Shown: piece after piece, positions 1 through 64,000 of the stretch
Layout: each line of letters begins with the position of its first letter
Numbering within the stretch: position 1 is the first letter of the stretch
Origin: a virus
Strand: one strand, 5' to 3'
Length of the DNA stretch: 64,000 nt
IMG/VR virus record: IMGVR_UViG_3300045988_066341
Program-made: the position numbers and the translations under genes
Notes under the pieces: generated by a model
What the model saw: only the letters and a program-made list of their open reading frames with translations
The model's database searches: none
Told to the model about the DNA's origin: nothing

Positions 1-2373
1 ATCCGGGGTTACGGTAATAGGATCAGCGTACTGACAAGTAGGACATTTAGGAGTGAACTCCTTGCTATAATTACCTACATATATCTTCAGCTCATCACAA
101 GTACCACGATCATTGGCTATAGCCTGACCTTGCGCCTTGACAGCGGCCTTGGCAAGCTCATCGGCGGCGAACTGGCTCTCATAAGAATAGAACGGACCAC
201 CAGTGACATCAGCCTCCGTAACGTTAACAGATGAAGGTATCAATCCGGATGGACAATTATTCTTCTCGAACACCTCACTATAATGACCGGTGTACTTAGG
301 AGCCTCATGGCAAGTACCACGCTCATCGGCAACCCTCTGTCCTTGATTCATGACAGCGGCCATAGCCACCAAGTTAGCCTCATCCTGCGATACGCAAGAC
401 TGGAACGGATGACCATCGACCATATCCTGTGTCACGGTGAACGGATCTCCTATCTGATTAGCTCCACAATTGCTCTTAGTGAACTCGAAGCTAGCCCTAC
501 CGGTATACATAGTAGCGTCAGAACAAGTACCCCTGGTGTTAGCCAAAGCCTGTCCTTGAGCCTGTACGGCGGTCATGGCCATAGCGTCAGCGGCGGTCTG
601 GGAGTCGTTAGACTGGAATGGGTGTCCTTCTACCATATCTTGGGAGATCGTCACCTTAGATCCGATCTTACACTCACCACAGTTGTTTCTCGTGAACTCC
701 AAGGAAGCACGGCCGGTGTACGTACAAAGGGCGTGGATATTGGCAAGGGCCTGTCCTTGGGCGTCAACGGCGGCCTTGGCCTTATTATTGGCATCCTCCT
801 GAGATACGGTAGACGTGAACGGATAACCGTCAACCATCCTATCATTTACCGTATAAGTACCACCAGTGCCAGTACCACAATTGTTACGGGTAAACGTACG
901 TGTATAAGTACCGGTATATACAGGCACCTTCTCGCACTTACCTTTCACGTTAGCCACATCCTGACCTTGAGCCTCGACGGCGGCCTTAGCCTTATTGTTG
1001 GCGTCTTCCTGAGATACGGTAGACCTGAAATCCCCTGTCACCATAGTCTCATCCACGGTAACCTTGGTTCCGTACTGAGTCTTATCGCAATTGTTTCTGG
1101 TAAATTCCTTGCTATACTTACCGTAGTAGATCGTCTTCTCCTTACACTCACCTTCTAGGTTGGCTTGTTGCTGGGCGTTAGCCTCAAGATCAGCCTTAGC
1201 CTTATCATCAGCGTCCTTCTGGGAGATAATAGAGAAGTACTTACCAGCGGAAACGACATAAGTATAAGGTTGACCGATATGGAACTCATCACAATTATTT
1301 CTCGTGACTGTCTTCTCCATCCTTACGTTATAGTATACGTTAGTCTGACAGTCGCCACGCTCGTTGGTGATAGCCTGACCTTGCGCCTCGACAGCGTCCT
1401 GCGCCAGCTTGTTGGCGGCATCCTGCGATACCGTAGAAGTGAACGGATATCCAGAACACATCTTCTCGTCCACAGTGAAGTCAACAGGAGTAGAACCCTC
1501 AGGGCAGTTGGTTCTCTGGAATACCTTGGAGTACGATCCGGTAAATACCGGTATCTTCTCACAGTTACCCTTGATATTCGCTATATCCTGACCTTGAGCC
1601 TCGACAGCAGCCCTTGCTAGGCTATTAGCGTCTTCCTGAGACACGATGGATCTGAAGTCTCCCGTAACCATCGTCTCGTTAACAACCACATCCGTACCGT
1701 ATTGGGTGGAATCACAATTGTTACGGGTAAAGGTCTTGCTAAACTTACCATAATAGATATTCTCCTTAGGCTTACACTCACCCTCCAAATTGGCTTGTTG
1801 TTGACCGTTCTTCTCAATGTCCTCAATAGCCTTCCTATCGGCGTCCTCCTGAGAGATGGAAGATACGTACTTTCCCTCAGGAATGATATAAACATATTCC
1901 TGACCGTCACTGAACTTATCGCAATTATTACGTATAAACGTCTTTCTCTGCTCCTCGTTATACCAGATATCAGTTATACACTCACCATGCTCGTTGGCGT
2001 ATTTCTGACCGTTCAGGGCTATATCCTCCATAGCCTTGGCGTCTGCGTCCTCCTGCGAGATAAACGACTTGTAAGTCCTTTCCTCGACCGTATACAACAC
2101 CACCGATCCATGCTGGTTGGCCAGACAGTCGTCCTTAGTGAACGGCTGAACCATCTTGATATTATAATAAACGGGCTTGGCGTCCTGAGCTATCATATAC
2201 TCCTTGACAATATTACCGTCCTTTGACGTTATACGGAACTTAGCCGTACAGATCTGACCGGTATAATTAGCCTTGTATACGATATTAAGCTTATTATCGC
2301 CTACCCCATGGCTCTTGTCGTTAATGGCAAAGCAATTACCCTCGACACAATTCTTATCTATTTCCCTTGCCAT
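1..2373 (-). CDS. Tandem-repeat fibre/adhesin-like virion protein, N-terminal 791 codons; the ORF continues past the left edge and is missing from the supplied ORF track
   Basis: ATG at 2373-2371, 1 nt after the stop of 2375..3181. My manual minus-strand translation in the frame ending at base 1 met no stop. At least 10 units of ~66 aa: F(T/S)RNNC..G..x(15-25)..SQEDAnxKA..x5..QGQ..AN..G.C. Resembles DUF5977-type repeats (from memory, unverified). Confidence 0.8.
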   Translation of the reverse strand, partial: MAREIDKNCVEGNCFAINDKSHGVGDNKLNIVYKANYTGQICTAKFRITSKDGNIVKEYMIAQDAKPVYYNIKMVQPFTKDDCLANQHGSVVLYTVEERTYKSFISQEDADAKAMEDIALNGQKYANEHGECITDIWYNEEQRKTFIRNNCDKFSDGQEYVYIIPEGKYVSSISQEDADRKAIEDIEKNGQQQANLEGECKPKENIYYGKFSKTFTRNNCDSTQYGTDVVVNETMVTGDFRSIVSQEDANSLARAAVEAQGQDIANIKGNCEKIPVFTGSYSKVFQRTNCPEGSTPVDFTVDEKMCSGYPFTSTVSQDAANKLAQDAVEAQGQAITNERGDCQTNVYYNVRMEKTVTRNNCDEFHIGQPYTYVVSAGKYFSIISQKDADDKAKADLEANAQQQANLEGECKEKTIYYGKYSKEFTRNNCDKTQYGTKVTVDETMVTGDFRSTVSQEDANNKAKAAVEAQGQDVANVKGKCEKVPVYTGTYTRTFTRNNCGTGTGGTYTVNDRMVDGYPFTSTVSQEDANNKAKAAVDAQGQALANIHALCTYTGRASLEFTRNNCGECKIGSKVTISQDMVEGHPFQSNDSQTAADAMAMTAVQAQGQALANTRGTCSDATMYTGRASFEFTKSNCGANQIGDPFTVTQDMVDGHPFQSCVSQDEANLVAMAAVMNQGQRVADERGTCHEAPKYTGHYSEVFEKNNCPSGLIPSSVNVTEADVTGGPFYSYESQFAADELAKAAVKAQGQAIANDRGTCDELKIYVGNYSKEFTPKCPTCQYADPITVTPD

Positions 2374-2374
2374 A

Positions 2375-3181
2375 TTATCCTTCAGTTATTCTCCATGAAA
2401 CATCATCTCCGGCCTCTACCCTCACGATTTGGGTATCACCATCCTTATTAAGCGTCAACCTTTGCGGATCCACGTTGAAGGGTGGTTCCGGTTCCGGCTC
2501 ACTACCATCACCGCAAGTGCAACATACCAGCTCGATATCATACTCGGTATTTGACTTGATATCGATGACAACCTGACCGTTCTCACTAGTTACGTTATCA
2601 AAGTCATGATCAAGTATGATATAAGGTATATCATTAGGCTGTTGATTGATATTAACAACCTTACCGTTCAAGACAAACATCTCATGATGTTGTTCGTTAT
2701 CCATATTCTTAGGCATAGCTATGACAAAGCTAGCCTCATACAAATCAGTGGCTCCGGGATCCTCAGGATCGGCATACACTATATATCTGCTATCCTCTTC
2801 CGGAACCTTCATGGATAAGCCATTCACGTTCATGGAGACTATATAAGACTTGCTCACCGAGCCACCAAGGGTAAGACAGGAGGCCTTGACCGAGGCGGAG
2901 TTAAGCTTGGCGTTGATGACCGCCGTCCCGCCCTCCATATCGAACATGATATTGGTCGGATCCACGCTTACCCGCTCCATGCCCTTCTGGGTTATGGTAG
3001 CGAGCTTCGTAACCTTGCCTTTCTCGACCGCTACGTAAGTCTCCCTAGGCAACCTACCCATCCATCCCGGCTCTACCTTAATAGCCACCTTGTCGGGGCC
3101 GGTACCGGAAATCTTGTCGTAGGACACCCATGAGGAGCCTTGCTCGATCTTGGCAAGAATATCTTTTAAATTACTAGCCAT
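2375..3181 (-). CDS. Hypothetical late-module (virion?) protein
   Basis: 268-aa ORF with 1-nt spacing to both neighbours, co-oriented with the structural genes. No family recognised. Confidence 0.6.
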   Translation of the reverse strand: MASNLKDILAKIEQGSSWVSYDKISGTGPDKVAIKVEPGWMGRLPRETYVAVEKGKVTKLATITQKGMERVSVDPTNIMFDMEGGTAVINAKLNSASVKASCLTLGGSVSKSYIVSMNVNGLSMKVPEEDSRYIVYADPEDPGATDLYEASFVIAMPKNMDNEQHHEMFVLNGKVVNINQQPNDIPYIILDHDFDNVTSENGQVVIDIKSNTEYDIELVCCTCGDGSEPEPEPPFNVDPQRLTLNKDGDTQIVRVEAGDDVSWRITEG

Positions 3182-3182
3182 A

Positions 3183-3497
3183 TCAATCCGCTTGCGTTAT
3201 AGTCCATTTATCACTCTTGCCGACAATAATCTCAAGGATCTTCTCTCCACCCTCAGGAGGATACTCGAAGTTAGTAGGCTTAATCTCAAATACGCTGGCG
3301 CCTCCACAACCAAGATCACAGATCATATCCGGCAACCATCCCTCCTCAAAAAACCGTTCTATAAGCTCCCTGACAGCCTCTGAAAAAGAATCAAGCTCTA
3401 ACCTGTCTACGGGAAGAGATCCCTTCTTGAGGGTCTCACCACATACCCAGCCGTCACACTCGGAAGCCAAGACCGTATCGTACACTCTTTTAGCCAT
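3183..3497 (-). CDS. Hypothetical protein
   Basis: 104-aa ORF tightly packed in the late operon. Confidence 0.5.
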   Translation of the reverse strand: MAKRVYDTVLASECDGWVCGETLKKGSLPVDRLELDSFSEAVRELIERFFEEGWLPDMICDLGCGGASVFEIKPTNFEYPPEGGEKILEIIVGKSDKWTITQAD

Positions 3498-3906
3498 AAC
3501 ATGAGGTATTTAAAATATTGCTATTCAATGTAGTATATACGATATTAACATCAGTGAACTCATCACCCATGCAATATTTCTTCTTAAACTTAACGGACCT
3601 GCCAGAAACGACATATCCGTCATTAGGGACGATAGTACCACAATAGGTAACACTGAGCACATTCAACGGCTCGTATCTTAATCTGACAGCTTGAACGCCC
3701 TTGAACGAGTCACGCTGGATGGACGCCGTGGCGCCAGATACGGCAACCAGCTTCCTTACCAGAGACTCGATTACGTTATTCATGCCATCACCGTTCCTGA
3801 TATCTGCCTCAGGAAACGACTGGCCGTCATATATGATCTGGGAGCTGTAGATACTACATTCGTTCCCCGGTCTATATTCCGGCTTACATGGATTACAATT
3901 TCTCAT
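3490..3906 (-). CDS. Small Cys-containing protein, member of a local paralog family
   Basis: 138 aa. Motif C.IYS..IIYDGQ...G..NVIESLVRKL resembles 3911..4150 and 4144..4545. Confidence 0.5.
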   Translation of the reverse strand: MRNCNPCKPEYRPGNECSIYSSQIIYDGQSFPEADIRNGDGMNNVIESLVRKLVAVSGATASIQRDSFKGVQAVRLRYEPLNVLSVTYCGTIVPNDGYVVSGRSVKFKKKYCMGDEFTDVNIVYTTLNSNILNTSCYG

Positions 3907-3910
3907 ATTA

Positions 3911-4150
3911 TCAAATTAATTTATTGATCATTCTTCTTAACTCGGATATCTCCGCATCCCTATCCCGTATAGCCTTTATCATAGCGTTAAGGACATCAGA
4001 CATATCACAATTAGGGGACAATCCCAGCGACTCCACACGTACCTTATCACCGGGGTAAATACAATCGGTACTCATGTACGTAGAGCACGGTACTTTCGTG
4101 TCGTCTACAGTAGGTCTGTATTGTTTTTTGTTGCAACCGTTCATCACCAA
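3911..4150 (-). CDS. Small Cys-rich protein with C-terminal coiled coil (paralog family)
   Basis: 79 aa. DCIYPGD..x..MSDVLNAMIKAIRDRDAEISELRRMINKLI aligns with the C-terminal half of 4144..4545. Confidence 0.5.
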   Translation of the reverse strand: MVMNGCNKKQYRPTVDDTKVPCSTYMSTDCIYPGDKVRVESLGLSPNCDMSDVLNAMIKAIRDRDAEISELRRMINKLI

Positions 4151-4545
4151 ACCTCCTCTTCAGTTCCGCTATCCCCGCCGCTACCACCGGCGTTGACAAG
4201 CTCGTTTATAATCCTCTTCAAATCCAGAACCTCACGATGGTATAAATCTATCTGCTTATCCCTAGACGCTATAATACGCCTCAATGAGTCTATAACGACA
4301 GAAATGTCAGTACCTTTCTCTATGCCATCCGCTACCAACTCATCGCCTGAGTACAAGACGCATTTATCATACAAGGTTATAGGACATCCATAACCAACAC
4401 AAGGTTCGTCCTGACAATCCCGATCGCAAGGATCACAAGGATCATCATAACATTTGTTAAGAAACTTATCTATCTTAACGCCATGACAACACTCTTCGGG
4501 ACGTTCCCGTGAATGATCATGACAACAACCACCTGAATTACACAT
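4144..4545 (-). CDS. Cys-rich protein with C-terminal coiled coil (paralog family)
   Basis: 133 aa. The N-terminal region has more than 12 Cys. KCVLYSGD..ISVVIDSLRRIIASRDKQI..LKRIINELV. TATCTTTG motif 24 nt upstream. Confidence 0.55.
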   Translation of the reverse strand: MCNSGGCCHDHSRERPEECCHGVKIDKFLNKCYDDPCDPCDRDCQDEPCVGYGCPITLYDKCVLYSGDELVADGIEKGTDISVVIDSLRRIIASRDKQIDLYHREVLDLKRIINELVNAGGSGGDSGTEEEVW

Positions 4546-4568
4546 ATGAATAATATTAATGTTTTTAG

Positions 4569-4576
4569 CAAAGATA
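4569..4576 (-). promoter_or_regulatory. TATCTTTG (-7 type) promoter motif
   Basis: 24 nt upstream of ATG 4545. Confidence 0.5.
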
Positions 4577-4621
4577 CTTATTTGGTTTGATTATAAGACA
4601 ACAAGACGTATGAAACAATAA

Positions 4622-4648
4622 GAGGTAGAGACCATAAGCCCCTACCTC
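4622..4648 (-). terminator. Hairpin terminator after 4689..5534
   Basis: GAGGTAG-13 nt-CTACCTC with a T-rich tail on the minus strand. Confidence 0.5.
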
Positions 4649-4688
4649 CAAACACTAATCTAACATTATGGAAAACACAAACGCATTC

Positions 4689-5534
4689 TTACCAATAACA
4701 TTGATCCTCTTGATCAATATTCTCAATCCATTTCTCGCACTCAAGATTAAGATCAGCGTACTCCTGCCCCTCTACCATCAAAACCTCACGGGCTTTGGCG
4801 TTGGCATCCTCTACTGATATCCATGATCTAAACCTATTGGCTTTGATAGAATAATATACCCTACCTGATTTATATCCAAACGGACATACCTTCTCAAACC
4901 AATCACCGATCGTAGTATTATAGAATACAGGGGAGCAACTACCTTCGGAGTTAGCCTTCTCCTGACCTTCTTTCATGAACTTCCTATAAGCTAACGTATC
5001 AGCATCAATCTGGGATATATCAGATATGACAGCTCCGGCTGGCAATTCATACACAATACCTTCTTTACCTGATGTCCCGGTCTCACAATCGTTCTTGTAA
5101 AACAAGCCACGAAGAGGCTGTGAGGCCCAGTCCTCGCAGCAAGCCCCAACGGCGTTGGCCTCCCCCTGCCCGATCCTTCCAAGCTCAACCATCGCCTTAT
5201 CATTGGCGTCTTTCTTGGATACGTATGACACAAACCTACCTTTCTCTACACATATCTGTTCCTTGGATCCCTTACCGCTTACGCAATTGTTCTTGATAAA
5301 CTCATCGCATACCTGATCATTATACCATACAGCCGGTATTATGTCGGCATATGTGTTGGCGTAATCCTGACCGTTGGCATTGACATCATCCTCAGCCTTA
5401 CTATCAGCCTCCTCCTGCGTATCGCCAAAATAAACATTGGCCGGGACCCGGTAGTCAACAGAGCCGCCCACGTACCCGGCAGGCGGGTTGTTTTTGGTGA
5501 ACGTCCGTACTATTTCTTTATTACTGTATATCAT
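4689..5534 (-). CDS. Repeat protein with 4 copies of the same ~66-aa unit as 1..2373
   Basis: 281 aa. Repeated F.KNNC..G..x..S..DAn.KA..x..GQ..AN..G.C. Has its own TATCTTTG promoter motif and a downstream hairpin. Confidence 0.7.
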   Translation of the reverse strand: MIYSNKEIVRTFTKNNPPAGYVGGSVDYRVPANVYFGDTQEEADSKAEDDVNANGQDYANTYADIIPAVWYNDQVCDEFIKNNCVSGKGSKEQICVEKGRFVSYVSKKDANDKAMVELGRIGQGEANAVGACCEDWASQPLRGLFYKNDCETGTSGKEGIVYELPAGAVISDISQIDADTLAYRKFMKEGQEKANSEGSCSPVFYNTTIGDWFEKVCPFGYKSGRVYYSIKANRFRSWISVEDANAKAREVLMVEGQEYADLNLECEKWIENIDQEDQCYW

Positions 5535-5551
5535 TACGATTCACTTTGTTA

Positions 5552-5559
5552 CAAAGATA
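5552..5559 (-). promoter_or_regulatory. TATCTTTG promoter motif
   Basis: 18 nt upstream of ATG 5534. Confidence 0.5.
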
Positions 5560-5574
5560 CAATTTAAAATCAAA

Positions 5575-6258
5575 TTACAAAGGAAGAGCCTTTTTGCTTC
5601 TCAAAACCTTATACAGATAATCCCTTAACTGTTCCTCGGTAACTATATATCCAAATTCAATCATCTTAGCTATATCAATCTCCAGCTCCATCAACTCCTT
5701 AGCCTTGGCCTCCTCGCCAACGGAATTTCTTATCATAGTCTCATGAAGACCGTAAACTATTATATTCAAAGATCTAGCTAAATCCTGTATTTTATCTTTA
5801 AACCTTGATGAGTCCACGATTTTAGATAAAGCGGAAGACATTCTCCTATAAGCATCACCAGCCTTATCTCTGTAATCTATAAGTTGATCATGTACAAACT
5901 TCAAAACCTGAACCTCAAATCTAGGATTTATCCACATGGCGAATTTTATAAATAACAAAGGATGCATCCATATCTTATCAGGTGTCTTGCCATGTTTTGT
6001 AACTCTACCTTTTACTTTTACAAATAACTGATTATCACCATTGTCCATTTTTGGACTATGGCTTTCATCATCCTTTAGAGCTTCTAAAAATTCTATGGTT
6101 TTAGGACTATCTATAAATACAGAAAACTTTCTTCTTATGTTATCGGGATTATCATTCCATTGCTTAAGTAAACTGTTGGCATCAAAATAACCATCACTAG
6201 TTCTTTGAAAAACGTTAAAATCACCCATTTTTCTTGTCAAAACATTTACCGTCTTCAT
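5575..6258 (-). CDS. KilA-N domain DNA-binding protein (moron inside the late module)
   Basis: The N-terminal ~120 aa fit the KilA-N pattern (..GYFDANSLLK..F..S..T.EFLEAL..x..IWMHPLLFIKFAMWINPRFEVQV). Preceded by a 12-bp-stem terminator. Confidence 0.7.
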   Translation of the reverse strand: MKTVNVLTRKMGDFNVFQRTSDGYFDANSLLKQWNDNPDNIRRKFSVFIDSPKTIEFLEALKDDESHSPKMDNGDNQLFVKVKGRVTKHGKTPDKIWMHPLLFIKFAMWINPRFEVQVLKFVHDQLIDYRDKAGDAYRRMSSALSKIVDSSRFKDKIQDLARSLNIIVYGLHETMIRNSVGEEAKAKELMELEIDIAKMIEFGYIVTEEQLRDYLYKVLRSKKALPL

Positions 6259-6334
6259 TTTTTAATCTAATTTTGAAGTTAATAATTAATTACTTTATGT
6301 CCACTCCCTCGTGAGAGTCAGTGGACATACAAAA

Positions 6335-6378
6335 ATAGCCAATCGAAATGATAAACACAAATCGATTGGCTATTTTTA
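6335..6378. terminator. Bidirectional terminator between 6402..6662 and the KilA-N gene
   Basis: Perfect 12-bp stem ATAGCCAATCGA/TCGATTGGCTAT with T-runs on both strands. Confidence 0.7.
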
Positions 6379-6401
6379 ATATCCCAAAATCAGGACATTA
6401 A

Positions 6402-6662
6402 TCACCCATTGCAAATCTTATCCTCTAAAGCATAAAGAACTTTCGCTACGGTCTTATCGCCACTTACCTTCACGCAAGACTCACCAAGATCCCGGACATC
6501 TATAGCCTCCCTGATACGGGTAAGCTCGTCATATATCTCCTCTATCACGTCGGAGATCATAACGCACTCACCAGAGTCCTTATATTTTGACCACTCTGGG
6601 AGATCACCCTCGTAAGGCACGCAAGTGGACGGGGTTATATGTGAACAACTGTATTTTTTCAT
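6402..6662 (-). CDS. Small Cys-containing protein (possible member of the paralog family)
   Basis: 86 aa. CVPYEGD..ISDVIEEIYDELTRIREAI. 4-nt overlap with the upstream gene. Confidence 0.5.
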   Translation of the reverse strand: MKKYSCSHITPSTCVPYEGDLPEWSKYKDSGECVMISDVIEEIYDELTRIREAIDVRDLGESCVKVSGDKTVAKVLYALEDKICNG

Positions 6663-6901
6663 ACTAGTAACCTGTTAATATGTTCCTTTAACGATCTTAT
6701 CTCATCCGGGCATAACCCGCAATCATTATCGCATAATGACCTTTGCAGACGAATTATCTTCCCCCAATAAGATACATCGGGCTTGTCTCCGATCCTATAC
6801 CTATGATACCTCATGTATCTACCCCATTGGCAAGATAACCATTCATCTACAGCCTTACATAGATCTATTCTATCAAGGCTTGATATACTTTGTGCGCCCA
6901 T
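6659..6901 (-). CDS. Hypothetical small protein
   Basis: 80-aa ORF overlapping its neighbours in the operon. Confidence 0.45.
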   Translation of the reverse strand: MGAQSISSLDRIDLCKAVDEWLSCQWGRYMRYHRYRIGDKPDVSYWGKIIRLQRSLCDNDCGLCPDEIRSLKEHINRLLV

Positions 6902-7223
6902 CGAGTATCTCCTTTCTCATTTCCTGTACCTCCTCATCAGGCGGGCATCCATATGGCAGGTTCTTGATCCACTCACGGATCTTCTTCTGCATGTTGAGAT
7001 AGACGATACCCACGTCACCTATGGTACGGGTCTGTTTGTATATGCTCACCACGTCACGCTCCATGGTCTTCAACGGATCGAGCATGACCATACAACCGGC
7101 GGTGCTCCTAGAAGCGTATTCCATATCGCTAACAACGGTAGAGGAAGCACGATTCATCATACTTCTCTCAATCCTTTCTCTCTCGGCCTTTAACGCCTTT
7201 TCCTTACAAGTATTACAACCCAC
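6873..7223 (-). CDS. Hypothetical small protein
   Basis: 116-aa ORF; the plus-strand ORFs here look like antisense shadows. Confidence 0.45.
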   Translation of the reverse strand: MGCNTCKEKALKAERERIERSMMNRASSTVVSDMEYASRSTAGCMVMLDPLKTMERDVVSIYKQTRTIGDVGIVYLNMQKKIREWIKNLPYGCPPDEEVQEMRKEILDGRTKYIKP

Positions 7224-7241
7224 GACTAAATATTTTTATGT

Positions 7242-8120
7242 TCAACAATCCACGCAATTAGTAGCCATCTCAAGAAGCTCTCCGACACGATCAATGATCT
7301 CATGAGCCGCCTCTATATTATCCAACCTGACGTTAGCTTCCGCTACAGTCATAAGCGTCTCCATCTCCTGTATCTTATTTATAAGATCCTTATCCTTATC
7401 CTCGCATAGGATATCAGTCTTAATCCATAGCCGATCAAGACGTCTGCGTATAAGATCCGTCTTAAGATACTTGCGACTGAAGTTGTAAGTAGAGGGGCTA
7501 CCTATGATCTTGATATCATATATACCATCAGGTAGATCAAGATACTTGACATTACAATCATCGTAATTAAAGCAATTAAGGCCTAATGTTAGGCTAGTAA
7601 AGGTATTGACCTGATTCTTGCCAAGGAACAACGTAACGGGGTCGGACATGCCCGGCGTAGTGATCTCGATAATCGCCTTCCTGTCCTCCAGTAGCCCCCA
7701 CTCGGACTCATCCAATACCTGAAGCACCTTAGGATCACGTGTCTCTAGTACCTGAAATGACAGCCGAATATCATTCATATTAACCTTCTTGTCGTACCGG
7801 CACAAGCTATCGTCATAACGAGCCTGCATATCAAGATCCGGGACATCGGTATAATATGTCTTGACCTCATGCCCGTTGATAAATACCGATGTTATCTGGC
7901 AAACATGAGACCTAGCGACATCGAAAAACACCATCCTTACATTACCCTCATAATCAACGCCAGATGTCGGGTATGTTAGTATCTGGGTATTATACTCACC
8001 ATCGTTACGTCTAGCCACGACAGTAATAACGATAGGTTTCTCTATATCGTAATCATCCATGATAATCCTTGCGGCAAACTTATCATGAATTATCTTCGGT
8101 ATGATATTTATCTGGTTCAT
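7242..8120 (-). CDS. Hypothetical late protein
   Basis: 292-aa ORF with a TATCTTTG motif 17 nt upstream. C-terminal helical segment ending in CVDC. Confidence 0.55.
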   Translation of the reverse strand: MNQINIIPKIIHDKFAARIIMDDYDIEKPIVITVVARRNDGEYNTQILTYPTSGVDYEGNVRMVFFDVARSHVCQITSVFINGHEVKTYYTDVPDLDMQARYDDSLCRYDKKVNMNDIRLSFQVLETRDPKVLQVLDESEWGLLEDRKAIIEITTPGMSDPVTLFLGKNQVNTFTSLTLGLNCFNYDDCNVKYLDLPDGIYDIKIIGSPSTYNFSRKYLKTDLIRRRLDRLWIKTDILCEDKDKDLINKIQEMETLMTVAEANVRLDNIEAAHEIIDRVGELLEMATNCVDC

Positions 8121-8136
8121 CTTAATATCTTTTTCA

Positions 8137-8144
8137 CAAAGATA
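8137..8144 (-). promoter_or_regulatory. TATCTTTG promoter motif
   Basis: 17 nt upstream of ATG 8120. Confidence 0.5.
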
Positions 8145-8171
8145 CTAATTTGAACAATATAACAAATGAAG

Positions 8172-8699
8172 CTATAAGATAAGAGCTGCAAGTAGATCTT
8201 CCTCACTAAGAAGAATACCTCCATTAATAGCCATAAACATGGCTAGATAAAGATAAAGAGACTTAAGATCATAGGTGAGCATCCTACTTCTAAGAGCCAC
8301 AATAAACCTATTAAGATCGGTATTATCCCCAGCTACCGACATGTAACTTTTAAAAAGAAAAGTATCGTATATAGGATCAGATATAGATAAACCAGCATTA
8401 TTATAAGAGATATCACACTTCTCTACCCATAATCTAATACATTTAATAATCAAATCTTTTACAACCGACTTATTCAACATACATCCGAATCTTACCAAAG
8501 CCACGATGTCACCCCACTTCTGACCATAAACATCCCTTATTACATACATAGCTCCATTTAACGGGTCTTTTACGATAGACGATAAAATATTCTTGCATCC
8601 AATAGAATCGGATAGCTCTTGGATGTTAAACATATCATTATCATGGTTAAAAACAATAGATATATCACCGCTTCTTATGACACTTAAGTTATCCATCAT
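8172..8699 (-). CDS. Hypothetical protein (AT-rich island)
   Basis: 175-aa ORF with a 4-nt overlap with 8696..9646. Confidence 0.5.
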   Translation of the reverse strand: MMDNLSVIRSGDISIVFNHDNDMFNIQELSDSIGCKNILSSIVKDPLNGAMYVIRDVYGQKWGDIVALVRFGCMLNKSVVKDLIIKCIRLWVEKCDISYNNAGLSISDPIYDTFLFKSYMSVAGDNTDLNRFIVALRSRMLTYDLKSLYLYLAMFMAINGGILLSEEDLLAALIL

Positions 8700-9646
8700 G
8701 AATCCTCCATAAAAGAGCAGACATCAAAATAATTATCAAGAGAGCAGAGGTCAGGAACATATCCCTTCTTCCCGTTCTCTATATCAGAAGCAGCCCTATC
8801 AGCAAAAGCCCTTAGCTCCAATAAGCTTACACCTAAAAACTCTAATGCCGATTTCAAATACTTATACAAGGATGAGATCTTCATTTCTTTAAACCCCTCG
8901 CGAACTAGACGATCATTGAATTTCTTAAAAAGAACCTTGTTATTTCTTCCATCAACCCTATTACCATCATTCTTAAGCCCACCATCAGACTTAACGATCT
9001 TCTTTATACTATTGACTGACTTCATATCAATAATACTGACCATAATCATGACCTTATGATCTACAGCAGCCTTTCTAGCCTTGTTAGCTCTTTCCTTAGA
9101 ACTAACAGAAGGAGTATCTTCATCACCTCCAATATATCTAAATTTAGCCTTGCTTACGAAACATGATGGATATATCTTACGCATATTCCATTTGTAGTTA
9201 TAATCACCAATGGATCTCATAATTGAGAGTTCATTGTCAACAACCAACGAAACCATGCTATAAGCCTTCTCAAAACACTTAAAAGAACCTACATGCTCAT
9301 AAATGAACCGGTATGTCATGCCTAGCTTAAAGTCATTATCAGATATCCTGTTAAACGCAATAGCTCTATCAAAGTTGATGATAATAGCCATGATAATCTT
9401 AAGCCTAAAATAAGGAGGTATATAGATGTTGTTAGGATCAATATCCCTTGGATTAGCCGTGGTATAGTCAGCACCAGCGAAAGTATCTCTACGTTTCTTG
9501 AAATTACGTGGATATATAGGCTGACCTTTAGACAGCTTAATACAAGAGCGTCCCTCAGCTATCTGCTTCTTCTCAGCCTCAGTATATACAGGAAATTCTT
9601 TTATCATAGAAGAACATTTCCTCATGTAATTCAAGTCAAACTTCAT
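8696..9646 (-). CDS. Hypothetical protein with possible C-terminal HTH
   Basis: 316 aa, Lys/Asn-rich. ..KISSLYKYLK.. is HTH-like. TATATTTG motif 22 nt upstream. Weak similarity to 39790..40839. Confidence 0.55.
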   Translation of the reverse strand: MKFDLNYMRKCSSMIKEFPVYTEAEKKQIAEGRSCIKLSKGQPIYPRNFKKRRDTFAGADYTTANPRDIDPNNIYIPPYFRLKIIMAIIINFDRAIAFNRISDNDFKLGMTYRFIYEHVGSFKCFEKAYSMVSLVVDNELSIMRSIGDYNYKWNMRKIYPSCFVSKAKFRYIGGDEDTPSVSSKERANKARKAAVDHKVMIMVSIIDMKSVNSIKKIVKSDGGLKNDGNRVDGRNNKVLFKKFNDRLVREGFKEMKISSLYKYLKSALEFLGVSLLELRAFADRAASDIENGKKGYVPDLCSLDNYFDVCSFMEDS

Positions 9647-9668
9647 ATCACCATTATCTTAAACACTT

Positions 9669-9676
9669 CAAATATA
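9669..9676 (-). promoter_or_regulatory. TATATTTG promoter motif
   Basis: 22 nt upstream of ATG 9646. Confidence 0.45.
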
Positions 9677-10125
9677 CGAAAAAGATATGATTCTTGGAAG
9701 TAAAAACTTAGCTAATTTTACTACATATCAATGATATTATATCAATAATACGGTAAGTGTCTGAAACACAGTTGTCCATTTTGTGACATGTGTATTAAGA
9801 AGCTTCGCTACCCTCTCTAAGAAAATCCATTATAAACTATTCTTGCCTTTAATAACCGCTTATTGTTAATTAATAACTTGACTAATGAATTGATGTTAGC
9901 TAACGCATTTTATTATTCAAAGTATACGACTAAAAATAATTAACTTAAAAACCAGTAGTATATCTGTAAATAAAGATCTTAATAATACCACCCAAAATAC
10001 TTTATGTTTAAATTATCTACATATTTATCACATCTTCTTGTTCGATCTTATTCGCATAATTACTACCTATGTTAAATGTTAATGAATTTATATACTTACT
10101 TCTTTTCTGCGCTAAAGCGTGAAGT

Positions 10126-10230
10126 GCCAAAGGAAATCGGCAGGGTGGATCGTGAGTCGCTCCGCTCCTGGCCGGCCATGGAAGGCAACCACCAGCCCCA
10201 CGCCATGACGCCGCCACCTTGTTCATTGGC
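10126..10230. repeat. GC-rich CCAAGG-capped palindromic element A
   Basis: GCCAAAGGAAATCGG...central GGCCGGCC (10170-10177)...CACCTTGTTCATTGGC. Confidence 0.6.
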
Positions 10231-10373
10231 TTCCAACAAGAGTCACCTAAAAACAATACTTGTCTATACAATTATCTCTACGGTTCCAGAAGTTAAATAA
10301 GAACTATTTGGCTTTAAGGAAAGTTATTAGTTAAAAAGATGGTCGATTAAGTCATCTGGTCAAATAAAATCCT

Positions 10374-10381
10374 TATATTTG
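10374..10381 (+). promoter_or_regulatory. Bacteroidota-type -7 promoter motif (TATATTTG) for tRNA-Cys
   Basis: The TAnnTTTG motif ends 6 nt before the first tRNA base. Confidence 0.5.
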
Positions 10382-10387
10382 CGATAC

Positions 10388-10460
10388 GGTCGGTTGGATG
10401 AGTTGGTTTAGTCGGTGGTCTGCAAAACCATACACCTCGGTTCGAATCCGGGACTGACCT
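10388..10460 (+). tRNA. tRNA-Cys (GCA)
   Basis: Manual fold. Acceptor GGTCGGT/ACTGACC (one G-U). Anticodon stem GTGGT/ACCAT with loop CTGCAAA. T arm CTCGG-TTCGAAT-CCGGG. Weak 3-bp D stem. 73 nt, no encoded CCA. Confidence 0.75.
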
Positions 10461-10521
10461 CGCATTTGCAATCCTTTCTGGGGTGATAACCCACAGGTGT
10501 ATAAGGCGCCTTGTACACCTG

Positions 10522-11034
10522 TTATTTTATCAATCCTAATCTTTTCAATAATACGAACAATACAACTAGTATACCTAAGATCGAGATAAAGATAATAGCT
10601 GTAGGCCACTTTGACTCATCCTTATCATCCACATCCTTAGATTTGATATCTATCTTATTATCCATATTCTTTATATCATTCCTCGTCTTATCAATACCAA
10701 GGGAGTCGGCTGTCACGGTGCTATCACGCCGGCCAATGACGATATGGGTATCTGTCTGCGAGGACACCGGTCGCTCCCCCGTGGCAGGATCAACATCCTT
10801 GTCCGTATCGAACTTCCTCTCCGTTATAATAATATCGGCATTAAGGTCAGAGGTCTTTATCTCCACCATCTTGCGGTCTATAACTTCGTTTATCATCGTC
10901 TCTATCCTGCTTATCAGCCGGCTATCAATAGACGCCTCGCTAACCTGCCTCCTGCTTCCACAAGAGGACAGGAATAGTGACAGACCTAAACAAACAATCG
11001 CCCTAAGACTTATCCTTAACCTCATCATCGGCAA
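10522..11034 (-). CDS. Unimolecular-spanin-like lipoprotein (N-terminal lipobox plus C-terminal TM helix)
   Basis: Signal peptide ending LFLSSC (lipobox) and C-terminal hydrophobic helix WPTAIIFISILGILVVLFVLL. It is the last gene of the lysis cassette. Confidence 0.55.
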   Translation of the reverse strand: MPMMRLRISLRAIVCLGLSLFLSSCGSRRQVSEASIDSRLISRIETMINEVIDRKMVEIKTSDLNADIIITERKFDTDKDVDPATGERPVSSQTDTHIVIGRRDSTVTADSLGIDKTRNDIKNMDNKIDIKSKDVDDKDESKWPTAIIFISILGILVVLFVLLKRLGLIK

Positions 11035-11566
11035 TTTTCTTTATATCGTCAAACGTCTCATCAGGTATGTTCTTGGAAAAACTAAACATCTTGAATACGT
11101 TTATCCTCTTAAACACGGCCTTGAATACCTTCACCAAATAAGCGTCAGAGAAAGCATCCCCTATCGTATTCAAGAAAAGCATCACATATCCAACAAGGGC
11201 TATATACACCCCATATTTGGTAACGGTAAGTATCATGCTAGCCTCCTCCTCGATCGGGTATAACGTCTTATATATAACACATAATGTCATTACTATAAAA
11301 CAAGACAAAGCGAACTCCTTAAGAATATCAGTAAACCTGACCTCCCTAAACCATCTCTTAAAACTAAACCTTCTTCTACGACTCCGTCGGAGCTTCCAGC
11401 CCCTTATGCTTTGCGCTAACCTAGCTAAAAAATTAGCTATTAATACTATAAGTAATACAATTAATAAATGGTGTACCGGCTGGAAATAAGCCCAACAAGA
11501 GGCACCATACGCAAGCGCAATATTCCACAAAGCCCCTACTCGCTCTATCATGTCTTTGTCTTTCAT
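11003..11566 (-). CDS. Holin-like multi-pass membrane protein
   Basis: About 4 hydrophobic helices. Lies between the endolysin and the spanin-like gene. Start moved to ATG 11566 because the TAACTTTG motif at 11582-11589 lies inside the longer ORF. Confidence 0.5.
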   Translation of the reverse strand: MKDKDMIERVGALWNIALAYGASCWAYFQPVHHLLIVLLIVLIANFLARLAQSIRGWKLRRSRRRRFSFKRWFREVRFTDILKEFALSCFIVMTLCVIYKTLYPIEEEASMILTVTKYGVYIALVGYVMLFLNTIGDAFSDAYLVKVFKAVFKRINVFKMFSFSKNIPDETFDDIKKIADDEVKDKS

Positions 11567-11581
11567 TTTATACCCTACTCG

Positions 11582-11589
11582 CAAAGTTA
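11582..11589 (-). promoter_or_regulatory. TAACTTTG promoter motif
   Basis: 15 nt upstream of ATG 11566. Confidence 0.4.
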
Positions 11590-11609
11590 ACTACTATACC
11601 ATTAAGTAC

Positions 11610-12059
11610 CTAAAACACCACGGCGTGTATACCATTCCTCGTATCAAGGCTGTCAAAATGCAACCAATTCACCTTCCCTTCAAGCCGGAAAGGATATGGC
11701 AACATATCTTGATGATCCAAAATCAAGCCTCTAGCCTGTTCCGCCGTCATTGACTTGACATCGAAATCCCCAGCCTTACCCAACACATGAGCGGATAGAT
11801 AAACATCTTTCTTATCCTTGACTATCTGGCAGATGTTGCATCTAAGACCACGTTGGGAAAACTGCCCCTGCTTGTCCCAATTATTACAATACATAGGCTG
11901 TTTGATTATATCCCTCCGTAATATAAGAAGATTATGGAGAAAAGCAGTATCAAGAAACTGCCACGATCTGTCCTTCCACTTATTGTATGTATGAGGACAC
12001 ACCAATTCCACTATATCAAAATACGAACCTAGTTCTTTTATAATATCATTTCTATTCAT
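11610..12059 (-). CDS. Endolysin, zinc peptidase M15 / DD- or LD-carboxypeptidase fold
   Basis: 149 aa from MNRND. SAHVLGKAGDFD (H-x6-D) and a later ..WLHFD.. His fit the M15 zinc site. The track ORF 11610..12494 was trimmed because its first 145 codons overlap 12064..12747. Confidence 0.75.
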   Translation of the reverse strand: MNRNDIIKELGSYFDIVELVCPHTYNKWKDRSWQFLDTAFLHNLLILRRDIIKQPMYCNNWDKQGQFSQRGLRCNICQIVKDKKDVYLSAHVLGKAGDFDVKSMTAEQARGLILDHQDMLPYPFRLEGKVNWLHFDSLDTRNGIHAVVF

Positions 12060-12063
12060 ATTA

Positions 12064-12747
12064 TCAATTTTTAAAGTAATGCAAAATAATAATACCACGA
12101 TAACCTGATCCTCCTCGACCGCTCGTAGCTCCACTATTAGACGCTTTAGAGGCTCCTCCTCCACCACCTCCATAATAAGTGGCATCATCTCCATTTTTGC
12201 CATTAATAGTAACACCCTTAATATCCTCGACCCCAGCTCCATCACCTCCTCCGTGATTTCCGCCTTTCCCTCCGGATAAAAAGCCCATATTCCATCCTCT
12301 TGTATAAGCTCCCGATCCACCACCAGCTCCCATAGGGTAAGGATAACGATCAGGATACTTATTATTAAAAACATATGATCCATCTTGCCCTGGATTTCCC
12401 GGGGAAGGATCATGACCATCCCCTTCAACTCCATATCCGCCTCTTCCACCTTTACCGGCAATAGCCTGATATATACCGAATATACTATCACCACCTATAT
12501 CTCCTACAACCACCCTATATGTAACACCTGGATTTACGGGTATAGTCCCAGTTAGTACACCACCTCCGTTACCACCACTCCCGGCATTATATATATCGGA
12601 ATATCCTCCATTAAGACCTCCGGCGACCAACGCGAACTCAACCTCATAGACCCCATCAGGAACCGCCCAATATCCATTATCCTGAGGAGATAATTCCTCG
12701 AATACCTCTATTACCTTCCTTTTGGGTAACATCCTTCTTCTCATCAT
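12064..12747 (-). CDS. Glycine-rich fibre-tip-like protein with MMRRRM N-terminus
   Basis: 227 aa with long GGxGG tracts. Shares the M-x-R-R-R start and the upstream T-G9-TAAAAT motif with the 52-55 kb genes. Confidence 0.65.
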   Translation of the reverse strand: MMRRRMLPKRKVIEVFEELSPQDNGYWAVPDGVYEVEFALVAGGLNGGYSDIYNAGSGGNGGGVLTGTIPVNPGVTYRVVVGDIGGDSIFGIYQAIAGKGGRGGYGVEGDGHDPSPGNPGQDGSYVFNNKYPDRYPYPMGAGGGSGAYTRGWNMGFLSGGKGGNHGGGDGAGVEDIKGVTINGKNGDDATYYGGGGGGASKASNSGATSGRGGSGYRGIIILHYFKN

Positions 12748-12759
12748 AAGGCAAATAGG

Positions 12760-12775
12760 ATTTTACCCCCCCCCA
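12760..12775 (-). promoter_or_regulatory. T-G9-TAAAAT motif upstream of 12064..12747
   Basis: C9 run at 12766-12774 on the plus strand, 18 nt before the ATG. Confidence 0.5.
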
Positions 12776-12806
12776 ATTTAGTTTTAAAATACTGATATTC
12801 ATAATA

Positions 12807-14183
12807 TTATTCTGGTTTAATCGTCCATCTCTGGGCGTAGTTATTTTTTAGCACATATATCTTCTCCATAGGTGTAGCGGGAGACCCGTTGGACGAGCCT
12901 TTCACGAATCCCTCTGGGGCCTGCTCCGTGCCGGAAGGACGCTGGTTTTCGGTTGGATAAGCAGCAACATACATGCTTACCGAAAGACTATAGAACTGGT
13001 TCCTCTTCCCATCCTTAGCCACGGATGTCATAGTAATCTGATCCCATCCTACAACAAGGTCGTAGAAAGAGTTCACGAAATCATCTGATCTTTTTTGGCT
13101 ATGAGTGGATGCATTCACGTTAAACCATGTAATAGCCCTCATCTCATAAATATAATCCGGAAGCTTGTCCATTCTAAGACTATTGCTATGAGCTGCAATG
13201 AAACTAGTAAGATGTTCCAATCCCCTTCCAGACATATTATCATCATTCCAATTCGTCCTCCTTTCTCCATTCACCCAGTCATCTAAAAAAGCAAATACCT
13301 CAATACTTGTATTTATCTTATCTACCTCAAAAGAAGGAATGATATTTATATCAAAATAATTCCACATATCAGAAGGACCGGGAGCTATATTCAACGAAGT
13401 TAATTTAGGAAGATCATTAAACTCCTTTATATACCTATCCAAATAGCATGAACTTAAATTAAGAGTCTCAATTTTCTTCATGTTTTTTATATTCCTTACG
13501 CCACTCGCTTCTATATCCCTAAGATCAAGCATATTAAACATATTTAAATAATATACCTCTGTCTTACTGGTTATAGCCTCAGGCATTACAGTCATTCTTT
13601 GCCCTACATTTTGAAGATCAATATAAGTTAGCTTTTTGGATCTTGACAACTTGTCTACAGGTATACCGTCATTAACATACAGCGTATGGGATACGACCAA
13701 AAATTCAAGACCTGGAATATCTACGATCAGGAAAGCCGTCATCTTACAAATTTGAATATTGGCATAATAAATATCACAAGTAAAATCTATCGACACAGCC
13801 CGTTGTACGTCCCTCCTTCCATCAGCGTAAAGATGATTATCCACGGGTACGTATTGCGATCCATCCTCCTTCCTGAACCACCACGTAGTATTGGGATTTT
13901 TCCTGTGTTGTATTGCCAAAGAACGGAATATGATACAATATTTATCCTGCCCTTGTACCTTGGTCATAGGAAACTGTTCCTTTATTCCATCCCCCCAATC
14001 CACATTAGCCATACCGGGCTTTCTGGATATAAACTCAACATACGTATTAAAAGGATTACCAACGACAGGATCGGGTACATAATTATAATCATCGGTATAA
14101 TAATTTCTAAGTGCCCTATCCCATGTGGTGAACCACACGAACTTGTTGGATGATGCCTCATATTTATATAATGTCTTAGCCAT
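12807..14183 (-). CDS. LRR-containing putative receptor-binding protein, paralog 3 of 3
   Basis: 458 aa. Conserved N-terminal (..VDWGDGIKEQFP..WWFRKEDGSQYVPV..) and C-terminal (..KDGKRNQFY..RPSG..APEGFVKG.SNG.P.TPME..YVL.NNY) blocks flank Leu-rich repeats (LTYIDLQNV, IETLNLSSC, LTSLNIA). Confidence 0.7.
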   Translation of the reverse strand: MAKTLYKYEASSNKFVWFTTWDRALRNYYTDDYNYVPDPVVGNPFNTYVEFISRKPGMANVDWGDGIKEQFPMTKVQGQDKYCIIFRSLAIQHRKNPNTTWWFRKEDGSQYVPVDNHLYADGRRDVQRAVSIDFTCDIYYANIQICKMTAFLIVDIPGLEFLVVSHTLYVNDGIPVDKLSRSKKLTYIDLQNVGQRMTVMPEAITSKTEVYYLNMFNMLDLRDIEASGVRNIKNMKKIETLNLSSCYLDRYIKEFNDLPKLTSLNIAPGPSDMWNYFDINIIPSFEVDKINTSIEVFAFLDDWVNGERRTNWNDDNMSGRGLEHLTSFIAAHSNSLRMDKLPDYIYEMRAITWFNVNASTHSQKRSDDFVNSFYDLVVGWDQITMTSVAKDGKRNQFYSLSVSMYVAAYPTENQRPSGTEQAPEGFVKGSSNGSPATPMEKIYVLKNNYAQRWTIKPE

Positions 14184-15786
14184 TACCTATCTTGTTAAAA
14201 TATTCTACAATAACATTCCTATCCAATCCCATAGAATCACATAAATACTCTCCTTCTGGTTGGCCCCCAAACGATAATACCTTATCCGTATCATGAGCTA
14301 AAACATCTCCATTGCCTACAAAGGTACGCCCATCATCAAATACGATAAGCTTATATGGCTTATATGACCTCGTGTCAATATCAGAAGATCGTATTGACCT
14401 TAACACCGAAGCCTCTGGTGCCATACTAAACCTCCATCCATAATTATTCATAAGCACATAAACCATCTCCATAGGAGTCGATGGAGAGCCATTAGACTGA
14501 CCCTTTATAAAACCAGAGGGAGCCTGTAATACGCCACTAGGTCTTTTATCATCAGGATTGGAAGCTAAATACATACTTAGATACAATCCATAAAACTGAT
14601 TTCTTTTGCCATCGGAAGCAGAGGAAGACATAGTGAGATAATCAAACCCCATCACCCTCTCATATAATGTCGATATAAACGTATCACATCGAACTTGGGT
14701 TGACAAGTTGCGATACATATAAAAGCTATTCATAGACCTCATCTCATATATATAATCCGGGAGATTACTTACATCTATATTACTATAACTGAATGAAGCG
14801 TCGATACGCTCAATGTTTCCCAATCCCTTACCGCTCATATACGGATGCCAACTCACGACAGGTCCATACCATCTATTTATATGATCGAAAATCTTTAAAC
14901 TAGAATTTATCTTATCCACCTCATCCATAGCCGGGCATGTGTTAGGATCAAACGATGATGTGGCATAACCAGGACTTAAATACAATTCTTTTAAATTATT
15001 GAATGATAACCATTCCTTAGGATATAGCCTTACTCTTCCACCAGCTAAATGCAATATCTCCAAATTAGGCCACATGGAAGGGAATTTTCTTATATTGGAA
15101 GCTTCGGTATCACTAAAGTCAATAGAATTGTCCAAAATCAGACCTTTCAATTTAGTTAGTCTATTCCAATCCTCCGGGATGGACTTCAACGTACCCACAC
15201 CAAACTCACTTAATTTTATACGCTCTATATTTACCGATCTCATTATCCTACCCTTTGGTATATATGGTACGATCCCAGGAATACTTATAATCAGATGGGC
15301 AAGGCCAGGCATATCAAGTATAGGGAATCCTGTCATCATTATCCTTGCTGTTTGTACAAATGTAATATCATTCGTAAAAGTCATGGCCACGACCCGCTCT
15401 TTATCCAGCCCATCAGCATAAGCATGATTAGGCACGGGGATATACTCACTCCCGTCATCCTTATAAAACCACCATGGATGGCTATCCGGATTCTTACGAT
15501 AACTTATATCCCTTCTCCTGAACATCAACCTATATTGACCATATATAGATCCACTCCTAGCCTTTACAAAAGGGAATTGTTCTTTACTCCCATCTCCCCA
15601 ATCGACCTCGCACATGCCGGGGGTCTTGGAATAAAACTCTATACTCTCATTATAATTATTACCATCCAATATAGGATCAGGCACATCATCAGTAGTATCA
15701 TTCCTGTTAACTCCCCTAAAAGCGTATTTACCCTTAGTTAAAAAGGTTATAGACCCTTTATTCGTATCCTTACATATCAGCCTCAT
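14176..15786 (-). CDS. LRR-containing putative receptor-binding protein, paralog 2 of 3
   Basis: 536 aa. Same N- and C-terminal blocks with a divergent LRR middle, plus a ~65-aa C-terminal extension shared with paralog 1. Confidence 0.7.
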   Translation of the reverse strand: MRLICKDTNKGSITFLTKGKYAFRGVNRNDTTDDVPDPILDGNNYNESIEFYSKTPGMCEVDWGDGSKEQFPFVKARSGSIYGQYRLMFRRRDISYRKNPDSHPWWFYKDDGSEYIPVPNHAYADGLDKERVVAMTFTNDITFVQTARIMMTGFPILDMPGLAHLIISIPGIVPYIPKGRIMRSVNIERIKLSEFGVGTLKSIPEDWNRLTKLKGLILDNSIDFSDTEASNIRKFPSMWPNLEILHLAGGRVRLYPKEWLSFNNLKELYLSPGYATSSFDPNTCPAMDEVDKINSSLKIFDHINRWYGPVVSWHPYMSGKGLGNIERIDASFSYSNIDVSNLPDYIYEMRSMNSFYMYRNLSTQVRCDTFISTLYERVMGFDYLTMSSSASDGKRNQFYGLYLSMYLASNPDDKRPSGVLQAPSGFIKGQSNGSPSTPMEMVYVLMNNYGWRFSMAPEASVLRSIRSSDIDTRSYKPYKLIVFDDGRTFVGNGDVLAHDTDKVLSFGGQPEGEYLCDSMGLDRNVIVEYFNKIGNG

Positions 15787-17348
15787 ACCTCTCCCTCCTC
15801 TATTCTCCTGAAATACTCGACAACCGGTGAACCGTCCAATCCCAGATCGTTACAGATATCTATAGCCTCGTATTTGTCAGCGAAATTATACTTACTCATA
15901 TTATCATCCAATACATCTCCGCTGAACACGGATACATGGCCGTCCTTTACGCCAAGGACGAACGGGGTAATCCTAGACTTCCCAGCCCGCCGTGCCCTCG
16001 TAAGGGCGGCCTTGGAAGCCGGGGCAGGTGCCAAGATCCACGTCTGCCCGTAGTTGTTGGTAAGCACATACACCTTCTCCATAGGCGTCGTAGGATTACC
16101 ATTACTAACCCCCTTGACAAACCCCTCAGGGGCTTGATAAACGCCAGATGGTCTCTTGTTGGTAGGAGCTGCGGAAGTATATAAATCTAAGGTAAGTTTA
16201 TAAAACTGATTCCTATTACCGTCAGAAGCCGTCTGTGACATCGTTATATAACTCCACGACATTATCTTATCATAAAATGTATTTACGAATGTATCAGCCC
16301 TCTCCTGCGTATTTATAAATGTACCACCATTACACAAAGTCCATATCCTAAATTCCCTTACCTCATACAACCAATCTGGGAGATCGTCTACCGGTACCGT
16401 GCCTGAACAACAATACGTGCCCTGAATCTTATTCAACTTACCTCCTACCAGATCTTGTTTCCATGAGCTACCACTACCCATAAAAGTAACGCCTGTCTTA
16501 TCATCTCCAACCTTATCCACCTCATCAAATACAGGTATATTATTCCTATTGCTTATAATGCTTATACCTTTTGCCGGAATAGAATTAAAAGCCGGATCAT
16601 AAGAAGGAATGTTACACCAGTTGAAGTTAAATTCAGTAAGATTCTTCCATTCAGAGAATCTTCTCCAATTAGAATCAGGATTATCAGCGAAATTAAAAAC
16701 ACTGTTACATCCGAAATACCTCAGATTTTTCATATTTAAAAAACCTTCCGGCCAATTGTCCCAAACACCAGGATGAGAAAAAGACCCCATCTGTATATTA
16801 CGAAGATTAACGCTCTTACTTATCCTGTCATATGGGATATCTCCATTTTTTAAAACGGACCTGACCATAGCCAAATAAGTTATATTAGGTAGATTAACTA
16901 CAGGAAACTTATGGAGGACAATACCATCCATATTGAACTCCCTATCGATTACGTTAGAGAACCTCATCGTAACCTCCCTACGCCTGATATCGCTATACTT
17001 ATGTGGAGAAACCGGTATATACTGAGATCCATCCTCCTTCCTATACCACCATGTAGTATCGTCAGGATTCTTTTTGTACTCAATATCTAAAGACCTGAAT
17101 ACTATCCTATAACTACCGTCAGATATCTTGACAAAAGGGTATTGATCCTTTGTCCCATCACCCCAATCGACGTCCACGAATCCTGGATTGTTTGCCGAGA
17201 ACCTGAGATTACGATTAAAAGCACCATAATCTACTATCGGATCAGGCACATAATCAGCATCCTTCCCATCATAACAAGGGAACCTGTCCTCATTCACTAT
17301 AAACGTCACCGAGGACAAGACCGTATCATATCCCACTAAAAAAGCCAT
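15783..17348 (-). CDS. LRR-containing putative receptor-binding protein, paralog 1 of 3
   Basis: 521 aa. Same architecture; ATGA overlap with paralog 2. Confidence 0.7.
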   Translation of the reverse strand: MAFLVGYDTVLSSVTFIVNEDRFPCYDGKDADYVPDPIVDYGAFNRNLRFSANNPGFVDVDWGDGTKDQYPFVKISDGSYRIVFRSLDIEYKKNPDDTTWWYRKEDGSQYIPVSPHKYSDIRRREVTMRFSNVIDREFNMDGIVLHKFPVVNLPNITYLAMVRSVLKNGDIPYDRISKSVNLRNIQMGSFSHPGVWDNWPEGFLNMKNLRYFGCNSVFNFADNPDSNWRRFSEWKNLTEFNFNWCNIPSYDPAFNSIPAKGISIISNRNNIPVFDEVDKVGDDKTGVTFMGSGSSWKQDLVGGKLNKIQGTYCCSGTVPVDDLPDWLYEVREFRIWTLCNGGTFINTQERADTFVNTFYDKIMSWSYITMSQTASDGNRNQFYKLTLDLYTSAAPTNKRPSGVYQAPEGFVKGVSNGNPTTPMEKVYVLTNNYGQTWILAPAPASKAALTRARRAGKSRITPFVLGVKDGHVSVFSGDVLDDNMSKYNFADKYEAIDICNDLGLDGSPVVEYFRRIEEGEV

Positions 17349-17352
17349 ACCA

Positions 17353-19752
17353 TTAATTTATTGAGGTTATATCATAAGACACCCATTCCTTGTATCCGTT
17401 AACCATCTCATATACCTTGTTGATGGTCTTACATACGACAGCGAATCCGATATCCACGTTAGGGAACTTCTCGTTAAGCTCATCTATTGTAAGCTCCTTG
17501 GTTATGCTCTCATCCCACTTACGCATCTCTTTTACCTCCATAAGGATCGGTTTACCGGTTATGCCTACACTCATGACCCACTCACCCTCACGATTGGCAT
17601 CCGCCAGATCGGGGAAGATCGTAACGCCAAAAAGATCGGAGAGGGTGAAGTTCTCGCCGGTACGGGTAAAGGATGCCGCCGCCCCCGGTGTAAGAACCAC
17701 CTCGTTCACGGCCAACAGGCTCGTAAGTTTCTTGGCTCCTCCTGATACCGTGGCGTTAAACACGACAGTAACATTACCGGTAGCGCTATTAACGAACTTG
17801 ATCTCATCCTTATCGCTATTTATAGCTTGTAACCTAGACCCAGATACGATATTTACGATCTCATAATTCTTGTCGTAAGTGCTCTGTAGCGTCACATTAC
17901 CGTATTTAGTATCGATAAGGGTAATCCACTTAGCCTTACCACCTACTATCTCAACAAGCTTATAAAACACGTCATTGCCGTCAGCGTCAACCCATCTAGC
18001 TATAGCTCCAGGAGCGAAATTAGTCACCTCCCGATCTTGGGTATAACTTACAGTGCTTTCCGTAGGCTTATTAGTCAAAGTAACATAAAGGCATTGCTCT
18101 ACGTCGGCTTCCATCTTAACTATCCCAGCTCCATCGTAATAATAATCAGGTACATTTTTCTCTCGTATCAACAAGATAGTACCTTCCTTAAGCTTATCGG
18201 CGTTAGTAGGATCATCCACAAAAGACTTCATCTGGATATAGGTATCAAAGATGATCGACGTACTCTTATCCTCTATCTTCTGATTGATATCATTAACAAT
18301 ATTATTAATCTCATTTTTTGTATAATAAGGGGATAGATCAACCTTCGGACCTTCCTGCTCTAAAGCCTGAGTTCCATCCCACCAATAATCAGGTACATCC
18401 TGCTCCCTAATCCAGAGGCTGTCACCCACACGAAGCTTAGCCGTGTTCTCCGGGACCGCCAGCCACTCATTCATGGCATCGACCGTATCAAAGATATACG
18501 CCGTGTTCTTGCCCTCAGCTATACGTCTTACGACAGCCAACTCGCTCTCGACATCGCTAAGTCTTTCCTTTATATTATTGATCTCTCGCTCTAACTTATC
18601 ATAATTATCCTCCTGATCTATAGCGTCACCGATGGACATATAAACCTCGTTAGTGAGCTTATTGTAGGTAACACGAGCTACTTTCTCGTAAGATGTCTTA
18701 TACGATCCGACTCCTTTATGGGTATTACATACAAAATCATATGTATTCTGATATACTACAGATCCACCGGTATTTATAAAATTATATCCGTCTTGGCTCA
18801 TCGTACCTCCCTTGTATCCGACAAGCTCAAAAGAGCATTTACCCGTGCCTTTAGATCCAAACCATGTAGCGTAGGCCATAAAATACGTCTCTTCAGGTAG
18901 GATATCATAATACTTAGCCCTTAAATCCTTCACCGACATCCAAACACATTCCTTACCAGACCCGGTATTATCACCACCCCATTTAAGGACTTCCCTAACA
19001 GAACTATCTCCATTTCCGGGACCAGACCAACCTACAGCAAGATTATCTATGGTGGGAACATTAGAATTAAGAGCTTCCGTCATAGTATCCAAATCCCTTC
19101 CAGAGCTTGATTCCCATAAATACCTAAAAGTCACAAAATCGACATCTCCAATCTTAACACCTCCAGTATTACTAGGATATGTTTTTGTGACTAACTCATA
19201 ATACCATTTACCGTCACGGAAAGTAACCCTTATCCTCTCTACTTGTTTAGGGGATATAGAGACATATGATCCTCCAACGGAGATATTATCGCTATCAACC
19301 GCACGGGAAGTCCCATCCTTTGGATCCTCAGGATCTACGGGGGTGTAGATCGTAGCCTGCTTATCTCCGGTGTTGATAATAACTATATAATAGCTATCCC
19401 CGTCAAGACCCTCGTCATGAGCCATGGTGACAAAACCTTGCTCGCTATCCGGTCTCCATTCAACGACAACCATATGCTTGTCCATAGGTATACCGGAAAC
19501 GCTGTTAACGTAGTTGGTTGAAGACATGAAAATAGCATGGTCATCATAAGCCTCATCTACACGTTGATGTTTAGTGGCCAGACCATCAAGACGTGATATC
19601 TCAATGGGGTCAATTACCTCAACCCCGTTATAATCATACCACTTATATCCTATCATCGTATTCTCACGACGATATTTCCTTTTTCTTATGACCTGACCTC
19701 CAGCTAAGGCGTCAATCATAAAATAATCATTACATACTTTAACCATAGCCAT
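17353..19752 (-). CDS. Tail fibre/spike-like protein
   Basis: 799 aa. Central coiled coil (..LEREINNIKERLSDVESELAVVRRI..) followed by a duplicated ~65-aa module (IFDT..L..G..IRE..VPDY(W/Y)(W/Y)DG). Confidence 0.6.
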   Translation of the reverse strand: MAMVKVCNDYFMIDALAGGQVIRKRKYRRENTMIGYKWYDYNGVEVIDPIEISRLDGLATKHQRVDEAYDDHAIFMSSTNYVNSVSGIPMDKHMVVVEWRPDSEQGFVTMAHDEGLDGDSYYIVIINTGDKQATIYTPVDPEDPKDGTSRAVDSDNISVGGSYVSISPKQVERIRVTFRDGKWYYELVTKTYPSNTGGVKIGDVDFVTFRYLWESSSGRDLDTMTEALNSNVPTIDNLAVGWSGPGNGDSSVREVLKWGGDNTGSGKECVWMSVKDLRAKYYDILPEETYFMAYATWFGSKGTGKCSFELVGYKGGTMSQDGYNFINTGGSVVYQNTYDFVCNTHKGVGSYKTSYEKVARVTYNKLTNEVYMSIGDAIDQEDNYDKLEREINNIKERLSDVESELAVVRRIAEGKNTAYIFDTVDAMNEWLAVPENTAKLRVGDSLWIREQDVPDYWWDGTQALEQEGPKVDLSPYYTKNEINNIVNDINQKIEDKSTSIIFDTYIQMKSFVDDPTNADKLKEGTILLIREKNVPDYYYDGAGIVKMEADVEQCLYVTLTNKPTESTVSYTQDREVTNFAPGAIARWVDADGNDVFYKLVEIVGGKAKWITLIDTKYGNVTLQSTYDKNYEIVNIVSGSRLQAINSDKDEIKFVNSATGNVTVVFNATVSGGAKKLTSLLAVNEVVLTPGAAASFTRTGENFTLSDLFGVTIFPDLADANREGEWVMSVGITGKPILMEVKEMRKWDESITKELTIDELNEKFPNVDIGFAVVCKTINKVYEMVNGYKEWVSYDITSIN

Positions 19753-19757
19753 TCAGA

Positions 19758-22517
19758 TTAACAGGTTTGACATAAACAAGCCACTATAGTAGCGCCAACA
19801 GGAATGGAGGTCAGTGTCGTACCTACCGGGTAGGTAGGAGAGGATGATTCCATCACCGTTAACGACGTCCGCTCAACGACCATATCGTTATCCACCAACC
19901 GACTTCCCTCCACATAGAACCGGCCATCGGCTACCTCATAGCACTCTCGCACCGGAACCATATGTCTTTGGCTTTTATCAGCGTAATCGCATATCGTGAC
20001 CTTAGCCCCATCAGGAATAGAAGACAACTCATCTCCAACACCGTAATCCGGATGATCTGAATATACCACATAAAGCTTGGACTTAATATCCTGCAATGCA
20101 GGATTGACCGTCCTAAAGCCCTTTAGATGGATCTTATGCCCCCCGATCTCATAACAATCATCTACATCCATGATATTGAGATCACAGCTAATAACGGTCC
20201 ATCCGTCTATAACAGATTGCGTAGGTGTAGTATTTAATCTATATGCTGGATCAGTAGACTCTACGATCTTATAATCAAATGTCTTGAGATCAAGATTACC
20301 GTTAAGAGACTCTTGCCTCCGGATCTTTACCGTACCATTGCCGGTATCATAACAGGTCTCGGTAGTATCTATAAGCCGATCCATGTAATCCGGCTCCTCG
20401 CATTCGATACGAGTAAAATTAGATGGAAAAGAGATATATTGAGTACCAATCTTGATATCATTATCCGTAGAACTCAATACATGATGATTATACGACCTAA
20501 CATGATTTAAAGGGTTGATAACGTAAGTGGATTTAATTCTTACCGATCCTCCTGGAGTCGAGTAACATTCTATCGCACTTCTGGTAATACGATCATCCAA
20601 TCTTTCTATGGCACACCTTTCACGGATAAAAACCGATGGGATGCTATTCATCCTATCTCCTAGACCATATCCGTTATCAGACGAGTCCACAATCTCCCAG
20701 AACTGGTTTCTTTTCCCAAGATCACCATCATAAGACACCACATGTCTCATACGTATGCTCCCGTTTAATGTCCTATAACATTCCTCGATATCAATAGGCA
20801 TTCTGTCTTCCATATCCGTGAAATCACAAGACACCAAAGACCATCCGGTAGGCAGGGTGGATATCCGCTGTCCCGGGGTAAAACCGCCGTTATCCGAATC
20901 CAGTACCTCGTAGCGGACGTGGCGCTCGTTTGCCTTGGCATCATAAGACACGACTCTCCTTACCTTGACATTACCCTCACCGCTATCATAACATTCCACG
21001 AAAGACTCGATATCACGATCCTCCATATCCTCCATCTCGCACACCATGTGATCCCATCCTCCAGGTATGGCATTATATATCCTATCCACGAGAATATCGG
21101 GGTTCTCAGATCGTGTAACGACATAAACAGCGCCCCTTATATCTATATCTCCATCATAAGACGTTATTCTTAATACCTGTACACGACCTTTATCTGTATT
21201 ATAGCATTCTTTCCTTGACTGAAGCATTCTATCCTCAAAGTCAACGAAATCACAAGGAACCAAAGAGAATCCGTCTGGGAGGGTAGCTAGGGCGGCTCCT
21301 GGGACAAAGTCTGCGTTATCGGAGTCCACTACCTCGAAACGTGTGTATCTGGCCTTTATCTTGGAGTCATACGACACCATCCTTCGAAGTTTAACGTTTC
21401 CGCTACCGCTGTCATAACACTCTATATAGGATTTGATATCTCTCTCCTCCATATCGTCAAAATCACAGACTACCCTTATCCAAGTGTCTGGCAAGGAACT
21501 GAAGCTGGCGCCCTCAGGTTGTGACGGATCGGTAGTCTCCAGGACTTTATAACTCTTATCCCTAACTCCTATATTCCCGTCCCATGACGTAAGAACCTCC
21601 AGCTTCACCTTACCGGCCGGTGTCTTATAACATTCTATAGTTACCTCAATATCACGATCCTCCATATCCGTGAAGTCACAAACGACCTCAACCCAGTCAT
21701 CGCTTATGCTGGTGATAAACTCACCTACCGGATTCTCAGGATCGGTACTTTGCTTGACGCGATACCATTCCTTTCTGGTACCCATCTCGTAATCAAATAT
21801 CTTATACCCCTCTATCTGTACCCTTCCGGTCCCGGTATCAAAGCATTTAAGCACCGGTATTATCTCCCTTTGGGTCATGTCCGGAAAATCACATACTATA
21901 CGCCTCCACGTATCAGGTATGGCATTATACTTCGTTCCAATAGGGTTACTATCGTCAGTAGTATTCACCACCTCATAATGAGACACCTCCGGGTTCAGGC
22001 GGGGATCAACCGACTCTACGCCCTCTATCTGGACCTTGCCTCCTTCCGTGGCATAACATTTACTTACGAATATCAACTCCCGATCGGTCATCTCCGCTAT
22101 ACTACAATCTATAGCCACCCACTCGGCAGGAACCTTATCTAATTCCGTACCGATAGGAGTATCAACATCCGAGGAGTTGACAATAAATATCTTCTCGGCC
22201 AGTATCTCCCCCTTATTATTCATATAGGTATGGATACGAGCTTCTACCTGACCACCCGGCGTGCGATAGCATTGGTTGACGATCGACACACGGGCGTCCT
22301 TGATGTTAATGAACTGATAGTCCTTTTTAGGGATCTCGCTTACAAGTCTCTTTACTCCTTTATCATCGAAGTACACGTAACACCCGTCATTCCTCATCAT
22401 GACCGGATACGTCTTTCCGTCTATGACAACACCTGAGAAGTCATCTGGCGGAACGGAGAAACCCATGCTACCGAAGATGGAAGCAAGTCTCTTTAAATAC
22501 TCATTTATCGCAGACAT
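19758..22517 (-). CDS. Virion fibre/adhesin-like protein made of 12 tandem ~75-aa repeats
   Basis: 919 aa. 12 occurrences of (E/K)C(Y/F)xTxxGxV followed by ..Y.V..S.DP..P.G.....IP..W..V.CDF.DME.R. TTATCTTTG motif 26 nt upstream. Confidence 0.65.
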   Translation of the reverse strand: MSAINEYLKRLASIFGSMGFSVPPDDFSGVVIDGKTYPVMMRNDGCYVYFDDKGVKRLVSEIPKKDYQFINIKDARVSIVNQCYRTPGGQVEARIHTYMNNKGEILAEKIFIVNSSDVDTPIGTELDKVPAEWVAIDCSIAEMTDRELIFVSKCYATEGGKVQIEGVESVDPRLNPEVSHYEVVNTTDDSNPIGTKYNAIPDTWRRIVCDFPDMTQREIIPVLKCFDTGTGRVQIEGYKIFDYEMGTRKEWYRVKQSTDPENPVGEFITSISDDWVEVVCDFTDMEDRDIEVTIECYKTPAGKVKLEVLTSWDGNIGVRDKSYKVLETTDPSQPEGASFSSLPDTWIRVVCDFDDMEERDIKSYIECYDSGSGNVKLRRMVSYDSKIKARYTRFEVVDSDNADFVPGAALATLPDGFSLVPCDFVDFEDRMLQSRKECYNTDKGRVQVLRITSYDGDIDIRGAVYVVTRSENPDILVDRIYNAIPGGWDHMVCEMEDMEDRDIESFVECYDSGEGNVKVRRVVSYDAKANERHVRYEVLDSDNGGFTPGQRISTLPTGWSLVSCDFTDMEDRMPIDIEECYRTLNGSIRMRHVVSYDGDLGKRNQFWEIVDSSDNGYGLGDRMNSIPSVFIRERCAIERLDDRITRSAIECYSTPGGSVRIKSTYVINPLNHVRSYNHHVLSSTDNDIKIGTQYISFPSNFTRIECEEPDYMDRLIDTTETCYDTGNGTVKIRRQESLNGNLDLKTFDYKIVESTDPAYRLNTTPTQSVIDGWTVISCDLNIMDVDDCYEIGGHKIHLKGFRTVNPALQDIKSKLYVVYSDHPDYGVGDELSSIPDGAKVTICDYADKSQRHMVPVRECYEVADGRFYVEGSRLVDNDMVVERTSLTVMESSSPTYPVGTTLTSIPVGATIVACLCQTC

Positions 22518-22543
22518 AATATCATATTTTAATTCTACTGCCT

Positions 22544-22551
22544 CAAAGATA
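22544..22551 (-). promoter_or_regulatory. TATCTTTG promoter motif
   Basis: 26 nt upstream of ATG 22517, right after a terminator. Confidence 0.5.
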
Positions 22552-22553
22552 AC

Positions 22554-22583
22554 AAAAAAGGGAAGAGAAATGAATCTCTCCCC
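22554..22583 (-). terminator. Rho-independent terminator after 22618..24591
   Basis: GGGGAGAGA-ttcatt-TCTCTTCCC plus TTTTTT, read on the minus strand. Confidence 0.7.
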
Positions 22584-22617
22584 TTTAGGAAATATATGAA
22601 CGCAAAAAAGGTCGTTC

Positions 22618-24591
22618 TTATTTAGGTTCGGTCACGATAGCCGGTCCAAGACCAGCGGCAGCTCCGATCATGTTAATCATCTCCTGAACACCCTCATGAG
22701 CGCCATAGCGTACACGTAAGATCAAGTTAACCGGATCATCGGCGATAACCTTTCCGAATCCTTGAGCGTATCTATGAGGATTAATCGTGATCTGGAAGTC
22801 CACGTATTGGGCTGTTTGTTCAACACGGCTGTATTCGTTCATGAATGTCCGTCCCATGAAATCCTGATGTTTCGGGAAGCCGTTGAAATGAGCGTAACCC
22901 TTCAACTCATCATCCATCATATTGCCGCCAACATGAGTACGCGGGGCTTTGCTGGACAATCTCTCGAAGTGAAGCTGATCCCACCAAATGGGGGATCCCT
23001 CATCAAGAGAATCAGGATAACCACCGCTAGCGCCAACGATCTCAACGCTATCCTCTACATAGGTCATTTTATCCATCAAGCACTCTGACGGAGATAATAA
23101 CATTTCCTTGCCACGGAAACGGATACCGCACTTGCAGTTAGTGCCAAGTTCCTGAGCCGATTCCAGTTTCTTCCACATACGGTTGCGGTAGGACGCCGGA
23201 GCCTTGCTGGTGAAGAGTCCCTCGAACACCTTGTCGCACTCATCACACAACATGTTAGTATATACCGTTGTCTGGAAGCTATGCTGGCAAGCCGCAGGAG
23301 TACCGTAGTCAGTGATCTCCAGTTCCGGGAAAGCCTGTTTGATTTCCTCCAAAGCACTGTTTCCGCACTCATCATCCGGGATCGTGATATAATACTTCTC
23401 GGTGGATACCTTGCAAGAACCACAAGCTGACCATGAAGCGGTACGAACCGTAGGATTCTCGCACATATCGGATGTCTTAGCCACATAGTAAATGATAGCC
23501 GTAGGATTAGCCTCCACGAAAGTAGAGATCTCCTCATCCGTCAATTTCTTGGAAGTAGCGGCAATATACAAACCTGATCCCTTGATCTGACTCATCTTAT
23601 TAACCGTATCGGCTACAACGTTAGGCAATGACTCCACCGTAGTAGACATATCGACACCGTCATCCTCCAAGGAGATAGAATACAGATAACCACCCTTAAC
23701 CTCGGTATAGTTAGGAGGACAATCCGTACATCCTTTCATGATAGAGATAAGACGTTGAGTATAATCAGCCGGTTTAGCGCCTTTCTTCATCACCTTATAA
23801 CGTGACATGCTACCCTCGATAGTCTCACGTACGATCTTCAATCCTGGATATTGAGCGCGAACCTCAGCCAACGCAAGATCATCACCAGTATCGCATACCT
23901 CCATACAATAGAAGTTCACGTCCTCCGTCTCAGGCTCAGTAGCCTCATTAGTGCATCTTGTAACCGGAATGATATCAATATAATCGGATAATTTACCACC
24001 ACCGGCAATAGGTTGGTTCTTCATCCGCTCGATACACTTCAATACGGCGGGTAACAAATCAACCTCCTCGCAAGGATCACATTCCTCGCATTGATTAGGG
24101 GTATTGTCGCAATCATCCAAGAGGATAGCGTCAAAGATCTCAACACGACCTCCCTCGTAGCCAAGAAGCTCGAAAGCCCTGCCGGCGAGAATCAAGCGGA
24201 TAACGATACGGTCGCCCTTGGAAACGGAGAAAGCCGTGTCGTCAGAGACACCATTGTATCCTAAGATAACGTCATCGACATAAGCGTGATCCTTCTTCGG
24301 CCAAGAAGCGTAAATCTCGGTGATCTCATTCAACGAGAACAATGGCGTGGAAAAATCCTTATCATATATAGAACGGGAAGCCGCTTGTTCATTACGACCG
24401 ATACGGATCTCATAACGCTTGTCATTACGAGGCTTACCGGTAAAATCAATCACGGCCTTACAACCGTTCTCGGAAGTCTCCTTAGTATCATAAATACCAA
24501 GCTGACCTTCCTTCAAGAAGATGGAATCAACATCCACCATCTTAGCGTGCGGGGGTACGAAAAGTACCCGGTCTTGCGGTCTGTGCAACAT
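22618..24591 (-). CDS. Large virion structural protein (function unassigned)
   Basis: 657-aa ORF between the connector-like and fibre genes, followed by a hairpin plus T-run terminator. Confidence 0.55.
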   Translation of the reverse strand: MLHRPQDRVLFVPPHAKMVDVDSIFLKEGQLGIYDTKETSENGCKAVIDFTGKPRNDKRYEIRIGRNEQAASRSIYDKDFSTPLFSLNEITEIYASWPKKDHAYVDDVILGYNGVSDDTAFSVSKGDRIVIRLILAGRAFELLGYEGGRVEIFDAILLDDCDNTPNQCEECDPCEEVDLLPAVLKCIERMKNQPIAGGGKLSDYIDIIPVTRCTNEATEPETEDVNFYCMEVCDTGDDLALAEVRAQYPGLKIVRETIEGSMSRYKVMKKGAKPADYTQRLISIMKGCTDCPPNYTEVKGGYLYSISLEDDGVDMSTTVESLPNVVADTVNKMSQIKGSGLYIAATSKKLTDEEISTFVEANPTAIIYYVAKTSDMCENPTVRTASWSACGSCKVSTEKYYITIPDDECGNSALEEIKQAFPELEITDYGTPAACQHSFQTTVYTNMLCDECDKVFEGLFTSKAPASYRNRMWKKLESAQELGTNCKCGIRFRGKEMLLSPSECLMDKMTYVEDSVEIVGASGGYPDSLDEGSPIWWDQLHFERLSSKAPRTHVGGNMMDDELKGYAHFNGFPKHQDFMGRTFMNEYSRVEQTAQYVDFQITINPHRYAQGFGKVIADDPVNLILRVRYGAHEGVQEMINMIGAAAGLGPAIVTEPK

Positions 24592-24710
24592 ATTATCAAC
24601 TTTTTAGTTCAAAAATCATTTACCTAACGCAAACATAATCATAAACAACATCACCGCAATAAAATAAGGTCGTGAGTATACGACATAATATGATGTTTAC
24701 ATTTTATGTA

Positions 24711-24743
24711 AAACAAAAAGCCTACCCGTTTCCGAGTAGGCTT
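24711..24743 (-). terminator. Rho-independent terminator after 24764..25444
   Basis: AAGCCTAC-10 nt-GTAGGCTT plus TTTTG-TTTT on the minus strand. Confidence 0.65.
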
Positions 24744-24763
24744 AATGATCAAACTAACGGTGT

Positions 24764-25444
24764 TTATTTAAAGGAAGCCACATTATCCTTATCCATCCTA
24801 TATCTACTTAGTTCATTCTCGTTAAGGTTGAATTGCTTGGCGACCATATCCAAAATCTCCTCCACCAAAGGATCGGGCAGCTCAGGGTCGATGTCCGTGG
24901 ACCGCCCACCGGCGGCGTTGATGTACCCGGCCAGATCCACCCGTACCGGATTCCGGTAGTAGGTCATCCTGACCTCGTCTGTGAGGAAGCCGTCCTCATA
25001 CACCACGACCTTCCCGTCACCTATGGTGTAAAACGTTTCCCGATAGTCAAAAGAAGGTTTATTATTATCATCCCCAAGAAGCTCATGGACATTCTCGTTC
25101 TTAGCCTCCCACATGACAAAATCTCCAACCTCACATCCATTATAAGAAAACGCTCCTTTTATATTTGAGAACCATAAATAATCATCAGGAAGACCGAATG
25201 ATGTCGATTCGGGGTCATCAATATGATTGATCTTATTAAGCGATTTCCAGTATACCAGAAGAGTTTGTATAGATCGGATGGTCTCATCATCCTTCCTATT
25301 AAGATAGTATCTTATCAACCTATCCTGAGCCTCGTTGAACAAAAGCACGAACCTCCCAGGATCAAGCTTAATCCCACCATTGGCGAGATTCTGCTCATTC
25401 TTCTGCAAAGACCTTAGATACGCTTCTTGGATCGTCATCGTCAT
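24764..25444 (-). CDS. Hypothetical head-completion/connector-like protein
   Basis: 226 aa. The call rests on position downstream of the MCP only. Terminator follows. Confidence 0.4.
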   Translation of the reverse strand: MTMTIQEAYLRSLQKNEQNLANGGIKLDPGRFVLLFNEAQDRLIRYYLNRKDDETIRSIQTLLVYWKSLNKINHIDDPESTSFGLPDDYLWFSNIKGAFSYNGCEVGDFVMWEAKNENVHELLGDDNNKPSFDYRETFYTIGDGKVVVYEDGFLTDEVRMTYYRNPVRVDLAGYINAAGGRSTDIDPELPDPLVEEILDMVAKQFNLNENELSRYRMDKDNVASFK

Positions 25445-26502
25445 TCCTCCGTATTAACCTTATCACCTTCACCTACGTCTTCCTTCTTCTTGACATCCTT
25501 AACCTTCTTGGTCTTATCGTCTATATTAGAAATAGACATAAGTTCCTCGTACTCATCCAAGACATTAGCCTTTACACTGATAAGATCTTTCTTGGTAGCC
25601 AAGAACTCGGCGGACGTACGGGTGTCAGGGCCTATGATCTGACCATTATATTGCAAGCCGGATGGAGTCATGTTAATACGACCGTTACGTTGAAGGACGT
25701 TTATGATACGATAGAACTCAAGAACTTCCTTAAAATCACCCTCCAATGAACGATCCCAGATATCAAGCAGATAATCGATGTTGGTCTTCTTCTCGTTCAT
25801 CCAGTTTGATAGTGATCCGGTGTAATAATCATCCTCTGTAAAATCAGGACGGGTCACGATACCGATGTACAGAAGAAGGTCGATGACAGCCTGACGTTCC
25901 TTGCCACCTTTCTTAAGGGCGTCGATGAACTTATAGCTGATATTCATCTTATTGATCTCACGCTGCTGAACGAAATCCTTGGCGTTGTCTTTCTCAATGA
26001 AACAGAACATGGAGTTCATGAAAATAGGATCACCATCCATTTCCTGAGGAGTCAACATGCCAGAAAATACAGCCAGATATAAATAAAATAACTCAACGGT
26101 ATTAGCCGTGTTATAAACCTTACCCATATAGATCTTGTCTTTAGCATCATCCCAAAACTCGAAATTGGTCTGGGAAAGATCCTTCTGGGATATATTCTCA
26201 AAAGGCTTCATTATATTATTGACACGCTGATCAACCAACTTATCAACCTCATCCTTATCCATGCCATTATAACATCTTGATCTTGGATAAAAACCGGTAT
26301 TGTAAACCTCTGAGAAATCATCCCACGGGCAACATACGTGAGTAGCATTCTCCGGGAACGGAGCCTTGGCTATATTGGCGTCTTGGAAGGCCTGCGGAGC
26401 GCTTCCGTCGTGTTTACCTACTACCTCATACAAGGTATCTGACATGATATTGAAGCCGTTTACCTCGACCAATACCTTCTTTGATTTTAAAATCTCTTTC
26501 AT
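25441..26502 (-). CDS. Hypothetical head-associated protein
   Basis: 353-aa ORF immediately after the MCP terminator, with a Lys/Glu-rich C-terminal tail. Confidence 0.45.
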   Translation of the reverse strand: MKEILKSKKVLVEVNGFNIMSDTLYEVVGKHDGSAPQAFQDANIAKAPFPENATHVCCPWDDFSEVYNTGFYPRSRCYNGMDKDEVDKLVDQRVNNIMKPFENISQKDLSQTNFEFWDDAKDKIYMGKVYNTANTVELFYLYLAVFSGMLTPQEMDGDPIFMNSMFCFIEKDNAKDFVQQREINKMNISYKFIDALKKGGKERQAVIDLLLYIGIVTRPDFTEDDYYTGSLSNWMNEKKTNIDYLLDIWDRSLEGDFKEVLEFYRIINVLQRNGRINMTPSGLQYNGQIIGPDTRTSAEFLATKKDLISVKANVLDEYEELMSISNIDDKTKKVKDVKKKEDVGEGDKVNTEE

Positions 26503-26527
26503 TTCCTTATTTTTGCGTTACTTTCCT

Positions 26528-26557
26528 AAAAAAAGAGGAGAGGAATATCCTCCCCTC
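26528..26557 (-). terminator. Rho-independent terminator after the MCP gene
   Basis: GAGGGGAGG-atatt-CCTCTCCTC plus TTTTTTT on the minus strand. Confidence 0.75.
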
Positions 26558-26586
26558 TAAAAACCAAATTACATATGAAAAAAAAC

Positions 26587-28290
26587 TTAGCCGAAGTAGT
26601 TCGGTTGAAGCTCGATGATCAAGAACTTGCTGTTATCCATAACCCAAGCCGCGGAAGCTGAGTGACACCAGAATTGCTCTTTCATGCCCGGCAAGGATGA
26701 TACGATCTCATTTCCGTTGGCTTTGTGCGCCCAACGACCGTACTCATAACCCCACCACATGCTTACGCCTTCTGGCTTGATATAAAATACGTTGTTATTC
26801 ATATTACCTAACTTAGCGTTAGCCGTATTAGGAATAGCGGAATATGCGTTAGTCGATCCAGCGTCAGTGATATTCTCAATAATACAAGAATAAGAGGATC
26901 TAGGATACATGCCATTCACTAACTCGCTACGATCTGTCATGTCAGCGTAATCCAAAGAAGGATCGTGCTCGAACTCTACATTTCCGATGCCGGGAAGAAA
27001 AGCGCCCTTAACCTGTACCGGACCTAAGATCATAGCATCATTAGTACCAGAGATAGGATTAGAAGGCAACATACGGTCACTACCCATACCCCAGCTCAAA
27101 TTACTCAACGTAGTAAAGAAAGCCTCTCTAATCAACTTCTCTAAGTTGACCATAGCCATAGCTCCTACCTTGAACTTAATCTTACGCTCCGTAATAGGAA
27201 GATCTTGACGACCACGGAAAATATAAGCGGCAGCAGCCATAAGAGTATCCTTAGTAATACCCATCGGGCGACTATAGTAGATAGTATAACCACGGCGAAG
27301 CTGACGGTAGATACCCTCATTCAAATGGATAGGACCATTTTGATCCATAATAATACCACCTTCTTGCCACATCAACTGTCTAGCTTCCAGCTTAACCAAC
27401 TCAGCCATACAGAATACCTCCAGCGTGGACGCTACCTTAGCCGTACGTAAATCAAGCCTACCATTAACCGTCCTGCCGATAATAGCCAAATCAGGAATAT
27501 TGCCCTCATACTCGCTTCTCATAGCATTCATACGACGAAGGGCGGTCTCCACGAACTCTGAAGTGCTATTCTGGGCGGCCTGCATGGACTTCATACCAGC
27601 ATACATAGTGGTCTCACCCTCAACGCCACGGTGGTTTCCTAAACGGAATTCACAAGTCATAGAACCGGCCTTGTCAGCTCCAGATACCTTAGAGAACTGG
27701 GTACTATACTCACCAAGAGCATGACCGATCTTCCAGTAACGGATACCCGGACGTAATTTCTCTTTAGGGAAGTATTTAGCCTTTCCGCCGATAACACGAC
27801 CCCAATAACGTGTCAAATCACCTTCTGTCTTAGACGGTATCTCACCTGAGATAAGGATATTACAGCCGTTAGCGGCGTCATAGGTGATGACATCATAAGC
27901 CGTAAACTCAGATGTATTCAAAACGATATCAAACAAACTTCCATCAATACCCGGTTTCAGATGATGAGTCGAAGTATCCTCCGCCGTAACTACAGCGAAT
28001 GTCTTTGTAACGGGAAGATCATAACGGAAAGAAGCTCCAATACCGTTAACGGAGATCGTAGCGCCGTTATTAATCATACCCATATACATCGGAACGGGGT
28101 AATTAGCGATATTAGAGAACAGATTCAACAGACCCAAATGATTCTTGTCCGGATCCTCATAATACCAGCTCGCCAATGAGCCTAAGTTATGCTCTACGAG
28201 CGAAGTCTTATAGTTCTTGGCATCGGTGAAGGCAATAACGTTATCGCCATTCACGGTAGCCGGAAAACTTTTTGTCAAAAAAGGGTTCAT
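26587..28290 (-). CDS. Major capsid protein (putative)
   Basis: 567 aa. The order portal, scaffold-like, then this gene, with a strong terminator right after it. No motif-level proof. Confidence 0.65.
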   Translation of the reverse strand: MNPFLTKSFPATVNGDNVIAFTDAKNYKTSLVEHNLGSLASWYYEDPDKNHLGLLNLFSNIANYPVPMYMGMINNGATISVNGIGASFRYDLPVTKTFAVVTAEDTSTHHLKPGIDGSLFDIVLNTSEFTAYDVITYDAANGCNILISGEIPSKTEGDLTRYWGRVIGGKAKYFPKEKLRPGIRYWKIGHALGEYSTQFSKVSGADKAGSMTCEFRLGNHRGVEGETTMYAGMKSMQAAQNSTSEFVETALRRMNAMRSEYEGNIPDLAIIGRTVNGRLDLRTAKVASTLEVFCMAELVKLEARQLMWQEGGIIMDQNGPIHLNEGIYRQLRRGYTIYYSRPMGITKDTLMAAAAYIFRGRQDLPITERKIKFKVGAMAMVNLEKLIREAFFTTLSNLSWGMGSDRMLPSNPISGTNDAMILGPVQVKGAFLPGIGNVEFEHDPSLDYADMTDRSELVNGMYPRSSYSCIIENITDAGSTNAYSAIPNTANAKLGNMNNNVFYIKPEGVSMWWGYEYGRWAHKANGNEIVSSLPGMKEQFWCHSASAAWVMDNSKFLIIELQPNYFG

Positions 28291-28309
28291 AATTATCTAT
28301 CTTTTAATG

Positions 28310-29467
28310 TTATACACTCTTTGATCCACTCAGATCAAGGAAGTTAGCTTCTATAGTATCGTTATCGATATTATTTTTATTCTGCTTTCCTCCCTTATTG
28401 CCAGAAAGAAGAGTGATGGTCTTCTTATTGACCTCCATCTTAGCCTTGTTAGTCTTCTGTTTAAGGAACTCGTCCTTATTCATCAAGAACAAAGCCAGAT
28501 CAGCGGCCATGTCCGGATTCTTGATAGCCTCCGAATAAGCTTTATCTATAGCCGTATGACCTTGATTGTCTATCGGCTTGGTAACGAAATCGACAGCCTT
28601 ACCTATCATCGTGTCAGTCAACTGAAATCCTGAGCTTATAGATGTCTTTAGACCTTTCTTATAGACTTTCATCTGCTCAACTAACTCCTGTCTCCTTTTC
28701 TCGGACTTCTTTTTCTCCTCCTCGATAAGGTTATCCATCTCCTTTTTCAGGATATCATGGAATTTATTTGCCTTGGACTCAATAAACTCATCACCCTTGC
28801 CAATCATCATCTCCATATTATCCTTTATCTCGTCTTCCGGCATACCCAACATCTTATAATAATGCTGGATGACCGCAAGCTGATCATTTCTGTTGTTCAT
28901 ATCAAGGTTGTCCAACGGAGCCTGAATACTCTGATATTGGCTTAATAGTTGGCCAACGTTACCACCGGCCTTATCCACCTCTATCATCTTCTTCATGAAA
29001 TCAGACATCGAGCCGGTATCAACCTTATCCTTTAACAACTCATCAGCCTTATCCTTGATCAACCCCTCCACTATATCAAGTAAATCATCTTCTTTTGTGA
29101 TAGTAGAAAGATCGACTGGCTTATCATCTACCATAATATCAAGGTTATCGATACTGTCAATGATACCTCTGGCGGCCATCTTTTCCAAGAAAGATTTCCC
29201 GTTAAAACCTGACACCACGTTATTATTATCAGTACCGCCTTCGCCAAAGGAATCCGGGTCTGGGTTGGTAGCGTCGCCGCCCTTATCCCCGCCACCGTCA
29301 GCCGCTCCGCCGTCGGCAGGCTCTTCCTTGGTATCACCTATAGGATTACCATCCTTATCATATTTACCCTCGATATTATTCTTATCGCCATCACCGTCAC
29401 CACGGTAAAAAAGTTCCTCGACACTCATGGTCTTAAAACCCTTAGCGAAATCACCCATGTCATTCAT
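28310..29467 (-). CDS. Scaffolding-like protein
   Basis: 385 aa. Acidic Gly/Asp-rich N-terminus and long charged helical regions. Lies between portal and MCP. TAATTTTG motif 24 nt upstream. Confidence 0.5.
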   Translation of the reverse strand: MNDMGDFAKGFKTMSVEELFYRGDGDGDKNNIEGKYDKDGNPIGDTKEEPADGGAADGGGDKGGDATNPDPDSFGEGGTDNNNVVSGFNGKSFLEKMAARGIIDSIDNLDIMVDDKPVDLSTITKEDDLLDIVEGLIKDKADELLKDKVDTGSMSDFMKKMIEVDKAGGNVGQLLSQYQSIQAPLDNLDMNNRNDQLAVIQHYYKMLGMPEDEIKDNMEMMIGKGDEFIESKANKFHDILKKEMDNLIEEEKKKSEKRRQELVEQMKVYKKGLKTSISSGFQLTDTMIGKAVDFVTKPIDNQGHTAIDKAYSEAIKNPDMAADLALFLMNKDEFLKQKTNKAKMEVNKKTITLLSGNKGGKQNKNNIDNDTIEANFLDLSGSKSV

Positions 29468-29490
29468 ACAATTTCCTTTTTTGCTTTTTA

Positions 29491-29498
29491 CAAAATTA
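29491..29498 (-). promoter_or_regulatory. TAATTTTG promoter motif
   Basis: 23 nt upstream of ATG 29467. Confidence 0.45.
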
Positions 29499-29601
29499 TC
29501 ATTAATCTAATTACCAATTAAATCAAACCCATTATAGTATATGACAGAATTTTACGCCAAAATGATTACAGATTTTGTAAAAATATTTACAAAACTTGTA
29601 A

Positions 29602-32364
29602 TCAATTCTTGTTTATTATTGACGTAAACCTATCTGTATCAGAACGTTTGTTCCTAGCATCTATCTCCTTTTCCTTTAATTCCAACTTCCTTTTCTCTAT
29701 CTCCTCACGAGATCTTCGCTCAGCCTCGGCATTAGCCTGTCTGGTTCTCATATCCTCTTCCTTGATATCAAGATCTCTTTCCCTTAAAGCCCTATCAGCC
29801 ATAGCCTCGACATAATCCATGCCTTCCGAGTTGTTCTCGGTCATAGCCGCTTGACCGGCGGCCATTATGCTCTTACCTCGTAAGTCGAAGTTGCCCTTGA
29901 TATAAGCCAGTTCCTTATCCTTCTCATGCTCATCATTACGAGCCTGTTGATCGGCCTCAGCTTGCTGCTGGACAAGTCGCTGTTGATTCTGGTATTCTTC
30001 CTGCCTTACACGATCGGCGTAAGATCTAGCATCCCTTCCGATCTGATTCATCTCAGCCGTTGAGTTGGCGCTCATCATCCTAGTGATATCAAGTAAGTCA
30101 TTACCTAACGTATTTGTCTGTAATATATATTGTTTCAAATTCTCCAATTCCAGACGTTTCTTGGAATTAGAGACAGCCATAACATTAAGATGACGTAACG
30201 ACAAGCTATTATCCGTAAGACTGATGTAAGCCAAGGAAAGATCGCTGTTCCTGTACATCACGGTCCAATCGTATCCTTCCTTCTGGCATACTTGAGCCAC
30301 GGCTAGATGAATATCCAATGTCCGTTTCTTGAAGTCATCGAAATCATTAAAGTAAGTCTGGGTCTGTAACATGGTAGCGTTAACCCCCTGTTTTACGCCC
30401 GTAGAACTCTCGTATCTGGTTGACTGACCCATTGCCTGTTCGGATATACCTATCATCCTATAAGCCATCATATAGGCGTAAGAAGCCATTTCCATACGGG
30501 ATCTTATCTGATCCGTATTAGTAAGATCATATACACCAAACTGGTTATATATGCTACTCATCTGCGGATTCTGGTAAGGATTATTCGTATCATTACCACC
30601 TACACCCATAAACGATACAGACTTAACGATCTGCATAAAAGTAGCTAAAGCGCCCTTCTTGTCCATCATATCCTTATATTCAGTAGGCAGGAATCCCAAG
30701 TCACCTAAGAAGAACTTACCGATCTCCTTCTCGGCGTTATTGTATAGCTGATTCATAGCAAGGTTATACATCATCTGGAACGGTTGTATGCGATCAGCGA
30801 GACTGGCCCCTATAAATCCAGAAACCGGAATGACATAATCATACAGACTGCTGTCACCATGTATCTGATGAGGTATTGGATCCCCACCAATATATATAGG
30901 CTTATCCATTAAATTACCTCCGGTGATCTTAACGCCAAACCTAACCTCAGGAACATACTCCAAGATGTAGGTGTTCACCTCAGGATCACCAACGGCTTCG
31001 GCCATAACCCTCTTCACTTTCTTGATACCGTTCTTCTCCAAGAACTCCGGGAGCAGCTCATCGGTAACAAGCTCCTGATCCACCATCCCAGTCTCCGTCA
31101 TGTAAGTTATTAAGAATACCGGTTTCATGGATACCCAATATCCCTCCATAACCCTAAAAAGGCGGGAATCTATCTCATATCTCTTGCCATCGGCCATTCC
31201 GGAGTTGAAATATCCAAAGGGATGGAAGCGGGGCAAGAAGCGGGGCTGGGTGTGCTCCTCCCCGTCCGGCCCGAAGGTGTGGTACTCACCCATCGGAACG
31301 CCGTAGTAATCCTCAGCGGCGACTATAGATTCATAGTCATGGTATCCCTTCCATGGGACAACCTCATTCTCGTACATACCGGTAATAGACGGCTTCTTTT
31401 TCTTCCAGTCATACCTAGTACCGTCATTAGATACCCACCCCTCATAATCATCATCACCGCCCATAATACGACGCTTGTCCTTGGCCGTCATCTTATGGCC
31501 GTATCTTGATATCAGCTCAACACCCTCGTAATAATGAATACGGCCCACATAAGATCCGTATTGCGGGTATTTCACGTCAGGATGGAAAACCTCCATCGGG
31601 CTCCATACCTCCGGACGATAGTAGTCGAAGCCAACGAAATGATTACGGAACATCTTTCCGCTAAGAAGACGATCCCGGAAATTCTCCCTGTCAAGCTCAT
31701 CCATATAAAACCGGCTACGGTCGGCCTCGATCGTATGATCCCCCCATACCGCCGCCTGCGTCTTCCATCTTGTACTCATGAACCTCTGGATATCATCAGG
31801 GGTCATAGACGCCTTGACCTGTTGTATTTGCCGAACGTAAGCCTGACGATCCTCCTCGGAATTAAACTCATTGTACGTAGGATCAAGACCGGCCTCTACA
31901 AGACGCTGATTAACGATAATATCCCACTGTTCTTGTATATGACGATGAAGTAAGTTTGACATCGTATCCTCATACTCACTTATAGCCATATCCCCTACCT
32001 CGTTAACCGTATACTTATCCTGTAGGTTTGTCAGCCATCCCTCAAAAGCGTTTACGATACCACCTATGATATCATAATGCTTCAAGAAAGAAGGGATTCT
32101 TATATCGCTCCTTAGCTTCTGTACGTTCCTTAACTGAGGGATGACATCCGCCATCTCCATAAAAGATAACTTACCATCCGCCATCAGATAATAGTCACGG
32201 TACATCTGGTTGCGATCATACTGTTTCAATCCTATCGCCTCAAGAGCGTCCATACAATCCTCTTTCCACTTCCTGTTCTTTTTCTTCGTGGAAATAGCCT
32301 GAGGAGGTAATCCTAATAACGCTCCTTTTGCTGGAAACGAATGATCTCTATTAAACACTTCCAT
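29602..32364 (-). CDS. Portal protein (putative)
   Basis: 920 aa, immediately downstream of TerL, with a long charged helical C-terminus. TATCTTTG motif 23 nt upstream. Confidence 0.65.
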   Translation of the reverse strand: MEVFNRDHSFPAKGALLGLPPQAISTKKKNRKWKEDCMDALEAIGLKQYDRNQMYRDYYLMADGKLSFMEMADVIPQLRNVQKLRSDIRIPSFLKHYDIIGGIVNAFEGWLTNLQDKYTVNEVGDMAISEYEDTMSNLLHRHIQEQWDIIVNQRLVEAGLDPTYNEFNSEEDRQAYVRQIQQVKASMTPDDIQRFMSTRWKTQAAVWGDHTIEADRSRFYMDELDRENFRDRLLSGKMFRNHFVGFDYYRPEVWSPMEVFHPDVKYPQYGSYVGRIHYYEGVELISRYGHKMTAKDKRRIMGGDDDYEGWVSNDGTRYDWKKKKPSITGMYENEVVPWKGYHDYESIVAAEDYYGVPMGEYHTFGPDGEEHTQPRFLPRFHPFGYFNSGMADGKRYEIDSRLFRVMEGYWVSMKPVFLITYMTETGMVDQELVTDELLPEFLEKNGIKKVKRVMAEAVGDPEVNTYILEYVPEVRFGVKITGGNLMDKPIYIGGDPIPHQIHGDSSLYDYVIPVSGFIGASLADRIQPFQMMYNLAMNQLYNNAEKEIGKFFLGDLGFLPTEYKDMMDKKGALATFMQIVKSVSFMGVGGNDTNNPYQNPQMSSIYNQFGVYDLTNTDQIRSRMEMASYAYMMAYRMIGISEQAMGQSTRYESSTGVKQGVNATMLQTQTYFNDFDDFKKRTLDIHLAVAQVCQKEGYDWTVMYRNSDLSLAYISLTDNSLSLRHLNVMAVSNSKKRLELENLKQYILQTNTLGNDLLDITRMMSANSTAEMNQIGRDARSYADRVRQEEYQNQQRLVQQQAEADQQARNDEHEKDKELAYIKGNFDLRGKSIMAAGQAAMTENNSEGMDYVEAMADRALRERDLDIKEEDMRTRQANAEAERRSREEIEKRKLELKEKEIDARNKRSDTDRFTSIINKN

Positions 32365-32386
32365 GATTATTCAATTTTATTTACAA

Positions 32387-32394
32387 CAAAGATA
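32387..32394 (-). promoter_or_regulatory. TATCTTTG promoter motif
   Basis: 22 nt upstream of ATG 32364. Confidence 0.5.
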
Positions 32395-32414
32395 GGCGTT
32401 TAATTGACATTCAT

Positions 32415-35400
32415 TTACCTAAAAGCTCCTATAGATACCGATCCAAAGGCAGAGGCATATACCTCATGGTGTTTATAAGCGTCTTCCTTGCGGGCATTAT
32501 TCATCTCCTCGATCTTCGATTTAGGCATGTAATTGTTATCGTCAAAATATCTGGAGAGAACCAACGCATGCCCGAACGCTATTATCCTATCGACGTTCAA
32601 TCCGGGCTTGTACTGTATTATCTCATCCAGTAGGGCTATATCATCAATCAACTCAATACCCTTGACAGTTATATCAAGACCAGTCTGATCATCATAACCA
32701 ATAACGAAATCCTGCCAGCAATAATCCACGACGCACGAGAATAGCAGGTTCTGGTTGCCGGGGGTAGGGTATAGCCCCAGCTTGCTGTTCTGCCGGGAGC
32801 CGGCCTTCACATACTTATTGGCTATTGCCTCACCAGCAAACAGAAAGAAAGACGCTGGCATACCACTTTTACGGTTAAGATACTGCTCATACATCTGGTC
32901 AGCGTTCTCCATAAGACATATAGCACCATATCCTTTCTGAAGCACCTCGCACGTACGGCAAAACTGATCTATGGATGATGGGCGGGATACGTATGAAGCC
33001 ACTATTCTATAGGCATAAGGATCTCGAATACCAACACGTCTCTTGAATACATAAAAAGCACCTAATGAAGGGGTATCAGACTTGGCCTGTTTATAAGGGT
33101 CGCAATTGTGAACAGATATATTCCTTAATAAATAATTATTCGTATCACATTCAAAATTATACACAGGACCGGTATACTTTTCTTTAGTTATAGATGATAT
33201 CCTGACATATATATACTTATTATCATTACTAATAAATATACCTGTGGAAGGACTTTTTCTTGTGCTGGTATCCATACATACTTTAGACAATTTAGATATA
33301 TAATCAGGAGTTAATGTCTCAACCAACTTCATGAAATACACAGTATAGTTATGGCCTATCCTTAAATGATAACATGATCTTTGAGATTTAACCTTATTGC
33401 CATCTATATATTCAGCCCTATTTTTTTTCATTATGGATATACCTCCAACTACTCCAAGAGATAACAATATATCCTGTATACCCTCAAGAAGATCCATACT
33501 GACACTTACGAAATCCATGCCCGAATAATTGCGAAAATCATTATGGATAGATCCATCCGTATCCAGATATCCATGAATTAAACTAACCTTCATGCTAAAC
33601 GGGAGGTATTTAGCAAATTCAGGAATATATTTACCATAACAATATTTACCAAAATTATTAACAAGCCACTCGCTTAGATAAACATGCTTAAAATTTAATT
33701 CCCAATTACCCTTCCTGCATCTCTCCGAAGGCTTAATACCAAAAAGATTATCTATAACCTTGTAATACCTATCCCTCTCTTCTGGATAGTCAAAACAAAT
33801 AGCCATCTGTACACGACACTGCTTATCAATCCATCCATTCCCTAGCCACATCCCGACAAACCACCAAAAATCATCAGAAAGCATATAATCCCTAAATCCC
33901 GGAATATCCATCCTTTCTTCGGCATACATATTTGGGATCCTTGTCCACTGTCCCTCTTTTATATCCTTGACAGGTATGTAATCAAACTTGAATAAATCTT
34001 CCCTAACCCTTCTCCCTACGGTCTTATGATCAGAAACAAAAATAGGATGATCAGAAGTAAATCTATTTATTCTTACGCCATTATACATCTTTATCGAATA
34101 AAGATCCTCTTCGACCATATTTCTGACAAGTCTCTTGCGTATCCTAACATTATCCCCTTCATTATTAACCAAGAAATCATCATAGTCAACATCCTCTACA
34201 TTCTTATATCCATCAGGGGTCAACACCCTTTCTCCGGGAGGCATACATCCTGCGACATAAATAAAATCATCAAACCTATTAGATTGAGGCATCTCAAATA
34301 TCTGGACAGGAGCGTCAATAACACCGCCGCTAAACGGGAAACCAGCCAATTGCTTATTCGATTTAGTAGTACCAAGCTTATTTCCCGATTCAAGAAAAAC
34401 ATCACACAACATGCCGCTATATTGCCCTGACTCAAGAAGATCATTCTTATGCTTGATAGCGTACTCGACCGGAAATAGGTTCTGGGATGAGCTTAAAAAA
34501 CAGTCGTCAATCGTAAATGGATAGAACATGGTATGAGAGGTATAAGCTACCCTATCTTTCGTAGATAGCTTCTTCCGTTCCTCGTTAAGCTTATTGGTAC
34601 TGGCTTCAAAATCCGTGGCATCAATCTTAATCTTATTAAGCTTCTTGTCATCAGGCTTACCAAGATAATCGCCCAATCCTATAGTTCTCTTAACACCGGA
34701 GTTAGCCATCTGACCGGGAACGAACATCGCCCATTTCCGTTCTTTCCATGTTTTCCCTTTCATGGCTCTACGATTTAAAATATCCCAGTCCATAACCAGA
34801 AGATTGTAGGTCTCAGGATCAGAAAACATTTCTTGAGCGTCCTTGGATAATTCTACCTCACCACCAGTACCAGCCAAGATAGGGCTAAGACGCCAGCCGT
34901 AAGGAGTGTCGTAGGAAGGCATAGCGGCAGTGTACGGCTTCTTGATAGGTCCCTTACCAACCTCGTCGAAAATAGCCGTAGCCGGTGTCAAACCAGCCGT
35001 CTTCTGAGTGGAGGTCTTCCTACCCATGTTGATGTTGGCTATAGAGATAATGGCATGGATATCACGTACGCCATTGGACATCCTCTTGCCTAATGTAACG
35101 CCCGAACTCCAGTCGGTCTTGGTCCTGTTGATCCTGAAAAAAGGATGCACATGATCAAGACCATACTCACAATACTCACCTATATTAGATAAATCGCTAT
35201 CGCTGAAACCTACCACGGAATGGCTAAGCCCGATCGTCATGGTAGCGTTCATCTGGAGAAGTGATGACATGATGGTCGTATTATGGGATACGACAAAATT
35301 GGTAGTAAGAAACTGATGAGATTTATTATCTACCTCAATACAAGTAGCCTTATACTTCCCGTAATAATCTATATCGGATATCCTAAGTCTGTTATGGGTC

Positions 35401-36347
35401 TTGGATATATACATATCATCGCCATCCATGACGCAATAATATCCCATAGACCAGAATATTCTTCTTACGAAGGATATAATATACTCACTTTTGTAAACGA
35501 CCTTAAAACGATCGTCACCAGTACTTATGCCGCAAGCTATCTTCATGAATGAGCTTATAAACAACTCCTTCTGTTTTTTGGATGAATAAATAATATCATC
35601 CATCTCCTTATTGCTTAACTCGAAGATCCTGTCGGTAGATCCACAAAGGAAAGAGGCGGTCAGAGACCCAAGGAGCTGGGGCGACATCAGCCACCGCCGC
35701 TCGGGGAAATCCACGGCCTCCCCTATGTCTATAGTCATCTTCTGGAAGTCAGAGTGGATGATACCCATAGTGCTCATGACTTTATAATCACCATGATATT
35801 TAACCTTCCACTGATGTTGACCGCAACATACTATACTGCGCCCGTCCTCAAACGTCACCTTATACATATCAACGAACCCTTGAGGGTATACGCCTACTAT
35901 AGTCGTAAGCTTACCATCATCGCCATATATGATATCCCCGATATCAGCGAACCCTATCTTCTTAGGTCCATAAGGAGTATATATCAGCTCCGAGTCCAGA
36001 AGGGCCTTCCCAAAACGACGGGTACCGAACATCCCCAGCCCTTTCTTCTCCTGACGGGCACGTTGGTACATCTCAGCGAAAAACCATTCATTATCACGTA
36101 ACCGGCTGATAGCAGGAACACGCTCCCCATTTGGAAGATCTTGAAATACGGGAAAGAAATTAACATGCCAATAAAGCCATGGCGGGATGAACGTACCGTT
36201 GATAGTCACCCCGTTCTTGACCTTATAAGCCTCCTCCGTGAAGAACTGCTTAACATCATCATCTTGATCCTCCCAGCCGAACAAATCGTTCCACACTGGA
36301 GGATTCTTCATGTTTACATAAAATTCTGGACTCGTGCTTAAACTCAT
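32415..36347 (-). CDS. terL: Terminase large subunit interrupted by two inteins (687-aa extein)
   Basis: Walker A GTRRFGK|..|T is split by intein 1. Walker B AIFDEVGKG. Nuclease motif IYVAG|..|CDPY is split by intein 2. 1310 aa in total. Confidence 0.85.
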   Translation of the reverse strand: MSLSTSPEFYVNMKNPPVWNDLFGWEDQDDDVKQFFTEEAYKVKNGVTINGTFIPPWLYWHVNFFPVFQDLPNGERVPAISRLRDNEWFFAEMYQRARQEKKGLGMFGTRRFGKALLDSELIYTPYGPKKIGFADIGDIIYGDDGKLTTIVGVYPQGFVDMYKVTFEDGRSIVCCGQHQWKVKYHGDYKVMSTMGIIHSDFQKMTIDIGEAVDFPERRWLMSPQLLGSLTASFLCGSTDRIFELSNKEMDDIIYSSKKQKELFISSFMKIACGISTGDDRFKVVYKSEYIISFVRRIFWSMGYYCVMDGDDMYISKTHNRLRISDIDYYGKYKATCIEVDNKSHQFLTTNFVVSHNTTIMSSLLQMNATMTIGLSHSVVGFSDSDLSNIGEYCEYGLDHVHPFFRINRTKTDWSSGVTLGKRMSNGVRDIHAIISIANINMGRKTSTQKTAGLTPATAIFDEVGKGPIKKPYTAAMPSYDTPYGWRLSPILAGTGGEVELSKDAQEMFSDPETYNLLVMDWDILNRRAMKGKTWKERKWAMFVPGQMANSGVKRTIGLGDYLGKPDDKKLNKIKIDATDFEASTNKLNEERKKLSTKDRVAYTSHTMFYPFTIDDCFLSSSQNLFPVEYAIKHKNDLLESGQYSGMLCDVFLESGNKLGTTKSNKQLAGFPFSGGVIDAPVQIFEMPQSNRFDDFIYVAGCMPPGERVLTPDGYKNVEDVDYDDFLVNNEGDNVRIRKRLVRNMVEEDLYSIKMYNGVRINRFTSDHPIFVSDHKTVGRRVREDLFKFDYIPVKDIKEGQWTRIPNMYAEERMDIPGFRDYMLSDDFWWFVGMWLGNGWIDKQCRVQMAICFDYPEERDRYYKVIDNLFGIKPSERCRKGNWELNFKHVYLSEWLVNNFGKYCYGKYIPEFAKYLPFSMKVSLIHGYLDTDGSIHNDFRNYSGMDFVSVSMDLLEGIQDILLSLGVVGGISIMKKNRAEYIDGNKVKSQRSCYHLRIGHNYTVYFMKLVETLTPDYISKLSKVCMDTSTRKSPSTGIFISNDNKYIYVRISSITKEKYTGPVYNFECDTNNYLLRNISVHNCDPYKQAKSDTPSLGAFYVFKRRVGIRDPYAYRIVASYVSRPSSIDQFCRTCEVLQKGYGAICLMENADQMYEQYLNRKSGMPASFFLFAGEAIANKYVKAGSRQNSKLGLYPTPGNQNLLFSCVVDYCWQDFVIGYDDQTGLDITVKGIELIDDIALLDEIIQYKPGLNVDRIIAFGHALVLSRYFDDNNYMPKSKIEEMNNARKEDAYKHHEVYASAFGSVSIGAFR
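33105..34247 (-). mobile_element. Intein 2 (381 aa) with LAGLIDADG homing-endonuclease domain, at the TerL nuclease motif
   Basis: CMPPGERVLTPDG...ISVHN|C. Block B is TSDH. LAGLIDADG-like motifs FVGMWLGNGWI and LIHGYLDTDGSI. Junction codons were checked. Confidence 0.8.
35280..36005 (-). mobile_element. Intein 1 (242 aa) in the TerL P-loop, class-3-like
   Basis: Starts with Ala (ALLDSELIY), ends VVSHN|T. Block B is GRSIVCCGQHQW (His then Trp at +2). Block F is ATCIEV with Cys where class-1 inteins have Asp. Junction codons were checked on the sequence. Confidence 0.7.
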
Positions 36348-36664
36348 GATCGCATATTTTTTAATACGGATTCTATACCACCGGAAACCTGTCCCTTACG
36401 TTCCTTCTTCTGGACATTGCTTACACTCCTGTATACATCCATAATCCCACTCTTCTCCATATACGAGTCATTCCATACGTTGATCTTATCGATCAGCTTG
36501 GATATGAAATCGAACGCCCTAGCCATATCCTCAGGCTTCTCCTTATCCCATGGATGCTTGGCGATATACGTCTTGGCGTCATCCACGGCCTTGGATATGA
36601 CCTCAAGATTATCGTTTACCCGATCGACGTCCTTACTCGTCGGCTTTCGTCTTCCCTGTGGCAT
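36344..36664 (-). CDS. Hypothetical protein, possible small terminase subunit (by position only)
   Basis: 106 aa with an ATGA overlap with terL. Confidence 0.3.
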   Translation of the reverse strand: MPQGRRKPTSKDVDRVNDNLEVISKAVDDAKTYIAKHPWDKEKPEDMARAFDFISKLIDKINVWNDSYMEKSGIMDVYRSVSNVQKKERKGQVSGGIESVLKNMRS

Positions 36665-37187
36665 TGGCTTTCATATCCTTAAACTCGTTATACTGTTTCA
36701 TAAGAAGCTCATAAGATTGAACAACCCCGATCTTACTTACTTCCGTCACGCTCATGTCATGGAACATATCCTCAAGCTCCTTGTCAGCATATCTAAGACG
36801 TTCCTTGTCATCATAAAACACGAATCCAGACGTTCTGTCTTCTATAATGCTCTTGGCGGTGGACGCATATGTCGTATCTAAATCCAGATCCATACCGAAG
36901 CTGGTAGCCAACTGGATTATGAACATCAACCTAGAATTGACTTTTACAGCCTCTATATTCAACATCTGTATCTTATGGGTCATCTCATGAAGAACGACAA
37001 AATCCTCCTCTTTTATCAACGAGGATGATTTAAGGGCTATCTTCTTAGTCCTATCCTCAATATCGCTATACAAACGCTTGCTCTCACGTTTTATAGCTAT
37101 CCAATGCCTTATATGGGTATCCGCCTCTTCTTTAAGATAATCCCTGATCTCTTTTTTGATATCCTTATCCTCTTCCATTATAATCAC
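36633..37187 (-). CDS. Hypothetical protein
   Basis: 184-aa helical, charged ORF in the operon. Confidence 0.5.
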   Translation of the reverse strand: MIIMEEDKDIKKEIRDYLKEEADTHIRHWIAIKRESKRLYSDIEDRTKKIALKSSSLIKEEDFVVLHEMTHKIQMLNIEAVKVNSRLMFIIQLATSFGMDLDLDTTYASTAKSIIEDRTSGFVFYDDKERLRYADKELEDMFHDMSVTEVSKIGVVQSYELLMKQYNEFKDMKANATGKTKADE

Positions 37188-37432
37188 ACGTTATAATCAT
37201 TATTATTTAATTCAATCTCATCACTGATGCTTTGGTCTATAGACCTCAATAAATCCCTGGTACTAACATCCCGCAAGAAGCGGACATTACCACCATTAGC
37301 CCTAGCTATCCTCCTTAAAGCGGAGTAAAGTATATCACCCAATGAATATTCAGGCAACTCACGGCATCCGACTTCCATGACAATAAGGGCATGGATACGG
37401 TCATCTATCTTGCTTCTTACGAGATTCCTCAT
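37184..37432 (-). CDS. Hypothetical small protein
   Basis: 82-aa ORF with a 4-nt overlap. Confidence 0.45.
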   Translation of the reverse strand: MRNLVRSKIDDRIHALIVMEVGCRELPEYSLGDILYSALRRIARANGGNVRFLRDVSTRDLLRSIDQSISDEIELNNNDYNV

Positions 37433-37436
37433 GGCA

Positions 37437-38135
37437 TTATTTATAAGCTTCCCCTATAATACGTAGCGGGAAATGTTTGAAATTACGTTCAGGATCGTCC
37501 TTCGTATAACCGGTAAGAGATAGGTGTTTCTCAAAATGACCTTCCGTATATTTTGAGGTATCTAACGTCATCCTAAATATAGTTCTATTCTCATTGTCAG
37601 GATGTTTGTTATATGACACGTTTCCTATACATCCACATGAAAGATGATGATCCTTGACATGGAAACCATCTTTATGGGTGATAAATAACACGATTTCTAT
37701 CTTATCACCTATTTTCTGATCAAAAATATTTAGATAAAACTCGCTCTCGTCATCCGTAAGTCCTATATCAAAGGAATCGTTAGGACACTCGATATTAAAA
37801 TCGTTATGATCGGCTGTTATCACCTCCATAGCATTCCATTTGGCTTTCTCTCCTTCCACGAACTTCAACGGGCATACCTCGGTCTTCATCCAAGCCTTCT
37901 CCTTGATAAAACAACCACACAACGAACATGCCTGTCTTCCCATCAATCTTTGCAGCAATACCTTAGCTGGTAACTTAAAGAAAGCTATATTAGAAGAGTT
38001 CTTAGGACATTTCTTGCATAAATCAAGACGATTCTTGTACCACTCCGGATAATCCTTCTCATCCTTAGGAATCCTGCCCAATAAACTATCTTCCCAAGCT
38101 TGGGCTATTACTTGGGCCTTACCAATTGTTTGCAT
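37437..38135 (-). CDS. Hypothetical Cys-cluster (zinc-binding?) protein
   Basis: 232 aa with CKKCPKN...CSLCGC...C clusters. Confidence 0.5.
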   Translation of the reverse strand: MQTIGKAQVIAQAWEDSLLGRIPKDEKDYPEWYKNRLDLCKKCPKNSSNIAFFKLPAKVLLQRLMGRQACSLCGCFIKEKAWMKTEVCPLKFVEGEKAKWNAMEVITADHNDFNIECPNDSFDIGLTDDESEFYLNIFDQKIGDKIEIVLFITHKDGFHVKDHHLSCGCIGNVSYNKHPDNENRTIFRMTLDTSKYTEGHFEKHLSLTGYTKDDPERNFKHFPLRIIGEAYK

Positions 38136-38136
38136 A

Positions 38137-38577
38137 TTATTTTTTAAATTGTTGTTGTTGAAAATCCTGTAACTGTTCCCATGTCATGCCATACCGGCAT
38201 TGGTACATAGCCTCATGATTGTCACGTGTAAGGGGATCTCCGTTCTTCAATCCCTCCATACCTTCTATCACCTTTATCTTCTTATCCAGGCAATCAAGCT
38301 CAATAGGCATCCTTTCGTCTGGATAACGATTACCCTCCTTGACATATATGCGACGTATCTTATCACGTCTTACACGCATCTCACGGAGATTGCAGATAAC
38401 GTATCCGATAAACGGTATCCTGATAGATATATTGTCGGTATATCTGGCGAGATGATGGATATAAGATACGGATGCTTTCATGCACCACTCGACCTGTTGC
38501 TTGGTATATTTTCCTCCAGATCTTCTCACCACCTCATCGACAATATCCCTGTCGAACGAAATAAGACTCCTATCCAT
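38137..38577 (-). CDS. Hypothetical protein
   Basis: 146-aa ORF with 1-nt spacing. Confidence 0.5.
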   Translation of the reverse strand: MDRSLISFDRDIVDEVVRRSGGKYTKQQVEWCMKASVSYIHHLARYTDNISIRIPFIGYVICNLREMRVRRDKIRRIYVKEGNRYPDERMPIELDCLDKKIKVIEGMEGLKNGDPLTRDNHEAMYQCRYGMTWEQLQDFQQQQFKK

Positions 38578-38983
38578 CGATATTCAACTTATTTCTCTTG
38601 AATACGAATCCCATTACACGGGTGTCATCACCCTCCCCGTCAAGAACAAAATAATTACGTAGGCTTCTCATCTCAATAGACAGCTCACGGGTACGGAAAT
38701 TCCCGTTCTTCTTGTCTACCAAAAAACCGCCACGCTTTAGCTCATTGTTAAGGACAGCGATGTAAGATTCCTTTTGTCCATAACAATCCATGTACTTGGC
38801 TCTGGTATCATCCGAGTATCCGTAATTGATGTAGAAAGAAAGTAAGTTTATCGTCCTTTCAGTAATCAAGCTCCTACCCTTGGAATCCAGATAGCCGTTG
38901 TATATCCTTAAGAACTGCTGGATCATATCCAGCCTAGTGTCGTAAGGCAACGCGAATACGAAAGCTTTCCTCTGTTCCGGCAT
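38570..38983 (-). CDS. Hypothetical protein, first gene of the late operon
   Basis: 137 aa with a TAGTTTTG motif 17 nt upstream. Confidence 0.5.
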   Translation of the reverse strand: MPEQRKAFVFALPYDTRLDMIQQFLRIYNGYLDSKGRSLITERTINLLSFYINYGYSDDTRAKYMDCYGQKESYIAVLNNELKRGGFLVDKKNGNFRTRELSIEMRSLRNYFVLDGEGDDTRVMGFVFKRNKLNIDG

Positions 38984-39000
38984 ATAAAATTAGTTTTCGA

Positions 39001-39008
39001 CAAAACTA
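39001..39008 (-). promoter_or_regulatory. TAGTTTTG promoter motif
   Basis: 17 nt upstream of ATG 38983. Confidence 0.45.
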
Positions 39009-39084
39009 CTTAAAAAAAATATCGTTGTCAAGAAATTATGCCATAATCAACATAATATATGCTGATTAGCATGTATTTACGAAC

Positions 39085-39247
39085 ATCCAAAGGAAAAAGG
39101 TGGTGGAAATGGAGGAGGAAAGCCAGATAAGTCCACCGTAAGCCACGGCAACGAGGCCAGTTGAGCACCGGCCATACATGCCTCCGAGCGGCGGTGGACA
39201 GCTCTATCCTGCCTCACGGGACATGACCACACCTTTTCCCTTTGGAT
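39085..39247. repeat. GC-rich element B1
   Basis: ATCCAAAGGAAAAAGGTGGTGG ... CCACACCTTTTCCCTTTGGAT, giving ~20-bp inverted ends, with central CCGGCC at 39168. Confidence 0.75.
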
Positions 39248-39274
39248 GCCTTCCTGCCGTGCTATGGGATATAA

Positions 39275-39378
39275 ATCCAAAGGAAATGGGAAGTCTTGGG
39301 GCGATGGAGCCTGCCGTAGAGGATACGGGCGGCCGGAGCGTGAGCGACCGCACAAGACCTCACCTTTTCTCCTTTGGC
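39275..39378. repeat. GC-rich element B2
   Basis: ATCCAAAGGAAATGGGAAGTCTTG ... CAAGACCTCACCTTTTCTCCTTTGGCT, with central GGCCGG at 39331. Confidence 0.75.
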
Positions 39379-39654
39379 TTCTGCTCCGCCCGATCCCCTT
39401 CCGGGTCCCGGACTCCGGTAACATCATATGGCATTGTTATTATAAGCCTGCGGTGTCCTGCCTGACGGCACTACACCTTGGCAGTAAAAATATTAATTAG
39501 CTATATAGACATTTGACTTCATGATATACCCTACACAAAACATGGAGGATTAGGAAGTAGGATATATTAATATAGTTAATTATAATTAATAAATATACCT
39601 ATTAATGCGCGCGTAACAAGTATGATGTCAAAAATGATCATACAGAAACACAGA

Positions 39655-39670
39655 TATTTACCCCCCCCCA
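39655..39670 (-). promoter_or_regulatory. T-G9-TAAATA motif pointing toward the GC-rich cluster and late operon
   Basis: C9 at 39661-39669. Only a 21-codon ORF follows on the minus strand. Confidence 0.4.
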
Positions 39671-39789
39671 TTTTATTACGACAATTTCGTATAAACAACA
39701 AATGGGCGACCTTCACAGGCTACCCATCCATCCGAATAACTTGTTTCGTATTTACGGAACTCGTATATTCGCAGCAAATAAAATCTTCT

Positions 39790-40839
39790 ATGGGAACAAA
39801 GATAAGATTTTTACATATAATGAAATCAAATTTCGATAAGATTCTTACCGAAAGATATATTCCACGTAATATTCAGACCAAGAAAGATGAGCTAGGATGT
39901 GTAAAACTTCCAGCCGGATCACTTATATGTCCAGTTGATTTTAAGCCTGTTACCAATAAGGAAGGCAAGAAAGTGACAGCCATAAAATATTCATTGAAAC
40001 ATGAGGAGTATCATGGATCGGGAATCCAGATCAGCGATGAATGTAAGATGGCAATGATATATCTTATTATCATAAACGTATCCAAACATGTGTTTCTAAG
40101 AAAAAGGATGCAAGATGGAAACAGAGATCAGATAGAGATTAACACCAATGATTTTATTGATATCCTATCGGATGGATGCGCTTATTTCTGCTACCGACAT
40201 GTATTAAGGGATTCTCATGAGGATATGAACTACCAGCTTATAAGCTTAAAGGCTTGGGCTGAAGGAGAGATTATGATAGCTTTATCGGATATCATAAAAT
40301 ACAAGCATAAGGCTAGTAAGACCCCAAGGATAAAGGATATGTTTGTAAAGAAAGGAGAATCTGTATATACCTGCCTTGATAAAAATCTTGATTCGAATAC
40401 CAGAAGAAGGATGGCTAACAAAAGTCGTAAATTAAATAGAGTCAAGATGTTATCAAAAATAATATTCTCAGCTAGAAACAGAAATATAAATAAGATATAT
40501 AAGGTAACTAAAAAAAGAACTGTCAAATTCAATGTGTCATATCTTATGGATAGATTGAATATAAAGTTATCAAAAGAAGGTATGATGCTAATATCCCAAA
40601 GAACGGTATATCGGATGATAAAAGAAGTTCTTAGTATGTGCTGTAAGACTATATCCGATTTATATGATGAGGTAAAGAAAAACAATGGAATAGTCAATAC
40701 CAAAGACAGGAAAAACGTAACTATCGGACACCTAAGACTATCATACAGAGGAACGATAATGCATATAATTATCGCCGAATATTTTATAAAAGACGTTTTC
40801 TTAGGGGTAAAAGGGGTTGAGATGAGTAAGGCTGGATGA
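39790..40839 (+). CDS. Hypothetical Lys/Asn-rich protein with C-terminal HTH-like segment (start uncertain)
   Basis: The track ORF starts at 39622, but that region contains the C9 tract and looks non-coding, so the first plausible ATG is 39790 or 39820. ..ISQRTVYRMIKE.. is HTH-like. Confidence 0.5.
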   Translation: MGTKIRFLHIMKSNFDKILTERYIPRNIQTKKDELGCVKLPAGSLICPVDFKPVTNKEGKKVTAIKYSLKHEEYHGSGIQISDECKMAMIYLIIINVSKHVFLRKRMQDGNRDQIEINTNDFIDILSDGCAYFCYRHVLRDSHEDMNYQLISLKAWAEGEIMIALSDIIKYKHKASKTPRIKDMFVKKGESVYTCLDKNLDSNTRRRMANKSRKLNRVKMLSKIIFSARNRNINKIYKVTKKRTVKFNVSYLMDRLNIKLSKEGMMLISQRTVYRMIKEVLSMCCKTISDLYDEVKKNNGIVNTKDRKNVTIGHLRLSYRGTIMHIIIAEYFIKDVFLGVKGVEMSKAG

Positions 40840-40914
40840 TTTGAGTATCAGATACAAAATTTAATATTTATATATTATTTACATTTATTTCAATTAGTTA
40901 ATTATAACTATTCG

Positions 40915-40922
40915 TATCTTTG
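40915..40922 (+). promoter_or_regulatory. TATCTTTG promoter motif
   Basis: 20 nt upstream of ATG 40943. Confidence 0.5.
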
Positions 40923-40942
40923 TACCATAAACTTAAAAAGAT

Positions 40943-42352
40943 ATGGTAAAAGAGGATTTTAGAAATGAAAACGACCTCCTTCGTCATATTATGACGGTGG
41001 ATAAAAACGTGGAGCAGGGTCGTGCCTTGAAGAAGATTTTCACCACTAGGGAGAATCTGTTCATTACCGGTAGAGCTGGTAGTGGTAAAAGTACGTTCAT
41101 GAGACGTATCGTAAAGTTTTTGGGTAAGTGCGTTATCGTAGCACCGACTGGAGTAGCGGCGTTGAATGCCGGTGGACAGACCATTCATTCGTTCTTCTCT
41201 ATAAAGAACGATCCTTATATCCCTTCTATCGAGAGAGGTATGTTGTCGAATAAGGTGGATGTAAGTCCGTTTATGAAGAAGAAGATCAAGAATCTTGATA
41301 CTATTGTCATTGACGAGATCAGTATGGTAAGACCTGATTTGCTTGATGAGGTAGCTGACGTACTTAGACAATGCAGGCGTAGCAAGGAACCTTTCGGTGG
41401 AGTTAGGTTGATTATGTTTGGAGATCTATCACAACTACCTCCTGTGGTGACGGCGGATGATTTTATCGATAGGTATTATGAGAGCCGGTTCTTTTTCTCA
41501 TCTAAGGCATTAAGAGCCTCAGGATTCTCGGTCATTACCTTCGAGAACGTGTTCCGTCAAAAAGATCCTCAGCTTCTTTCCGTACTTGAGGATATAAGAT
41601 GTGGGGTTATTACCGATGAGTCAAGACAGATATTGGATAGTAGGGTCAAGTATCCGGATAATATGGATAATACTATAATTATATGCTCAACTAACAAAGA
41701 GGCGTATGAGATAAATAAGACTAATCTTGATAAGATCAATAATAAGGTATTTAAGTTCGATGCTACTGTATTCGGGGAGAAGCCTGTAGCGCCCTGTGAG
41801 GATGAGCTTATAGTAAAGGTAGGAGCTAAGGTCATAATAACCAGAAACGGCAATGGATATGTCAATGGCTCGATGGGTATCATAACCAGCATAGATACTA
41901 TTGATGAGACGATATATGTTCATCTAGATAACGATACTGAGGTGGAGATAACCAAAGAGAAGTGGGAGAAGATGAAGTATAAGCAGGTAGATGATTCCCT
42001 TGAAGGCATTTCTTGCGGCTATATAATACAATATCCATTGAGGTTAGGATACGCTATAACCGTTCATAAATCTCAGGGAATGACTTTAGATAATATATTC
42101 GTAGACATCAGCAGAGCCTTCGAAATAGGACAGATATATACCGCTCTTTCAAGATGTAGGTCTATAGACGGGCTTTATCTGAAATCAGTGCCTAAGGAAG
42201 ATATGGTACTGCTAAGCGATAAGATATCTGACTTTATAGAGAAGGTGGATGAGAATGAGGGTGTTTTGAATCCAGAAAAGATATCTGATATCGGTAAGGA
42301 TATGATCAAGAAACAACAGGATTTGTTTAATTTCGATGAATACGGATTATAA
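40943..42352 (+). CDS. PIF1/RecD-like SF1B DNA helicase
   Basis: GRAGSGKST (Walker A), VAPTGVAALNAGGQTIHSFF, VIDEISMV, AITVHKSQGMTLD, YTALSRCRS. TATCTTTG motif 20 nt upstream. Confidence 0.85.
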   Translation: MVKEDFRNENDLLRHIMTVDKNVEQGRALKKIFTTRENLFITGRAGSGKSTFMRRIVKFLGKCVIVAPTGVAALNAGGQTIHSFFSIKNDPYIPSIERGMLSNKVDVSPFMKKKIKNLDTIVIDEISMVRPDLLDEVADVLRQCRRSKEPFGGVRLIMFGDLSQLPPVVTADDFIDRYYESRFFFSSKALRASGFSVITFENVFRQKDPQLLSVLEDIRCGVITDESRQILDSRVKYPDNMDNTIIICSTNKEAYEINKTNLDKINNKVFKFDATVFGEKPVAPCEDELIVKVGAKVIITRNGNGYVNGSMGIITSIDTIDETIYVHLDNDTEVEITKEKWEKMKYKQVDDSLEGISCGYIIQYPLRLGYAITVHKSQGMTLDNIFVDISRAFEIGQIYTALSRCRSIDGLYLKSVPKEDMVLLSDKISDFIEKVDENEGVLNPEKISDIGKDMIKKQQDLFNFDEYGL

Positions 42353-43338
42353 TGGCTAAGAAAGAACTTTTTTCAGACGTAGATGAGTTAGTATCATCTT
42401 TAAATAAAGAGCTTGGAGAAGGCTCGATAATGAACTTCGGCGATGATAAGCCTATAATATCCATACCAAGGGAAAGCACTGGTTCTCTGGTGGTGGACAA
42501 GGCCCTCGGCGGCGGATGGGCGGTAGGCCGGATCCATGAGCTGGTCGGGATGGAATCTTGTGGCAAGACCATGATGTGTACGTTAAGTATGATCGAGTTC
42601 CAGAAAAAGCACCCCGATAAGCTGGTAGCTATAATAGACGTGGAGAACGCTTTTGATATCGAATACGCTAAGAAGATGGGATTGGACGTTAACCGGTTCC
42701 TTATTTCCCAGCCAAGCTACGGGGAGTTGGCTATCGATATCACGGCCAAGCTGGTGGAGTCCGGCAGGGTAGGATTCATTGTCGTGGATTCCGTGGCGAA
42801 CTTGGTCCCGAAGAAGGAGATCGAGGGTGATATGGAAGACAGCAACATGGGATTACAAGCCCGGTTGATGTCAAAAGCTATGAGAGTTCTTACCGGGATC
42901 GTAAACAAAAGCGATTGTGTTCTGGTATTCATCAACCAGTATCGTGAGAAGATTGGTGTAATATACGGTGATCCTAAGGTAACAACCGGCGGTAATGCCC
43001 TTAAATTCTACGCCTCTATCCGTATGGAAATGTCGAGGAAGAAGGTCATTGTAGGAGAAGACGGGTCTTCTATCGGTCATGAGGTTAGGATAAAGGTATT
43101 GAAGAACAAGACAGCTATACCTTTCCAGATAGCAGAGACGGCTTTGTATTATGGCGTAGGATTTGACAAGGAGCTTGAACTTTTGAAGTTATGTGAGGAA
43201 ACCGGTATCTTTACCCGTAAAGGATCATGGTACTGGTATGGCGAGGTCCGGGTAGGGAATGGAGTGGATAATACGTTAAGTATCATGAGGGATAATCAAG
43301 AATTGTGTCAAGAATTAAGAACTAAATTGAATTTGTAA
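42352..43338 (+). CDS. recA: RecA-family recombinase
   Basis: GMESCGKT P-loop. The stretch ..IDVENAFD..YAKKMG.D...LISQP..GE.A..I...L..SG....VVDSVA.LVP..EIEGDM.DS..GLQARLMS.A.R.LTG......C..VFINQ.REKIG...G.P..TTGGNALKFYAS.R follows the bacterial RecA core closely. Confidence 0.9.
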   Translation: MAKKELFSDVDELVSSLNKELGEGSIMNFGDDKPIISIPRESTGSLVVDKALGGGWAVGRIHELVGMESCGKTMMCTLSMIEFQKKHPDKLVAIIDVENAFDIEYAKKMGLDVNRFLISQPSYGELAIDITAKLVESGRVGFIVVDSVANLVPKKEIEGDMEDSNMGLQARLMSKAMRVLTGIVNKSDCVLVFINQYREKIGVIYGDPKVTTGGNALKFYASIRMEMSRKKVIVGEDGSSIGHEVRIKVLKNKTAIPFQIAETALYYGVGFDKELELLKLCEETGIFTRKGSWYWYGEVRVGNGVDNTLSIMRDNQELCQELRTKLNL

Positions 43339-43340
43339 TC

Positions 43341-43700
43341 ATGGCAATAGGAGTAAAATTTGTAGACGTAATACCGTCCAGTGTAGAGAACGCTGTCGAG
43401 GTTAAGAAAGGGGATGTGAAGAACTATCTGTTCGTAGGTATTCCCATGAGTGAGTTTATCGGAAAGAGATATGAGTATGAGGGATTCATATACATGTGCC
43501 TACAGGGTGTTACCGGTGGTACGGAACTTGGCGGCGATATAGCCATAGCCGTATTAAGACCAGTTCGGCCAGCGACAGGGCAGGCTTCTTATCATTTGGT
43601 GTCGTATACACCTCTTACGTATACGAGATCTGATGTAGCGATATTACTTAGAAATGGCGATTTTAAGGTTGTTAAACGAGACGATTGTAATCTTATCTAA
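43341..43700 (+). CDS. Hypothetical protein
   Basis: 119-aa ORF with 2-nt spacing. Confidence 0.5.
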   Translation: MAIGVKFVDVIPSSVENAVEVKKGDVKNYLFVGIPMSEFIGKRYEYEGFIYMCLQGVTGGTELGGDIAIAVLRPVRPATGQASYHLVSYTPLTYTRSDVAILLRNGDFKVVKRDDCNLI

Positions 43701-43701
43701 T

Positions 43702-43968
43702 ATGGGAACATATATCTCGATAAAATCAACGGTAAACGCATTCAGGTACGGTATTGATCCTATACCTGAATGGTTCGATAAGATATCTAACAAGACTGAT
43801 GAGGTTGATGTTATGGTTGAAGGGAATAAGGTAAAGGCATTGGATATAAGGCTAGAAAATGGCATTCTACGGGCTTTTTACGGTTATTATATAGGTATGT
43901 ATCCGGATAACTCAATACAGGTGTTTAGACCGGAGGATTTCCATTCATTATATACGTTGAAGTTATGA
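43702..43968 (+). CDS. Hypothetical protein
   Basis: Start moved to ATG 43702, just after the upstream stop. The track start at 43654 overlaps the previous gene. Confidence 0.45.
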   Translation: MGTYISIKSTVNAFRYGIDPIPEWFDKISNKTDEVDVMVEGNKVKALDIRLENGILRAFYGYYIGMYPDNSIQVFRPEDFHSLYTLKL

Positions 43969-44549
43969 ATATATCAATAGGTATAGATCCGGGTATAGAC
44001 ACCGGAGGATTGTCCATGATCCCAGAAAATGGCGAGGTTAAGGTAATTATGACTCCAAGGATATCGGTTAAGGGGGATATAGATCTTAGGGCTATATCAA
44101 GCTTCTTCCTCGATGCCGCTGACAAGATCCAAGAAAAGGGAGGCGGGACGCTGGCGATCGCCGTCGAGGACGTCCACAGCATCCACAACAGCTCGGCCGC
44201 CAGCAACTTCACCTTTGGCGGGAGACGCCGGGAACCGAACGCCCTATTCGCTATGATGGTGGAGATGATGGAGCGATACGGATCTCACCCGGATGTTAGG
44301 TTCATGTTCGAGGAGGTGCAACCAAAGACCTGGCAGAAGGAGCTTCATACGACAGCCGATCGGGTGTATACGGCGGCGAAGCTGGACACGAAGGCTACCT
44401 CCATCCGATGCGCCATGCGCCTTTTCCCTTTGGTCTCTTTCGTGAAGCCATGGTCAGGGAAAGGAGTACAACCTACTAAGATACAAGACGGAATGTGTGA
44501 CGCTACGCTTATAGCCGAGTATATTAGACGTAAGTTTAAATTATTTTAA
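43965..44549 (+). CDS. RuvC-like Holliday-junction resolvase
   Basis: ISIGIDPGIDTGG (first catalytic Asp), AVEDV, and C-terminal DGMCDATLIAEY, which resembles the RuvC DAxDAxAIA motif. Confidence 0.7.
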   Translation: MNISIGIDPGIDTGGLSMIPENGEVKVIMTPRISVKGDIDLRAISSFFLDAADKIQEKGGGTLAIAVEDVHSIHNSSAASNFTFGGRRREPNALFAMMVEMMERYGSHPDVRFMFEEVQPKTWQKELHTTADRVYTAAKLDTKATSIRCAMRLFPLVSFVKPWSGKGVQPTKIQDGMCDATLIAEYIRRKFKLF

Positions 44550-44592
44550 TACTATTAAGTATTTATTATATTTGTATTAATATAATTATGAT

Positions 44593-44600
44593 TACATTTG
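44593..44600 (+). promoter_or_regulatory. TACATTTG promoter motif
   Basis: 25 nt upstream of ATG 44626. A second TATATTTG lies at 44566-44573. Confidence 0.45.
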
Positions 44601-44625
44601 CAATGTCATGTAAAAGTTGTTTATT

Positions 44626-45726
44626 ATGTTGATAAAGTGCTTGTCGAAGTCATTAAATGAGAAGTTGGGTAAACTGGAGACGGTGGTTAAGAACGCCGGT
44701 TCCAACTCCCTTTATAAGGATCTTAAGATAGATGTTGTCAATAATCTGGCTTATATCACTTCCGTAAATGCCAAGGTATGTGTTATAGAGCGATTGGAGG
44801 TCGAGGCTGACTCTAACTTCTCTTTCTTGGTAGAGGCAAGCTCTTTTATTAAGTTCATGAAAAAACAGAAGAATTGCGAGATTACGATACTGCTTTCAGA
44901 TAAAAAAGATCAGATAACGATCCGCTATGCTTCTGGTGAGTATAGTTGTCCGGCTTTTGATATCAATACATTCCCGCAGGTACATAAGATACTTGATGGA
45001 GGAATTAAGGTTAAGATGAGCGATTATGTTTCGGTTCTTAACAAAGCCAGCGACTATACGGAGGTAGATGACTTTTATCCATGCATCGAGAATGTGGTCA
45101 TTGATATTGATGATATTAATATTAATATAGTAAGTACGGATAGAAATACTATTTACAGGTATTTTGTCCCTAATCAGGATAAGGTAGAGAAGATGTTTAT
45201 CCCGGTATCGAACGAATCCGCGATATTGCTTGATAAGCATATCAATAAGTCATCGGATATGTTGTCTATAAAAGTGGACGATACTAAGACTTATTTCTCT
45301 ACGCCTGATATGGATATGTATGAGACCCATTTTGAGGGTAATTATCCAAATTGGAGGTTCGTGGACGAGCATTTTGTCAAAACAAGTACCTATGTCTTTG
45401 ATAAGGATCTACTCGTCCAAGCCCTCCAAAACAATCTTAAGGTAAATGAGTTCGATCATTGCAAGTTGATATTTACCGATAAAGGATGCGGTATTATGTC
45501 AGAGAACCCGTCTTCCGGTAAATCATGTAAGGAAAGACTTACTTCTTTGTCTCATCATGGTGAAGATATTATATGTAACGTATTATGTGGAAGATATCTT
45601 GGTATTATAAAAAGCGTCTCATGTAATAGGGTGGTTATCGAGCATGATCATAAATCTCATTTCAATAAGATTTATGGGGAGGATAATAAGAACGAGTATT
45701 TCTTGTCATCATCAGTTATTGTTTAA
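44626..45726 (+). CDS. DNA polymerase sliding-clamp (DnaN-like) candidate
   Basis: About 367 aa, a length typical of beta clamps, in a replication context. Only weak motif-level resemblance. TACATTTG motif 26 nt upstream. Confidence 0.45.
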   Translation: MLIKCLSKSLNEKLGKLETVVKNAGSNSLYKDLKIDVVNNLAYITSVNAKVCVIERLEVEADSNFSFLVEASSFIKFMKKQKNCEITILLSDKKDQITIRYASGEYSCPAFDINTFPQVHKILDGGIKVKMSDYVSVLNKASDYTEVDDFYPCIENVVIDIDDININIVSTDRNTIYRYFVPNQDKVEKMFIPVSNESAILLDKHINKSSDMLSIKVDDTKTYFSTPDMDMYETHFEGNYPNWRFVDEHFVKTSTYVFDKDLLVQALQNNLKVNEFDHCKLIFTDKGCGIMSENPSSGKSCKERLTSLSHHGEDIICNVLCGRYLGIIKSVSCNRVVIEHDHKSHFNKIYGEDNKNEYFLSSSVIV

Positions 45727-45744
45727 TATTTAAAAATATATAAA

Positions 45745-46569
45745 ATGGGAGTTAGAGAAAATTCATCAGGTGGTAATAACCATTACTTTAAAGTAAGTGG
45801 TAGCGGATTATTATATCAGTCATCGAGAGAGCCAAAGGAAGGTTTCGAGGAGCATATAAACGAGAAGACCGGAGCCGTTTCTTATTGGAGGGTATTCTGG
45901 AACGGTATCGAAGGTTATTTGTCTGATATCAATGTGCGAGAAGTGGAGTTCAATGGGATAAAAGCCAAATACGTGTCCATAAAGATAAGTGATGAGGATG
46001 GTAATTATTTCATAAACGTTCCTTTGATGACTCAAAAAGGAGGTATTAATAATTACGTGAAGTCACTGGTAAGGTACTTGCCTAATATTGACCTAAAACG
46101 TAAGGTGGTAATAAATCCTGCTCATGCTAAGAAAGGGGATCAATATGCTCCCGGTAATTTTTTCATTTCATACGCTAGGGAAACTCCAGATGGGAAGGAC
46201 GAGCTTATCCAGCAATATTATAAGAACGGACAGAACGGATGGCCTGATAGGGTAGAGAGCACGGATATAATGGGTAACAAGAAATTCGATTATACGGCTC
46301 AAGACACTTTCGCTTTTCAAGTATTTAAACAATATCTTGAAAAGTTTAAGGCTGAAAACGAAAAATCGGAACAGGATAGAAGCCAAAGCATGGGCGCTAC
46401 GCCAACCGCACAGACGCCCCCACCGTCATATGCAACGCAGGCTCCATCGCAAACGCCTCCTCCATCATACCAGCAGGCTCCGCAGCAAGCGCAAGCCCCT
46501 TTGTTTGGAGGTCAACAACAACCTCCTCAATATCCTCCTTTTGGAGACGACAGTGATCTTCCATTTTAA
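45745..46569 (+). CDS. ssb: Single-stranded DNA-binding protein (atypical N-domain)
   Basis: Pro/Gln-rich linker and C-terminal acidic tip DDSDLPF, matching the bacterial SSB tail DDDIPF. The N-terminal domain was not recognised. Confidence 0.55.
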   Translation: MGVRENSSGGNNHYFKVSGSGLLYQSSREPKEGFEEHINEKTGAVSYWRVFWNGIEGYLSDINVREVEFNGIKAKYVSIKISDEDGNYFINVPLMTQKGGINNYVKSLVRYLPNIDLKRKVVINPAHAKKGDQYAPGNFFISYARETPDGKDELIQQYYKNGQNGWPDRVESTDIMGNKKFDYTAQDTFAFQVFKQYLEKFKAENEKSEQDRSQSMGATPTAQTPPPSYATQAPSQTPPPSYQQAPQQAQAPLFGGQQQPPQYPPFGDDSDLPF

Positions 46570-46595
46570 TTAACTAATTAAAAATCAGAAAGTTA

Positions 46596-46853
46596 ATGGA
46601 GAGTAATTTCAATATATCTACTAAAGTGAATCGTGTCTCGATGCCTACCCAAAATAAGGTAGATACGGTTATGAAGAACCTAGGGCATCGATCTTGTATA
46701 GCGTATTCCGAGGAAAAGGATATGTATTATAAGGATGGAGAATGGGTAGCGTCAGATCTTGACGCTACTATCTTACCTCTTAGGGAGATGTTCGAGAAGA
46801 CATCTGATTTGAAGTTAGGATTGAAGATCGTTTATTTAATAATCAAATTATAA
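46596..46853 (+). CDS. Hypothetical small protein
   Basis: 85-aa ORF. Confidence 0.45.
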   Translation: MESNFNISTKVNRVSMPTQNKVDTVMKNLGHRSCIAYSEEKDMYYKDGEWVASDLDATILPLREMFEKTSDLKLGLKIVYLIIKL

Positions 46854-47401
46854 TGGCCAGTATTGAGGATATTAAAAAGCTTCTGGAAAGCAAGTCGTTT
46901 ACATCAGCCAGAGACCTTGATGAGCTTGAGGAGAAGCCGGATGATAAACAAAACGAGGTTAGATTGAATTGCGACCCTATGGTAGGGATGATGGAGGAAG
47001 AGGGGAAGATCTTCCTTAACTCCGTAAGATTCTCGAAAGCATGGAACTCGTTGGGTAAGGATATTCCTATCAAGCAGGGTAATGCTTTCCCATTAGGGCA
47101 GGGTGATGTCCTTGATATAGACACAGGGGTATGGGCATCGTTCCCGGATAATACCATAGGGGTGTTGATGATGCTGCCGTCGTTTACCGGAGATACGGGA
47201 CTTACTTTGGTAGGATCACCGTTCGTATCGTCTAATAACGGGAATATCATGATCAGGGTCACTAATGTCCGTAAGGATATGGCTATAGTCGAGAAAGACA
47301 AACATATAGCTGAGTTAATTATAGTCGGCAAGATAAAAGCCGATATTTTTAGAACTTATAAAAGTAATGAGGATGTTCGGATTGAAGATAGTAAAGAGTA
47401 G
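46853..47401 (+). CDS. Degenerate dUTPase-fold-like protein
   Basis: 182 aa. ..DTGVWASFPDNTIGVLMMLPSFTGDTGLTLVGSPFVSSNNGNIMIRVTN.. resembles the dUTPase beta-barrel but lacks the RSS and GxxDxxYRGE motifs. Confidence 0.35.
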   Translation: MASIEDIKKLLESKSFTSARDLDELEEKPDDKQNEVRLNCDPMVGMMEEEGKIFLNSVRFSKAWNSLGKDIPIKQGNAFPLGQGDVLDIDTGVWASFPDNTIGVLMMLPSFTGDTGLTLVGSPFVSSNNGNIMIRVTNVRKDMAIVEKDKHIAELIIVGKIKADIFRTYKSNEDVRIEDSKE

Positions 47402-47975
47402 CTATATAAATACTCTAAAACAGGATCTTGATGAAGCTATTAGCTATTCAAGTAGATTAAAAAGGGATTATGAGGATTCCCGCAAGAAGATAACGGAATT
47501 AGAAGAGAAAGTAGGGTATCTTGAAACTCTTTCCGATTCCCTTAATATGGATATAGAACAAAAGGATTCTATTATAATTAAGATGGGTAATGAGCTTAGT
47601 AAATCAAGAGAGATATATAATGAGTCGGTAAAAGAGAAAGAAACTCTTAAACGGGCTTATATGGATATCGAGAAGAAACATAAACTATCATCTAAATTAC
47701 TCGATGAGGCTAGAAGAAGATATAAGGAACTTGAGGACCAGAATAAAATCATGTCAGATCGTATCAAGTATCTGGAGGCAGAGATTTTAGACATCGATGT
47801 TCCTAATGAGGTTGTTGTTGATGAGGATAAGATGGATCCTAACTCAGGTCATATTGATATACCTGAAAATAACGCCCCTGAGGTCGCTGATGCCGGTATT
47901 GACGTAAATGTCGAGAATAAGGCGGAGGATAAGAAGAAATCTAAGAAACGTAAAAAATCTAAGAAAAGTGAATAA
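47367..47975 (+). CDS. Coiled-coil protein with poly-Lys C-terminus
   Basis: 202 aa with heptad-like charged sequence, ending KKKSKKRKKSKKSE. Confidence 0.5.
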   Translation: MRMFGLKIVKSSYINTLKQDLDEAISYSSRLKRDYEDSRKKITELEEKVGYLETLSDSLNMDIEQKDSIIIKMGNELSKSREIYNESVKEKETLKRAYMDIEKKHKLSSKLLDEARRRYKELEDQNKIMSDRIKYLEAEILDIDVPNEVVVDEDKMDPNSGHIDIPENNAPEVADAGIDVNVENKAEDKKKSKKRKKSKKSE

Positions 47976-48279
47976 GATCTTGTTTTTCTTGTTAACGTTA
48001 TTTACCTTAGCGGTTGTCGGATGCAGTACGTCAAGAACCTATTATACGGAATATGATACTACTGACATATCTTATGTAGTGGATTCTATAGTGTCTTCCG
48101 GGACCGTGATGGGCCAATGGAAGGAGTGGCGGTTTACGCTGGACGACGGCCGGGTCGATAACTTTGGCTTTACCGCCCTGTACGACGCCAAGGGAAAGGC
48201 TAGAGGGTCTATACAGGTAAGGCAAAGATCCGATACGTTTAATATCAAGATAATTGATTACCATAAAAAAGATAAGTAA
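47968..48279 (+). CDS. Small lipoprotein
   Basis: GTG start at 47968 gives MNKILFFLLTLFTLAVVGC with a lipobox (VVGC). The longer track start at 47908 overlaps the previous gene. Confidence 0.5.
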   Translation: MNKILFFLLTLFTLAVVGCSTSRTYYTEYDTTDISYVVDSIVSSGTVMGQWKEWRFTLDDGRVDNFGFTALYDAKGKARGSIQVRQRSDTFNIKIIDYHKKDK

Positions 48280-48878
48280 TGGAATACGGACTAGGTTACA
48301 TACCATCGCCAGCAGATGATAGGGACGCTATTATGAATATGCAGCATGAGGCTGTCCCTGATGAGTATAAGGTCAATAACGTTGATAGCGTAGTGGATCA
48401 AGGTTCTTCCCCTATTTGCGCGGCAATAAGCTTGGCTGAGATACTTAATTGGAGAAAGAGTATAAGGGCTATTAAAAGACCGGCTAAGATCTCTCCCTAC
48501 GATATATATGATCTGAGAGAGGATAAGGATCAAGACGGGATGGTTCTTCGTGACGCTATCAAGTCTATCAAGAACGTAGGCGTAGATGGGGAGAAAATAA
48601 ACAGTTACGCTAGGATCATAGATCCGGTATCGGCTAAGGTAGCTTTGATGCTGAATGGGCCTCTGGTTATAGGTCTGTATTGCTATAATTATGGTAATCG
48701 ATTCTGGCAAGGCCAAGGGCAGAACTTGGGAGGTCATGCCGTTATCCTCACCGGCTGGGACAAGGCCGGCTTCGTCCTGCAGAACAGTTGGGGGACGGGA
48801 TGGGGTAGGTCTGGCGTGGAGACGTTCCCGTTCGAGGATTGGTGCTATATGCTAGAATGTTGGACAATAGTTTCATAA
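48279..48878 (+). CDS. Papain-like (C1 family) cysteine peptidase
   Basis: QGSSPICAAIS (Gln plus catalytic Cys region) and GGHAVILTGWD..FVLQNSWGTGWG (His and Asn/Trp region). Confidence 0.7.
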   Translation: MEYGLGYIPSPADDRDAIMNMQHEAVPDEYKVNNVDSVVDQGSSPICAAISLAEILNWRKSIRAIKRPAKISPYDIYDLREDKDQDGMVLRDAIKSIKNVGVDGEKINSYARIIDPVSAKVALMLNGPLVIGLYCYNYGNRFWQGQGQNLGGHAVILTGWDKAGFVLQNSWGTGWGRSGVETFPFEDWCYMLECWTIVS

Positions 48879-48945
48879 AGTTACTATATAAACTTCGAGA
48901 AATTCCTATCCACATCCTCTTGTGAAAGCCGATGTGGTGTATTTA

Positions 48946-49019
48946 GGACCCGTAGCTCAATTGGTAAGAGCAACTGGCTCATAACCAGAAGGTTGTCGGT
49001 TCAAGCCCGGCCGGGTCCA
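48946..49019 (+). tRNA. tRNA-Met (CAT); elongator type, although a lysidine-modified Ile2 tRNA cannot be excluded
   Basis: Acceptor GGACCCG/CGGGTCC. D arm GCTC-AATTGGTAA-GAGC. Anticodon loop CTCATAA. T arm GTCGG-TTCAAGC-CCGGC. 74 nt. The G1-C72 pair argues against an initiator. Confidence 0.85.
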
Positions 49020-49115
49020 CGCTATTTTTGGGGGAAAAACTAGCATAGAGTTTTGTCATTAGGTTTTTTAAAGTTTAGACGTTTGATGTCCTGGTTCGTG
49101 AGAATAAGGACATAT

Positions 49116-49187
49116 GCCCTAATAGTTCAATGGATAGAACACGTCGGTCCTAACGATGAAATTTCGGTTCGATTCCGGATTGGGGTA
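49116..49187 (+). tRNA. tRNA-Arg (CCT)
   Basis: Acceptor GCCCTAA/TTGGGGT (two G-U pairs). D arm GTTC-AATGGATA-GAAC. Anticodon stem CGTCG/CGATG with loop GTCCTAA. T arm TTCGG-TTCGATT-CCGGA. 72 nt. Confidence 0.7.
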
Positions 49188-49315
49188 CATGGTGTTTTCT
49201 TAAACATATTCCCGTAGGTCGGTAATTAACGATAACCGGTAGACAGCCTACGGGAATTAATAAAATCTTACGTGCTTAAGATCGCTTTCAGTTCTATTTT
49301 TCGTGTGTAATCTAT

Positions 49316-49342
49316 AGGAGGGTAGCACGACCCTCCTTTTTA
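49316..49342 (+). terminator. Rho-independent terminator after the tRNA cluster
   Basis: AGGAGGGT-agcacg-ACCCTCCT followed by TTTTT. Confidence 0.7.
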
Positions 49343-49357
49343 TAAATACTATTTGCT

Positions 49358-49648
49358 ATGGACATTAATCAGATAAAAACGTATCTACCATCAGGATGGG
49401 ATGTGGTTGATCTAATAGATCACGGCATAATCGATCTTGATATCATGAATGAGAAGATGATTGATGAGTATGTGGCTGTGTTGATGATAAAGTCTTATGA
49501 TAAGATTACTGAATCACATAACTTAACTACTTTCTCGTTCCATGATAAGGATATGGGTGGATTACGGAGATTGGTATCGAACGCTATAATGGCGGTTGGG
49601 TTAAGGAATAATCCTATGACAGGAGATGGGAACACGGCAATCAAATAA
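49358..49648 (+). CDS. Hypothetical protein
   Basis: 96-aa ORF. Confidence 0.5.
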   Translation: MDINQIKTYLPSGWDVVDLIDHGIIDLDIMNEKMIDEYVAVLMIKSYDKITESHNLTTFSFHDKDMGGLRRLVSNAIMAVGLRNNPMTGDGNTAIK

Positions 49649-50375
49649 AGGTGCTGAATACACTGAAAGAGGGATATTGGATATCCTTAACAGACAGTTC
49701 TTGGTATCTCCTAGATGGATTATAAACAACTTGTATGTCTATAACTGGGAGTCTGATTATCTGGCTATAACCAGATCCATGTACGCTTATGAGGTTGAGG
49801 TGAAGATCTCGTTGGCTGACTATAACAAGGATTTCGAGAAAGAGGGTAAGCACCAAGTAATGCAAGGCTGGTTCGAGGCACGGAAGCAAGCCCTATACGA
49901 GACCGGGGACTGGGTCAGGTACGGCCGCCCCAACTACTTCTACTACTGCGTGCCGGATGGGTTGGTTGATCCTAAGGACATACCTCCGTACGCAGGACTC
50001 GCTTATGTTTGTGGCAGGAATTTGAGAAAGATCAAGGACGCCCCTATCCTGCATCGTGATAAATTTGACCCCGAAGCTTATAAGATGGCAGACAAATTCT
50101 ACTACAATTGGTGGAACGAGAGACGTAAAGCCAGACAAATAGAAGGGAAGGATATGAAAGACGAATTCAGGAAAAGCATGAAAAAGGTGAAGGAGAAGAT
50201 AACCGTCGATGCCAAGATCAAGGCGATGGAGGCGTTCTGGAGCGTCTGCGATTACGCCTACTGGCCGTACGGGGGAAGAGGGGTGCCCGGAATGAGACCC
50301 AACTGTTCCGCTTGTGGCGAGGAATGTAAATTACAATGCCCGAAAGGGAAAGAATTTAAAAACAAGATAAAATGA
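49626..50375 (+). CDS. PD-(D/E)XK nuclease-like protein (MmcB-like)
   Basis: ..ESDYLAITRSMYAYEVEVKIS.ADY..D..K...x..YFYYCVP fits a D...ExK core. Cys cluster at the C-terminus. Confidence 0.45.
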   Translation: MGTRQSNKGAEYTERGILDILNRQFLVSPRWIINNLYVYNWESDYLAITRSMYAYEVEVKISLADYNKDFEKEGKHQVMQGWFEARKQALYETGDWVRYGRPNYFYYCVPDGLVDPKDIPPYAGLAYVCGRNLRKIKDAPILHRDKFDPEAYKMADKFYYNWWNERRKARQIEGKDMKDEFRKSMKKVKEKITVDAKIKAMEAFWSVCDYAYWPYGGRGVPGMRPNCSACGEECKLQCPKGKEFKNKIK

Positions 50376-50902
50376 GTAAGATTAAGGATGTATTGGCAAG
50401 AGCCATTTCATTAGCCTCAGAGCAACCTATGAGCTATAAAGAGGCAGTTGAGTTACTTGATGGTATAGATACGTGTAAGGTTAAGATATGGCTGGAAGAA
50501 GGAGCTATATTGCCTAAGTACGCCCATAAGGAGGACGCTTGCATGGATCTGTTCGTCAAGGATGTAGAACTTGACGGAGGCAGGACCATATATCATACCG
50601 GTGTACATGTAGCATTGCCGGAGGATTATGAGATGGAAATACGCCCTCGTAGTAGCATCACCAAAACAAAGTCTGTTATCCAAAACGCCCCGGGAACCGT
50701 TGACGAAGGATATAGAGGCGAGATTATGGTAGTATGTAGACGTGTGGATTGTTATGATGATCCTTCTTATTCGGTTGGGGACAAGGTAGCTCAATTGCTT
50801 ATCCGTAGGAGGGAACGTATCGTATGGGATCAGGTGAAGTCGTTGGATGACCTCGGATATACCGATAGAGGCGATGGTGGATTCGGAAGCACGGGGAGGT
50901 GA
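50372..50902 (+). CDS. dut: dUTP diphosphatase
   Basis: DACMDL, IRPRSS, GTVDEGYRGEI, VAQL, and C-terminal RGDGGFGSTG. All five dUTPase motifs are present. Confidence 0.9.
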   Translation: MSKIKDVLARAISLASEQPMSYKEAVELLDGIDTCKVKIWLEEGAILPKYAHKEDACMDLFVKDVELDGGRTIYHTGVHVALPEDYEMEIRPRSSITKTKSVIQNAPGTVDEGYRGEIMVVCRRVDCYDDPSYSVGDKVAQLLIRRRERIVWDQVKSLDDLGYTDRGDGGFGSTGR

Positions 50903-50904
50903 TC

Positions 50905-51174
50905 ATGAGCGGAAGGGTTAAGATAAAGATCAAGGATAAGAAACCTAAGATCGATGTATTTAAGGTAATAGAGAGCCGGTTTAAGAATATGAACGAGCTT
51001 CGGGATCTGATTGACATAGATCCAAGGAAAGGGCTGGTCAGGATCCGGGACGGGGCCGGATTCAGGGAGGTAGAGCGGGGCGGATGCCTGCATCGGAACT
51101 ACCTTAATTTGTTGGAGGAGGAGCTGGGAGCGAAGTTGTCAATAGATTTGCTGGATAAGTACGTAAGAAAATAA
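50905..51174 (+). CDS. Hypothetical protein
   Basis: ATG at 50905 (GTG at 50899 is also possible), preceded by GGGGAGG. Confidence 0.45.
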   Translation: MSGRVKIKIKDKKPKIDVFKVIESRFKNMNELRDLIDIDPRKGLVRIRDGAGFREVERGGCLHRNYLNLLEEELGAKLSIDLLDKYVRK

Positions 51175-51196
51175 AGTTTGTGTAATTTATAATAAG

Positions 51197-51547
51197 ATGG
51201 ATAAAATGTTCGAGAAATTAGATATGGGTAACGTATCTGATGGATATCATACCTTTAACGAGCTATACAGATACCGTATGCTTTACAATGCCGCTTTCTT
51301 CAACGAGCTGGCTAAAGGGGATGTAAAGGTCTGTAAGTCACATAAGCATTATGATGGGGAGGAATGCTTCGGTGGAGGATGGTTTATTGTAATGGCCGAA
51401 CTACCTACAGGTCAGATCTCCAATCATTATGAGAACCGGTATTGGGGGTTATTCAATATCCCTGAACTTGAAACGGCATGGAAGTGGGATGGTCATACGC
51501 CTAATGAGGCCGCTGATAGAATAGAATCTTACTTGAAATTAAAATGA
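51197..51547 (+). CDS. Conserved phage protein of unknown function
   Basis: 116 aa. ..DGYHTFNELY.YR..YNA..F..x..GWF....LPTGQISNHY....W......E....WDGHT.. is recalled as a widespread phage family of unknown role. Confidence 0.55.
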   Translation: MDKMFEKLDMGNVSDGYHTFNELYRYRMLYNAAFFNELAKGDVKVCKSHKHYDGEECFGGGWFIVMAELPTGQISNHYENRYWGLFNIPELETAWKWDGHTPNEAADRIESYLKLK

Positions 51548-51556
51548 TATCAATAT

Positions 51557-51590
51557 CTGCCCTAGGAATTGCTTAGGGCAGGTTCGTTTT
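51557..51590. terminator. Bidirectional hairpin between convergent genes
   Basis: CTGCCCTA-ggaattgct-TAGGGCAG, T-rich on the plus side. Confidence 0.5.
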
Positions 51591-51851
51591 ATATACCGAA
51601 GTGTCTACCACGATCTGGCTGTCCATATCATCAATCAACTCAATGATCTCATCCCTTATATCGTAAGAAAGCAAAATCGGGATTATGGTTAACATAAAAG
51701 ATAGTATTATCCCGAATCCTATTATGACAAGGATATCATTATACCCTATATCTAATATCGGCATGGCAAACATCATCCCTGACGTGAATATCATTACGAA
51801 CAACGTGGATATCTCATTTATCATATCCCTCTCCATTACGTCCTTTATCAT
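51573..51851 (-). CDS. Small membrane protein
   Basis: 92 aa with two hydrophobic helices. Confidence 0.5.
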   Translation of the reverse strand: MIKDVMERDMINEISTLFVMIFTSGMMFAMPILDIGYNDILVIIGFGIILSFMLTIIPILLSYDIRDEIIELIDDMDSQIVVDTSVYKTNLP

Positions 51852-52102
51852 ATCTCCTCCACTTTAGTATGATTTATTATCCTGCTGATATGACGGATAC
51901 TTAATCCCGTCCTGTCCTTTATCTTACCATATACGTAGTTCCTTGATACGACCGTAGCCAAATCACCTAACTCGTACAGTATCTCATTATACATCCTATG
52001 GATCTCGTTGTTGCGGATAACCGTACTGTCCCTTACATATATCTTCTCAACGTCATCGTCGCAGAAGAAGATCTTAAGCTTATGAAGTATGTCTCTAAAC
52101 AT
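51848..52102 (-). CDS. Small HTH-like protein (possible regulator)
   Basis: 84 aa. The C-terminal ..TGLSIRHISRIINH.. is HTH-like. TATCTTTG motif 17 nt upstream. Divergent from the MxRRR island. Confidence 0.5.
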   Translation of the reverse strand: MFRDILHKLKIFFCDDDVEKIYVRDSTVIRNNEIHRMYNEILYELGDLATVVSRNYVYGKIKDRTGLSIRHISRIINHTKVEEI

Positions 52103-52118
52103 GATTATAGTTTTGTCC

Positions 52119-52126
52119 CAAAGATA
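52119..52126 (-). promoter_or_regulatory. TATCTTTG promoter motif
   Basis: 16 nt upstream of ATG 52102. Confidence 0.5.
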
Positions 52127-52155
52127 TGAAATTTTGAGGATAAAACCAGAAGAAA

Positions 52156-52228
52156 GCCAAAAAGAACGGGAGGCGGTGGGAGGACGGGGGATGCTCGGAA
52201 GGATGGAAGCCAGCCCGTTCCCTTGGAT
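52156..52228. repeat. GC-rich element C
   Basis: GCCAAAAAGAACGGG ... CCCGTTCCCTTGGAT. The 3' half is ~75% identical to element E. Confidence 0.7.
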
Positions 52229-52310
52229 TCAGCGACATGATTCGAGAATAAATCATATATTTGTATGTACAAAATGCATAATAATATGATATTAAATAAA
52301 ATTAACTCAA

Positions 52311-52326
52311 TGGGGGGGGGTATTTT
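52311..52326 (+). promoter_or_regulatory. T-G9-TATTTT motif upstream of 52352..53026
   Basis: G9 at 52312-52320, 31 nt before the ATG. Confidence 0.5.
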
Positions 52327-52351
52327 CCGTCCTCCATAAAAACAATAGATT

Positions 52352-53026
52352 ATGTTAAGAAGAAGAATGTTAAGTCAAATGCCATTACCGCCGTCCGGTA
52401 ACGTGAATGACGCTTATTTTTACGTGGAAGCTCCATGGATAAAAGATCTATCAAAATATAATATGAATGTGGATGGATCTATGTATATGGATATTGATAA
52501 ATATAATGGTAAATATGTATTTTCCATGGGAAGAGTAGGAACCTACAATTCCTATATCAAATTTGATAATGACTCGAATATATTACCATGCCCTCAACCA
52601 GATAACGAAATATCCATAGAAGCGTTGCTCTATTTAAATACACAACAGGAAGGAAGATATTATCTCTTCGCTCCATATGGAACCCAATCTACTACACAAA
52701 GCTATTTATGTATCGGTGTTAATGTCTCATCATATGGGACTTCCCTTTTTTATACCCAAGGACGATCTGTGGCTATACAACCATATCAGTGGATACATGT
52801 AATGGCGTCGTGGAGAAATGGGTATTTAAGGGAATATATTGGAGGAGTACTGAATTATGAGGATGCGACTAATGTGATGTATACACGAAACTATCAAACA
52901 TATTATTTTAATATAGGAGGATATCCATCAGCATATAACATGGGGCTCCCGGGAATGTTTAGGTATGTAAGGATCTGGAATTATGCTAAGAACTTTGACT
53001 TGGATAAATTCGTGCCGGATACTTGA
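52352..53026 (+). CDS. LamG/concanavalin-like lectin-fold protein with MLRRRM N-terminus
   Basis: 224 aa. ..YQWIHVMASWRNGYLREYIGG...x..FRYVRIWNYA fits the LamG jelly-roll signature. Confidence 0.6.
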   Translation: MLRRRMLSQMPLPPSGNVNDAYFYVEAPWIKDLSKYNMNVDGSMYMDIDKYNGKYVFSMGRVGTYNSYIKFDNDSNILPCPQPDNEISIEALLYLNTQQEGRYYLFAPYGTQSTTQSYLCIGVNVSSYGTSLFYTQGRSVAIQPYQWIHVMASWRNGYLREYIGGVLNYEDATNVMYTRNYQTYYFNIGGYPSAYNMGLPGMFRYVRIWNYAKNFDLDKFVPDT

Positions 53027-53088
53027 TCATACGATATTAAGGTGGTGGTCGTGCCACTACCTATCTATTATTCCATAATAAAGATATA

Positions 53089-53164
53089 TACCAAGGGAAG
53101 TAGCCGGCGGAAGCCCCGATGGGTAGGCCCGGAGGGATGAAGGGAGGCCTACCTCCCTTTGGTA
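53089..53164. repeat. GC-rich element D (between convergent genes)
   Basis: TACCAAGGGAAGTAGCC ... GGCCTACCTCCCTTTGGTA. Confidence 0.75.
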
Positions 53165-53185
53165 CTACATCCTCCTCACAATATA

Positions 53186-53749
53186 TTATGATGGTACTAC
53201 AATTACTATATTTACATTATAGGTGTTATTGTAAATGCCAGTTCCAACGGCAACAGATTGGCATCCCTCACAGGCATTGGCTGTTATACAATGATTACTT
53301 GTTATAAGATGACCTTGCCAAGTTATACGATTGTTACTTGTAATCTGATTATAAAATTCAGACATGTAAGTGAAATTGATAATCTCCTCAGGATCGGTTA
53401 TCTCCGTTATAGGAGTAAATTTAGTTATCCTATTCCCGTATAACTCCGTATCAGCTAAATCACAATGCACACCAGAATTATATAGATACGTGAGAGTCCC
53501 TTTTGAAACACCTCCAGTCGTGCCTAATAAAATGTTGTACTCATATTGTTGATCCTTTGAAACTATCTGTCCACCTATTCTTATAACTTCTATCTTCTTA
53601 TTGCGATATATATCAAGATAAGATCCGTTAAAATCAGATTGATATGTATCTCCATCAATATATATATCTACAGGATTAGGACACATGCTCTTGTCTATAT
53701 TAATACGGTAGTGGATCTTACCGGAAGAAGAAGTCCTGCGCCTAAACAT
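53186..53749 (-). CDS. Hypothetical protein with MFRRR N-terminus
   Basis: 187 aa. T-G10-TATTTT motif 28 nt upstream, with AAGGAGG just before the ATG. Confidence 0.55.
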   Translation of the reverse strand: MFRRRTSSSGKIHYRINIDKSMCPNPVDIYIDGDTYQSDFNGSYLDIYRNKKIEVIRIGGQIVSKDQQYEYNILLGTTGGVSKGTLTYLYNSGVHCDLADTELYGNRITKFTPITEITDPEEIINFTYMSEFYNQITSNNRITWQGHLITSNHCITANACEGCQSVAVGTGIYNNTYNVNIVIVVPS

Positions 53750-53771
53750 ACCCCCTCCTTATCTGAGGGTT

Positions 53772-53788
53772 AAAATACCCCCCCCCCA
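53772..53788 (-). promoter_or_regulatory. T-G10-TATTTT motif upstream of 53186..53749
   Basis: C10 at 53778-53787 on the plus strand. Confidence 0.5.
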
Positions 53789-53876
53789 CGAAGTTATATG
53801 TAATATATTGATACATGATTAAATAATTTAAGTTACGTACAAATATAATAAATTATATTAGATGGGGGAGGGAAGA

Positions 53877-53952
53877 TACCAAGGAAGGGTGGCTGGCGTC
53901 ATACCCGCCGGGAAGGCTATAAGGGATGGGAGCCAGCCCCGTTCTATTGGGT
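53877..53952. repeat. GC-rich element E
   Basis: TACCAAGGAAGGGTGGCTGG ... CCAGCCCCGTTCTATTGGGT. Confidence 0.7.
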
Positions 53953-53967
53953 CAGTAGGGTGTATGA

Positions 53968-54723
53968 TCACTCGATGTCACGTACAAATCGAACAGAAGA
54001 GGTTAGGCGCTTGTATCGGGTGAATGTGCGCCCATTGTTGAATAGTACGATCCATCCGGAGTTGGAGCTATGCTCTGAACTAGACCAATAATATCTGGTA
54101 TCTAACGGCTGTCCACCAATAGCCAATAACGCGTTATTGACGCTAATTAAGTACATATATATCAATGAAAGCTGACCACATGATGGGATATACCAATCAT
54201 CATATCCTTTAGCGTCAGCACTAGCTAAGAACGTATTAAGTACATGACCGGCTGTCGCATAGGAAGTATAAGAACCGCCACCGGTAGTCACCCCTTTTAA
54301 TACATTGGAATTCGCTTTCCCATCCCAATCAGATAAAGCCCCATTCGTCCAGGAGCTAACATCATCCGGAAGATATGGAGTACCTTTGTATGAATCTTGC
54401 TCAGGTTTCAGGAAACCAAAATCATTGCTCCCGTCTACTTTGTCATAATTTGTAATGCCGGTCTGATCCGTACCATATTCACCCCAATAAAAAGAATAAG
54501 TCTTGTTAGAAGAATCGGGCAAACCGGACGTGGCTGTTTTGTAGCTTTGATTAGAATCTTCATTCTTCTCAATCATGATCTTATGATCATCATGTACAAT
54601 AGCTACGGATATACATTGATAATCCGCCTTTGACAAAGGTATTAATCTACCATCCTGTTTAACGGCATAAACGCCATTATCAACAGGGGATTTATAACTT
54701 GAATAAAATCTCCTCCTTATCAT
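53968..54723 (-). CDS. DUF1566/Lcl-C-terminal-like lectin-type protein with MIRRRF N-terminus
   Basis: 251 aa. ..DDWYIPSCGQL..x..YYWSSSE.S...W.V.F..G......K.....VRFVR matches the DUF1566 pattern (from memory). Confidence 0.6.
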   Translation of the reverse strand: MIRRRFYSSYKSPVDNGVYAVKQDGRLIPLSKADYQCISVAIVHDDHKIMIEKNEDSNQSYKTATSGLPDSSNKTYSFYWGEYGTDQTGITNYDKVDGSNDFGFLKPEQDSYKGTPYLPDDVSSWTNGALSDWDGKANSNVLKGVTTGGGSYTSYATAGHVLNTFLASADAKGYDDWYIPSCGQLSLIYMYLISVNNALLAIGGQPLDTRYYWSSSEHSSNSGWIVLFNNGRTFTRYKRLTSSVRFVRDIE

Positions 54724-54747
54724 AAGAATAAATTTTTACGAAGGATA

Positions 54748-54763
54748 TAAATACCCCCCCCCA
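54748..54763 (-). promoter_or_regulatory. T-G9-TATTTA motif upstream of 53968..54723
   Basis: C9 at 54754-54762, 30 nt before the ATG. Confidence 0.5.
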
Positions 54764-54885
54764 TCATGTATTTAACTTCTTTATTCATAATATATTATGT
54801 TTTAATTATATCGCAAATATAACAAATTAAATGAGATGGAAGGTGATATGGTTGTGAGGAAGTATGAGGGATATTCGGGGAGGAT

Positions 54886-55020
54886 GATATGCGGGACATT
54901 ATTGGAGAGATGGGGTGGGGTATGATGGGAGGGGGATATGCGGGACGGACCACCTCCCCGAAATCGGCCCGGCCGGGCTGCCGTTTTTGGACCAGCCCCC
55001 CCCCAATCCACAAAGGACGG
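54886..55020. repeat. Degenerate/composite GC-rich element F with internal C9 run
   Basis: GATATGCGGGAC occurs twice. CCCGGCCGGG palindrome at 54968-54977. CCGTTTTTGG end. C9 at 54996-55004. ATCCACAAAGGACGGGAAAC. Confidence 0.45.
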
Positions 55021-55282
55021 GAAACAAGAACGGTAAACGATCTGCGAGCCGAAAAAAGAATGATTATTTTGTGTTTAACTTGTTGATTATCAATCATATA
55101 AATCAATATTTTAATATATGTTTACATTTGATTAGATTTATTACATATAATCGTCGAATTTTTATTGCAAAATATTTGTTGGACAATAAAACATGTAGTA
55201 TATTTGCTCCTGTAAGATAACAGCATTAACAAACAAGGCGTACCAGGTGCCATTATAAGTCCTAAAGGTATAGGCAAAGTAT

Positions 55283-55813
55283 ATGATAAGTAAAGAGATT
55301 AACAAAGTACAGAATGAAGTTAAAAAATCAAACGAAAAGACATTAACAGGTGCAGTAAAAGCTTGGTGCAACCTGTTTAAATCTGGTAAAGAAATAAACG
55401 ACATACTAAAAGAAAATGATATTAAAGTATCAAAGGAAGTCGTTCCCGCTTTGGTTGCTTTAGCTAAAGACAAAGAAGTAGTAATACAACTTTGCAAAGA
55501 AATACTCCCACGAGTAAATAATACGTTTTGCGCATACAAGGAAGTAGAGCGTGAATACTATGATAAAAACGAACAGGATAAAAACAAAAAGCTTAAAATG
55601 AGTGAAATAGAGGATATAGCAATACTAGGATCGTCTCATAAACGCTTTGGATATAATAAGCCTATAGAGTACGATTTTGGTATATATTACGAAACGTTTA
55701 ACGGTGCAGACAAACGTATCATAAAGTGTGCCGTACCTATCAAACGGTATACATTTAATCTCATTGCAAAGTGTGTCACTTACTATTTGACACACCCCAA
55801 AAATGAAAGATAA
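55283..55813 (+). CDS. Hypothetical Lys-rich protein
   Basis: 176-aa ORF followed by a 9-bp-stem hairpin. Confidence 0.55.
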   Translation: MISKEINKVQNEVKKSNEKTLTGAVKAWCNLFKSGKEINDILKENDIKVSKEVVPALVALAKDKEVVIQLCKEILPRVNNTFCAYKEVEREYYDKNEQDKNKKLKMSEIEDIAILGSSHKRFGYNKPIEYDFGIYYETFNGADKRIIKCAVPIKRYTFNLIAKCVTYYLTHPKNER

Positions 55814-55823
55814 CAAATAATTA

Positions 55824-55850
55824 GCCCCTATATCATTTATGTATAGGGGC
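55824..55850 (+). terminator. Hairpin after 55283..55813
   Basis: GCCCCTATA-tcatttatg-TATAGGGGC with no clear T-run. Confidence 0.45.
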
Positions 55851-56372
55851 GTTATGGTAGCACACCTATGCGTTCCCGTCGCGCTACTGATTTAGACTAA
55901 ATAGGTACGATATTTGATATTTTGATATAAACATATTGCTGGTTGTTAGGGTCTCGAGAGCCAGCAATAGATAGGCCGCCGCTTAGTAATGTGGTTTAGG
56001 TACTATCCTAGTCCAGGGTAGTACTATTATCTTTAGGTTTATATCAATCCGGTAAGTACGCTAGGTTAACCTAGTAGACCGTGTAAAAACACGGGGTATG
56101 TTGGTGTATATACGCATTTATAGGGCGTATGTCCATGCGTTGCTAGAGTAACATGTATGGAGTGCATTACGGGGCTATAACCGTGCCAATATATCAAAGC
56201 AATAGTATCTAAGGTTGCTTAAATACTTGGATACTATATGTAGTATCAAAATAGCAGCCCTTACAAGGGTATTTTGTGCGGTTAAATTGACGGACAAAGT
56301 GCGCCTTGTCGATACGTATCACGGACAACGTATGTATGTATTTGGCCGGCTTCGTTGTCGGCAAAGGGACTA
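55851..56372. other. ORF-free, hairpin-dense region (candidate structured RNA or replication-origin component)
   Basis: No credible ORF on either strand. At least 10 local stems (ATTGCTGG/CCAGCAAT, GTACTATCC/GGGTAGTAC, CTAGGTTAACCTAG, CCGTG/CACGG, ATACGC/GCGTAT, AAGCAA/TTGCTT, GATACTA/TAGTATC, GATACGTATC). Confidence 0.35.
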
Positions 56373-56466
56373 ATCCAAAGGGAATAGGGGGGGGCGTGCG
56401 GGCGTTCGGTTGGTTGTATTGATAAGGCCGGCCGTATTGCCCCCGGTCTCCCGTTTCTTATTGGTG
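56373..56466. repeat. GC-rich element G (contains a G8 run)
   Basis: ATCCAAAGGGAATAGGGGGGGG ... central GGCCGGCC (56426-56433) ... CCCCCGGTCTCCCGTTTCTTATTGGTG. Confidence 0.7.
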
Positions 56467-56485
56467 CCATTAAAAAGAATAGATT

Positions 56486-56692
56486 ATGTACAAAAAAAAG
56501 TTTGATAATTTGAATAAGAAATTATCCATTCAAAAAGAAAAGGCTTTAAAGTCCATCAAAAAAGCCCAAATGGAATTTTACATTGAACTTACCAAAGAAC
56601 TATACAATTCTAATAAATTAGATTGTAGCAGGGAGTCGGACAAGTGCAGGCGGAAACGTGTTAGTTACATGGCAAACAAATTGCGGCAATAG
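56486..56692 (+). CDS. Hypothetical small helical protein
   Basis: 68 aa, followed by a strong terminator. Confidence 0.5.
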   Translation: MYKKKFDNLNKKLSIQKEKALKSIKKAQMEFYIELTKELYNSNKLDCSRESDKCRRKRVSYMANKLRQ

Positions 56693-56724
56693 ATCGTTTG
56701 TTTTTATTTGATTTTAAAGTTTGT

Positions 56725-56766
56725 GCCCTTTCGTACTGTAGTGATATAGGACGAAAGGGCTTTTTT
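56725..56766 (+). terminator. Rho-independent terminator
   Basis: GCCCTTTCGT-16 nt-ACGAAAGGGC followed by TTTTTT. Confidence 0.8.
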
Positions 56767-56982
56767 GTGCCTATATTTTACAAAATGATAGCATATTAAT
56801 ATGTTTTGCTTACATATAAAAGTTTTGAGGCGGCAAATTTTAAGCCTTGATCGAAAATGTGTAAGTAAAATGATTTATTTAGCATCATTTTGTATACATA
56901 TATATCCATGCGGACGGGTATATTGTGCCCTTATGTATGGTTTCGTGCGTGAATCGATCCTAAAAGGTATATAATAGGCGGT

Positions 56983-56999
56983 ACTTATTGTATATTTTT
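56983..56999 (+). repeat. 17-nt direct repeat copy 1 (ACTTATTGTATATTTTT)
   Basis: Identical to 57114-57130. Confidence 0.8.
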
Positions 57000-57113
57000 T
57001 ATCTATATCTGGGCTTATCTTTCCTTAGAGGTAGCTCTAAGGCTTGATATATATATTATATTGTTGATACTCAATTAATTATATTATTTGGGTATTGTTT
57101 CTAAGTTACGGAT

Positions 57114-57130
57114 ACTTATTGTATATTTTT
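57114..57130 (+). repeat. 17-nt direct repeat copy 2, abutting ATG 57131
   Basis: Identical to 56983-56999. Confidence 0.8.
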
Positions 57131-57322
57131 ATGGGTATATTTATATATTTCGTACTTACCTTGTTTTGTGGTTACATGGCGTTTGAGTTGGGGCGGTATG
57201 TTATAGCTACGGGCGACGCCCTGCCCTTAATCATAGTTCTTTTATTGGCTTTATTATCAATACATTGCATAAAGCAAATATACAAGGCAATCAAGAACAA
57301 AGACCTCGACATCCTAGACTAA
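57131..57322 (+). CDS. Small two-helix membrane protein
   Basis: ATG at 57131 (the track start at 57095 is a TTG). MGIFIYFVLTLFCGYMAF....LPLIIVLLLALLSIHC. Confidence 0.5.
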   Translation: MGIFIYFVLTLFCGYMAFELGRYVIATGDALPLIIVLLLALLSIHCIKQIYKAIKNKDLDILD

Positions 57323-57420
57323 TCGGGCGTTCCACGTGGAACAATCGGGAGGAAGGTCTTGGTTTTTGCGCTGAAAGTTGATGGGGTTGGTTTGTTTTGC
57401 GGGAGGGGACACCTCCAGAC

Positions 57421-57515
57421 AAGATAAATCAAGGTAAATCAAAGGAGATCAAAGGGAATCAAAGAAAACCAAGAGAAACCAAGGGAGATCAAGGTGAACC
57501 GAGGGAAAACGAGGA
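57421..57515 (+). repeat. Array of ~10 degenerate decamers with exact 10-bp phasing (consensus AARGRRAWYC)
   Basis: aagataaatc|aaggtaaatc|aaaggagatc|aaagggaatc|aaagaaaacc|aagagaaacc|aagggagatc|aaggtgaacc|gagggaaaac|gaggaatcca. Confidence 0.85.
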
Positions 57516-57667
57516 ATCCAAGAATCCCAAATGAAATAAGGGGAATAAGTGGGATAAGGATAACCTCCAAACAATGGTACTCTCCAATACAGATAGGGGT
57601 CTTATAGGTATGGAGGTATGTCTATGTATGGGTGTGTGTTTCTTTGGGTGATGGAGGGAGTGTAGGA

Positions 57668-57741
57668 AACCAAGGGAAACGGGCGGCGGCGATGGCGTGG
57701 GGTCGGCCCCGCTGGTCGTCCGTCCCTGTTTCCTTTTGGCG
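57668..57741. repeat. GC-rich element H
   Basis: AACCAAGGGAAACGGGCGG ... CCGTCCCTGTTTCCTTTTGGCG, about 16 bp pairable. Confidence 0.8.
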
Positions 57742-57770
57742 TTAGTGTAATATTAAAATCTGATAGTGAT

Positions 57771-58013
57771 ATGACGAAAGAGGAAGCGAAAGAAAGGTTC
57801 GGTGACAATATAATAAACAAACTATTGTCGCTTGGTGCTGAACCGACAAACGTATGCAGGAATGACGATATTGTGGAATGGTGCAGTGATGGATGCATAA
57901 AAGTGGGCGATATTGAAGTATGGGCTTACTATTACTTTTATGAAGGAGAGAACCCTGATTTATGTAATTGGGAGGATCGTATGGAGATAGAGGTAGAGGA
58001 ATGTTGGATTTAA
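57771..58013 (+). CDS. Hypothetical small protein
   Basis: 80-aa ORF, 29 nt after GC-rich element H. Confidence 0.5.
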   Translation: MTKEEAKERFGDNIINKLLSLGAEPTNVCRNDDIVEWCSDGCIKVGDIEVWAYYYFYEGENPDLCNWEDRMEIEVEECWI

Positions 58014-58297
58014 AATCGGTTGATATGAGATTCATTTATTTAATGGAGCTTAGAGGAAAGGATATATACGTAGGCGACAAGAAGTGCAAAAGAGTAAAAA
58101 TATATGTAGGCAGACCGTTGAGGGATACGCCTAAAACCTATAAACAAATAGGCGGATTTGTAGCAAAAGAACTATCCAACGCTTATAACAGCGGTTGTGT
58201 TTCCATCTATGAAGCAAAGGATAAAACGCTCAGATATTCGGTTTATCGAGACGGTTGTTTTTATCCTTATTACGGGAAATTAGAGGTGGCAGAATAA
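58001..58297 (+). CDS. Hypothetical small protein
   Basis: Start moved to ATG 58001 (the track start is a TTG at 57968). Confidence 0.45.
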   Translation: MLDLKSVDMRFIYLMELRGKDIYVGDKKCKRVKIYVGRPLRDTPKTYKQIGGFVAKELSNAYNSGCVSIYEAKDKTLRYSVYRDGCFYPYYGKLEVAE

Positions 58298-58372
58298 TAC
58301 CAAGGGGAACGCGGGCGGCTGCGGGGAGGCTGGACAGGCCTTGTCGCCAGCGCCGTCCTTTTTCCCTTGGCA
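58298..58372. repeat. GC-rich element I
   Basis: TACCAAGGGGAACGCGGGCGGC ... GCGCCGTCCTTTTTCCCTTGGCA. It fills the spacer between the stop at 58297 and the ATG at 58388. Confidence 0.8.
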
Positions 58373-58387
58373 ACAATAGAAATAAAT

Positions 58388-58861
58388 ATGGACGAAATAG
58401 AACTACTAAGATTACAAGATGAAGCGCTATCTTACCTTCGTGATAATATTACAAAGGATGAGGCGTATTATGTCCTTACGACTGACAAGGATATGATAGA
58501 GATTCTTATAGCTGATAAGAAGGACGGAAGCAAACGTATCAAGATTCTTGATATGGAATATACTATCGAGAAGGATGATATGTTATTGTTATTCGATACA
58601 GATGGGATAATAGACGAATGTCTTTTGGTTGCCAGCTACATAGGGGTAAATATGTATTTTCGCAGGCAAGATGTCAACGCTATTTTGAATAACATCAATA
58701 GAGAGAAAGTTATGAAATATCCTTACATAGCTATTCAGTTAGATAATATACAGACTATCGAAAAGCGTAGGGTTATTTTTGAGATCACCGGACATAGGAT
58801 AGATGATAACAAAGAGAAAATAGATTTTATGTTTGTTTATTTTATGGCTAGAATATTATGA
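58388..58861 (+). CDS. Hypothetical protein
   Basis: Start moved to ATG 58388. The track TTG start at 58367 lies inside GC-rich element I. Confidence 0.5.
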   Translation: MDEIELLRLQDEALSYLRDNITKDEAYYVLTTDKDMIEILIADKKDGSKRIKILDMEYTIEKDDMLLLFDTDGIIDECLLVASYIGVNMYFRRQDVNAILNNINREKVMKYPYIAIQLDNIQTIEKRRVIFEITGHRIDDNKEKIDFMFVYFMARIL

Positions 58862-59088
58862 GAGCGAGGAGGACTGTGAAGGAAAGAGATATTGTAAAGA
58901 TATTGGTATTCGGGTATGATAGGATGCTTATAAAATCCATTAAGGATTCCGGATTCAGAAGTATGTCGGATGTAATATCGTACGCCAATAATATGGTCGG
59001 GGATAAGCCCATTGATCATATTAGGGTATCAAATGAGGCTCGTGGATGGTGTGGGTCATATACTAATTATGGTAAAAGAATAGATTAG
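58858..59088 (+). CDS. Small protein, tandem paralog A
   Basis: 76 aa, alignable with 59108..59332 (..K.RD.....F..DR.....DSG........A.......I.HI.V.N....W.G.YT..GK.I). Confidence 0.5.
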   Translation: MRARRTVKERDIVKILVFGYDRMLIKSIKDSGFRSMSDVISYANNMVGDKPIDHIRVSNEARGWCGSYTNYGKRID

Positions 59089-59107
59089 TTCGATAGTAGG
59101 ATATGAT

Positions 59108-59332
59108 ATGAGAAGGATTATAAAAGAGAAAGACGATATCAAGGTATCTATATTTAGTGGGGATAGATTGGCTCGTGTTTTCATTGATTCTGGGTATAAG
59201 AATATAGCTATGGTGATAGCCGATTGCAATAGAATAGCTAATGGTTGTTATCATATACATCATATTGAGGTGGTAAATATGGATAGGGAATGGTATGGCA
59301 CATATACCGCTGATGGAAAGAAAATTAATTAA
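59108..59332 (+). CDS. Small protein, tandem paralog B
   Basis: 74 aa; see 58858..59088. Confidence 0.5.
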   Translation: MRRIIKEKDDIKVSIFSGDRLARVFIDSGYKNIAMVIADCNRIANGCYHIHHIEVVNMDREWYGTYTADGKKIN

Positions 59333-59345
59333 TATAAATAACATC

Positions 59346-59654
59346 ATGAATAATATCATAGAGAACAATGATGGGGTAAAAAGAAAGGTAAGGGTATATG
59401 ATTTCGGCGAGAAGGTCGCTGATAGATATACTATTGTATGCGTAAGTGACAGGAATAAAGATTCAAGAGGAATCTTATTTTATCCGATGTTCACTTGTAA
59501 CGAAAACCCGTCGCATCCGCAAGGAATAGGGATGTATGTAGGGGACTATTATCCTCATAAGGGAGGTATGTACAACTTAGGGAGAAGGGTGAAGGATATA
59601 ATGTCTTTGCCTAAAGAAGTGATTAGATACATAAAATGGGTAACAACAACATGA
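59346..59654 (+). CDS. Hypothetical protein
   Basis: Start moved to the first ATG after the upstream stop. Confidence 0.45.
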   Translation: MNNIIENNDGVKRKVRVYDFGEKVADRYTIVCVSDRNKDSRGILFYPMFTCNENPSHPQGIGMYVGDYYPHKGGMYNLGRRVKDIMSLPKEVIRYIKWVTTT

Positions 59655-59938
59655 ATGAAATAGTTTACAACAATTACGATTTGGTTGCTTTCGAGCAGAA
59701 TGGAGAAGTGGTAGTAGCCGTAACATTCTACAGGTATTACAAGAAGAAAGCTAAGGGCGAGGTTAATTATAGATGGAGAACCAGATGCCCGGAGCTGGTG
59801 GATAAGATCGTAAAACACCGTACCAAGGTATTTACCGGTCAACTTATCCAGTTAGCGAAAGCGTATGGGGAGAAAAAGGTTATAAAATATCAAAAGGAGG
59901 AGGAAGGAGTATGTCAAAATACGATAGAGACGCTATAG
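59651..59938 (+). CDS. Hypothetical protein
   Basis: ATGA overlap start at 59651. Confidence 0.45.
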   Translation: MNEIVYNNYDLVAFEQNGEVVVAVTFYRYYKKKAKGEVNYRWRTRCPELVDKIVKHRTKVFTGQLIQLAKAYGEKKVIKYQKEEEGVCQNTIETL

Positions 59939-60264
59939 AGATATATATACTGGATCATATAGATACAGATAATTATGGTAAGCAGTTTAAATACGATAGG
60001 GAATATATGTCTTTTATGCTTAGTGTGTTCAAGAATGAGTATAAAGAACATATCAAAAGGGATGGAATTAAGAAGGCTTTTGAGGATTACATAATGAGCG
60101 TTCCGTCTATATTCAGGATTCATATAGCGGATTGTGATATTAGATATTTATTACGTTCATGGGGAGTGGAGTTTGATGAGGATGATGATGAGATATACAT
60201 CTTATACAAGAAGATCATAAGAGAGGTCTTTTTTAAGATGTGTGAGGATATGAAAGTTTGTTAA
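59911..60264 (+). CDS. Hypothetical protein
   Basis: 117 aa, with GGAGGAGGAAGGAG just upstream of the ATG. Confidence 0.5.
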   Translation: MSKYDRDAIEIYILDHIDTDNYGKQFKYDREYMSFMLSVFKNEYKEHIKRDGIKKAFEDYIMSVPSIFRIHIADCDIRYLLRSWGVEFDEDDDEIYILYKKIIREVFFKMCEDMKVC

Positions 60265-60270
60265 TGTTGA

Positions 60271-60353
60271 ACCAAACCTTGGCGGGGCGGAAGGATATAT
60301 CATGATCGTACGTGTACGGATATGATCCGGGGTCGGTTCCCGGCGCCTTGGCA
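60271..60353. repeat. GC-rich element J (variant ends)
   Basis: ACCAAACCTTGGCGGGGCGG ... CCGGGGTCGGTTCCCGGCGCCTTGGCAC. The ends are a direct CCTTGGC rather than clean inverted repeats. Confidence 0.5.
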
Positions 60354-60376
60354 CAACTTAATTAAATATAGATAAT

Positions 60377-60775
60377 ATGGACAATGTTTTAAAAAGAGCG
60401 GCAGCGGAACTGAAAGAAGCTGGTTGCAGGGTTTTTGCGTGGCAGGATGATACTTATAATAGAAGTTGGAGTAAGGGTGATTATACGATGTTGTATTACG
60501 CCTTCCCTGATTCGCCTAACATCGGGTATCTGAGTCGTGGGGAATATGGGATGAGCGTAGCATATAGTAGAGCCTATATACCGAGCCGTGGAAGTGGATC
60601 GGGATGTCGTGTCAAGGAGGAAGCTACGTTTGACCTTGAGACGGCGTTAGACGTGCTGAACGGACCGTTACCTAGGTGGTGTAGGTCTTATGGGGTTTAT
60701 CCAAAGCAGTACGATAATATTGATAAATGGTATAATAGCGATAATCATAACAAAAAATTATTTAAGGAAATTTGA
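60377..60775 (+). CDS. Hypothetical protein
   Basis: 132-aa ORF, 23 nt after GC-rich element J. Confidence 0.5.
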   Translation: MDNVLKRAAAELKEAGCRVFAWQDDTYNRSWSKGDYTMLYYAFPDSPNIGYLSRGEYGMSVAYSRAYIPSRGSGSGCRVKEEATFDLETALDVLNGPLPRWCRSYGVYPKQYDNIDKWYNSDNHNKKLFKEI

Positions 60776-60776
60776 T

Positions 60777-61001
60777 ATGGAAGTAAAGGATTGGGAGAGT
60801 TTGGTTTTGAATACAGAAGTAGGAATGCACTGTTTTGTTACATTAGCTGACGATAAGGATATTAGCAGGGGATATGCGCAAATCAGACGCGCGGAGCATT
60901 TCGGATATAACATCTGCTTCACCCGGTTATATGGAAATAAGTTTTATTTCGAAAAAATAAAAGAAGGTCGTACACAACAATATATCAATAGGAGGAAATG
61001 A
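60777..61001 (+). CDS. Hypothetical small protein
   Basis: ATG at 60777, right after the upstream TGA. Confidence 0.45.
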   Translation: MEVKDWESLVLNTEVGMHCFVTLADDKDISRGYAQIRRAEHFGYNICFTRLYGNKFYFEKIKEGRTQQYINRRK

Positions 61002-61002
61002 T

Positions 61003-61503
61003 ATGGTGATAGAGTTTGATTTTGAGATATACAAAAACGGAGATTACGATAAGGTATATCTCCGCAACGGGAAAGAGCCAAGAATATTATGTGATAATGG
61101 GAAGGGTAATCGTCCTATAGTCGTGATGGTTGAGGATGATAACGCGGATGATTATATTATTCTACGTTATAACGAAACTGGCAGGAGAAATATCAATAGT
61201 CAATCGAGTCTCGATCTTATGTTATCGGTAAAAGAACGGGAGCCAGAGTTGTGGGTTGTTGTTATATCTTACATGGATAATAAAGATAAGAGACAAAAGA
61301 TGGTCTTGCCTAATTTTTTCTCAAAGAATATAAGAGGGAATATATATCTTCAAGGAAGCTCTAAATCAAGTGTATCATATTATGTTGATAAGTTAGAAGA
61401 AGATAAGTGCTTCGATGAGCTATGCGAGAAGATAAGGGTAAAGAGAGATCGTATTTATAACATGGAAATAATATCACTATCAGATGACGAGGCGACAGTT
61501 TAA
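61003..61503 (+). CDS. Hypothetical protein
   Basis: 166-aa ORF with 1-nt spacing. Confidence 0.5.
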   Translation: MVIEFDFEIYKNGDYDKVYLRNGKEPRILCDNGKGNRPIVVMVEDDNADDYIILRYNETGRRNINSQSSLDLMLSVKEREPELWVVVISYMDNKDKRQKMVLPNFFSKNIRGNIYLQGSSKSSVSYYVDKLEEDKCFDELCEKIRVKRDRIYNMEIISLSDDEATV

Positions 61504-61726
61504 TCAGTTGATAAATGAGCTAGACGGCAAAAGCCCGTTTATCGTATTACATAGGGATGCCGTTGCGCCTAAATACGTGGGCGTGGAGGTGTCGAAGGAT
61601 GGGATGGTATACAGATATGCGATAATAGGGATAAACGATGAGTATAAGGCTAAAAAAGCCCTTATTTCGAAAATATTAGGCATAGCTAGTTACCTAAATG
61701 GCAATAAGCCCTTAAAAAAGGGTTAA
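61484..61726 (+). CDS. Hypothetical small protein
   Basis: 80-aa ORF. Confidence 0.4.
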   Translation: MTRRQFNQLINELDGKSPFIVLHRDAVAPKYVGVEVSKDGMVYRYAIIGINDEYKAKKALISKILGIASYLNGNKPLKKG

Positions 61727-61903
61727 TTAGATGTATTTATGACCTGCGGCATCATATACGATATAATGCCATAAATGACGTTGTATAGAGGATATGTATG
61801 ATAATATGATAGATAACGCATTCGTGTCTTGATATCATAATATTATGCCATTATATCCTCTTTTTGTATAAAAAAGATAACAAATGATACAAACATCTTG
61901 AAT

Positions 61904-62455
61904 ATGGATGAAATTAAGATAGGAGCTGAAATTGTATTTAATATAACCGGCAACCATAATATAGGATATGCCAAAGGGGAAAAGTATATCGGGACGGTGT
62001 TAAGCAAGGATCACCGATCACGTCTTTATGTACGGACAATAGGAATGCCTAGGGCTTGTATTGATGAGCGGGATGTAGAGTGGGTTATTGATCCAGATGG
62101 GGATTTTGATATGGATGAGGCGATCCCGAATCCTGTGGCAAGGGAGTTGTATAAGTTGATGGGTAGGTACGTTTATACGTTCGGTAGGTCTCATGAAAGT
62201 ATCAATGGCTATATCGTGTACGAGTGTATGATGATGGACAGGGATTTAAGATATAATGTTATGTATGCGTTGCATGATCATGGATTTGAGATACGGCATA
62301 TTGATAGCTATTCTTGGTGGATGACTAATGAGAGGCTGATGTCAGAGGTAACATATACGGAGGGGGATATTCATATAATTGTTCATGAGTGTATGGAAGA
62401 TTATGTGGATAATGTGAAATTCGGGGAGGAGTTTTATAAAAACAAGGGAACGTGA
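61904..62455 (+). CDS. Hypothetical protein
   Basis: ATG at 61904 (the track start is a TTG at 61898). Confidence 0.5.
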   Translation: MDEIKIGAEIVFNITGNHNIGYAKGEKYIGTVLSKDHRSRLYVRTIGMPRACIDERDVEWVIDPDGDFDMDEAIPNPVARELYKLMGRYVYTFGRSHESINGYIVYECMMMDRDLRYNVMYALHDHGFEIRHIDSYSWWMTNERLMSEVTYTEGDIHIIVHECMEDYVDNVKFGEEFYKNKGT

Positions 62456-62853
62456 TAAGATACTTACTTGTGATGGCGATGATAATATTAACACCGCCAA
62501 AAGGAAACGGAGGCATGCCCCTCGCCCCGAAGCCGGCCGTGGTAGAGGTACGGGTGTGGAATAAGCTGGCGGCCGCCTTGTCTTTCGTGGAGTCAAGGGA
62601 TGACGATCGAGCGTATAACGCCTCATCCGGGGCTTTAGGAAGGTGGCAGATGAAAAAGGTGTATGTAGATGGGGTTAATAGGATATTGCGCCTTAAACGG
62701 GAGAAAAAGCGGTATAGATACGATGATAGAACAAATCCTGTCAAGGCTAGGGAGATGTTCGAGATATACCAATCTCATCATAATCCTAAAAAGGATATAG
62801 ATCGGGCTATAAGATTGCATAGGGGGCTACATTCCCATAAATATGTTAAGTAA
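62452..62853 (+). CDS. Lytic-transglycosylase (SLT)-like protein with hydrophobic N-terminus
   Basis: ..LAAALSFVESRDDDRAYNASSGALGRWQM.. fits the SLT motif (ES...x..GA.G..Q). The N-terminal MIRYLLVMAMIILT is signal- or anchor-like. Start uncertain. Confidence 0.5.
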   Translation: MIRYLLVMAMIILTPPKGNGGMPLAPKPAVVEVRVWNKLAAALSFVESRDDDRAYNASSGALGRWQMKKVYVDGVNRILRLKREKKRYRYDDRTNPVKAREMFEIYQSHHNPKKDIDRAIRLHRGLHSHKYVK

Positions 62854-62895
62854 GTTAAGAACAAATTGAGAGAATAAAAATATAGGAGGATTAAC

Positions 62896-63183
62896 ATGGA
62901 CGAGAATAAAGTGATACGACCAATGGATTTTATTAGGCTTACGAGTATTGACGAATCAAAGGTGATTAAGGATACTGAGAATCATATAGGGCTGGTGAAG
63001 GAGGTTAGTCCTTGGAAACGTGTAAGTGTGATGTGGATAGGTAACACCTACAGTCGTAGGGCATGGTTTAGCTTCGATGAGGTGGAGACGATAGATAACA
63101 TGGCTAACCTTCTGACACGAGAAATGGCTAACTTACGTGAATACGGAAAAGATAATGCAGATAAATTTTATCCGATTGGCTAG
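62896..63183 (+). CDS. Hypothetical protein
   Basis: 95-aa ORF with GGAGG upstream. Confidence 0.5.
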   Translation: MDENKVIRPMDFIRLTSIDESKVIKDTENHIGLVKEVSPWKRVSVMWIGNTYSRRAWFSFDEVETIDNMANLLTREMANLREYGKDNADKFYPIG

Positions 63184-63216
63184 AGATAAGGATAATTAAT
63201 TAGAGGAGAAAATCAT

Positions 63217-63504
63217 ATGAATAGCGAGACATTGATAAGTATGGTCGATAGCGGTAAGATAAGATTCATTCCGTTAAGAAAATGTTTTTTATGTAATGAG
63301 TATATAGGATACAAATTTGTCAGGATGTATAATGGGAATACAATACCAGTGTTTTCTAGTGGATGTAGGTGTTGTGGCATGAATAATGGGACGCTTTCCG
63401 AAAGATCATGGGATGAGGTGCTTGATCTTGTCAAAACGGCACAAAACAAGCCTATAGATGAGAGAACGGAGGAAGATGAATTTATATTAGATAGTTTAAC
63501 ATAA
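63217..63504 (+). CDS. Small zinc-ribbon-like protein
   Basis: CFLC...x..CRCC Cys pairs. Confidence 0.5.
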   Translation: MNSETLISMVDSGKIRFIPLRKCFLCNEYIGYKFVRMYNGNTIPVFSSGCRCCGMNNGTLSERSWDEVLDLVKTAQNKPIDERTEEDEFILDSLT

Positions 63505-63519
63505 TAAAAAATAAAAACA

Positions 63520-64000
63520 ATGAAATCTTACAAAGGGTTTGACAAAAATTTAAAATGCCGGGATTTTCAATATGAAATAGGCAAGGAATATGAGATGGAT
63601 GGAGAGATCAAGCTGTGTAGCAGAGGGTTTCACGCTTGCGAAAGCCCATTTGAAGTTTTTGATCATTATTCCATGATAGGATCTAGGTTTTGCGAAGTAG
63701 AGCAAGACGGGAATATATCCAAGGAGGATAGAGGGACAAAGATTTGCTCCTCGAAAATAAAAATAAAAGCAGAGTTAAAATTGGCTGACATGATCTATCT
63801 TGGGGTCGAATGGCTAAAAGAGATCACATCACCTGAAAAAATAAAAACGAGCATAAAGGATAATTCATCCGGCAACTATGCCCAGATAGGATCATCCGGC
63901 AACGGTGCCCAGATAGGATCATCCGGCAACGGTGCCCAGATAGGATCATCCGGCAACTATGCCCAGATAGGATCATCCGGCAACGGTGCCCAGATAGGAT
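63520..64000 (+). CDS. Protein with conserved N-terminal domain and nonapeptide repeats, 5' part only (runs off the right edge; not in the ORF track)
   Basis: ATG at 63520, open to the window end. MKSYKGFDKNLKCRDFQYEIGKEYEMDGEIKLCSRGFHACESPFEVFDHY.. resembles a widespread phage/bacterial N-domain (from memory). It is followed by GSSGN(Y/G)AQI repeats. Confidence 0.7.
   Translation, partial: MKSYKGFDKNLKCRDFQYEIGKEYEMDGEIKLCSRGFHACESPFEVFDHYSMIGSRFCEVEQDGNISKEDRGTKICSSKIKIKAELKLADMIYLGVEWLKEITSPEKIKTSIKDNSSGNYAQIGSSGNGAQIGSSGNGAQIGSSGNYAQIGSSGNGAQIG
63865..63999 (+). repeat. 27-nt tandem repeat, at least 5 copies, coding
   Basis: tcatccggcaac(ta/gg)tgcccagatagga repeated head to tail up to the window edge. 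Confidence 0.9.

What the first reader, a model, noticed from the sequence alone, without database searches (positions are those of the whole stretch)
52156..60353. Dispersed family of GC-rich, CCAAGG-capped imperfect palindromes filling intergenic spacers (at least 11 copies in the window)
The genome is visibly AT-rich, yet GC-rich blocks of 73-165 bp recur.

Copies: 10126-10230, 39085-39247, 39275-39378, 52156-52228, 53089-53164, 53877-53952, ~54886-55020 (degenerate), 56373-56466, 57668-57741, 58298-58372, 60271-60353 (variant), and possibly 62496-62590.

Shared architecture:
- Each begins WWCCAA(A)GGRAA and ends with the inverted complement. Examples are TACCAAGGGAAGTAG...CTACCTCCCTTTGGTA and CCAAGGGAAACGGGCGG...CCGTCCCTGTTTCCTTTTGG. 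Each can therefore fold into a long bulged hairpin or cruciform.
- Several carry a central GGCCGG(CC) palindrome (10170, 39168, 39331, 54968, 56426, 62532).
- Several share an internal module GATGGRAGCCWGCC (52202-52216, 53925-53939, 39303-39315). This argues for common descent rather than convergent hairpins.

Placement:
- They occupy gene spacers precisely. Element I starts 1 nt after the stop at 58297 and ends 15 nt before ATG 58388.
- They end 15-29 nt before the ATGs at 56486, 57771, 58388 and 60377.
- They explain every spurious GC-rich ORF in the track at these places.

They lack U-tracts, so they are not classical terminators, and I know of no described repeat family like this.

Candidate roles: MITE/REP/RPE-like selfish hairpins; RNA processing, stability or antitermination elements; extruded hairpin promoters for a phage RNA polymerase (as in N4); or paired binding sites for one DNA-binding protein.
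Basis: partly seen in the sequence, partly recalled or inferred. Interest (0 to 1): 0.8.

Follow-up and report, generated by a model that had tools for sequence, protein, structure and literature searches.

The report
Hairpin linkers between phage gene cassettes
An abundant human-gut crAss-like phage carries its own family of GC-rich hairpin sequences at the borders of small gene modules, and related phages have gained, lost and swapped those modules at the hairpins; what the hairpins do for gene expression is inferred, not shown.

Summary
Six of the twelve listed copies are real long hairpins that fold better than composition-matched shuffles: F 53877, G 56373, H 57668, I 58298, 39085 and 39275. 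D, E and 10126 are weak or chimeric members. J, 62496 and 54886-55020 are not demonstrably members.

The window is an epsilon crAss-like phage of about 150 kb. The family was found only in this phage group; it was absent from crAssE-Sib and from bacterial genomes.

Orthologous copies keep the hairpin through compensatory changes. For G this holds on the sense strand only.

Across 80 relatives, 49 of 86 distinct rearrangement junctions touch a hairpin. Hybrid hairpins (D/E, D/F, H/I) show crossovers inside the elements.

New finding: the 5' cap motif CCAAGGGAA also forms a hypervariable tandem array with a 9-11 nt period, 125-400 nt upstream of H.

Best reading: sense-RNA hairpins at module boundaries (3'-end formation, processing or stability) whose mutual homology drives cassette shuffling, like T4 PeSLs. 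The recombination part is shown; the RNA role is inferred.

MITE-like mobility and N4-type hairpin promoters are poorly supported. A cap-binding protein remains a live alternative.

The parts
58298..58372 (+). Hairpin I, a core member. It sits between the stop at 58297 and the ATG at 58388.
   Evidence: MFE -44.5 kcal/mol; z -3.9 (+) and -1.9 (-). It is the main rearrangement hotspot: 99 breakpoints and 23 distinct junction ends. An I or alt-I copy was recovered in front of gene 58388-58861 in 70 of 81 loci by blastn, with a variant allele at the same position in others such as L049.
57668..57741 (+). Hairpin H, a core member, 29 nt upstream of the ATG at 57771.
   Evidence: MFE -46.1 kcal/mol; z -4.8 / -2.5. 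25 alleles give mean z -4.3. Cap variants are compensatory: GGGAAAC/GTTTCC versus GGGAGAAC/GTTCCCC. H/I hybrids occur in L012 and L072.
56373..56466 (+). Hairpin G, 19 nt upstream of the ATG at 56486.
   Evidence: 47 alleles keep the fold: 80.6% of cells are paired against 40-55% in slid controls, 8 pairs show compensatory change, and 0 of 500 shuffles reach the covariation score. It is structured only on the + strand (mean z -2.07 versus -0.68).
53877..53952 (+). Hairpin F, between minus-strand gene 53968-54723 and the minus-strand promoter at 53847.
   Evidence: z -3.6 / -3.2. It inverts together with its gene in L047. D/F hybrids occur in L052, L065 and L077.
53089..53164 (.). Hairpin E, between convergent genes 52352-53026 (+) and 53186-53749 (-). 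It is chimeric.
   Evidence: z -0.9 / -1.6. Its left half is 69% identical to F-left. Its centre and right match the single resident hairpin of L001/L019.
52156..52228 (.). Hairpin D, a chimeric remnant between divergent promoters at 52126 (-) and 52256 (+).
   Evidence: z -0.5. Its left half is 89% identical to the resident hairpin of L019, and its right half is 75% identical to F-right.
39085..39247 (-). Long (163 nt) member in the divergent region between the late (-) and replication (+) gene blocks.
   Evidence: 19-nt outer arms are 95% complementary. The inner part has z -2.5 / -3.1. It is conserved in the relatives recovered at 39 kb, including a divergent allele that keeps the caps.
39275..39378 (-). 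Member in tandem with 39085. It folds better on the minus strand.
   Evidence: z -1.9 (+) and -4.6 (-). The G profile hits it on the minus strand.
10126..10230 (-). Probable degenerate member in minus orientation, between a minus-strand gene end and the minus promoter at 9676.
   Evidence: The caps pair, but z is only -0.4. The H profile hits it on the minus strand at E = 0.019.
57420..57530 (+). Tandem array of the 5' cap motif (CAAGGGAAAY units, period about 10), 140-250 nt upstream of H.
   Evidence: Tandem Repeats Finder: period 10, 6.9 copies. In relatives the array is hypervariable: units CCCAAGGGAA, CAAGGTAAAT or CAAGGGAAAC, from about 5 to more than 20 copies, always on the + strand, 125-400 nt upstream of H.
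60271..60353 (+). J, a doubtful member that shows cap-like ends only.
   Evidence: z -0.6 / 0.0; 23 alleles give mean z -0.35. No cross-hit in nhmmer. Two deletion junctions end at its 5' edge.
62496..62590 (+). Doubtful or decayed member with a 5' cap only.
   Evidence: z +1.5 / +1.0. No cross-hit. One junction starts at 62496.
42352..43338 (+). Phage RecA-like recombinase, a candidate enzyme for the homology-driven crossovers (inferred).
   Evidence: Pfam RecA, E = 2.6e-90.

Best explanation
These are module-boundary hairpins of one lineage of epsilon crAss-like phage.

**Inferred RNA role.** Each element is transcribed as part of the sense transcript of its gene block and folds into a long, bulged, GC-rich stem-loop of 25-35 bp. 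The stem-loop marks the end of one expression module. The most likely modes of action are a barrier that forms or protects 3' ends, or a double-stranded processing site of the RNase III type. Efficient termination is less likely, because in the 56-62 kb block the downstream genes have no promoter of their own. The 15-29 nt A-rich spacer that follows is left free for Shine-Dalgarno-independent initiation, as used in Bacteroidota.

**Shown DNA-level consequence.** The copies share 20-40 nt of sequence (CCAAGGGAAAC-GGGNGGCGG and its complement). Homologous recombination between copies, probably by the phage RecA, deletes, inserts, replaces or inverts the gene cassettes they flank and leaves hybrid hairpins behind.

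Comparison of genomes shows the recombination consequence. The RNA-level role rests on strand asymmetry, covariation and position.
For: **Structure is under selection.**
- 47 alleles of G differ widely in their arms, yet 80.6% of cells pair (slid controls 40-55%).
- 43 double-change cells are seen against 20.4 in shuffles (0 of 500 shuffles reach this), and 8 pairs show compensatory change.
- H cap variants co-vary.

**The sense strand is the structured strand.**
- G alleles give mean z -2.07 on + and -0.68 on -. H, I and F are also stronger on +.
- A strand-neutral alignment of the arms gives G.U: A.C = 19:3 for F, G, H and I, and 1:6 for 10126 plus 39085, which lie in or beside the minus-strand gene block.
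- Profile hits place 10126 and 39275 in minus orientation.

**Only 'a long helix' is conserved.** The register of the bulges is not conserved, since RNAalifold fails on sequence alignments. This is what is expected of nuclease or terminator hairpins.

**Position.**
- Elements lie after stop codons and at least 15 nt before the next ATG.
- In the L001/L019 arrangement, and at F and 10126, the order on the coding strand is gene end, hairpin, host-type promoter, gene.
- No intergenic TAnnTTTG promoter lies on the + strand in 55.9-64 kb, so G, H and I are intercistronic (consensus from PMC7366714).

**Recombination.**
- 86 distinct junction classes lie in 51.2-63.3 kb; 49 touch a hairpin.
- 58 of 172 junction ends fall in 8.6% of the sequence.
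- D/E, D/F and H/I hybrids exist.
- A 'hairpin plus two genes' module is inserted before I in L006, and a cassette is inverted together with F in L047.
- The phage encodes RecA.
Against: - No U-tract follows any copy, while classical hairpin-plus-T-run terminators exist nearby (56725-56766, 51555-51583), so these elements are a different device.
- D and the 39-kb pair lie between divergent promoters, where no predicted transcript crosses them.
- F is oriented against its upstream gene.
- The excess of wobble-type over A.C-type variants from Watson-Crick pairs is only 32:17, against about 1.1:1 expected.
- Strand asymmetry follows the regional GC skew, so a mutational cause is not excluded for H, I and F.
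- A plain hairpin role does not explain the conserved cap sequence or the tandem array of the cap motif.
- No transcript data were available.
Confidence: 0.45

Rival explanations
1. DNA-level recognition sites. A phage DNA-binding protein (replication initiator, small terminase or transcription factor) recognises CCAAGGGAA. The tandem array upstream of H is its main loading site, iteron-like, and each hairpin offers two inverted sites at its base. The palindromic interior brings them together or allows extrusion.
For: - The 9-nt cap motif recurs as 5 to more than 20 direct repeats with a 9-11 nt period, close to one helical turn. The repeats are always on the + strand, beside AT-rich non-coding DNA.
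- The motif is about 20-fold over-represented.
- The cap sequence is conserved across paralogues whose interiors differ.
- The 3' cap of G is invariant even where the 5' partner is lost.
- D and the 39-kb pair lie upstream of promoters rather than inside predicted transcripts.
Against: - The whole interior keeps hairpin potential through compensatory change, which two isolated binding sites would not require.
- G has no significant structure on the minus strand, so a cruciform is unlikely there.
- Array unit variants (CAAGGTAAAT, CCCAAGGGAA, a 22-nt unit) do not co-vary with the caps.
- No candidate binding protein was identified.
Confidence: 0.2
2. Single-stranded or extruded hairpin promoters for a virion RNA polymerase, as in N4, that drive the early modules.
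For: - G, H and I lie 15-29 nt upstream of start codons in a block without host-type promoters.
- The phi14:2 virion polymerase transcribes single-stranded but not double-stranded DNA, and its early promoters show no common motif (10.1101/2020.03.07.982082).
- A divergent virion polymerase is reported for epsilon phages (PMC11054128).
Against: - crAssE-Sib, which is reported to carry that polymerase, has no such hairpins.
- Yutin et al. found no crAss-type transcription block in the epsilon group (PMC7886860).
- G is unstructured on the template strand.
- The elements are 70-160 nt with a variable register, unlike N4's 5-7 bp stems (own knowledge).
- D, E, F, 10126 and the 39-kb pair sit beside host-type promoters or late genes.
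Confidence: 0.07
3. Selfish mobile hairpins (MITE, REP/REPIN, or like the GC clusters of yeast mitochondria) that spread into AT-rich spacers.
For: - GC-rich palindromes with conserved termini sit in AT-rich spacers of one lineage only.
- Some copies are flanked by TA.
Against: - No naked presence/absence polymorphism was seen in the relatives examined (80 loci around 58 kb, 80 around 39 kb); every indel carries genes.
- Paralogues are only about 55-75% identical, with no recent bursts.
- There are no consistent target-site duplications.
- No transposase was found among the roughly 45 window proteins scanned against Pfam or PHROGs.
- The hairpin is maintained by compensatory change.
Confidence: 0.07
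4. No function of their own. The elements are neutral palindromic scars of illegitimate or homologous recombination at module borders, kept similar by gene conversion.
For: - D and E are chimeric and barely more stable than shuffles.
- J, 62496 and 54886 are not structured.
- The family is dispensable in the sister genus.
Against: - F, G, H, I and the 39-kb pair are far more stable than shuffles.
- G keeps pairing across deeply diverged alleles.
- Gene 58388 is preceded by an I-type hairpin in every arrangement recovered, whatever lies upstream.
Confidence: 0.08

Closest known systems
PeSLs (promoter-early stem-loops) of T4-type phages (Arbiol, Comeau, Krisch; PMC2839356, PMC4122927)
   Same: - Short repeated regulatory sequences containing a stem-loop lie between small accessory genes in hyperplastic regions.
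- Insertions, deletions and replacements between close relatives have their endpoints in the repeats.
- Homology-driven cassette shuffling is the outcome.
   Different: - PeSLs are composite: a terminator-like stem-loop plus an early sigma-70 promoter. Here G, H and I have no promoter in the 15-29 nt before the ATG.
- The hairpins here are much longer (70-160 nt), GC-rich in a 41% GC genome, and carry a conserved CCAAGG cap.
- The host phylum (Bacteroidota) and the phage order (Crassvirales) are different.
- A tandem array of the cap motif has no PeSL counterpart.
RNase III processing hairpins between T7 genes (R0.3, R1.1 and others; own knowledge)
   Same: Long, imperfect, bulged stem-loops without U-tracts lie in intercistronic spacers of polycistronic phage transcripts, just upstream of start codons. 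Only the helix is conserved, not a precise shape.
   Different: Cleavage is untested here. T7 sites are about 50-60 nt and not GC-rich. They are not known as recombination linkers and do not share a cap motif that also forms tandem arrays.
Integron attC sites and gene cassettes (own knowledge)
   Same: Imperfect palindromes of 57-141 bp have conserved ends and a variable centre, fold on one strand, and pair with small, mostly promoterless ORFs. Arrays differ between strains by whole cassettes.
   Different: - The attC core sites RYYYAAC/GTTRRRY are absent.
- No integrase was found (IntegronFinder failed on epsilon phages, PMC11054128).
- Crossovers fall at various places, in the apex or the arms, instead of one fixed site in R'.
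- Some cassettes here carry their own promoter.
REP/BIME and REPIN elements; GC clusters of yeast mitochondrial DNA (own knowledge)
   Same: These are intergenic palindromic repeats. REPs stabilise upstream mRNA. Yeast GC clusters are GC-rich hairpins in AT-rich spacers and are recombination hotspots.
   Different: There is no evidence of transposition, no RAYT-type transposase, and no near-identical copies. The elements here are fixed at given junctions.
Iterons of plasmid and phage origins (own knowledge), for the cap-motif array only
   Same: Direct repeats of about 10 bp are spaced about one helical turn apart next to AT-rich DNA, and the same motif recurs elsewhere in inverted pairs.
   Different: No initiator was identified. 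Copy number and unit sequence are hypervariable between near-identical genomes, which is unusual for functional iterons.

Membership tests
PeSL-type regulatory/recombination cassettes | Repeats lie between small accessory ORFs in hyperplastic regions | tested here: met
   Elements D to I lie in spacers of the 52-62 kb accessory/early block.
PeSL-type regulatory/recombination cassettes | Endpoints of indels and replacements between close relatives lie in the repeats | tested here: met
   49 of 86 junction classes touch a hairpin, and hybrid hairpins are seen.
PeSL-type regulatory/recombination cassettes | Composite of a stem-loop followed directly by an early promoter | tested here: not met
   There is no TAnnTTTG or other recognisable promoter between G, H or I and the ATG. 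Only F, 10126 and the L001-type hairpin are followed by a host-type promoter.
Intrinsic (Rho-independent) terminator | GC-rich stem-loop immediately followed by a U-tract | tested here: not met
   No T-run follows any copy on either strand. The terminator scan picks other, shorter hairpins.
RNase III processing site | Imperfect double-stranded RNA of about 20 bp or more within a polycistronic transcript | tested here: inconclusive
   Helices of 25-35 bp are predicted for F, G, H and I. Transcription through them is inferred from the lack of promoters, not shown.
RNase III processing site | Cleavage by RNase III | not testable with these tools
   This needs in vitro cleavage or RNA end mapping.
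MITE / REP / REPIN | Presence/absence polymorphism of the bare element, with target-site duplication | tested here: not met
   No naked presence/absence polymorphism was seen in the 80 loci around 58 kb or the 80 around 39 kb; indels always include genes.
MITE / REP / REPIN | Many near-identical copies and a cognate transposase | tested here: not met
   Paralogues are 55-75% identical. No transposase was found among the scanned proteins of the window. The rest of the genome was not seen.
Integron attC | Core sites R''/R' (RYYYAAC ... GTTRRRY) and crossover at a fixed point in R' | tested here: not met
   The caps are CCAAGGRAA / TTYCCTTGG. Crossovers fall at the apex (D/E), the right arm (D/F) or the left arm (H/I).
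Integron attC | Adjacent IntI-type tyrosine recombinase | tested here: inconclusive
   None was found among the window proteins scanned. Published IntegronFinder runs on epsilon phages found none. The full genome was not examined here.
N4-type hairpin promoter | Short conserved hairpin (5-7 bp stem, 3-nt loop) on the template strand | tested here: not met
   Elements are 70-160 nt with a variable register. G is not structured on the template strand.
Any Rfam family | Covariance-model match | tested here: not met
   The gathering-threshold scan of the whole window found only 3 tRNAs. The E-value scan of 51.5-64 kb gave nothing below E = 0.7.
Iterons (array at 57420-57530 only) | Direct repeats at helical spacing bound by an initiator next to an AT-rich unwinding region | tested here: inconclusive
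   A period of 9-11 nt and AT-rich neighbours are seen. No initiator or origin function was shown.

The most novel reading that the evidence does not exclude
The CCAAGGGAA cap, its hypervariable tandem array and the capped hairpins form one recognition system for a dedicated, still unidentified phage protein. That protein acts on folded single strands to move promoterless gene modules: an integron-like cassette system in a crAss-like phage that uses neither attC core sites nor a known integrase. The array would be its loading or regulatory site.
Probability: 0.08. Interest if true: 0.85.

Novelty: new variant of a known kind. Interest (0 to 1): 0.5.

Why it matters
Epsilon crAss-like phages are among the most abundant viruses of the human gut. 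None is cultured, as far as I know, and their gene expression is unstudied.

- **A concrete cis-element family.** This family can be looked for in metatranscriptomes to map transcript ends.
- **A mechanism for strain differences.** It explains mechanistically why strains of one phage differ by whole small-gene modules. These include lectin-like and adhesin-like cassettes and early genes that probably deal with the host.
- **Wider reach of a principle.** It shows that the T4 'regulatory linker' principle of modular shuffling has arisen independently in Crassvirales with a different kind of element.
- **A handle on an unknown factor.** The cap-motif array offers a way to find a sequence-specific factor that has not yet been identified.

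Tried and rejected
- **RNAalifold.** Runs on MAFFT alignments of G orthologues and of paralogues gave almost no consensus pairs, because bulge registers differ. I therefore did not build a covariance model. The available alignments would have given a poor one, and custom alignments cannot be supplied. Instead I used per-sequence folds, shuffles, nhmmer profiles and the count of structure pairs on the structure of the window's G.
- **Extra cap-pair hits.** Hits at 699, 15952, 29244, 42712 and 51022, and a 58-nt element downstream of the window, lie inside ORFs and were set aside as chance or unresolved.
- **Pattern scan of IMG/VR.** All true hits belong to the same phage group of about 150 kb. 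Five outliers (L087, L119, L164, L186, L189) are chance matches in GC-rich coding DNA.
- **Pattern scan of 185,579 species genomes.** Only scattered single hits in GC-rich genomes appeared, with no family in Bacteroidales hosts.
- **crAssE-Sib (portal 48% identical).** It has no capped hairpins and no nhmmer hit.
- **Y-RNA idea.** crAssE-Sib encodes a Ro60 homologue. There was no Rfam Y-RNA hit and no Ro60 in the 2.7 Mb of window-group DNA held. The Ro60-based locus search returned only crAssE-Sib relatives. The idea is unsupported, but the rest of the genome was not seen.
- **Wobble versus A.C polymorphism test.** The result was 32:17 against about 1.1:1 expected, which is suggestive only.
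- **Literature searches.** Searches for a described equivalent in crAss-like phages found none.

Full report
**What the window is.**
- The window is 41% GC.
- It encodes a portal, a major capsid protein and a large terminase on the minus strand (2-39 kb). A replication/recombination block (Dda-like helicase, RecA, beta-clamp, dUTPase) lies on the plus strand (39.6-51 kb).
- The portal is 48% identical to that of crAssE-Sib (OR575929), a 151-kb epsilon crAss-like phage, and 30% identical to Cellulophaga phi17:2.
- The relatives found in IMG/VR include many contigs of about 145-160 kb from human gut samples, alongside shorter fragments.
- Host-type Bacteroidota promoters (TAnnTTTG, consensus as in PMC7366714) precede the late genes, the replication genes and three accessory cassettes at 52-55 kb. 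No intergenic one exists on the plus strand between 55.9 and 64 kb, where the small genes with hairpins G, H, I and J lie.

- The cap motif CCAARGGRAA occurs 11 times against 0.57 expected.
- GC-rich sequence folds well by chance, and GC-rich islands are common in coding DNA too. I therefore used z-scores against dinucleotide shuffles.
- Six elements are clearly structured: F, G, H, I, 39085 and 39275. D, E and 10126 are weak. J, 62496 and 54886-55020 are no better than shuffles.
- Leave-one-out nhmmer profiles built from orthologues show two sequence subfamilies, {D, E, F} and {H, I}. Weak links run from H to 10126 and from G to 39275, both on the minus strand. J and 62496 have no link.
- Beyond the caps, paralogues share a 5' arm, CCAAGGGAAAC-GGGNGGCGG.
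- The proposed internal module is exact in only two copies, and GGCCGG is common genome-wide.

**Is the hairpin selected, and on which strand?**
- Gene 56486 is preceded by G in 56 relatives, with 48 different sequences. Nearly all fold into a long bulged hairpin on the plus strand.
- On the 47-row alignment the window's G structure is kept in 80.6% of cells, against 40-55% when partners are slid. There are 43 double-change cells against 20.4 in shuffles (0 of 500 shuffles reach this). Eight pairs show compensatory change, for example C-G 22 / U-A 12.
- H variants change both cap strands together.
- G alleles are structured only on the plus strand (mean z -2.07 versus -0.68). H, I and F are structured on both strands but more on plus.
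- A strand-neutral alignment of the two arms gives 19 G.U against 3 A.C mismatches for F, G, H and I. It gives 1 against 6 for 10126 and 39085, which sit in or next to the minus-strand gene block. The minus-strand profile hits agree with this.
- Among variants arising from Watson-Crick pairs, wobble-type changes outnumber A.C-type 32:17, where third-codon-position rates predict about 1.1:1. This is suggestive only.
- The bulge register is not conserved between alleles or paralogues. What is kept is a long helix, not a shape.

**What the relatives show.**
- The 52-62 kb region is a mosaic. Breakpoints pile up at the 5' edge of I (99), at H (33) and at D, E and F.
- When the junctions are collapsed into distinct classes, 49 of 86 have an end within 25 nt of a hairpin. 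58 of 172 ends fall in 8.6% of the sequence.
- The junctions lie inside the elements.
  - MT836733 and about 15 of the 80 IMG/VR relatives fetched lack gene 52352-53026. They carry one hairpin made of D's left half and E's centre and right. D-left is 89% identical to that resident hairpin. E-left resembles F-left (69%) and D-right resembles F-right (75%).
  - This is the reciprocal product expected if a cassette carrying an F-type hairpin entered a resident hairpin by a single crossover.
  - L052, L065 and L077 fuse D to F. L012 and L072 fuse H to I.
  - L006 and nine others carry an extra module, 'hairpin plus two genes', in front of I. About 20 nt upstream of the hairpin is also repeated. 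MT836733 and others have one extra gene there.
  - In L047, L053 and L062 the gene 53968-54723 with F is inverted between inverted copies of the promoter-leader.
- Crossover points vary (apex, left arm, right arm). That fits homologous recombination, for which the phage has a RecA, rather than a site-specific enzyme.
- Bare hairpins never come and go: I (or an allelic variant) was recovered in front of gene 58388 in every arrangement seen, G in front of 56486 in all 56 loci where both flanks were found, and the 39-kb pair in the loci recovered there.

**A new element: arrays of the cap motif.**
- A 10-nt tandem repeat lies 140-250 nt upstream of H, with units such as ATCAAGGGAA.
- In relatives this array is hypervariable in unit (CCCAAGGGAA, CAAGGTAAAT, CAAGGGAAAC, or a 22-nt unit containing CAAGG) and in copy number (about 5 to more than 20).
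- It is always on the plus strand, 125-400 nt upstream of H, and many assemblies break there.
- Its core equals the 5' cap of the hairpins. Neither a plain RNA-hairpin role nor recombination explains this. It is the main reason to keep a cap-binding factor in play.

**How it most likely works.**
- I commit to module-boundary RNA hairpins with a recombinational side effect (confidence 0.45).
- Shown: selection for a helix; sense-strand specificity for G; placement after stops and at least 15 nt before the next ATG; crossovers inside the elements.
- Inferred: that they are transcribed, and that they form or protect 3' ends or are cut by a double-strand-specific RNase.
- They are not classical terminators. 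No U-tract follows them, classical terminators exist nearby (56725-56766, 51555-51583), and the genes after G, H and I have no promoter of their own, so read-through must occur.
- The spacing leaves free the A-rich -15 to -1 region that Bacteroidota use instead of a Shine-Dalgarno sequence (PMC7366714).

**Rivals.**
- A DNA-binding protein that recognises the cap (0.20). The array, the cap conservation and the copies that lie upstream of promoters (D and the 39-kb pair) support it. The selected interior helix and the strand-specific fold of G count against it.
- Hairpin promoters for a virion RNA polymerase (0.07).
  - The lack of host-type promoters and the single-strand preference and unknown early promoters of the phi14:2 enzyme make this tempting.
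  - Against it: crAssE-Sib, reported to carry the enzyme, lacks the hairpins; Yutin et al. saw no transcription block in epsilon phages; and G is unstructured on the template strand.
- Selfish mobility (0.07) and functionless scars (0.08) are contradicted by the fixed positions and by the compensatory changes.

**Comparison with what is known.**
- In effect the elements work like the PeSLs of T4-type phages (PMC2839356, PMC4122927). They fail the PeSL definition, because G, H and I have no promoter half.
- In anatomy and placement they resemble T7 RNase III sites.
- In architecture (conserved ends, variable centre, strand bias, small cassettes) they recall integron attC sites. However, they lack the core sites, a fixed crossover point and an integrase.
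- No Rfam family matches.
- The family is confined to this phage group: absent from crAssE-Sib, from other IMG/VR contigs and from bacterial genomes.
- I rate it a new variant of a known kind.

**Limits.**
- I saw 64 kb of a genome of about 150 kb, plus 10-20 kb stretches of relatives.
- Relatives are closely related, so counts of sequences are not counts of events.
- The structure used for the covariation count came from one of the aligned sequences.
- No expression data were available.

Noticed in passing
window 32415-36347 (-): The large terminase is 1310 aa, against 937 aa in crAssE-Sib. It carries an intein with a LAGLIDADG endonuclease at about residues 737-1081 (Pfam Intein_splicing 3.6e-09, LAGLIDADG_3 2.8e-08).
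   Followed up: partly
window 52312-52320 (+), 53768-53777 (-), 54754-54762 (-); also 54995-55003: Each of the three accessory cassettes has a run of 9-10 G followed by TATTT, between its TAnnTTTG promoter and its ATG. The run length differs between relatives (9-11). This could be a slippage-prone leader acting as a phase-variation switch; it remains unexplained.
   Followed up: no
window 52277-52366 versus 54710-54799; L047 5719-6700, L053, L062, L028: The promoter-leader regions of the first and third cassette are inverted repeats. In some relatives the segment between them, or part of it, is inverted, which places the Lcl-domain gene under the other promoter and leaves an orphan promoter. 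It looks like a shufflon-type switch of lectin/adhesin-like genes (LamG at 52352-53026, Lcl_C at 53968-54723).
   Followed up: partly
window 55814-56372 and 56693-57094: Two long stretches have no convincing ORF in the block that lacks host-type promoters. They contain AT-rich inverted repeats (56779-56800 / 56873-56894). They are reminiscent of the highly expressed early non-coding RNAs reported for phi14:2, or of an origin region.
   Followed up: no
window 63865-64000 (runs off the end); L008, L017, L031, L055, L061: A 27-nt in-frame tandem repeat (SSGNGAQIG-type) sits in a gene that starts at 63521. Copy number is highly variable, and many assemblies end in it.
   Followed up: no
window 39804 (-): A full Bacteroidota promoter match (TTTG plus TAnnTTTG) lies on the minus strand inside the 5' part of plus-strand gene 39622-40839. 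If active, it would send an antisense transcript through the two 39-kb hairpins in the orientation in which they fold best.
   Followed up: no
window 57095-57322 (+): A small ORF encodes a probable membrane protein (hydrophobic, 52-75 aa) and sits alone between the AT-rich non-coding stretch and the cap-motif array.
   Followed up: no
L083 23091-24725 and L083 8986-10125, 14190-15413 (crAssE-Sib): The sister-genus phage encodes a Ro60 homologue next to tRNA genes, and two TnpB genes. None was seen in the window-group DNA held. Whether the window's phage has a Ro60/Y-RNA pair elsewhere is unknown.
   Followed up: partly
window 10388-10461, 48946-49020, 49116-49188: There are three tRNA genes: Cys-GCA, Met-CAT and Arg-CCT. 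tRNA-Cys lies on the plus strand inside the minus-strand block, with its own TAnnTTTG box at 10374.
   Followed up: no
window 58279-58297 and L001 14120-14138, L006 9888-9908: The last 20 nt or so of whichever gene precedes an I-type hairpin are themselves homologous (ATTWGAGGTGG..AATRATA). The repeated linker is therefore longer than the hairpin and reaches into coding sequence.
   Followed up: partly

Follow-up and report, generated by a model that had tools for sequence, protein, structure and literature searches.

Why do runs of nine or ten guanines stand 18-31 nt upstream of four accessory genes in this phage DNA, and at which step of gene expression might their length matter? Few viruses of the human gut are as abundant as the crAss-like phages and their relatives, and the question bears on their persistence against Bacteroidales hosts with phase-variable surfaces. 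The initial annotation of the window (the whole 64,000-nt stretch analysed here) offered two answers, a phage-specific promoter class or a hypermutable tract that alters promoter spacing. Our comparison of sequences points to another mechanism. The tract would be, with a probability of about 0.5, a contingency locus acting by translational coupling on tail-fibre-like accessory genes, and its length probably serves as a random switch on the amount of accessory protein.

G runs upstream of four accessory genes

The initial annotation had placed five T-G(9-10)-TA-W4 sites in the window, and all five lie exactly there:

52311-52326, + strand: site 1, TG9TATTTT
53772-53788, - strand: site 2, TG10TATTTT
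54748-54763, - strand: site 3, TG9TATTTA
12760-12775, - strand: site 4, TG9TAAAAT
39655-39670, - strand: site 5, TG9TAAATA

Long G runs exceed chance, as had been supposed: G8 words occur 14 times against 2.1 expected, a count reached in 0 of 100 dinucleotide shuffles, and GGGGGGGGTA ranks second by recurrence among the 10-mers of the 64-kb window. The reported run-to-ATG distances of 31, 28, 30 and 18 nt (sites 1-4) hold as well. These four sites precede genes whose products start M-x-R-R-R (at 52352, 53749, 54723 and 12747), the only such gene starts in the window; one more long MFRRR match occurs, but its Met, at 15525, is internal to the ORF 14176-15786 and not a gene start. The four genes are as follows:

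52352-53026, + strand: accessory gene 1, MLRRRM..., 224 aa, Laminin_G_3 / ConA-like lectin fold
53186-53749, - strand: accessory gene 2, MFRRRTSS..., 187 aa
53968-54723, - strand: accessory gene 3, MIRRRFYSS..., 251 aa, with a C-terminal Lcl_C (C-type-lectin-like) domain
12064-12747, - strand: accessory gene 4, MMRRRMLPKRK..., 227 aa, with a Gly_rich_2 domain (E = 2.1e-7)

Their earlier description as lectin-like is reasonable for two of the four products, given that Laminin_G_3 in gene 1 passes the Pfam cut-off (E = 1.2e-7) and Lcl_C in gene 3 falls just under it (E = 3e-8; 34.4 bits against 34.9); gene 3 also matches phrog_4245. The label does not extend to the other two, of which the product of gene 2 gave no family match in Pfam and PHROG searches, and that of gene 4 is a Gly_rich_2 protein whose homologue in the relative L365 has minor-tail-protein PHROG matches. 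Gene 1 is followed by a terminator-like hairpin (53040-53062). Gene 4 is the final gene of the structural module, followed by an endolysin-like ORF (11610-12200, phrog_894 match), and in two lineages the Gly-rich gene is the last of the tail module, ahead of the lysis genes. The accessory products may be virion adhesins.

Site 5 and two further runs, both found within GC-rich elements as previously described, have other surroundings:

39661-39669, - strand: G9 tract of site 5, in a divergent intergenic region, at the beginning of a small ORF (39576-39671)
54996-55004, - strand: G9 run (C9 on the + strand), in an intergenic GC-rich element that is conserved and lies upstream of cassette 3
56387-56394, + strand: G8 run, in a second GC-rich element, upstream of the gene 56486-56692

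Unlike sites 1-4, site 5 has no M-x-R-R-R gene. The context of the run at 54996-55004 differs from that of the leader tracts described below; it measures G7-G9 among relatives, and the run at 56387-56394 measures G7-G8.

Run length in near and distant relatives

Overall, the runs measure 6-15 nt, plus 19 and 24, and mostly G7-G11; the modal length at sites 1-4 is G9 in every cassette type. Orthologues of site 1 span G7-G11 and relatives of site 3 G8-G10, and same-flank relatives of site 2 mostly carry G9. The 48 flank-anchored relatives of site 4 include G7 twice, G8 ten times, G9 24 times and G10 ten times, plus interrupted forms, while the 30 relatives of site 5 comprise 16 with G8 (the modal length), eight with G9, one with G7 and five with the interrupted GGGAGGGG. 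Among genome pairs with identical 200-nt flanks, run length differs in 51 of 104 at site 4 and 55 of 99 at site 5, counts in which some homopolymer assembly error may remain because the lengths were read from consensus contigs of short-read assemblies, many out of one IMG/VR dataset. Two control runs are invariant (A8 at 39012-39019, 19/19; A7 at 40510-40516, 10/10). The runs at sites 1-4 are uninterrupted in nearly all relatives and always on the sense strand. The core of the hypermutable-tract proposal is therefore upheld, since the lengths are highly polymorphic between near-identical genomes and the runs stay pure and sense-strand across deep divergence. Contingency loci need an unbroken homopolymer of at least about 7-8 nt for slippage, and the present runs are of that kind; their polymorphism among close relatives lies far above background mutation.

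The arrangement was found again in two more distant lineages. In csAssE-Sib, whose portal is 48% identical, the single G run of at least 7 nt in the 150 kb examined is a G11 that lies 18 nt 5' of an MRRR Gly_rich_2 gene; its clade spans G7-G11. The other is a third lineage (L361-L366), considered below. These findings make it scarcely credible that the length differences are sequencing or assembly errors and the runs functionless relics. It is true that the length data come entirely from short-read assemblies and that G homopolymers are prone to error. However, these same contigs carry A8 and A7 runs that do not vary, and about half of the flank-identical pairs differ, far above any plausible consensus error. 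Moreover, pure runs are kept at the same place, on the same strand and at the same gene class across lineages with a 48% identical portal, and the sole long G run of csAssE-Sib falls precisely at the MRRR-gene site.

Position of the run relative to the promoter

Each of the runs at sites 1-4 is embedded in a short leader ORF. The parts of the cassettes are:

52256-52263, + strand: TATATTTG, host-type (Bacteroidota) -7 box of cassette 1; distance to the leader start codon (52286), 22 nt
52286-52339, + strand: leader ORF of cassette 1, MILNKINSMGGGIFRPP and stop
52312-52320, + strand: G9 tract of site 1, coding for Gly in the leader frame
52327-52335, + strand: CCGTCCTCC, C/U-rich segment of cassette 1, a predicted pairing partner of the G tract
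53840-53847, - strand: TATATTTG, -7 box of cassette 2; distance to the leader start codon, 23 nt
53742-53816, - strand: leader ORF of cassette 2, MYQYITYNFVGGGYFNPQIRRGYV and stop
53778-53787, - strand: G10 tract of site 2
53751-53769, - strand: CCCTC ... AAGGAGGGGG of cassette 2, anti-SD-like segment, with predicted hairpin CCCTCAGATAAGGAGGG
54814-54821, - strand: TATATTTG, -7 box of cassette 3; distance to the leader start codon, 25 nt
54720-54788, - strand: leader ORF of cassette 3, MNKEVKYMMGGGIYILRKNLFL and stop
54754-54762, - strand: G9 tract of site 3
12677-12802, - strand: leader ORF of cassette 4, MNISILKLNWGGVKSY..., beginning right after the stop of the gene 12807-14183
12766-12774, - strand: G9 tract of site 4

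At sites 1-3 the TATATTTG box lies 48-52 nt 5' of the G run, which places the run in the mRNA leader. The leader-ORF ATGs are 22-25 nt from this box, matching the spacing of ordinary genes in the window, where TAnnTTTG stands 16-26 nt from the ATG. With the canonical -7 box that far upstream, the run is not in a spacer: it does not lie between two promoter elements.

This geometry leaves very little room for T-G9-TAWWWW as a phage-specific promoter, or as a promoter spacer whose length sets the -35/-10 geometry. Such a promoter would account for the -10-like A/T-rich hexamer 3' of most runs; crAss-like phages carry their own RNA polymerase, and spacer tracts are found in Neisseria, Bordetella and Haemophilus. 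The box, however, differs from cassette to cassette (TATTTT, TATTTA, TATTTC, TAAAAT, AATAAT, TAATCC, TAAACA), and cassette types place it anywhere between 0 and about 58 nt from the ATG, with TAAAAT directly adjoining the ATG in the MFRRRW type. Nor do the hexamers after the run fit the Bacteroidota -7 consensus TAnnTTTG, and a host sigma-A or sigma-70 match (TAnnTTTG, or TTGACA-N17-TATAAT) at a fixed distance from the gene is lacking. A sigma-70 scan placed no promoter on the run, and the region is not enriched (24 found against 20.8 expected). We therefore find no support for the promoter class, its box being unconserved, without a TAnnTTTG match and at variable distance from the ATG; the promoter-spacing mechanism likewise lacks support, as the tract lies downstream of the promoter and within a short upstream ORF. 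From this position, the lever is likely translational rather than a matter of promoter geometry.

The fixed T...TAWWWW flanks also dissolve among relatives, where the base 5' of the run is T, A or C, and the sequence 3' of it is TATTT(T/A/C), TAAAAT, AGTAAAAT, AATAAT, TAATCC or TAAACA. A search for the motif in relatives, which the initial annotation had suggested, recovered the pure sense-strand G run but not a constant flanking box.

Frame of the leader ORF and the main start

An ATG-started frame is open into the run in 10 of 10 leader classes (chance 0.14-0.27 per class), and the upstream start lies in an initiation-competent context. Beyond the run, 12 of 12 classes retain one frame of the three that runs open as far as a stop codon over the main ATG (chance 0.19-0.69 per class). 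The joint chance is about 6e-5 for the open leader frame over six conservatively independent groups and about 6e-4 for the overlapping-stop frame over nine classes, both values being optimistic because the leader classes are partly related by descent. An ATG-started leader frame precedes the run in 224 of 230 dereplicated leaders. In every cassette type a stop closes the main frame between run and ATG, and the tract does not lie within the frame of the regulated protein.

Run length modulo 3 sets where the leader ORF stops: before the main ATG (state a, 108 of the dereplicated leaders), overlapping it as in ATGA or ATGTTTAG (state b, 72), or out of frame within the gene (state c, 44). In cassette 1, which has extra in-frame ATGs at 52265, 52274 and 52310, the leader stop at G9 lies 15 nt 5' of the main ATG. 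Sites 2 and 3 of the window are themselves in state b: the leader stop TAG overlaps the main start at G10 (ATGTTTAG) and the stop TGA overlaps the main ATG at G9 (ATGA), respectively. In cassette 4 at G9, the leader ORF extends 68 nt into the main ORF, out of frame; among its relatives the leader stop overlaps the main ATG (ATGA) at G10 and lies 18 nt upstream at G8. The cassette type decides whether G9 means state a, b or c. As G9 is modal in all types and yet the states differ, the lengths look set by mutation and not selected for one state.

The third lineage repeats this layout. The stop of the upstream gene overlaps the leader ATG (ATGA), AGGAGG or GGAG stands ahead of that ATG, and at G9 the leader stop overlaps the main ATG (ATGA). 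Here the main start or an SD-like sequence is buried in predicted hairpins (z = -2.55 and -2.78). The window leaders, being A/U-rich around the main start, give no clear sign of such burial, so that initiation might proceed there without coupling. Homologous MRRR Gly_rich_2 genes also occur without a G run, namely in L323 (by a precise deletion), in a clade where 8 nt separate TATATTTG from the ATG, and in a Parabacteroides MAG; the leader is therefore dispensable.

Leader RNA structure and cassette exchange as possible alternatives

The run could instead be a leader-RNA structure or binding site, acting in cis through the C/U-rich segment or in trans, where a C-rich small RNA (compare RepG/tlpB) or a protein would bind it; the leader ORF would then be incidental and run length would merely tune pairing. 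In most cassette types, folding predicts a hairpin of run and CCUCC (-12 to -17 kcal/mol). In cassette 1, the hairpin of G tract and C/U-rich segment reaches -16.8 kcal/mol, with a z-score of only -1.9. The anti-SD-like segment of cassette 2 has two predicted partners, the G tract or the SD-like sequence 5' of the main ATG, and an alternative SD-like partner also exists in the third lineage. The sense-strand position of the run throughout fits an RNA role, as does the complementary C7-C9 run on the + strand of the conserved GC-rich element by cassette 3. Against this, a nearby C/U-rich partner upstream of the ATG is absent in three types (AGTAAAAT-before-ATG, site 4 and csAssE-Sib), z-scores of the window hairpins are weak (-0.6 to -1.9), and the GC-rich element shows neither a consensus fold on either strand nor an Rfam match. 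The start codon and open frame before every run are also left unexplained. We consider this reading of the run unlikely.

Exchange of cassettes offers a further account, in which run and leader provide short homology for shuffling promoter modules and accessory genes, regulation being secondary. The upstream module TATATTTGCGATATAATT... is indeed joined to MIRRRF in the window and to MFRRRT in L006 and L007, the MFRRRT gene is found behind two different upstream modules, and the unrelated domains have only M-x-R-R-R in common. Breakpoints also fall within the leader, for example after CCTCCATAAAAA, and hence are not focused on the run; besides, a recombination signal needs no sense-strand bias, pure run or surrounding ORF. 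Exchange is compatible with translational coupling but no replacement for it, and as the primary role of the tract we find it quite improbable.

Putative model of translational coupling

The foregoing enables us to propose a putative model for translational coupling, in which a hypermutable repeat lies in the sense-strand mRNA leader of a small tail-fibre-like or carbohydrate-binding gene, embedded in a leader ORF. At sites 1-3, the host-type promoter TATATTTG would yield a transcript with a 17-24-codon leader ORF as its first cistron; at site 4, the leader ORF would come after the upstream tail gene. Polymerase slippage would gain or lose a G and shift the frame of the leader ORF. In state a, the leader ORF would stop 6-23 nt 5' of the main ATG. 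In state b, the stop would overlap the main ATG (ATGA, ATGTTAA, ATGTTTAG), the classic termination-reinitiation geometry. In state c, out-of-frame leader translation across the main start should occlude initiation. The C/U-rich segment 3' of the run (CCUCC, CCCUC, CCUCUU) is predicted to pair with the run and may pair instead with the SD-like sequence where present, as an added structural layer. The outcome would be a phage population with each accessory adhesin at different levels in different genomes. The sequences themselves display the cassette anatomy, the differing run lengths, their retention in several lineages and the three frames; we infer that the leader ORF is translated and that run length affects the main gene, and likewise infer switching within a lineage and the identity of the ON state.

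A broader proposal is more tentative, and we hold it at somewhat less than even odds. The poly-G leader ORF may be a portable, heritable frame-switch coupler, a module inserted ahead of an adhesin or tail-fibre-like gene and behind a promoter or an upstream tail gene. One-base slippage would turn coupling on, partly on or off, and the module would have spread to at least three gut-phage lineages and, in the lineage of the window, to several unrelated binding domains. If so, crAss-like phages could vary virion surface or host range combinatorially and reversibly, with protein sequences unchanged, and such phage-side contingency on accessory binding proteins would directly mirror the phase variation of their hosts. 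Leader ORFs of this kind are missed by gene callers, and assemblers may collapse true length heterogeneity at tract sites.

Comparison with known systems

Our literature search returned no phase-variation mechanism in which a homopolymer decides the leader-ORF frame and, through it, coupling; a homopolymer of this kind would add a translational route beside the in-ORF and promoter-spacer routes. Contingency loci are known from phages, including T2 and T4 (PMC12633550). Poly-G contingency tracts occur in receptor-binding genes of Campylobacter (Fletchervirus) phages (Sorensen et al. 2021, as cited in PMC12633550). As far as that citing account describes them, they share with the present tracts the hypermutable 7-11-nt G run, the association with phage host-recognition or accessory genes, and population heterogeneity. 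They differ in lying inside the main coding sequence, where they frameshift the protein, whereas here the tract is in a separate leader ORF, with in-frame stops between.

Tracts outside the main ORF are known from bacteria. In Moraxella catarrhalis, a G8-G12 tract upstream of the adhesin ORF uspA1 grades expression by one-base changes (PMC7302503). It likewise stands ahead of an adhesin-type ORF, although the gene is bacterial, variation was reported for the mRNA, and the account describes no leader ORF. The Helicobacter pylori tlpB leader carries a variable homopolymeric G-repeat targeted by the small RNA RepG, whose length sets post-transcriptional output (PMC8295292). Like the present runs, it lies within an mRNA leader, but it requires a C/U-rich small RNA in trans, whereas here the C/U-rich partner is in cis and the run is within an ORF. 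Simple-sequence repeats in Haemophilus influenzae 5'-UTRs cause phase variation through UTR structure and mRNA processing in an RNase III-dependent manner (PMC12721329). In the accessible portion of that report, they resemble the present tracts in being intergenic and acting other than via promoter spacing, and differ in repeat type, RNase III dependence and having no leader ORF.

Finally, the model is reminiscent of leader-ORF control, as in erm-type leader peptides (PMC5499644) and uORF unmasking (PMC8092293), and of ATGA coupling, in which a short upstream ORF ends at or over the main start. Leader translation in the third lineage would similarly open the hairpin that buries the main start. 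The known inputs to such control are physiological (antibiotic, Mg2+), whereas here the input would be a heritable, reversible homopolymer frameshift.

Every one of the seven runs in the initial annotation was located as described, and five of them form T-G9/10-TA-W4. The excess of G runs was confirmed as well, with 14 G8 words against 2.1 expected, a count that 0 of 100 shuffles reached. The sole gene starts encoding M-x-R-R-R are those at 52352 (+), 53749 (-), 54723 (-), and 12747 (-), and each has G9 or G10 at 18–31 nt upstream, in agreement with the earlier claim. Three runs, namely site 5 and the pair in GC-rich elements, are cases apart from the leader tracts. The poly-G tracts and the accessory genes, which together with their leaders form cassettes, are as follows.

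52312–52320 (+), site 1; gene 1 at 52352–53026 (+)
53778–53787 (-), site 2; gene 2 at 53186–53749 (-)
54754–54762 (-), site 3; gene 3 at 53968–54723 (-)
12766–12774 (-), site 4; gene 4 at 12064–12747 (-)
39661–39669 (-), site 5; G9 in a divergent intergenic region

The motif had initially been read as a phage-specific promoter, or its tract as a promoter spacer of changeable length. At sites 1–3, a TATATTTG box lies 48–52 nt upstream of the run and about 90 nt ahead of the main ATG, so the run, downstream of this -7 box, sits within an unusually long leader rather than between promoter elements. Site 4 lacks its own promoter and comes after the stop of the gene at 12807–14183. A sigma-70 promoter scan placed no promoter on the motif and found no enrichment in the region; among relatives, the hexamer following the run is variable and lies anywhere from 0 to about 58 nt from the ATG. 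Given the leader position, the scan, and the varying hexamer and distance, both readings, promoter and spacer, were rejected. An intrinsic terminator was likewise rejected, as a terminator search flagged none of the runs, only the hairpin with the Shine-Dalgarno-like (SD-like) sequence at site 2. The cassette leader's 3' portion, CCAT(T)AAAAA..AATAGATT-ATG, also occurs at 56465–56488 ahead of an unrelated small gene (56486–56692), and it may thus serve this phage as a general initiation region.

Sequence analysis revealed an ATG 22–47 nt upstream of every run, with a frame that is open into the run, which would therefore be read as Gly codons. At sites 1–3, this ATG lies 22–25 nt past the -7 box, the usual promoter-to-start spacing here. 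The open frame was found in 10 of 10 leader classes, at a chance of 0.14–0.27 per class by shuffling and a joint chance of about 6e-5 as the product over six conservatively independent groups; the resulting leader ORF is present in 224 of the 230 dereplicated leaders. Past the run, the frame of the main ORF meets a stop 6–23 nt ahead of the main ATG, the second frame stays open until a stop overlapping the main ATG (ATGA, ATGTTAA, ATGTTTAG, or ATGCTTAG), and the third usually enters the gene out of frame. A frame with such an overlapping stop is present in all 12 classes (chance 0.19–0.69 per class; product over nine classes about 6e-4). All three outcomes occur within the window: the leader ORF stops 15 nt ahead of the main ATG at site 1 (G9), overlaps it at site 2 (G10, ATGTTTAG) and site 3 (G9, ATGA), and stops 68 nt within the main ORF, out of frame, at site 4 (G9). 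The possibility that the main protein is N-terminally extended or fused by way of the tract was rejected, as a main-frame stop stands between run and ATG in every type. The frame of the leader ORF is most likely the lever by which the tract would act.

Run lengths, all taken from consensus assemblies, span 6 to 15 across the cassettes, apart from one run of 19 and one of 24. Flank-anchored scans, hence blind to run length, gave for site 4 in 48 relatives two G7, 10 G8, 24 G9, and 10 G10 runs plus a few interrupted forms, and for site 5 in 30 relatives 16 G8, eight G9, one G7, and five GGGAGGGG. Among genome pairs identical over 200 nt of flank, 51 of 104 at site 4 and 55 of 99 at site 5 differ in run length; these pair counts alone were used, and pairwise flank substitution rates were set aside, since the register is shifted by interrupted runs. 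Control runs are invariant, namely A8 at 39012–39019 in 19 of 19 relatives and A7 at 40510–40516 in 10 of 10. Across the dereplicated leaders, a leader ORF that stops before the main ATG, overlaps it, or enters the gene out of frame was counted 108, 72, and 44 times, respectively, all three being common. No selection for one state was seen among these leaders, the modal G9 giving different states in different cassettes. Taken together, length polymorphism and conservation support the idea of phase variation by tract length as initially proposed, with the frame of the leader ORF, not promoter spacing, as the likeliest mechanism. For site 5, a location inside a 405-aa ORF (39622–40839), as C9 encoding PPP, is unlikely: the 55 N-terminal codons do not look coding, an ATG at 39790 has a promoter-like TATATTCG 18 nt ahead of it, and the C8 of most relatives would break the frame.

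Similar cassettes were found in other lineages. In csAssE-Sib, a human-gut phage of 151 kb, the single run of at least seven G in the 150 kb examined is a G11 located 18 nt ahead of WOZ57291.1, which begins MRRRFL and shares Gly_rich_2 with the site-4 gene product; in this clade the run varies from G7 to G11 with unchanged flanks. A third lineage (contigs L361–L366) carries two adjacent cassettes of the same build, whose leader ORFs follow AGGAGG or GGAG, begin with an ATG overlapping the stop of the upstream gene (ATGA), and hold G8–G10, the stop at G9 overlapping the main ATG (ATGA). Their main start or its SD-like sequence lies within predicted hairpins (z = -2.55 and -2.78), which 2 and 3 of 200 shuffles match in folding. 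The predicted arrangement is what textbooks show for coupling through unmasking. In another contig (L323), run and leader are precisely deleted ahead of a homologous MRRR gene; a tract-free clade with an MRRR homologue has TATATTTG 8 nt from the ATG; and a homologue in a Parabacteroides MAG has no upstream G run, its start apparently coupled directly to the preceding gene. Since homologous MRRR genes occur without the tract, the leader is, by this comparison, an add-on, putatively regulatory module not required by the gene. csAssE-Sib (L284, 45751–47816) has an annotated diversity-generating retroelement (VR, TR, IMH, and reverse transcriptase) on a putative tail-fibre gene, so that the tail genes of this lineage would be diversified by two distinct devices; the window showed no reverse transcriptase.

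Most window-type leaders continue past the run with TATTT and then CCTCC. Leader hairpins are predicted at -12 to -17 kcal/mol with weak z-scores, and CCCUC at site 2 is predicted to pair with either the run or the SD-like AAGGAGGGGG. Because three cassette types have no pairing partner upstream of the ATG, RNA structure is likely a modifier and not the common denominator. A known RNA family was rejected, with no Rfam match at gathering or relaxed thresholds. Furthermore, one promoter module is joined to different genes, the reverse is also seen, and breakpoints fall within the leader as well. Cassette exchange probably also makes use of the conserved leader as homology, and this would explain the first codons common to unrelated domains.

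A conserved GC-rich intergenic element upstream of cassette 3 (54830–55060; also 55840–56470) contains a length-polymorphic G7–G9 run and, at 54965–54980 on the + strand, a terminator-like hairpin. RNAalifold gives the element a weak consensus on each strand (-11.5 and -11.4 kcal/mol), with neither an Rfam match nor a consensus fold, and some variants look compensatory by eye. A variable-number short repeat of GTCCCGCATAT or CGCATATCC-like units adjoins the element, present twice in the window and in many more copies in three related contigs (L045, L079, and L092). Another GC-rich stretch (39077–39470, about 400 nt), with ORFs overlapping in several frames and non-coding in appearance, is found where the structural and replication modules diverge, in the intergenic region; motifs such as CCAAAGG and TCCCTTGG recur in other GC-rich intergenic places, at 52110–52230, 56340–56460, 58260–58380, and 60290–60370. 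Other repeats are a 27-bp tandem repeat TCATCCGGCAACGGTGCCCAGATAGGA at 63865–64000 (five copies, 94% match), which continues off the window end, and a 10-bp repeat of about seven copies at 57426–57494.

The four accessory products have only M-x-R-R-R in common. Pfam searches gave Laminin_G_3 for gene 1, Lcl_C just under the cut-off for gene 3, Gly_rich_2 for gene 4, and no match for gene 2. The arginines are encoded by AGA, AGG, CGC, CGT, or CGG, so M-x-R-R-R is conserved at the protein level. The Gly-rich gene closes the tail module directly ahead of the lysis genes both in the window and in a related contig (L365), whose Gly-rich protein has minor-tail-protein PHROG matches. In one homologue (P0005), the domain ends a longer protein with an N-terminal part resembling a coiled coil by eye. 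It is reasonable to infer that the accessory products are tail-fibre or adhesin modules. A search for solved-structure relatives of the four proteins gave nothing useful but a weak HbP1 match to the Lcl_C domain, and none of 86 Gly_rich_2 relatives bears an informative name. At 11610–12747 (-), the Gly_rich_2 gene is followed by an M15-type endolysin-like ORF (phrog_894) overlapping in another frame, and some database relatives (P0002 and P0058) are fusions of the two, 373 aa long, or frameshifted forms of them. Gene callers begin the gene-4 protein at a second-frame Met (MLPKRK), missing M-M-R-R-R.

The structural module (terminase with an insert, portal, capsid, and tail genes) lies on the minus strand, and the replication module (Dda-like helicase and UvsX-like recombinase) on the plus strand. 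The portal protein shares 48% identity with that of csAssE-Sib and 30% with those of Cellulophaga phages phi17:2 and phi4:1, with a weaker match to phi14:2; related IMG/VR contigs reach about 150–160 kb. Many window genes have TAnnTTTG, the Bacteroidota sigma-A -7 element, 16–26 nt ahead of the ATG, and the host is therefore probably a Bacteroidales species. The phage encodes tRNA-Arg(CCU) at 49116–49188, besides tRNA-Met and tRNA-Cys; AGG is among the codons for R-R-R at the accessory-gene starts. The terminase large subunit ORF (32415–36347, -; 1310 aa) matches terminases only at residues about 97–236 and 1071–1295, and its middle matches unrelated PHROGs, one of ribonucleotide-reductase type, which suggests an intein or other large insert.

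Translational coupling and leader-ORF control are classical. Poly-G contingency tracts and G tracts in leaders are also known. Literature searches found no account of a homopolymer that sets the frame of a leader ORF, and searches on crAss-like or Bacteroides phages for poly-G, homopolymer, or contingency tracts brought up no description of this arrangement; we thus place it as a variant among known systems. A G tract lies upstream of the adhesin gene uspA1 in M. catarrhalis (PMC7302503), and in the mRNA leader of H. pylori tlpB, with RepG (PMC8295292). Among phages, poly-G contingency tracts lie inside the receptor-binding genes of Campylobacter phages, as cited in PMC12633550, and contingency tracts inside coding sequences are also reported for T2 and T4 (PMC12633550). 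In contrast to these three, all within coding sequences, the tracts of the window lie within separate leader ORFs.

Follow-up and report, generated by a model that had tools for sequence, protein, structure and literature searches.

The window analysed here is a stretch of 64,000 nucleotides from the genome (~150 kb) of an epsilon crAss-like phage, a group that is abundant in human guts. On its replication-side arm, among replication and nucleotide-metabolism genes, an island of three small genes (g1 to g3) lies between two conserved flank genes, and a fourth gene (g4) with the same N-terminal start is found in the tail module. All four ORFs with an M-x-R-R-R start that had been listed in a preliminary description were recovered with the coordinates and strands given below (positions are those of the window), and the start codon of each is the first ATG to follow a stop codon.

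12064..12747, minus strand: g4, 227 aa, start MMRRRM, TNF-like plus glycine-rich domain (PF21722; model pLDDT 85)
12766..12774, minus strand: G9 tract of g4, then TAAAAT, 18 nt upstream of the g4 ATG; 7-10 long in relatives, also up to 19 and 24
51848..52102, minus strand: left flank gene, 84 aa, conserved, no family assigned
52156..52231, plus strand: border repeat C, G-rich, ~75 nt, separating the 84-aa flank gene from cassette 1
52256..52263, plus strand: TATATTTG, matching the Bacteroidota -7 box TAnnTTTG, ~55 nt upstream of the g1 G tract
52312..52320, plus strand: G9 tract of g1, then TATTTT, 31 nt upstream of the g1 ATG; 5-11 long in relatives
52352..53026, plus strand: g1, 224 aa, start MLRRRM, LamG/ConA-like lectin fold (PF13385)
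53040..53062, plus strand: terminator-like hairpin with T-rich tail, 14 nt past the g1 stop codon
53090..53167, plus strand: border repeat D, between g1 and g2
53186..53749, minus strand: g2, 187 aa, start MFRRRT, all-beta, probably two Ig-like sandwiches (AF2 model, pLDDT 72)
53778..53787, minus strand: G10 tract of g2 (C10 on the plus strand), then TATTTT, 28 nt upstream of the g2 ATG; 7-15 long in relatives
53840..53848, minus strand: TTATATTTG, -7-like box in the g2 leader
53879..53952, plus strand: border repeat E, between g2 and g3; fold z-score -2.7
53968..54723, minus strand: g3, 251 aa, start MIRRRF, DUF1566/Lcl_C (C-type-lectin-like) body with Lcl_C, PHROG and PDB matches
54754..54762, minus strand: G9 tract of g3, then TATTTA, 30 nt upstream of the g3 ATG; 8-10 long (up to 12) in relatives
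54814..54822, minus strand: TTATATTTG, -7-like box in the g3 leader
54835..55045, no strand assigned: element F, the constant right flank, GC-rich and containing short tandem repeats plus a C9 run (54996-55004)
55283..55813, plus strand: right flank gene, 176 aa, conserved, the anchor for relatives

The left flank gene had been read as HTH-like. Searches of Pfam, PHROGs and PDB assigned it neither an HTH nor any other family, and this reading found no support.

Among the 82 ORFs of the window (first ATG, at least 100 aa), only g1 to g4 start with M-x-RRR, against a chance expectation of 0.013-0.055. The arginines are encoded by AGA AGA AGA in g1, AGG CGC AGG in g2, AGG AGG AGA in g3 and AGA AGA AGG in g4, and because these codons differ, the identity of the tag lies at the protein level. 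Within the g2 family, a tag codon changes from AGG to AGA in the relative L079, and homologues of g4 at 57, 50 and 34% identity start with MTRRRM or MLRRRT, coded AGA CGT AGA and AGA CGA AGG; each of these homologues is preceded by a G9-G10 tract and TAAAA. We count the codon comparisons as support for the view that selection acting on the protein holds the tag. The true starts appear to include the arginines, as had been assumed, since residues 1-37 of g2 are almost invariant and the homologues of g4 (34-58% identity) keep RRR with other arginine codons. Met-Leu follows the RRR of g1, of g4 and of a second LamG family, so that translation could begin at the second ATG, omitting the tag. Inspection of the g1 to g4 sequences for Sec, Tat and lipoprotein signals found no hydrophobic stretch after RRR. 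MFRRRD at position 15525 was rejected as a further tag start because it belongs to a conserved stretch inside an LRR paralog.

The second shared feature is a G tract upstream of the start. The proposal of such a motif before each island gene was borne out: GGGGGGGGTATTT occurs three times in the 64 kb, once per gene, where 0.17 occurrences are expected, and the G8 pattern had 14 matches against 2.1 expected. The tract of g4 had been missed, so that all four tagged genes have G9-G10 18-31 nt upstream of the ATG. Tract lengths range from about 7 to 24 G across assemblies of relatives, differences that may partly reflect homopolymer sequencing or assembly error; an A8 tract considered as a control for such error had five alignable copies, too few for the comparison. 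The spacing between tract and ATG is not fixed (8-58 nt). In the window the tracts are located downstream of the promoter-like box within untranslated leaders, and a change in length would therefore have no obvious on/off effect. In the relative L282, a G9 tract lies within a LamG ORF, directly after MRRR and out of frame, and G8 or G11 would restore the N-terminus as in the homologue P0209. Two roles of the tract were considered and rejected. It is not a promoter spacer, as the conserved TAnnTTTG box lies ~55-60 nt upstream of it, and a part in translational coupling is not general, since the uORFs whose ATG or GTG abuts the tract in g1 and g3 are absent from the E and F cassette types and from several g2 copies.

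Hypermutable poly-G contingency loci have been described in Campylobacter phages (Sorensen et al. 2021 Cell Rep 35:109214, as cited in PMC12823448) and in T2/T4 (bioRxiv 10.1101/2025.10.21.683753). The tracts described here resemble them in being G homopolymers of at least 8 at receptor-binding-type genes, with polymorphic lengths and, in L282, a position out of frame in an ORF; the length that characterises such loci (at least 7-8 G) is reached at all four genes. They differ in that they mostly occupy the 5' leader, not the ORF, and also act as a recombination junction.

The TAnnTTTG box is kept in all leader types, and we take it to be a promoter from its resemblance to the Bacteroides consensus; g4, in the tail module, has no such box. 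At every cassette the box adjoins a border repeat. The preliminary description had set four GC-rich hairpins, elements C to F, at the gene borders. Using nhmmer, C, D and E proved to be one homologous ~75-nt repeat family (consensus CCAARGRAA...GGATG...TTCCCTTGG), with F outside it. The family is confined to the island, and its three copies in the window all have the same orientation (plus strand) regardless of gene orientation; relatives carry one repeat per cassette, 108 of 112 of them in one orientation. The hairpin stood up less well: E is the sole copy with a significant fold z-score, those of the other border elements being unremarkable, and a closing stem named by hand pairs in 75% of cells with a few compensatory changes, but RNAalifold gave no consensus structure for the border repeats. 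Rfam scans, lenient for the island and at the gathering threshold for the window, returned only three tRNAs and one chance miRNA match. The C run of element F is 7-9 long in relatives and its tandem-repeat part is expanded in relatives and breaks assemblies, while several public contigs end at the g3 G tract. Poly-G tracts and adjacent tandem repeats explain the recurrent assembly breaks in such genomes.

We then compared the island among 59 relatives, fetched via the right flank gene as anchor. Between the conserved flanks the island measures 920-3672 nt. It carries 0-3 cassettes, whose products belong to four protein clusters (LamG, g2-like all-beta, DUF1566/C-type-lectin-like, and a 290-aa orphan). 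Tag and G tract are retained in every intact cassette, and cassettes are often truncated or frameshifted. The gene g1 is present in 15 of the 59 islands, every time in slot 1; g2 is the most variable cassette; the g3-type DUF1566/C-type-lectin-like bodies fall into at least six subtypes; and g4 is cleanly present or absent. L001 lacks g1 and g3 and has a different, 290-aa MFRRRW gene, and a C/D hybrid border repeat marks its g1 deletion. One DUF1566 cassette in slot 1 has a g3-like body fused to the upstream region of g1 (90-100% identical as far as +22), and about -20 and the G tract are the sites of other junctions. The left arm of a border repeat tracks its left neighbour and the right arm its right neighbour, and hybrid repeats cross over in the conserved core GGnnCGGARGGATG. 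Recombination junctions are found in two places, the shared 5' block (G tract to RRR codons) and the border repeat. Hence, the gain, loss and swap of cassettes suggested earlier do take place: cassettes are exchanged between close relatives by recombination, and recombination at the two places re-assorts bodies, leaders and slots.

Since the junctions coincide with both purine runs, the G tract and AGR-AGR-AGR might be kept as DNA or RNA elements, with arginine a by-product. They could serve as recombination hot spots, form a G tract/CCUCC-like leader hairpin that controls initiation, or reflect a dependence on tRNA-Arg(CCU). The phage encodes tRNA-Arg(CCU), AGG occurs in three of the tags, and the minimum-energy folds of six of the seven leader types have the G tract paired to a downstream pyrimidine run. 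However, the leader fold z-scores are mostly not significant, the variable spacing between G tract and ATG speaks against a fixed element, and CGC, CGT and CGA replace AGR with arginine kept, which interrupts the purine run and does away with any role specific to AGR. We regard a purely nucleic-acid signal as distinctly unlikely.

The arrangement of one imperfect-palindrome border per cassette, in fixed orientation whatever the gene orientation and with hybrids after cassette loss, also resembles an integron, in which the same-strand palindromes would be attC-like sites for a dedicated recombinase. Domain searches of the flank genes found no integrase beside the array, and alignments of the elements, judged by eye, have no attC consensus and no attC-type R/L boxes. 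In addition, the cassettes have their own promoter boxes and mixed orientation, the 5' block, outside the repeats, contains many of the junctions, and the crossovers fall in the longest shared core, as homology-driven exchange predicts. IntegronFinder and PHASTER found no integrase in epsilon crAss-like genomes (PMC11054128). Taken together, an integron-like array is highly improbable.

A further likeness is to the promoter-early stem-loop (PeSL) elements, which are mobile cassettes of regulatory sequence known from the hyperplastic regions of T4-type phages (PMC2839356, PMC4122927). There, repeated regulatory motifs (promoter plus stem-loop) flank non-essential ORFs, much as the putative promoter boxes and border repeats may do here, and recombination between motifs explains insertions, deletions and replacements; here, too, the differences between close relatives are explained in this way. 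The island differs in phage order and host, in its Bacteroidota promoter type, and in its ~75-nt G-rich border, for which a hairpin is weakly supported. Moreover, a poly-G tract and an N-terminal tag within the coding sequence are common to its cassettes, and their bodies are a restricted set of binding folds, in contrast to the random ORFans of PeSL regions.

These bodies had been described as carbohydrate-binding or of fibre-tip type. The match of g1 to Laminin_G_3 (PF13385) lies above the cut-off (32.4 against 27.6 bits; E 1.2e-7), as does that of g4 to Gly_rich_2 (PF21722; 31.6 against 24.3 bits), and both proteins are thus what they had been taken for, LamG-like and Gly-rich. The DUF1566-like reading of g3 has a score slightly under the gathering cut-off of Lcl_C/DUF1566 (PF07603; 34.4 against 34.9 bits) with added support from phrog_4245 (1e-14), and g3 also matches PDB entry 8q4e (5e-4). 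No family was found for g2, and fold searches of PDB and BFVD gave weak matches only, none at E <= 1e-3. The general description is thus supported for three of the four, g1 and g3 by family and g4 by structure. The PHROG matches of the bodies fall in distal parts of profiles of 583-1183 positions.

Using Foldseek, the g4 model matched the Pam3 fibre protein gp24 (7ypx_A; E 1.6e-5, probability 1.0) as well as Bxb1 tail-tip chains, and in the tail module the gene has the last LRR paralog on one side and a putative lysis pair on the other. Pam3 gp24 recognises the receptor with domains of the TNF-like and the glycine-rich type, and a separate N-terminal helical domain docks it to the baseplate (PMC9608196). 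With this protein and T2/S16 gp38, which are glycine-rich tail-fibre tip adhesins (PMC9608196, PMC3157838), g4 shares the modelled TNF-like plus glycine-rich architecture and a small size (230-250 aa). In contrast to gp24, g4 has no N-terminal helical docking domain and just 12 residues, the basic tag, before its first strand; no adjacent chaperone was identified for it, and the folds of g1 to g3 differ.

We tentatively favour, with a probability of about 0.4, a reading in which the locus is a hyperplastic, recombination-shuffled set of small binding modules displayed on the virion, with a presumed anchor tag and presumed hypermutable G-tract switches. Each cassette would be self-contained, with a promoter box of Bacteroidota type, a ~60-nt leader rich in AT, a tract of G7-G15, TAWWW and a pyrimidine run, ATG-x-Arg-Arg-Arg and a small beta-rich body that binds a ligand, and a ~75-nt G-rich border repeat delimits it. 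The products would be accessory receptor- or glycan-binding modules, and their basic N-terminus of 5-12 residues (M-hydrophobic-R-R-R-hydrophobic) could be a minimal common anchor. Such a tag may take the place of the larger domains by which ordinary fibre proteins dock, allowing unrelated bodies to fit one virion site. The poly-G tract would be hypermutable, slipped-strand changes in its length altering expression of the module, and may also be a recombination joint; the outcome would be progeny with differing adhesin sets. If so, the locus would combine three devices that are usually separate (border-repeat shuffling, homopolymer instability and a minimal anchor tag), and a tag that docks modules on the virion would be a handle for engineering host range or display in gut phages. 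We consider unlikely the strongest version of this idea, that a five-residue plug (M-hydrophobic-R-R-R) is enough to mount any small binding domain at one virion site, that hypermutable poly-G toggles each gene independently, that co-infecting genomes exchange cassettes at the conserved borders, and that the resulting combinatorial, phase-variable stock of adhesins replaces the diversity-generating retroelement (DGR) of the sister genus.

The location of the island on the replication arm and its host-type promoter boxes would be equally suited to early 'moron' genes. The products could then be dispensable, non-structural cargo, expressed from these promoters within the infected cell, that may mask receptors, exclude superinfection or counter defences, and the shared start would reflect only the descent of a mobile 5' module (promoter, leader, G tract and first codons) grafted repeatedly by recombination to new bodies. 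The cassettes are optional and frequently truncated or frameshifted, the junctions inside the 5' block show that the block travels as a module, and RRR-Met-Leu in three families resembles a leader grafted on an older start codon. Against this, the binding folds are of extracellular type without signal peptides; g4 lies in the tail module, has no promoter box and has a model that matches solved tail-fibre proteins; and synonymous codons preserve RRR at identities as low as 34%, a level at which the module has no nucleotide homology left. On balance, we think cargo of this kind somewhat unlikely.

Unrelated proteins sharing an N-terminal capsid targeting sequence are encoded at a hyperplastic locus in T4, that of the internal proteins, and crAss-like phages carry ejected cargo proteins. 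By analogy, M-x-RRR might be a packaging signal for capsid or cargo targeting, with the proteins placed inside the head for ejection into the host. The two loci are formally alike in having a very short N-terminal peptide common to unrelated bodies in a hypervariable region, and a basic tag could bind DNA. The tag described here has five residues and is basic, residues 6-12 vary between families, and no common cleavage motif resembling a prohead-protease site is seen after it. In addition, lectin, C-type-lectin and fibre-tip folds are not known from ejected proteins, and g4 is placed with tail genes, not head genes. We regard packaging as very unlikely.

Returning to virion-displayed modules, DUF1566/C-type-lectin domains are the usual targets of DGRs in Bacteroides phages, and within the same phage group the Epsilonunovirus members use a DGR to diversify a C-type-lectin receptor-binding protein, whereas Epsilonduoviruses are reported to lack DGRs (PMC11054128). 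We found no second copy of any part of g1 to g4 within the 64-kb window of the ~150-kb genome, and rejected g1 to g4 as DGR targets since the window holds no template repeat. The apparent purpose, varying a C-type-lectin-type ligand-binding protein, is similar, but cassette shuffling and homopolymer instability would take the place of mutagenic retrohoming. The cassette system may replace the DGR of the sister genus and, if so, would be a DGR-independent route to varied ligand binding. The syntenic locus of crAssE-Sib has neither a poly-G tract nor an M-x-RRR ORF, and a scan of IMG/VR for G8, 5-35 nt and ATG-x-RRR found essentially this lineage alone, plus one spurious high-GC match. The protein clusters are large, with 2309 member sequences in one g2 cluster and 6034 in one g4 cluster.

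Four open reading frames in the window start with M-x-RRR (the tag), three of them in an island between two conserved flank genes:

52352..53026 (+), g1, island cassette gene
53186..53749 (-), g2, island cassette gene
53968..54723 (-), g3, island cassette gene
12064..12747 (-), g4, tail-module gene
51848..52102, left flank gene, 84 aa
55283..55813, right flank gene, 176 aa
54835..55045, element F, the constant GC-rich right flank

The preliminary description had given the four ORFs and their common start (MLRRRM, MFRRRT, MIRRRF and MMRRRM), and we confirmed both, each ORF beginning at the first ATG past a stop codon. The window holds 82 first-ATG ORFs that reach 100 aa or more, and only these four start in this way, against 0.013-0.055 expected by chance from the Arg and RRR frequencies. 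The Arg codons are unlike among the genes (AGA AGA AGA, AGG CGC AGG, AGG AGG AGA and AGA AGA AGG, respectively). An MFRRRD at 15525, considered as a fifth tagged start, was ruled out: it is a conserved stretch within an LRR paralog. The domain guesses made earlier for the bodies hold: g1 (Laminin_G_3) and g4 (Gly_rich_2) match over the Pfam cut-off, and g3 matches Lcl_C/DUF1566 0.5 bit under it, with support from phrog_4245 (1e-14) and PDB 8q4e (5e-4). For g2 no family was found. The phage also encodes tRNA-Met, tRNA-Cys and a tRNA-Arg(CCU) (49116-49188, +), and the RRR tags of g2, g3 and g4 contain AGG codons.

A G-tract motif had been reported at the island genes, and this part stood: GGGGGGGGTATTT has 3 copies in 64 kb versus 0.17 expected, on the coding strand 28-31 nt 5' of each island gene. 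The tract of g4 itself had been overlooked; here G9 followed by TAAAAT lies 18 nt 5' of the ATG. G or C runs of 8 or more number seven in the window: the cassette tracts of g1-g4, plus one each in element F, a GC-rich element (56359-56437) and the strand-switch region (39661). Upstream order is identical in all cassette types, beginning with a TTATATTTG box, which fits the Bacteroidota -7 consensus TAnnTTTG. An AT-rich leader of ~55-60 nt, which comes in three interchangeable types, separates this box from the G tract; TAWWW, a pyrimidine run (e.g. CCTCC), an A-rich stretch and the ATG follow. Minimum-energy folds of 6 of the 7 leader types pair the G tract with the pyrimidine run behind it, though not significantly. 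Among relatives, the g2 tract has 7-15 G, the g3 tract 8-10 with a maximum of 12, the slot-1 tract 5-11 and the g4 tract 7-10, with extremes of 19 and 24; non-cassette G/C runs vary in length as well. Several public contigs stop at G tracts or in the adjoining tandem-repeat array. In relatives the left part of element F (54835-54960) varies in its number of tandem repeats, whose units include GGGATGC, TGGGATATG and longer ones, and many IMG/VR contigs break in it or at the adjoining poly-G (e.g. the starts of L021, L040, L049 and L056). Outside the cassettes, the strand-switch region (39077-39700) has G9 followed by TAAATA (39661-39669, -), with only a 21-aa ORF behind it, beside a ~400-nt GC-rich stretch; this could be the remnant of a cassette head or a regulatory element. 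Within 56359-56692, a 68-aa basic ORF starting MYKKKF is preceded by a GC-rich element that contains a G8 run (56387-56394), and the KKK codons of this ORF form an A8 run; the arrangement loosely resembles the cassettes.

Both flank genes are present in 59 relatives, in which the flank-to-flank distance is 920-3672 nt (3181 nt in the window) and islands hold 0-3 cassettes from four protein clusters.

Protein clusters of the island cassettes in the 59 relatives
g2-like: 44 copies, always on the - strand, most variable
DUF1566-like: 38 copies, both strands
LamG: 15 copies, + strand
290-aa orphan, MFRRRWFSS: 3 copies, - strand

The DUF1566-like subtypes are MIRRRFYSS, MLRRRFYQS, MLRRRFHSS and MFRRRF[QK]LS, later joined by MMRRRFNSG and a truncated sixth. 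All intact cassettes of the 59 relatives keep M-x-RRR and the G tract; the sole other island ORFs are truncated copies, spurious ORFs across element F and an IS in three relatives. This IS (~1.35 kb, with a 407-aa TnpB-like, IS605-family OrfB gene) was noted at 91-1314 in the L023 island and occurs also in L030 and L054; it is inserted 13 nt 5' of the 84-aa flank gene, at about 52115 of the window, with TAGTTTTG duplicated at its right end.

Cassette exchange, proposed earlier from the layout, is shown by junctions in the 5' block and by hybrid border repeats among relatives. Identity profiles in 30-nt windows located four junctions. A slot-1 DUF1566 cassette matches the upstream sequence of g1 at 90-100% identity between -248 and +22 and continues as a g3-like body, joined directly behind the RRR codons; of the others, one lies at about -20 and two at the G tract, where two deletion variants are likewise joined. 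In the deletion variants of L215 and L061, a cassette N-terminus or G tract is fused straight into the interior of the 84-aa flank gene. As for the GC-rich elements noted at the genes, C, D and E prove to be a ~75-nt repeat family at cassette borders, and their reading as hairpins is weak. The family is confined to the island (3 copies in the window, 112 in relatives), with one repeat per cassette and 108 of the 112 in the same orientation. Its left arm follows the left neighbour and its right arm the right neighbour, and hybrids, such as the C/D repeat of L001 where g1 is absent, cross over in the conserved core GGnnCGGARGGATG. Homology-driven exchange between border repeats would produce such a pattern and has a parallel in the PeSL cassettes of T4-type phages (PMC2839356, PMC4122927). 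We consider an integron-like array unlikely: no integrase adjoins it, its repeats have no attC consensus, and many junctions fall elsewhere than in these repeats.

We also considered starts downstream of RRR, a possibility raised in the preliminary description. Gene callers mostly place the g4 start at Met6. RRR and the G tract are nevertheless retained in more distant g4 homologs:

Distant homologs of g4
L282: 57% identity, MTRRRM, AGA AGA AGG, G10 + TAAAA, ATG 19 nt away
L283: 50% identity, MLRRRT, AGA CGT AGA, G10 + TAAAT, ATG 57 nt away
L284: 34% identity, MLRRRT, AGA CGA AGG, G9 + TAAAA, ATG 58 nt away

In g2, whose next Met is residue 22, residues 1-37 are nearly invariant. Together this argues that RRR and the G tract are both under selection and remain together. 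Directly behind RRR stands Met-Leu in three families (g1, g4 and the second LamG family, that of homolog P0209), so that the tag looks like a graft onto an older start codon, and some translation could begin at the second ATG in these three.

The neighbours of g4 are the last LRR paralog on one side and, on the other, a 148-aa ORF with a 193-aa membrane protein behind it, a putative lysis pair; neither member of this pair has a Pfam match. The slot was readable in 74 of 80 fetched relatives, 51 of which keep g4 with its G tract. The remainder lack g4, nine of them cleanly, with the LRR stop codon 11 nt from the next start codon; g4 is therefore also an optional cassette, one with no border repeat. 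The frame of the 148-aa ORF stays open backwards through the g4 body (11610..12494, -, within 11610-12747). In many relatives frameshifts fuse the g4 N-terminus to this frame, and in others full-length g4 is fused in frame to the 148-aa protein (fusion products of 373 aa, clusters with 117 and 640 members). The three LRR paralogs (12807-17348, -) have conserved N- and C-terminal parts, and their number and type differ among relatives (L084-L163), which makes this a second variable region of the tail module, adjoining g4.

The g4 model is confident (pLDDT 85, pTM 0.82), and its matches are Bxb1 tail-tip chains and the tail fibre gp24 of cyanophage Pam3 (E 1.6e-5), a protein that has been compared with the gp38 adhesin (PMC9608196); only 12 residues, MMRRRMLPKRKV, precede the first strand of g4. 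Overall, our comparison shows a hyperplastic, recombination-shuffled set of small β-rich candidate binding proteins with solely the 5' expression block and the 5-residue basic tag in common. We propose, with a probability of about 0.4 for the whole, that the cassette proteins would be displayed on the virion as accessory adhesins, that the tag would act as a minimal anchor and that the G tracts would diversify expression. That they are instead intracellular moron cargo seems less likely, and a purely nucleic-acid signal or a packaging signal would be improbable.

In L282, a more distant relative, a LamG gene beyond the lysis genes (5291-5921) begins MRRRFFNNT and, after a G9 tract, runs into a stop codon. 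A tract of G8 or G11 would let the frame go on as KIDSHTVFYMNFD..., aligning with the P0209 N-terminus MRRRMLNNNNDDLVDEHTRFLMRFD. This tract is located within the ORF, where it separates the MRRR tag from the body, and is out of frame in a putative 'off' phase. This is the classical contingency-locus layout, known in Campylobacter phages and proposed for T-even phages, whereas the window genes' own tracts sit in the leader. Our literature search found no paper tying crAss-like phages to poly-G tracts or such cassettes; each ingredient is known from elsewhere, whereas neither the combination nor so short a common tag has a precedent in the papers searched.

The structural arm codes for terminase, portal and capsid protein. 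This capsid protein shares 58% identity with its counterpart in crAssE-Sib (151 kb), an epsilon crAss-like phage, and 29% with the counterparts in Cellulophaga phages phi17:2 and phi4:1. The epsilon group is divided into two proposed genera, with Bacteroides, Parabacteroides and Porphyromonas as predicted hosts; an integrase was not found in the group, and Epsilonunovirus alone has DGR cassettes, which act on a C-type-lectin receptor-binding protein (PMC11054128). Neither poly-G nor M-x-RRR genes were found in the syntenic part of crAssE-Sib, so we assign the feature to the lineage of the window itself, which is very common in IMG/VR (contigs of ~80-160 kb). The terminase large subunit has 1310 aa (32415-36347, -), and its residues ~708-997 match PHROGs annotated as ribonucleotide reductase, which suggests that the central segment is an intein or other insertion. 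A 116-aa WDGH-domain protein (PF25311, 1.7e-38; 51197-51547, +) has a 201-aa homolog with an added N-terminal part in MT836733 (L001, 5443-6048).
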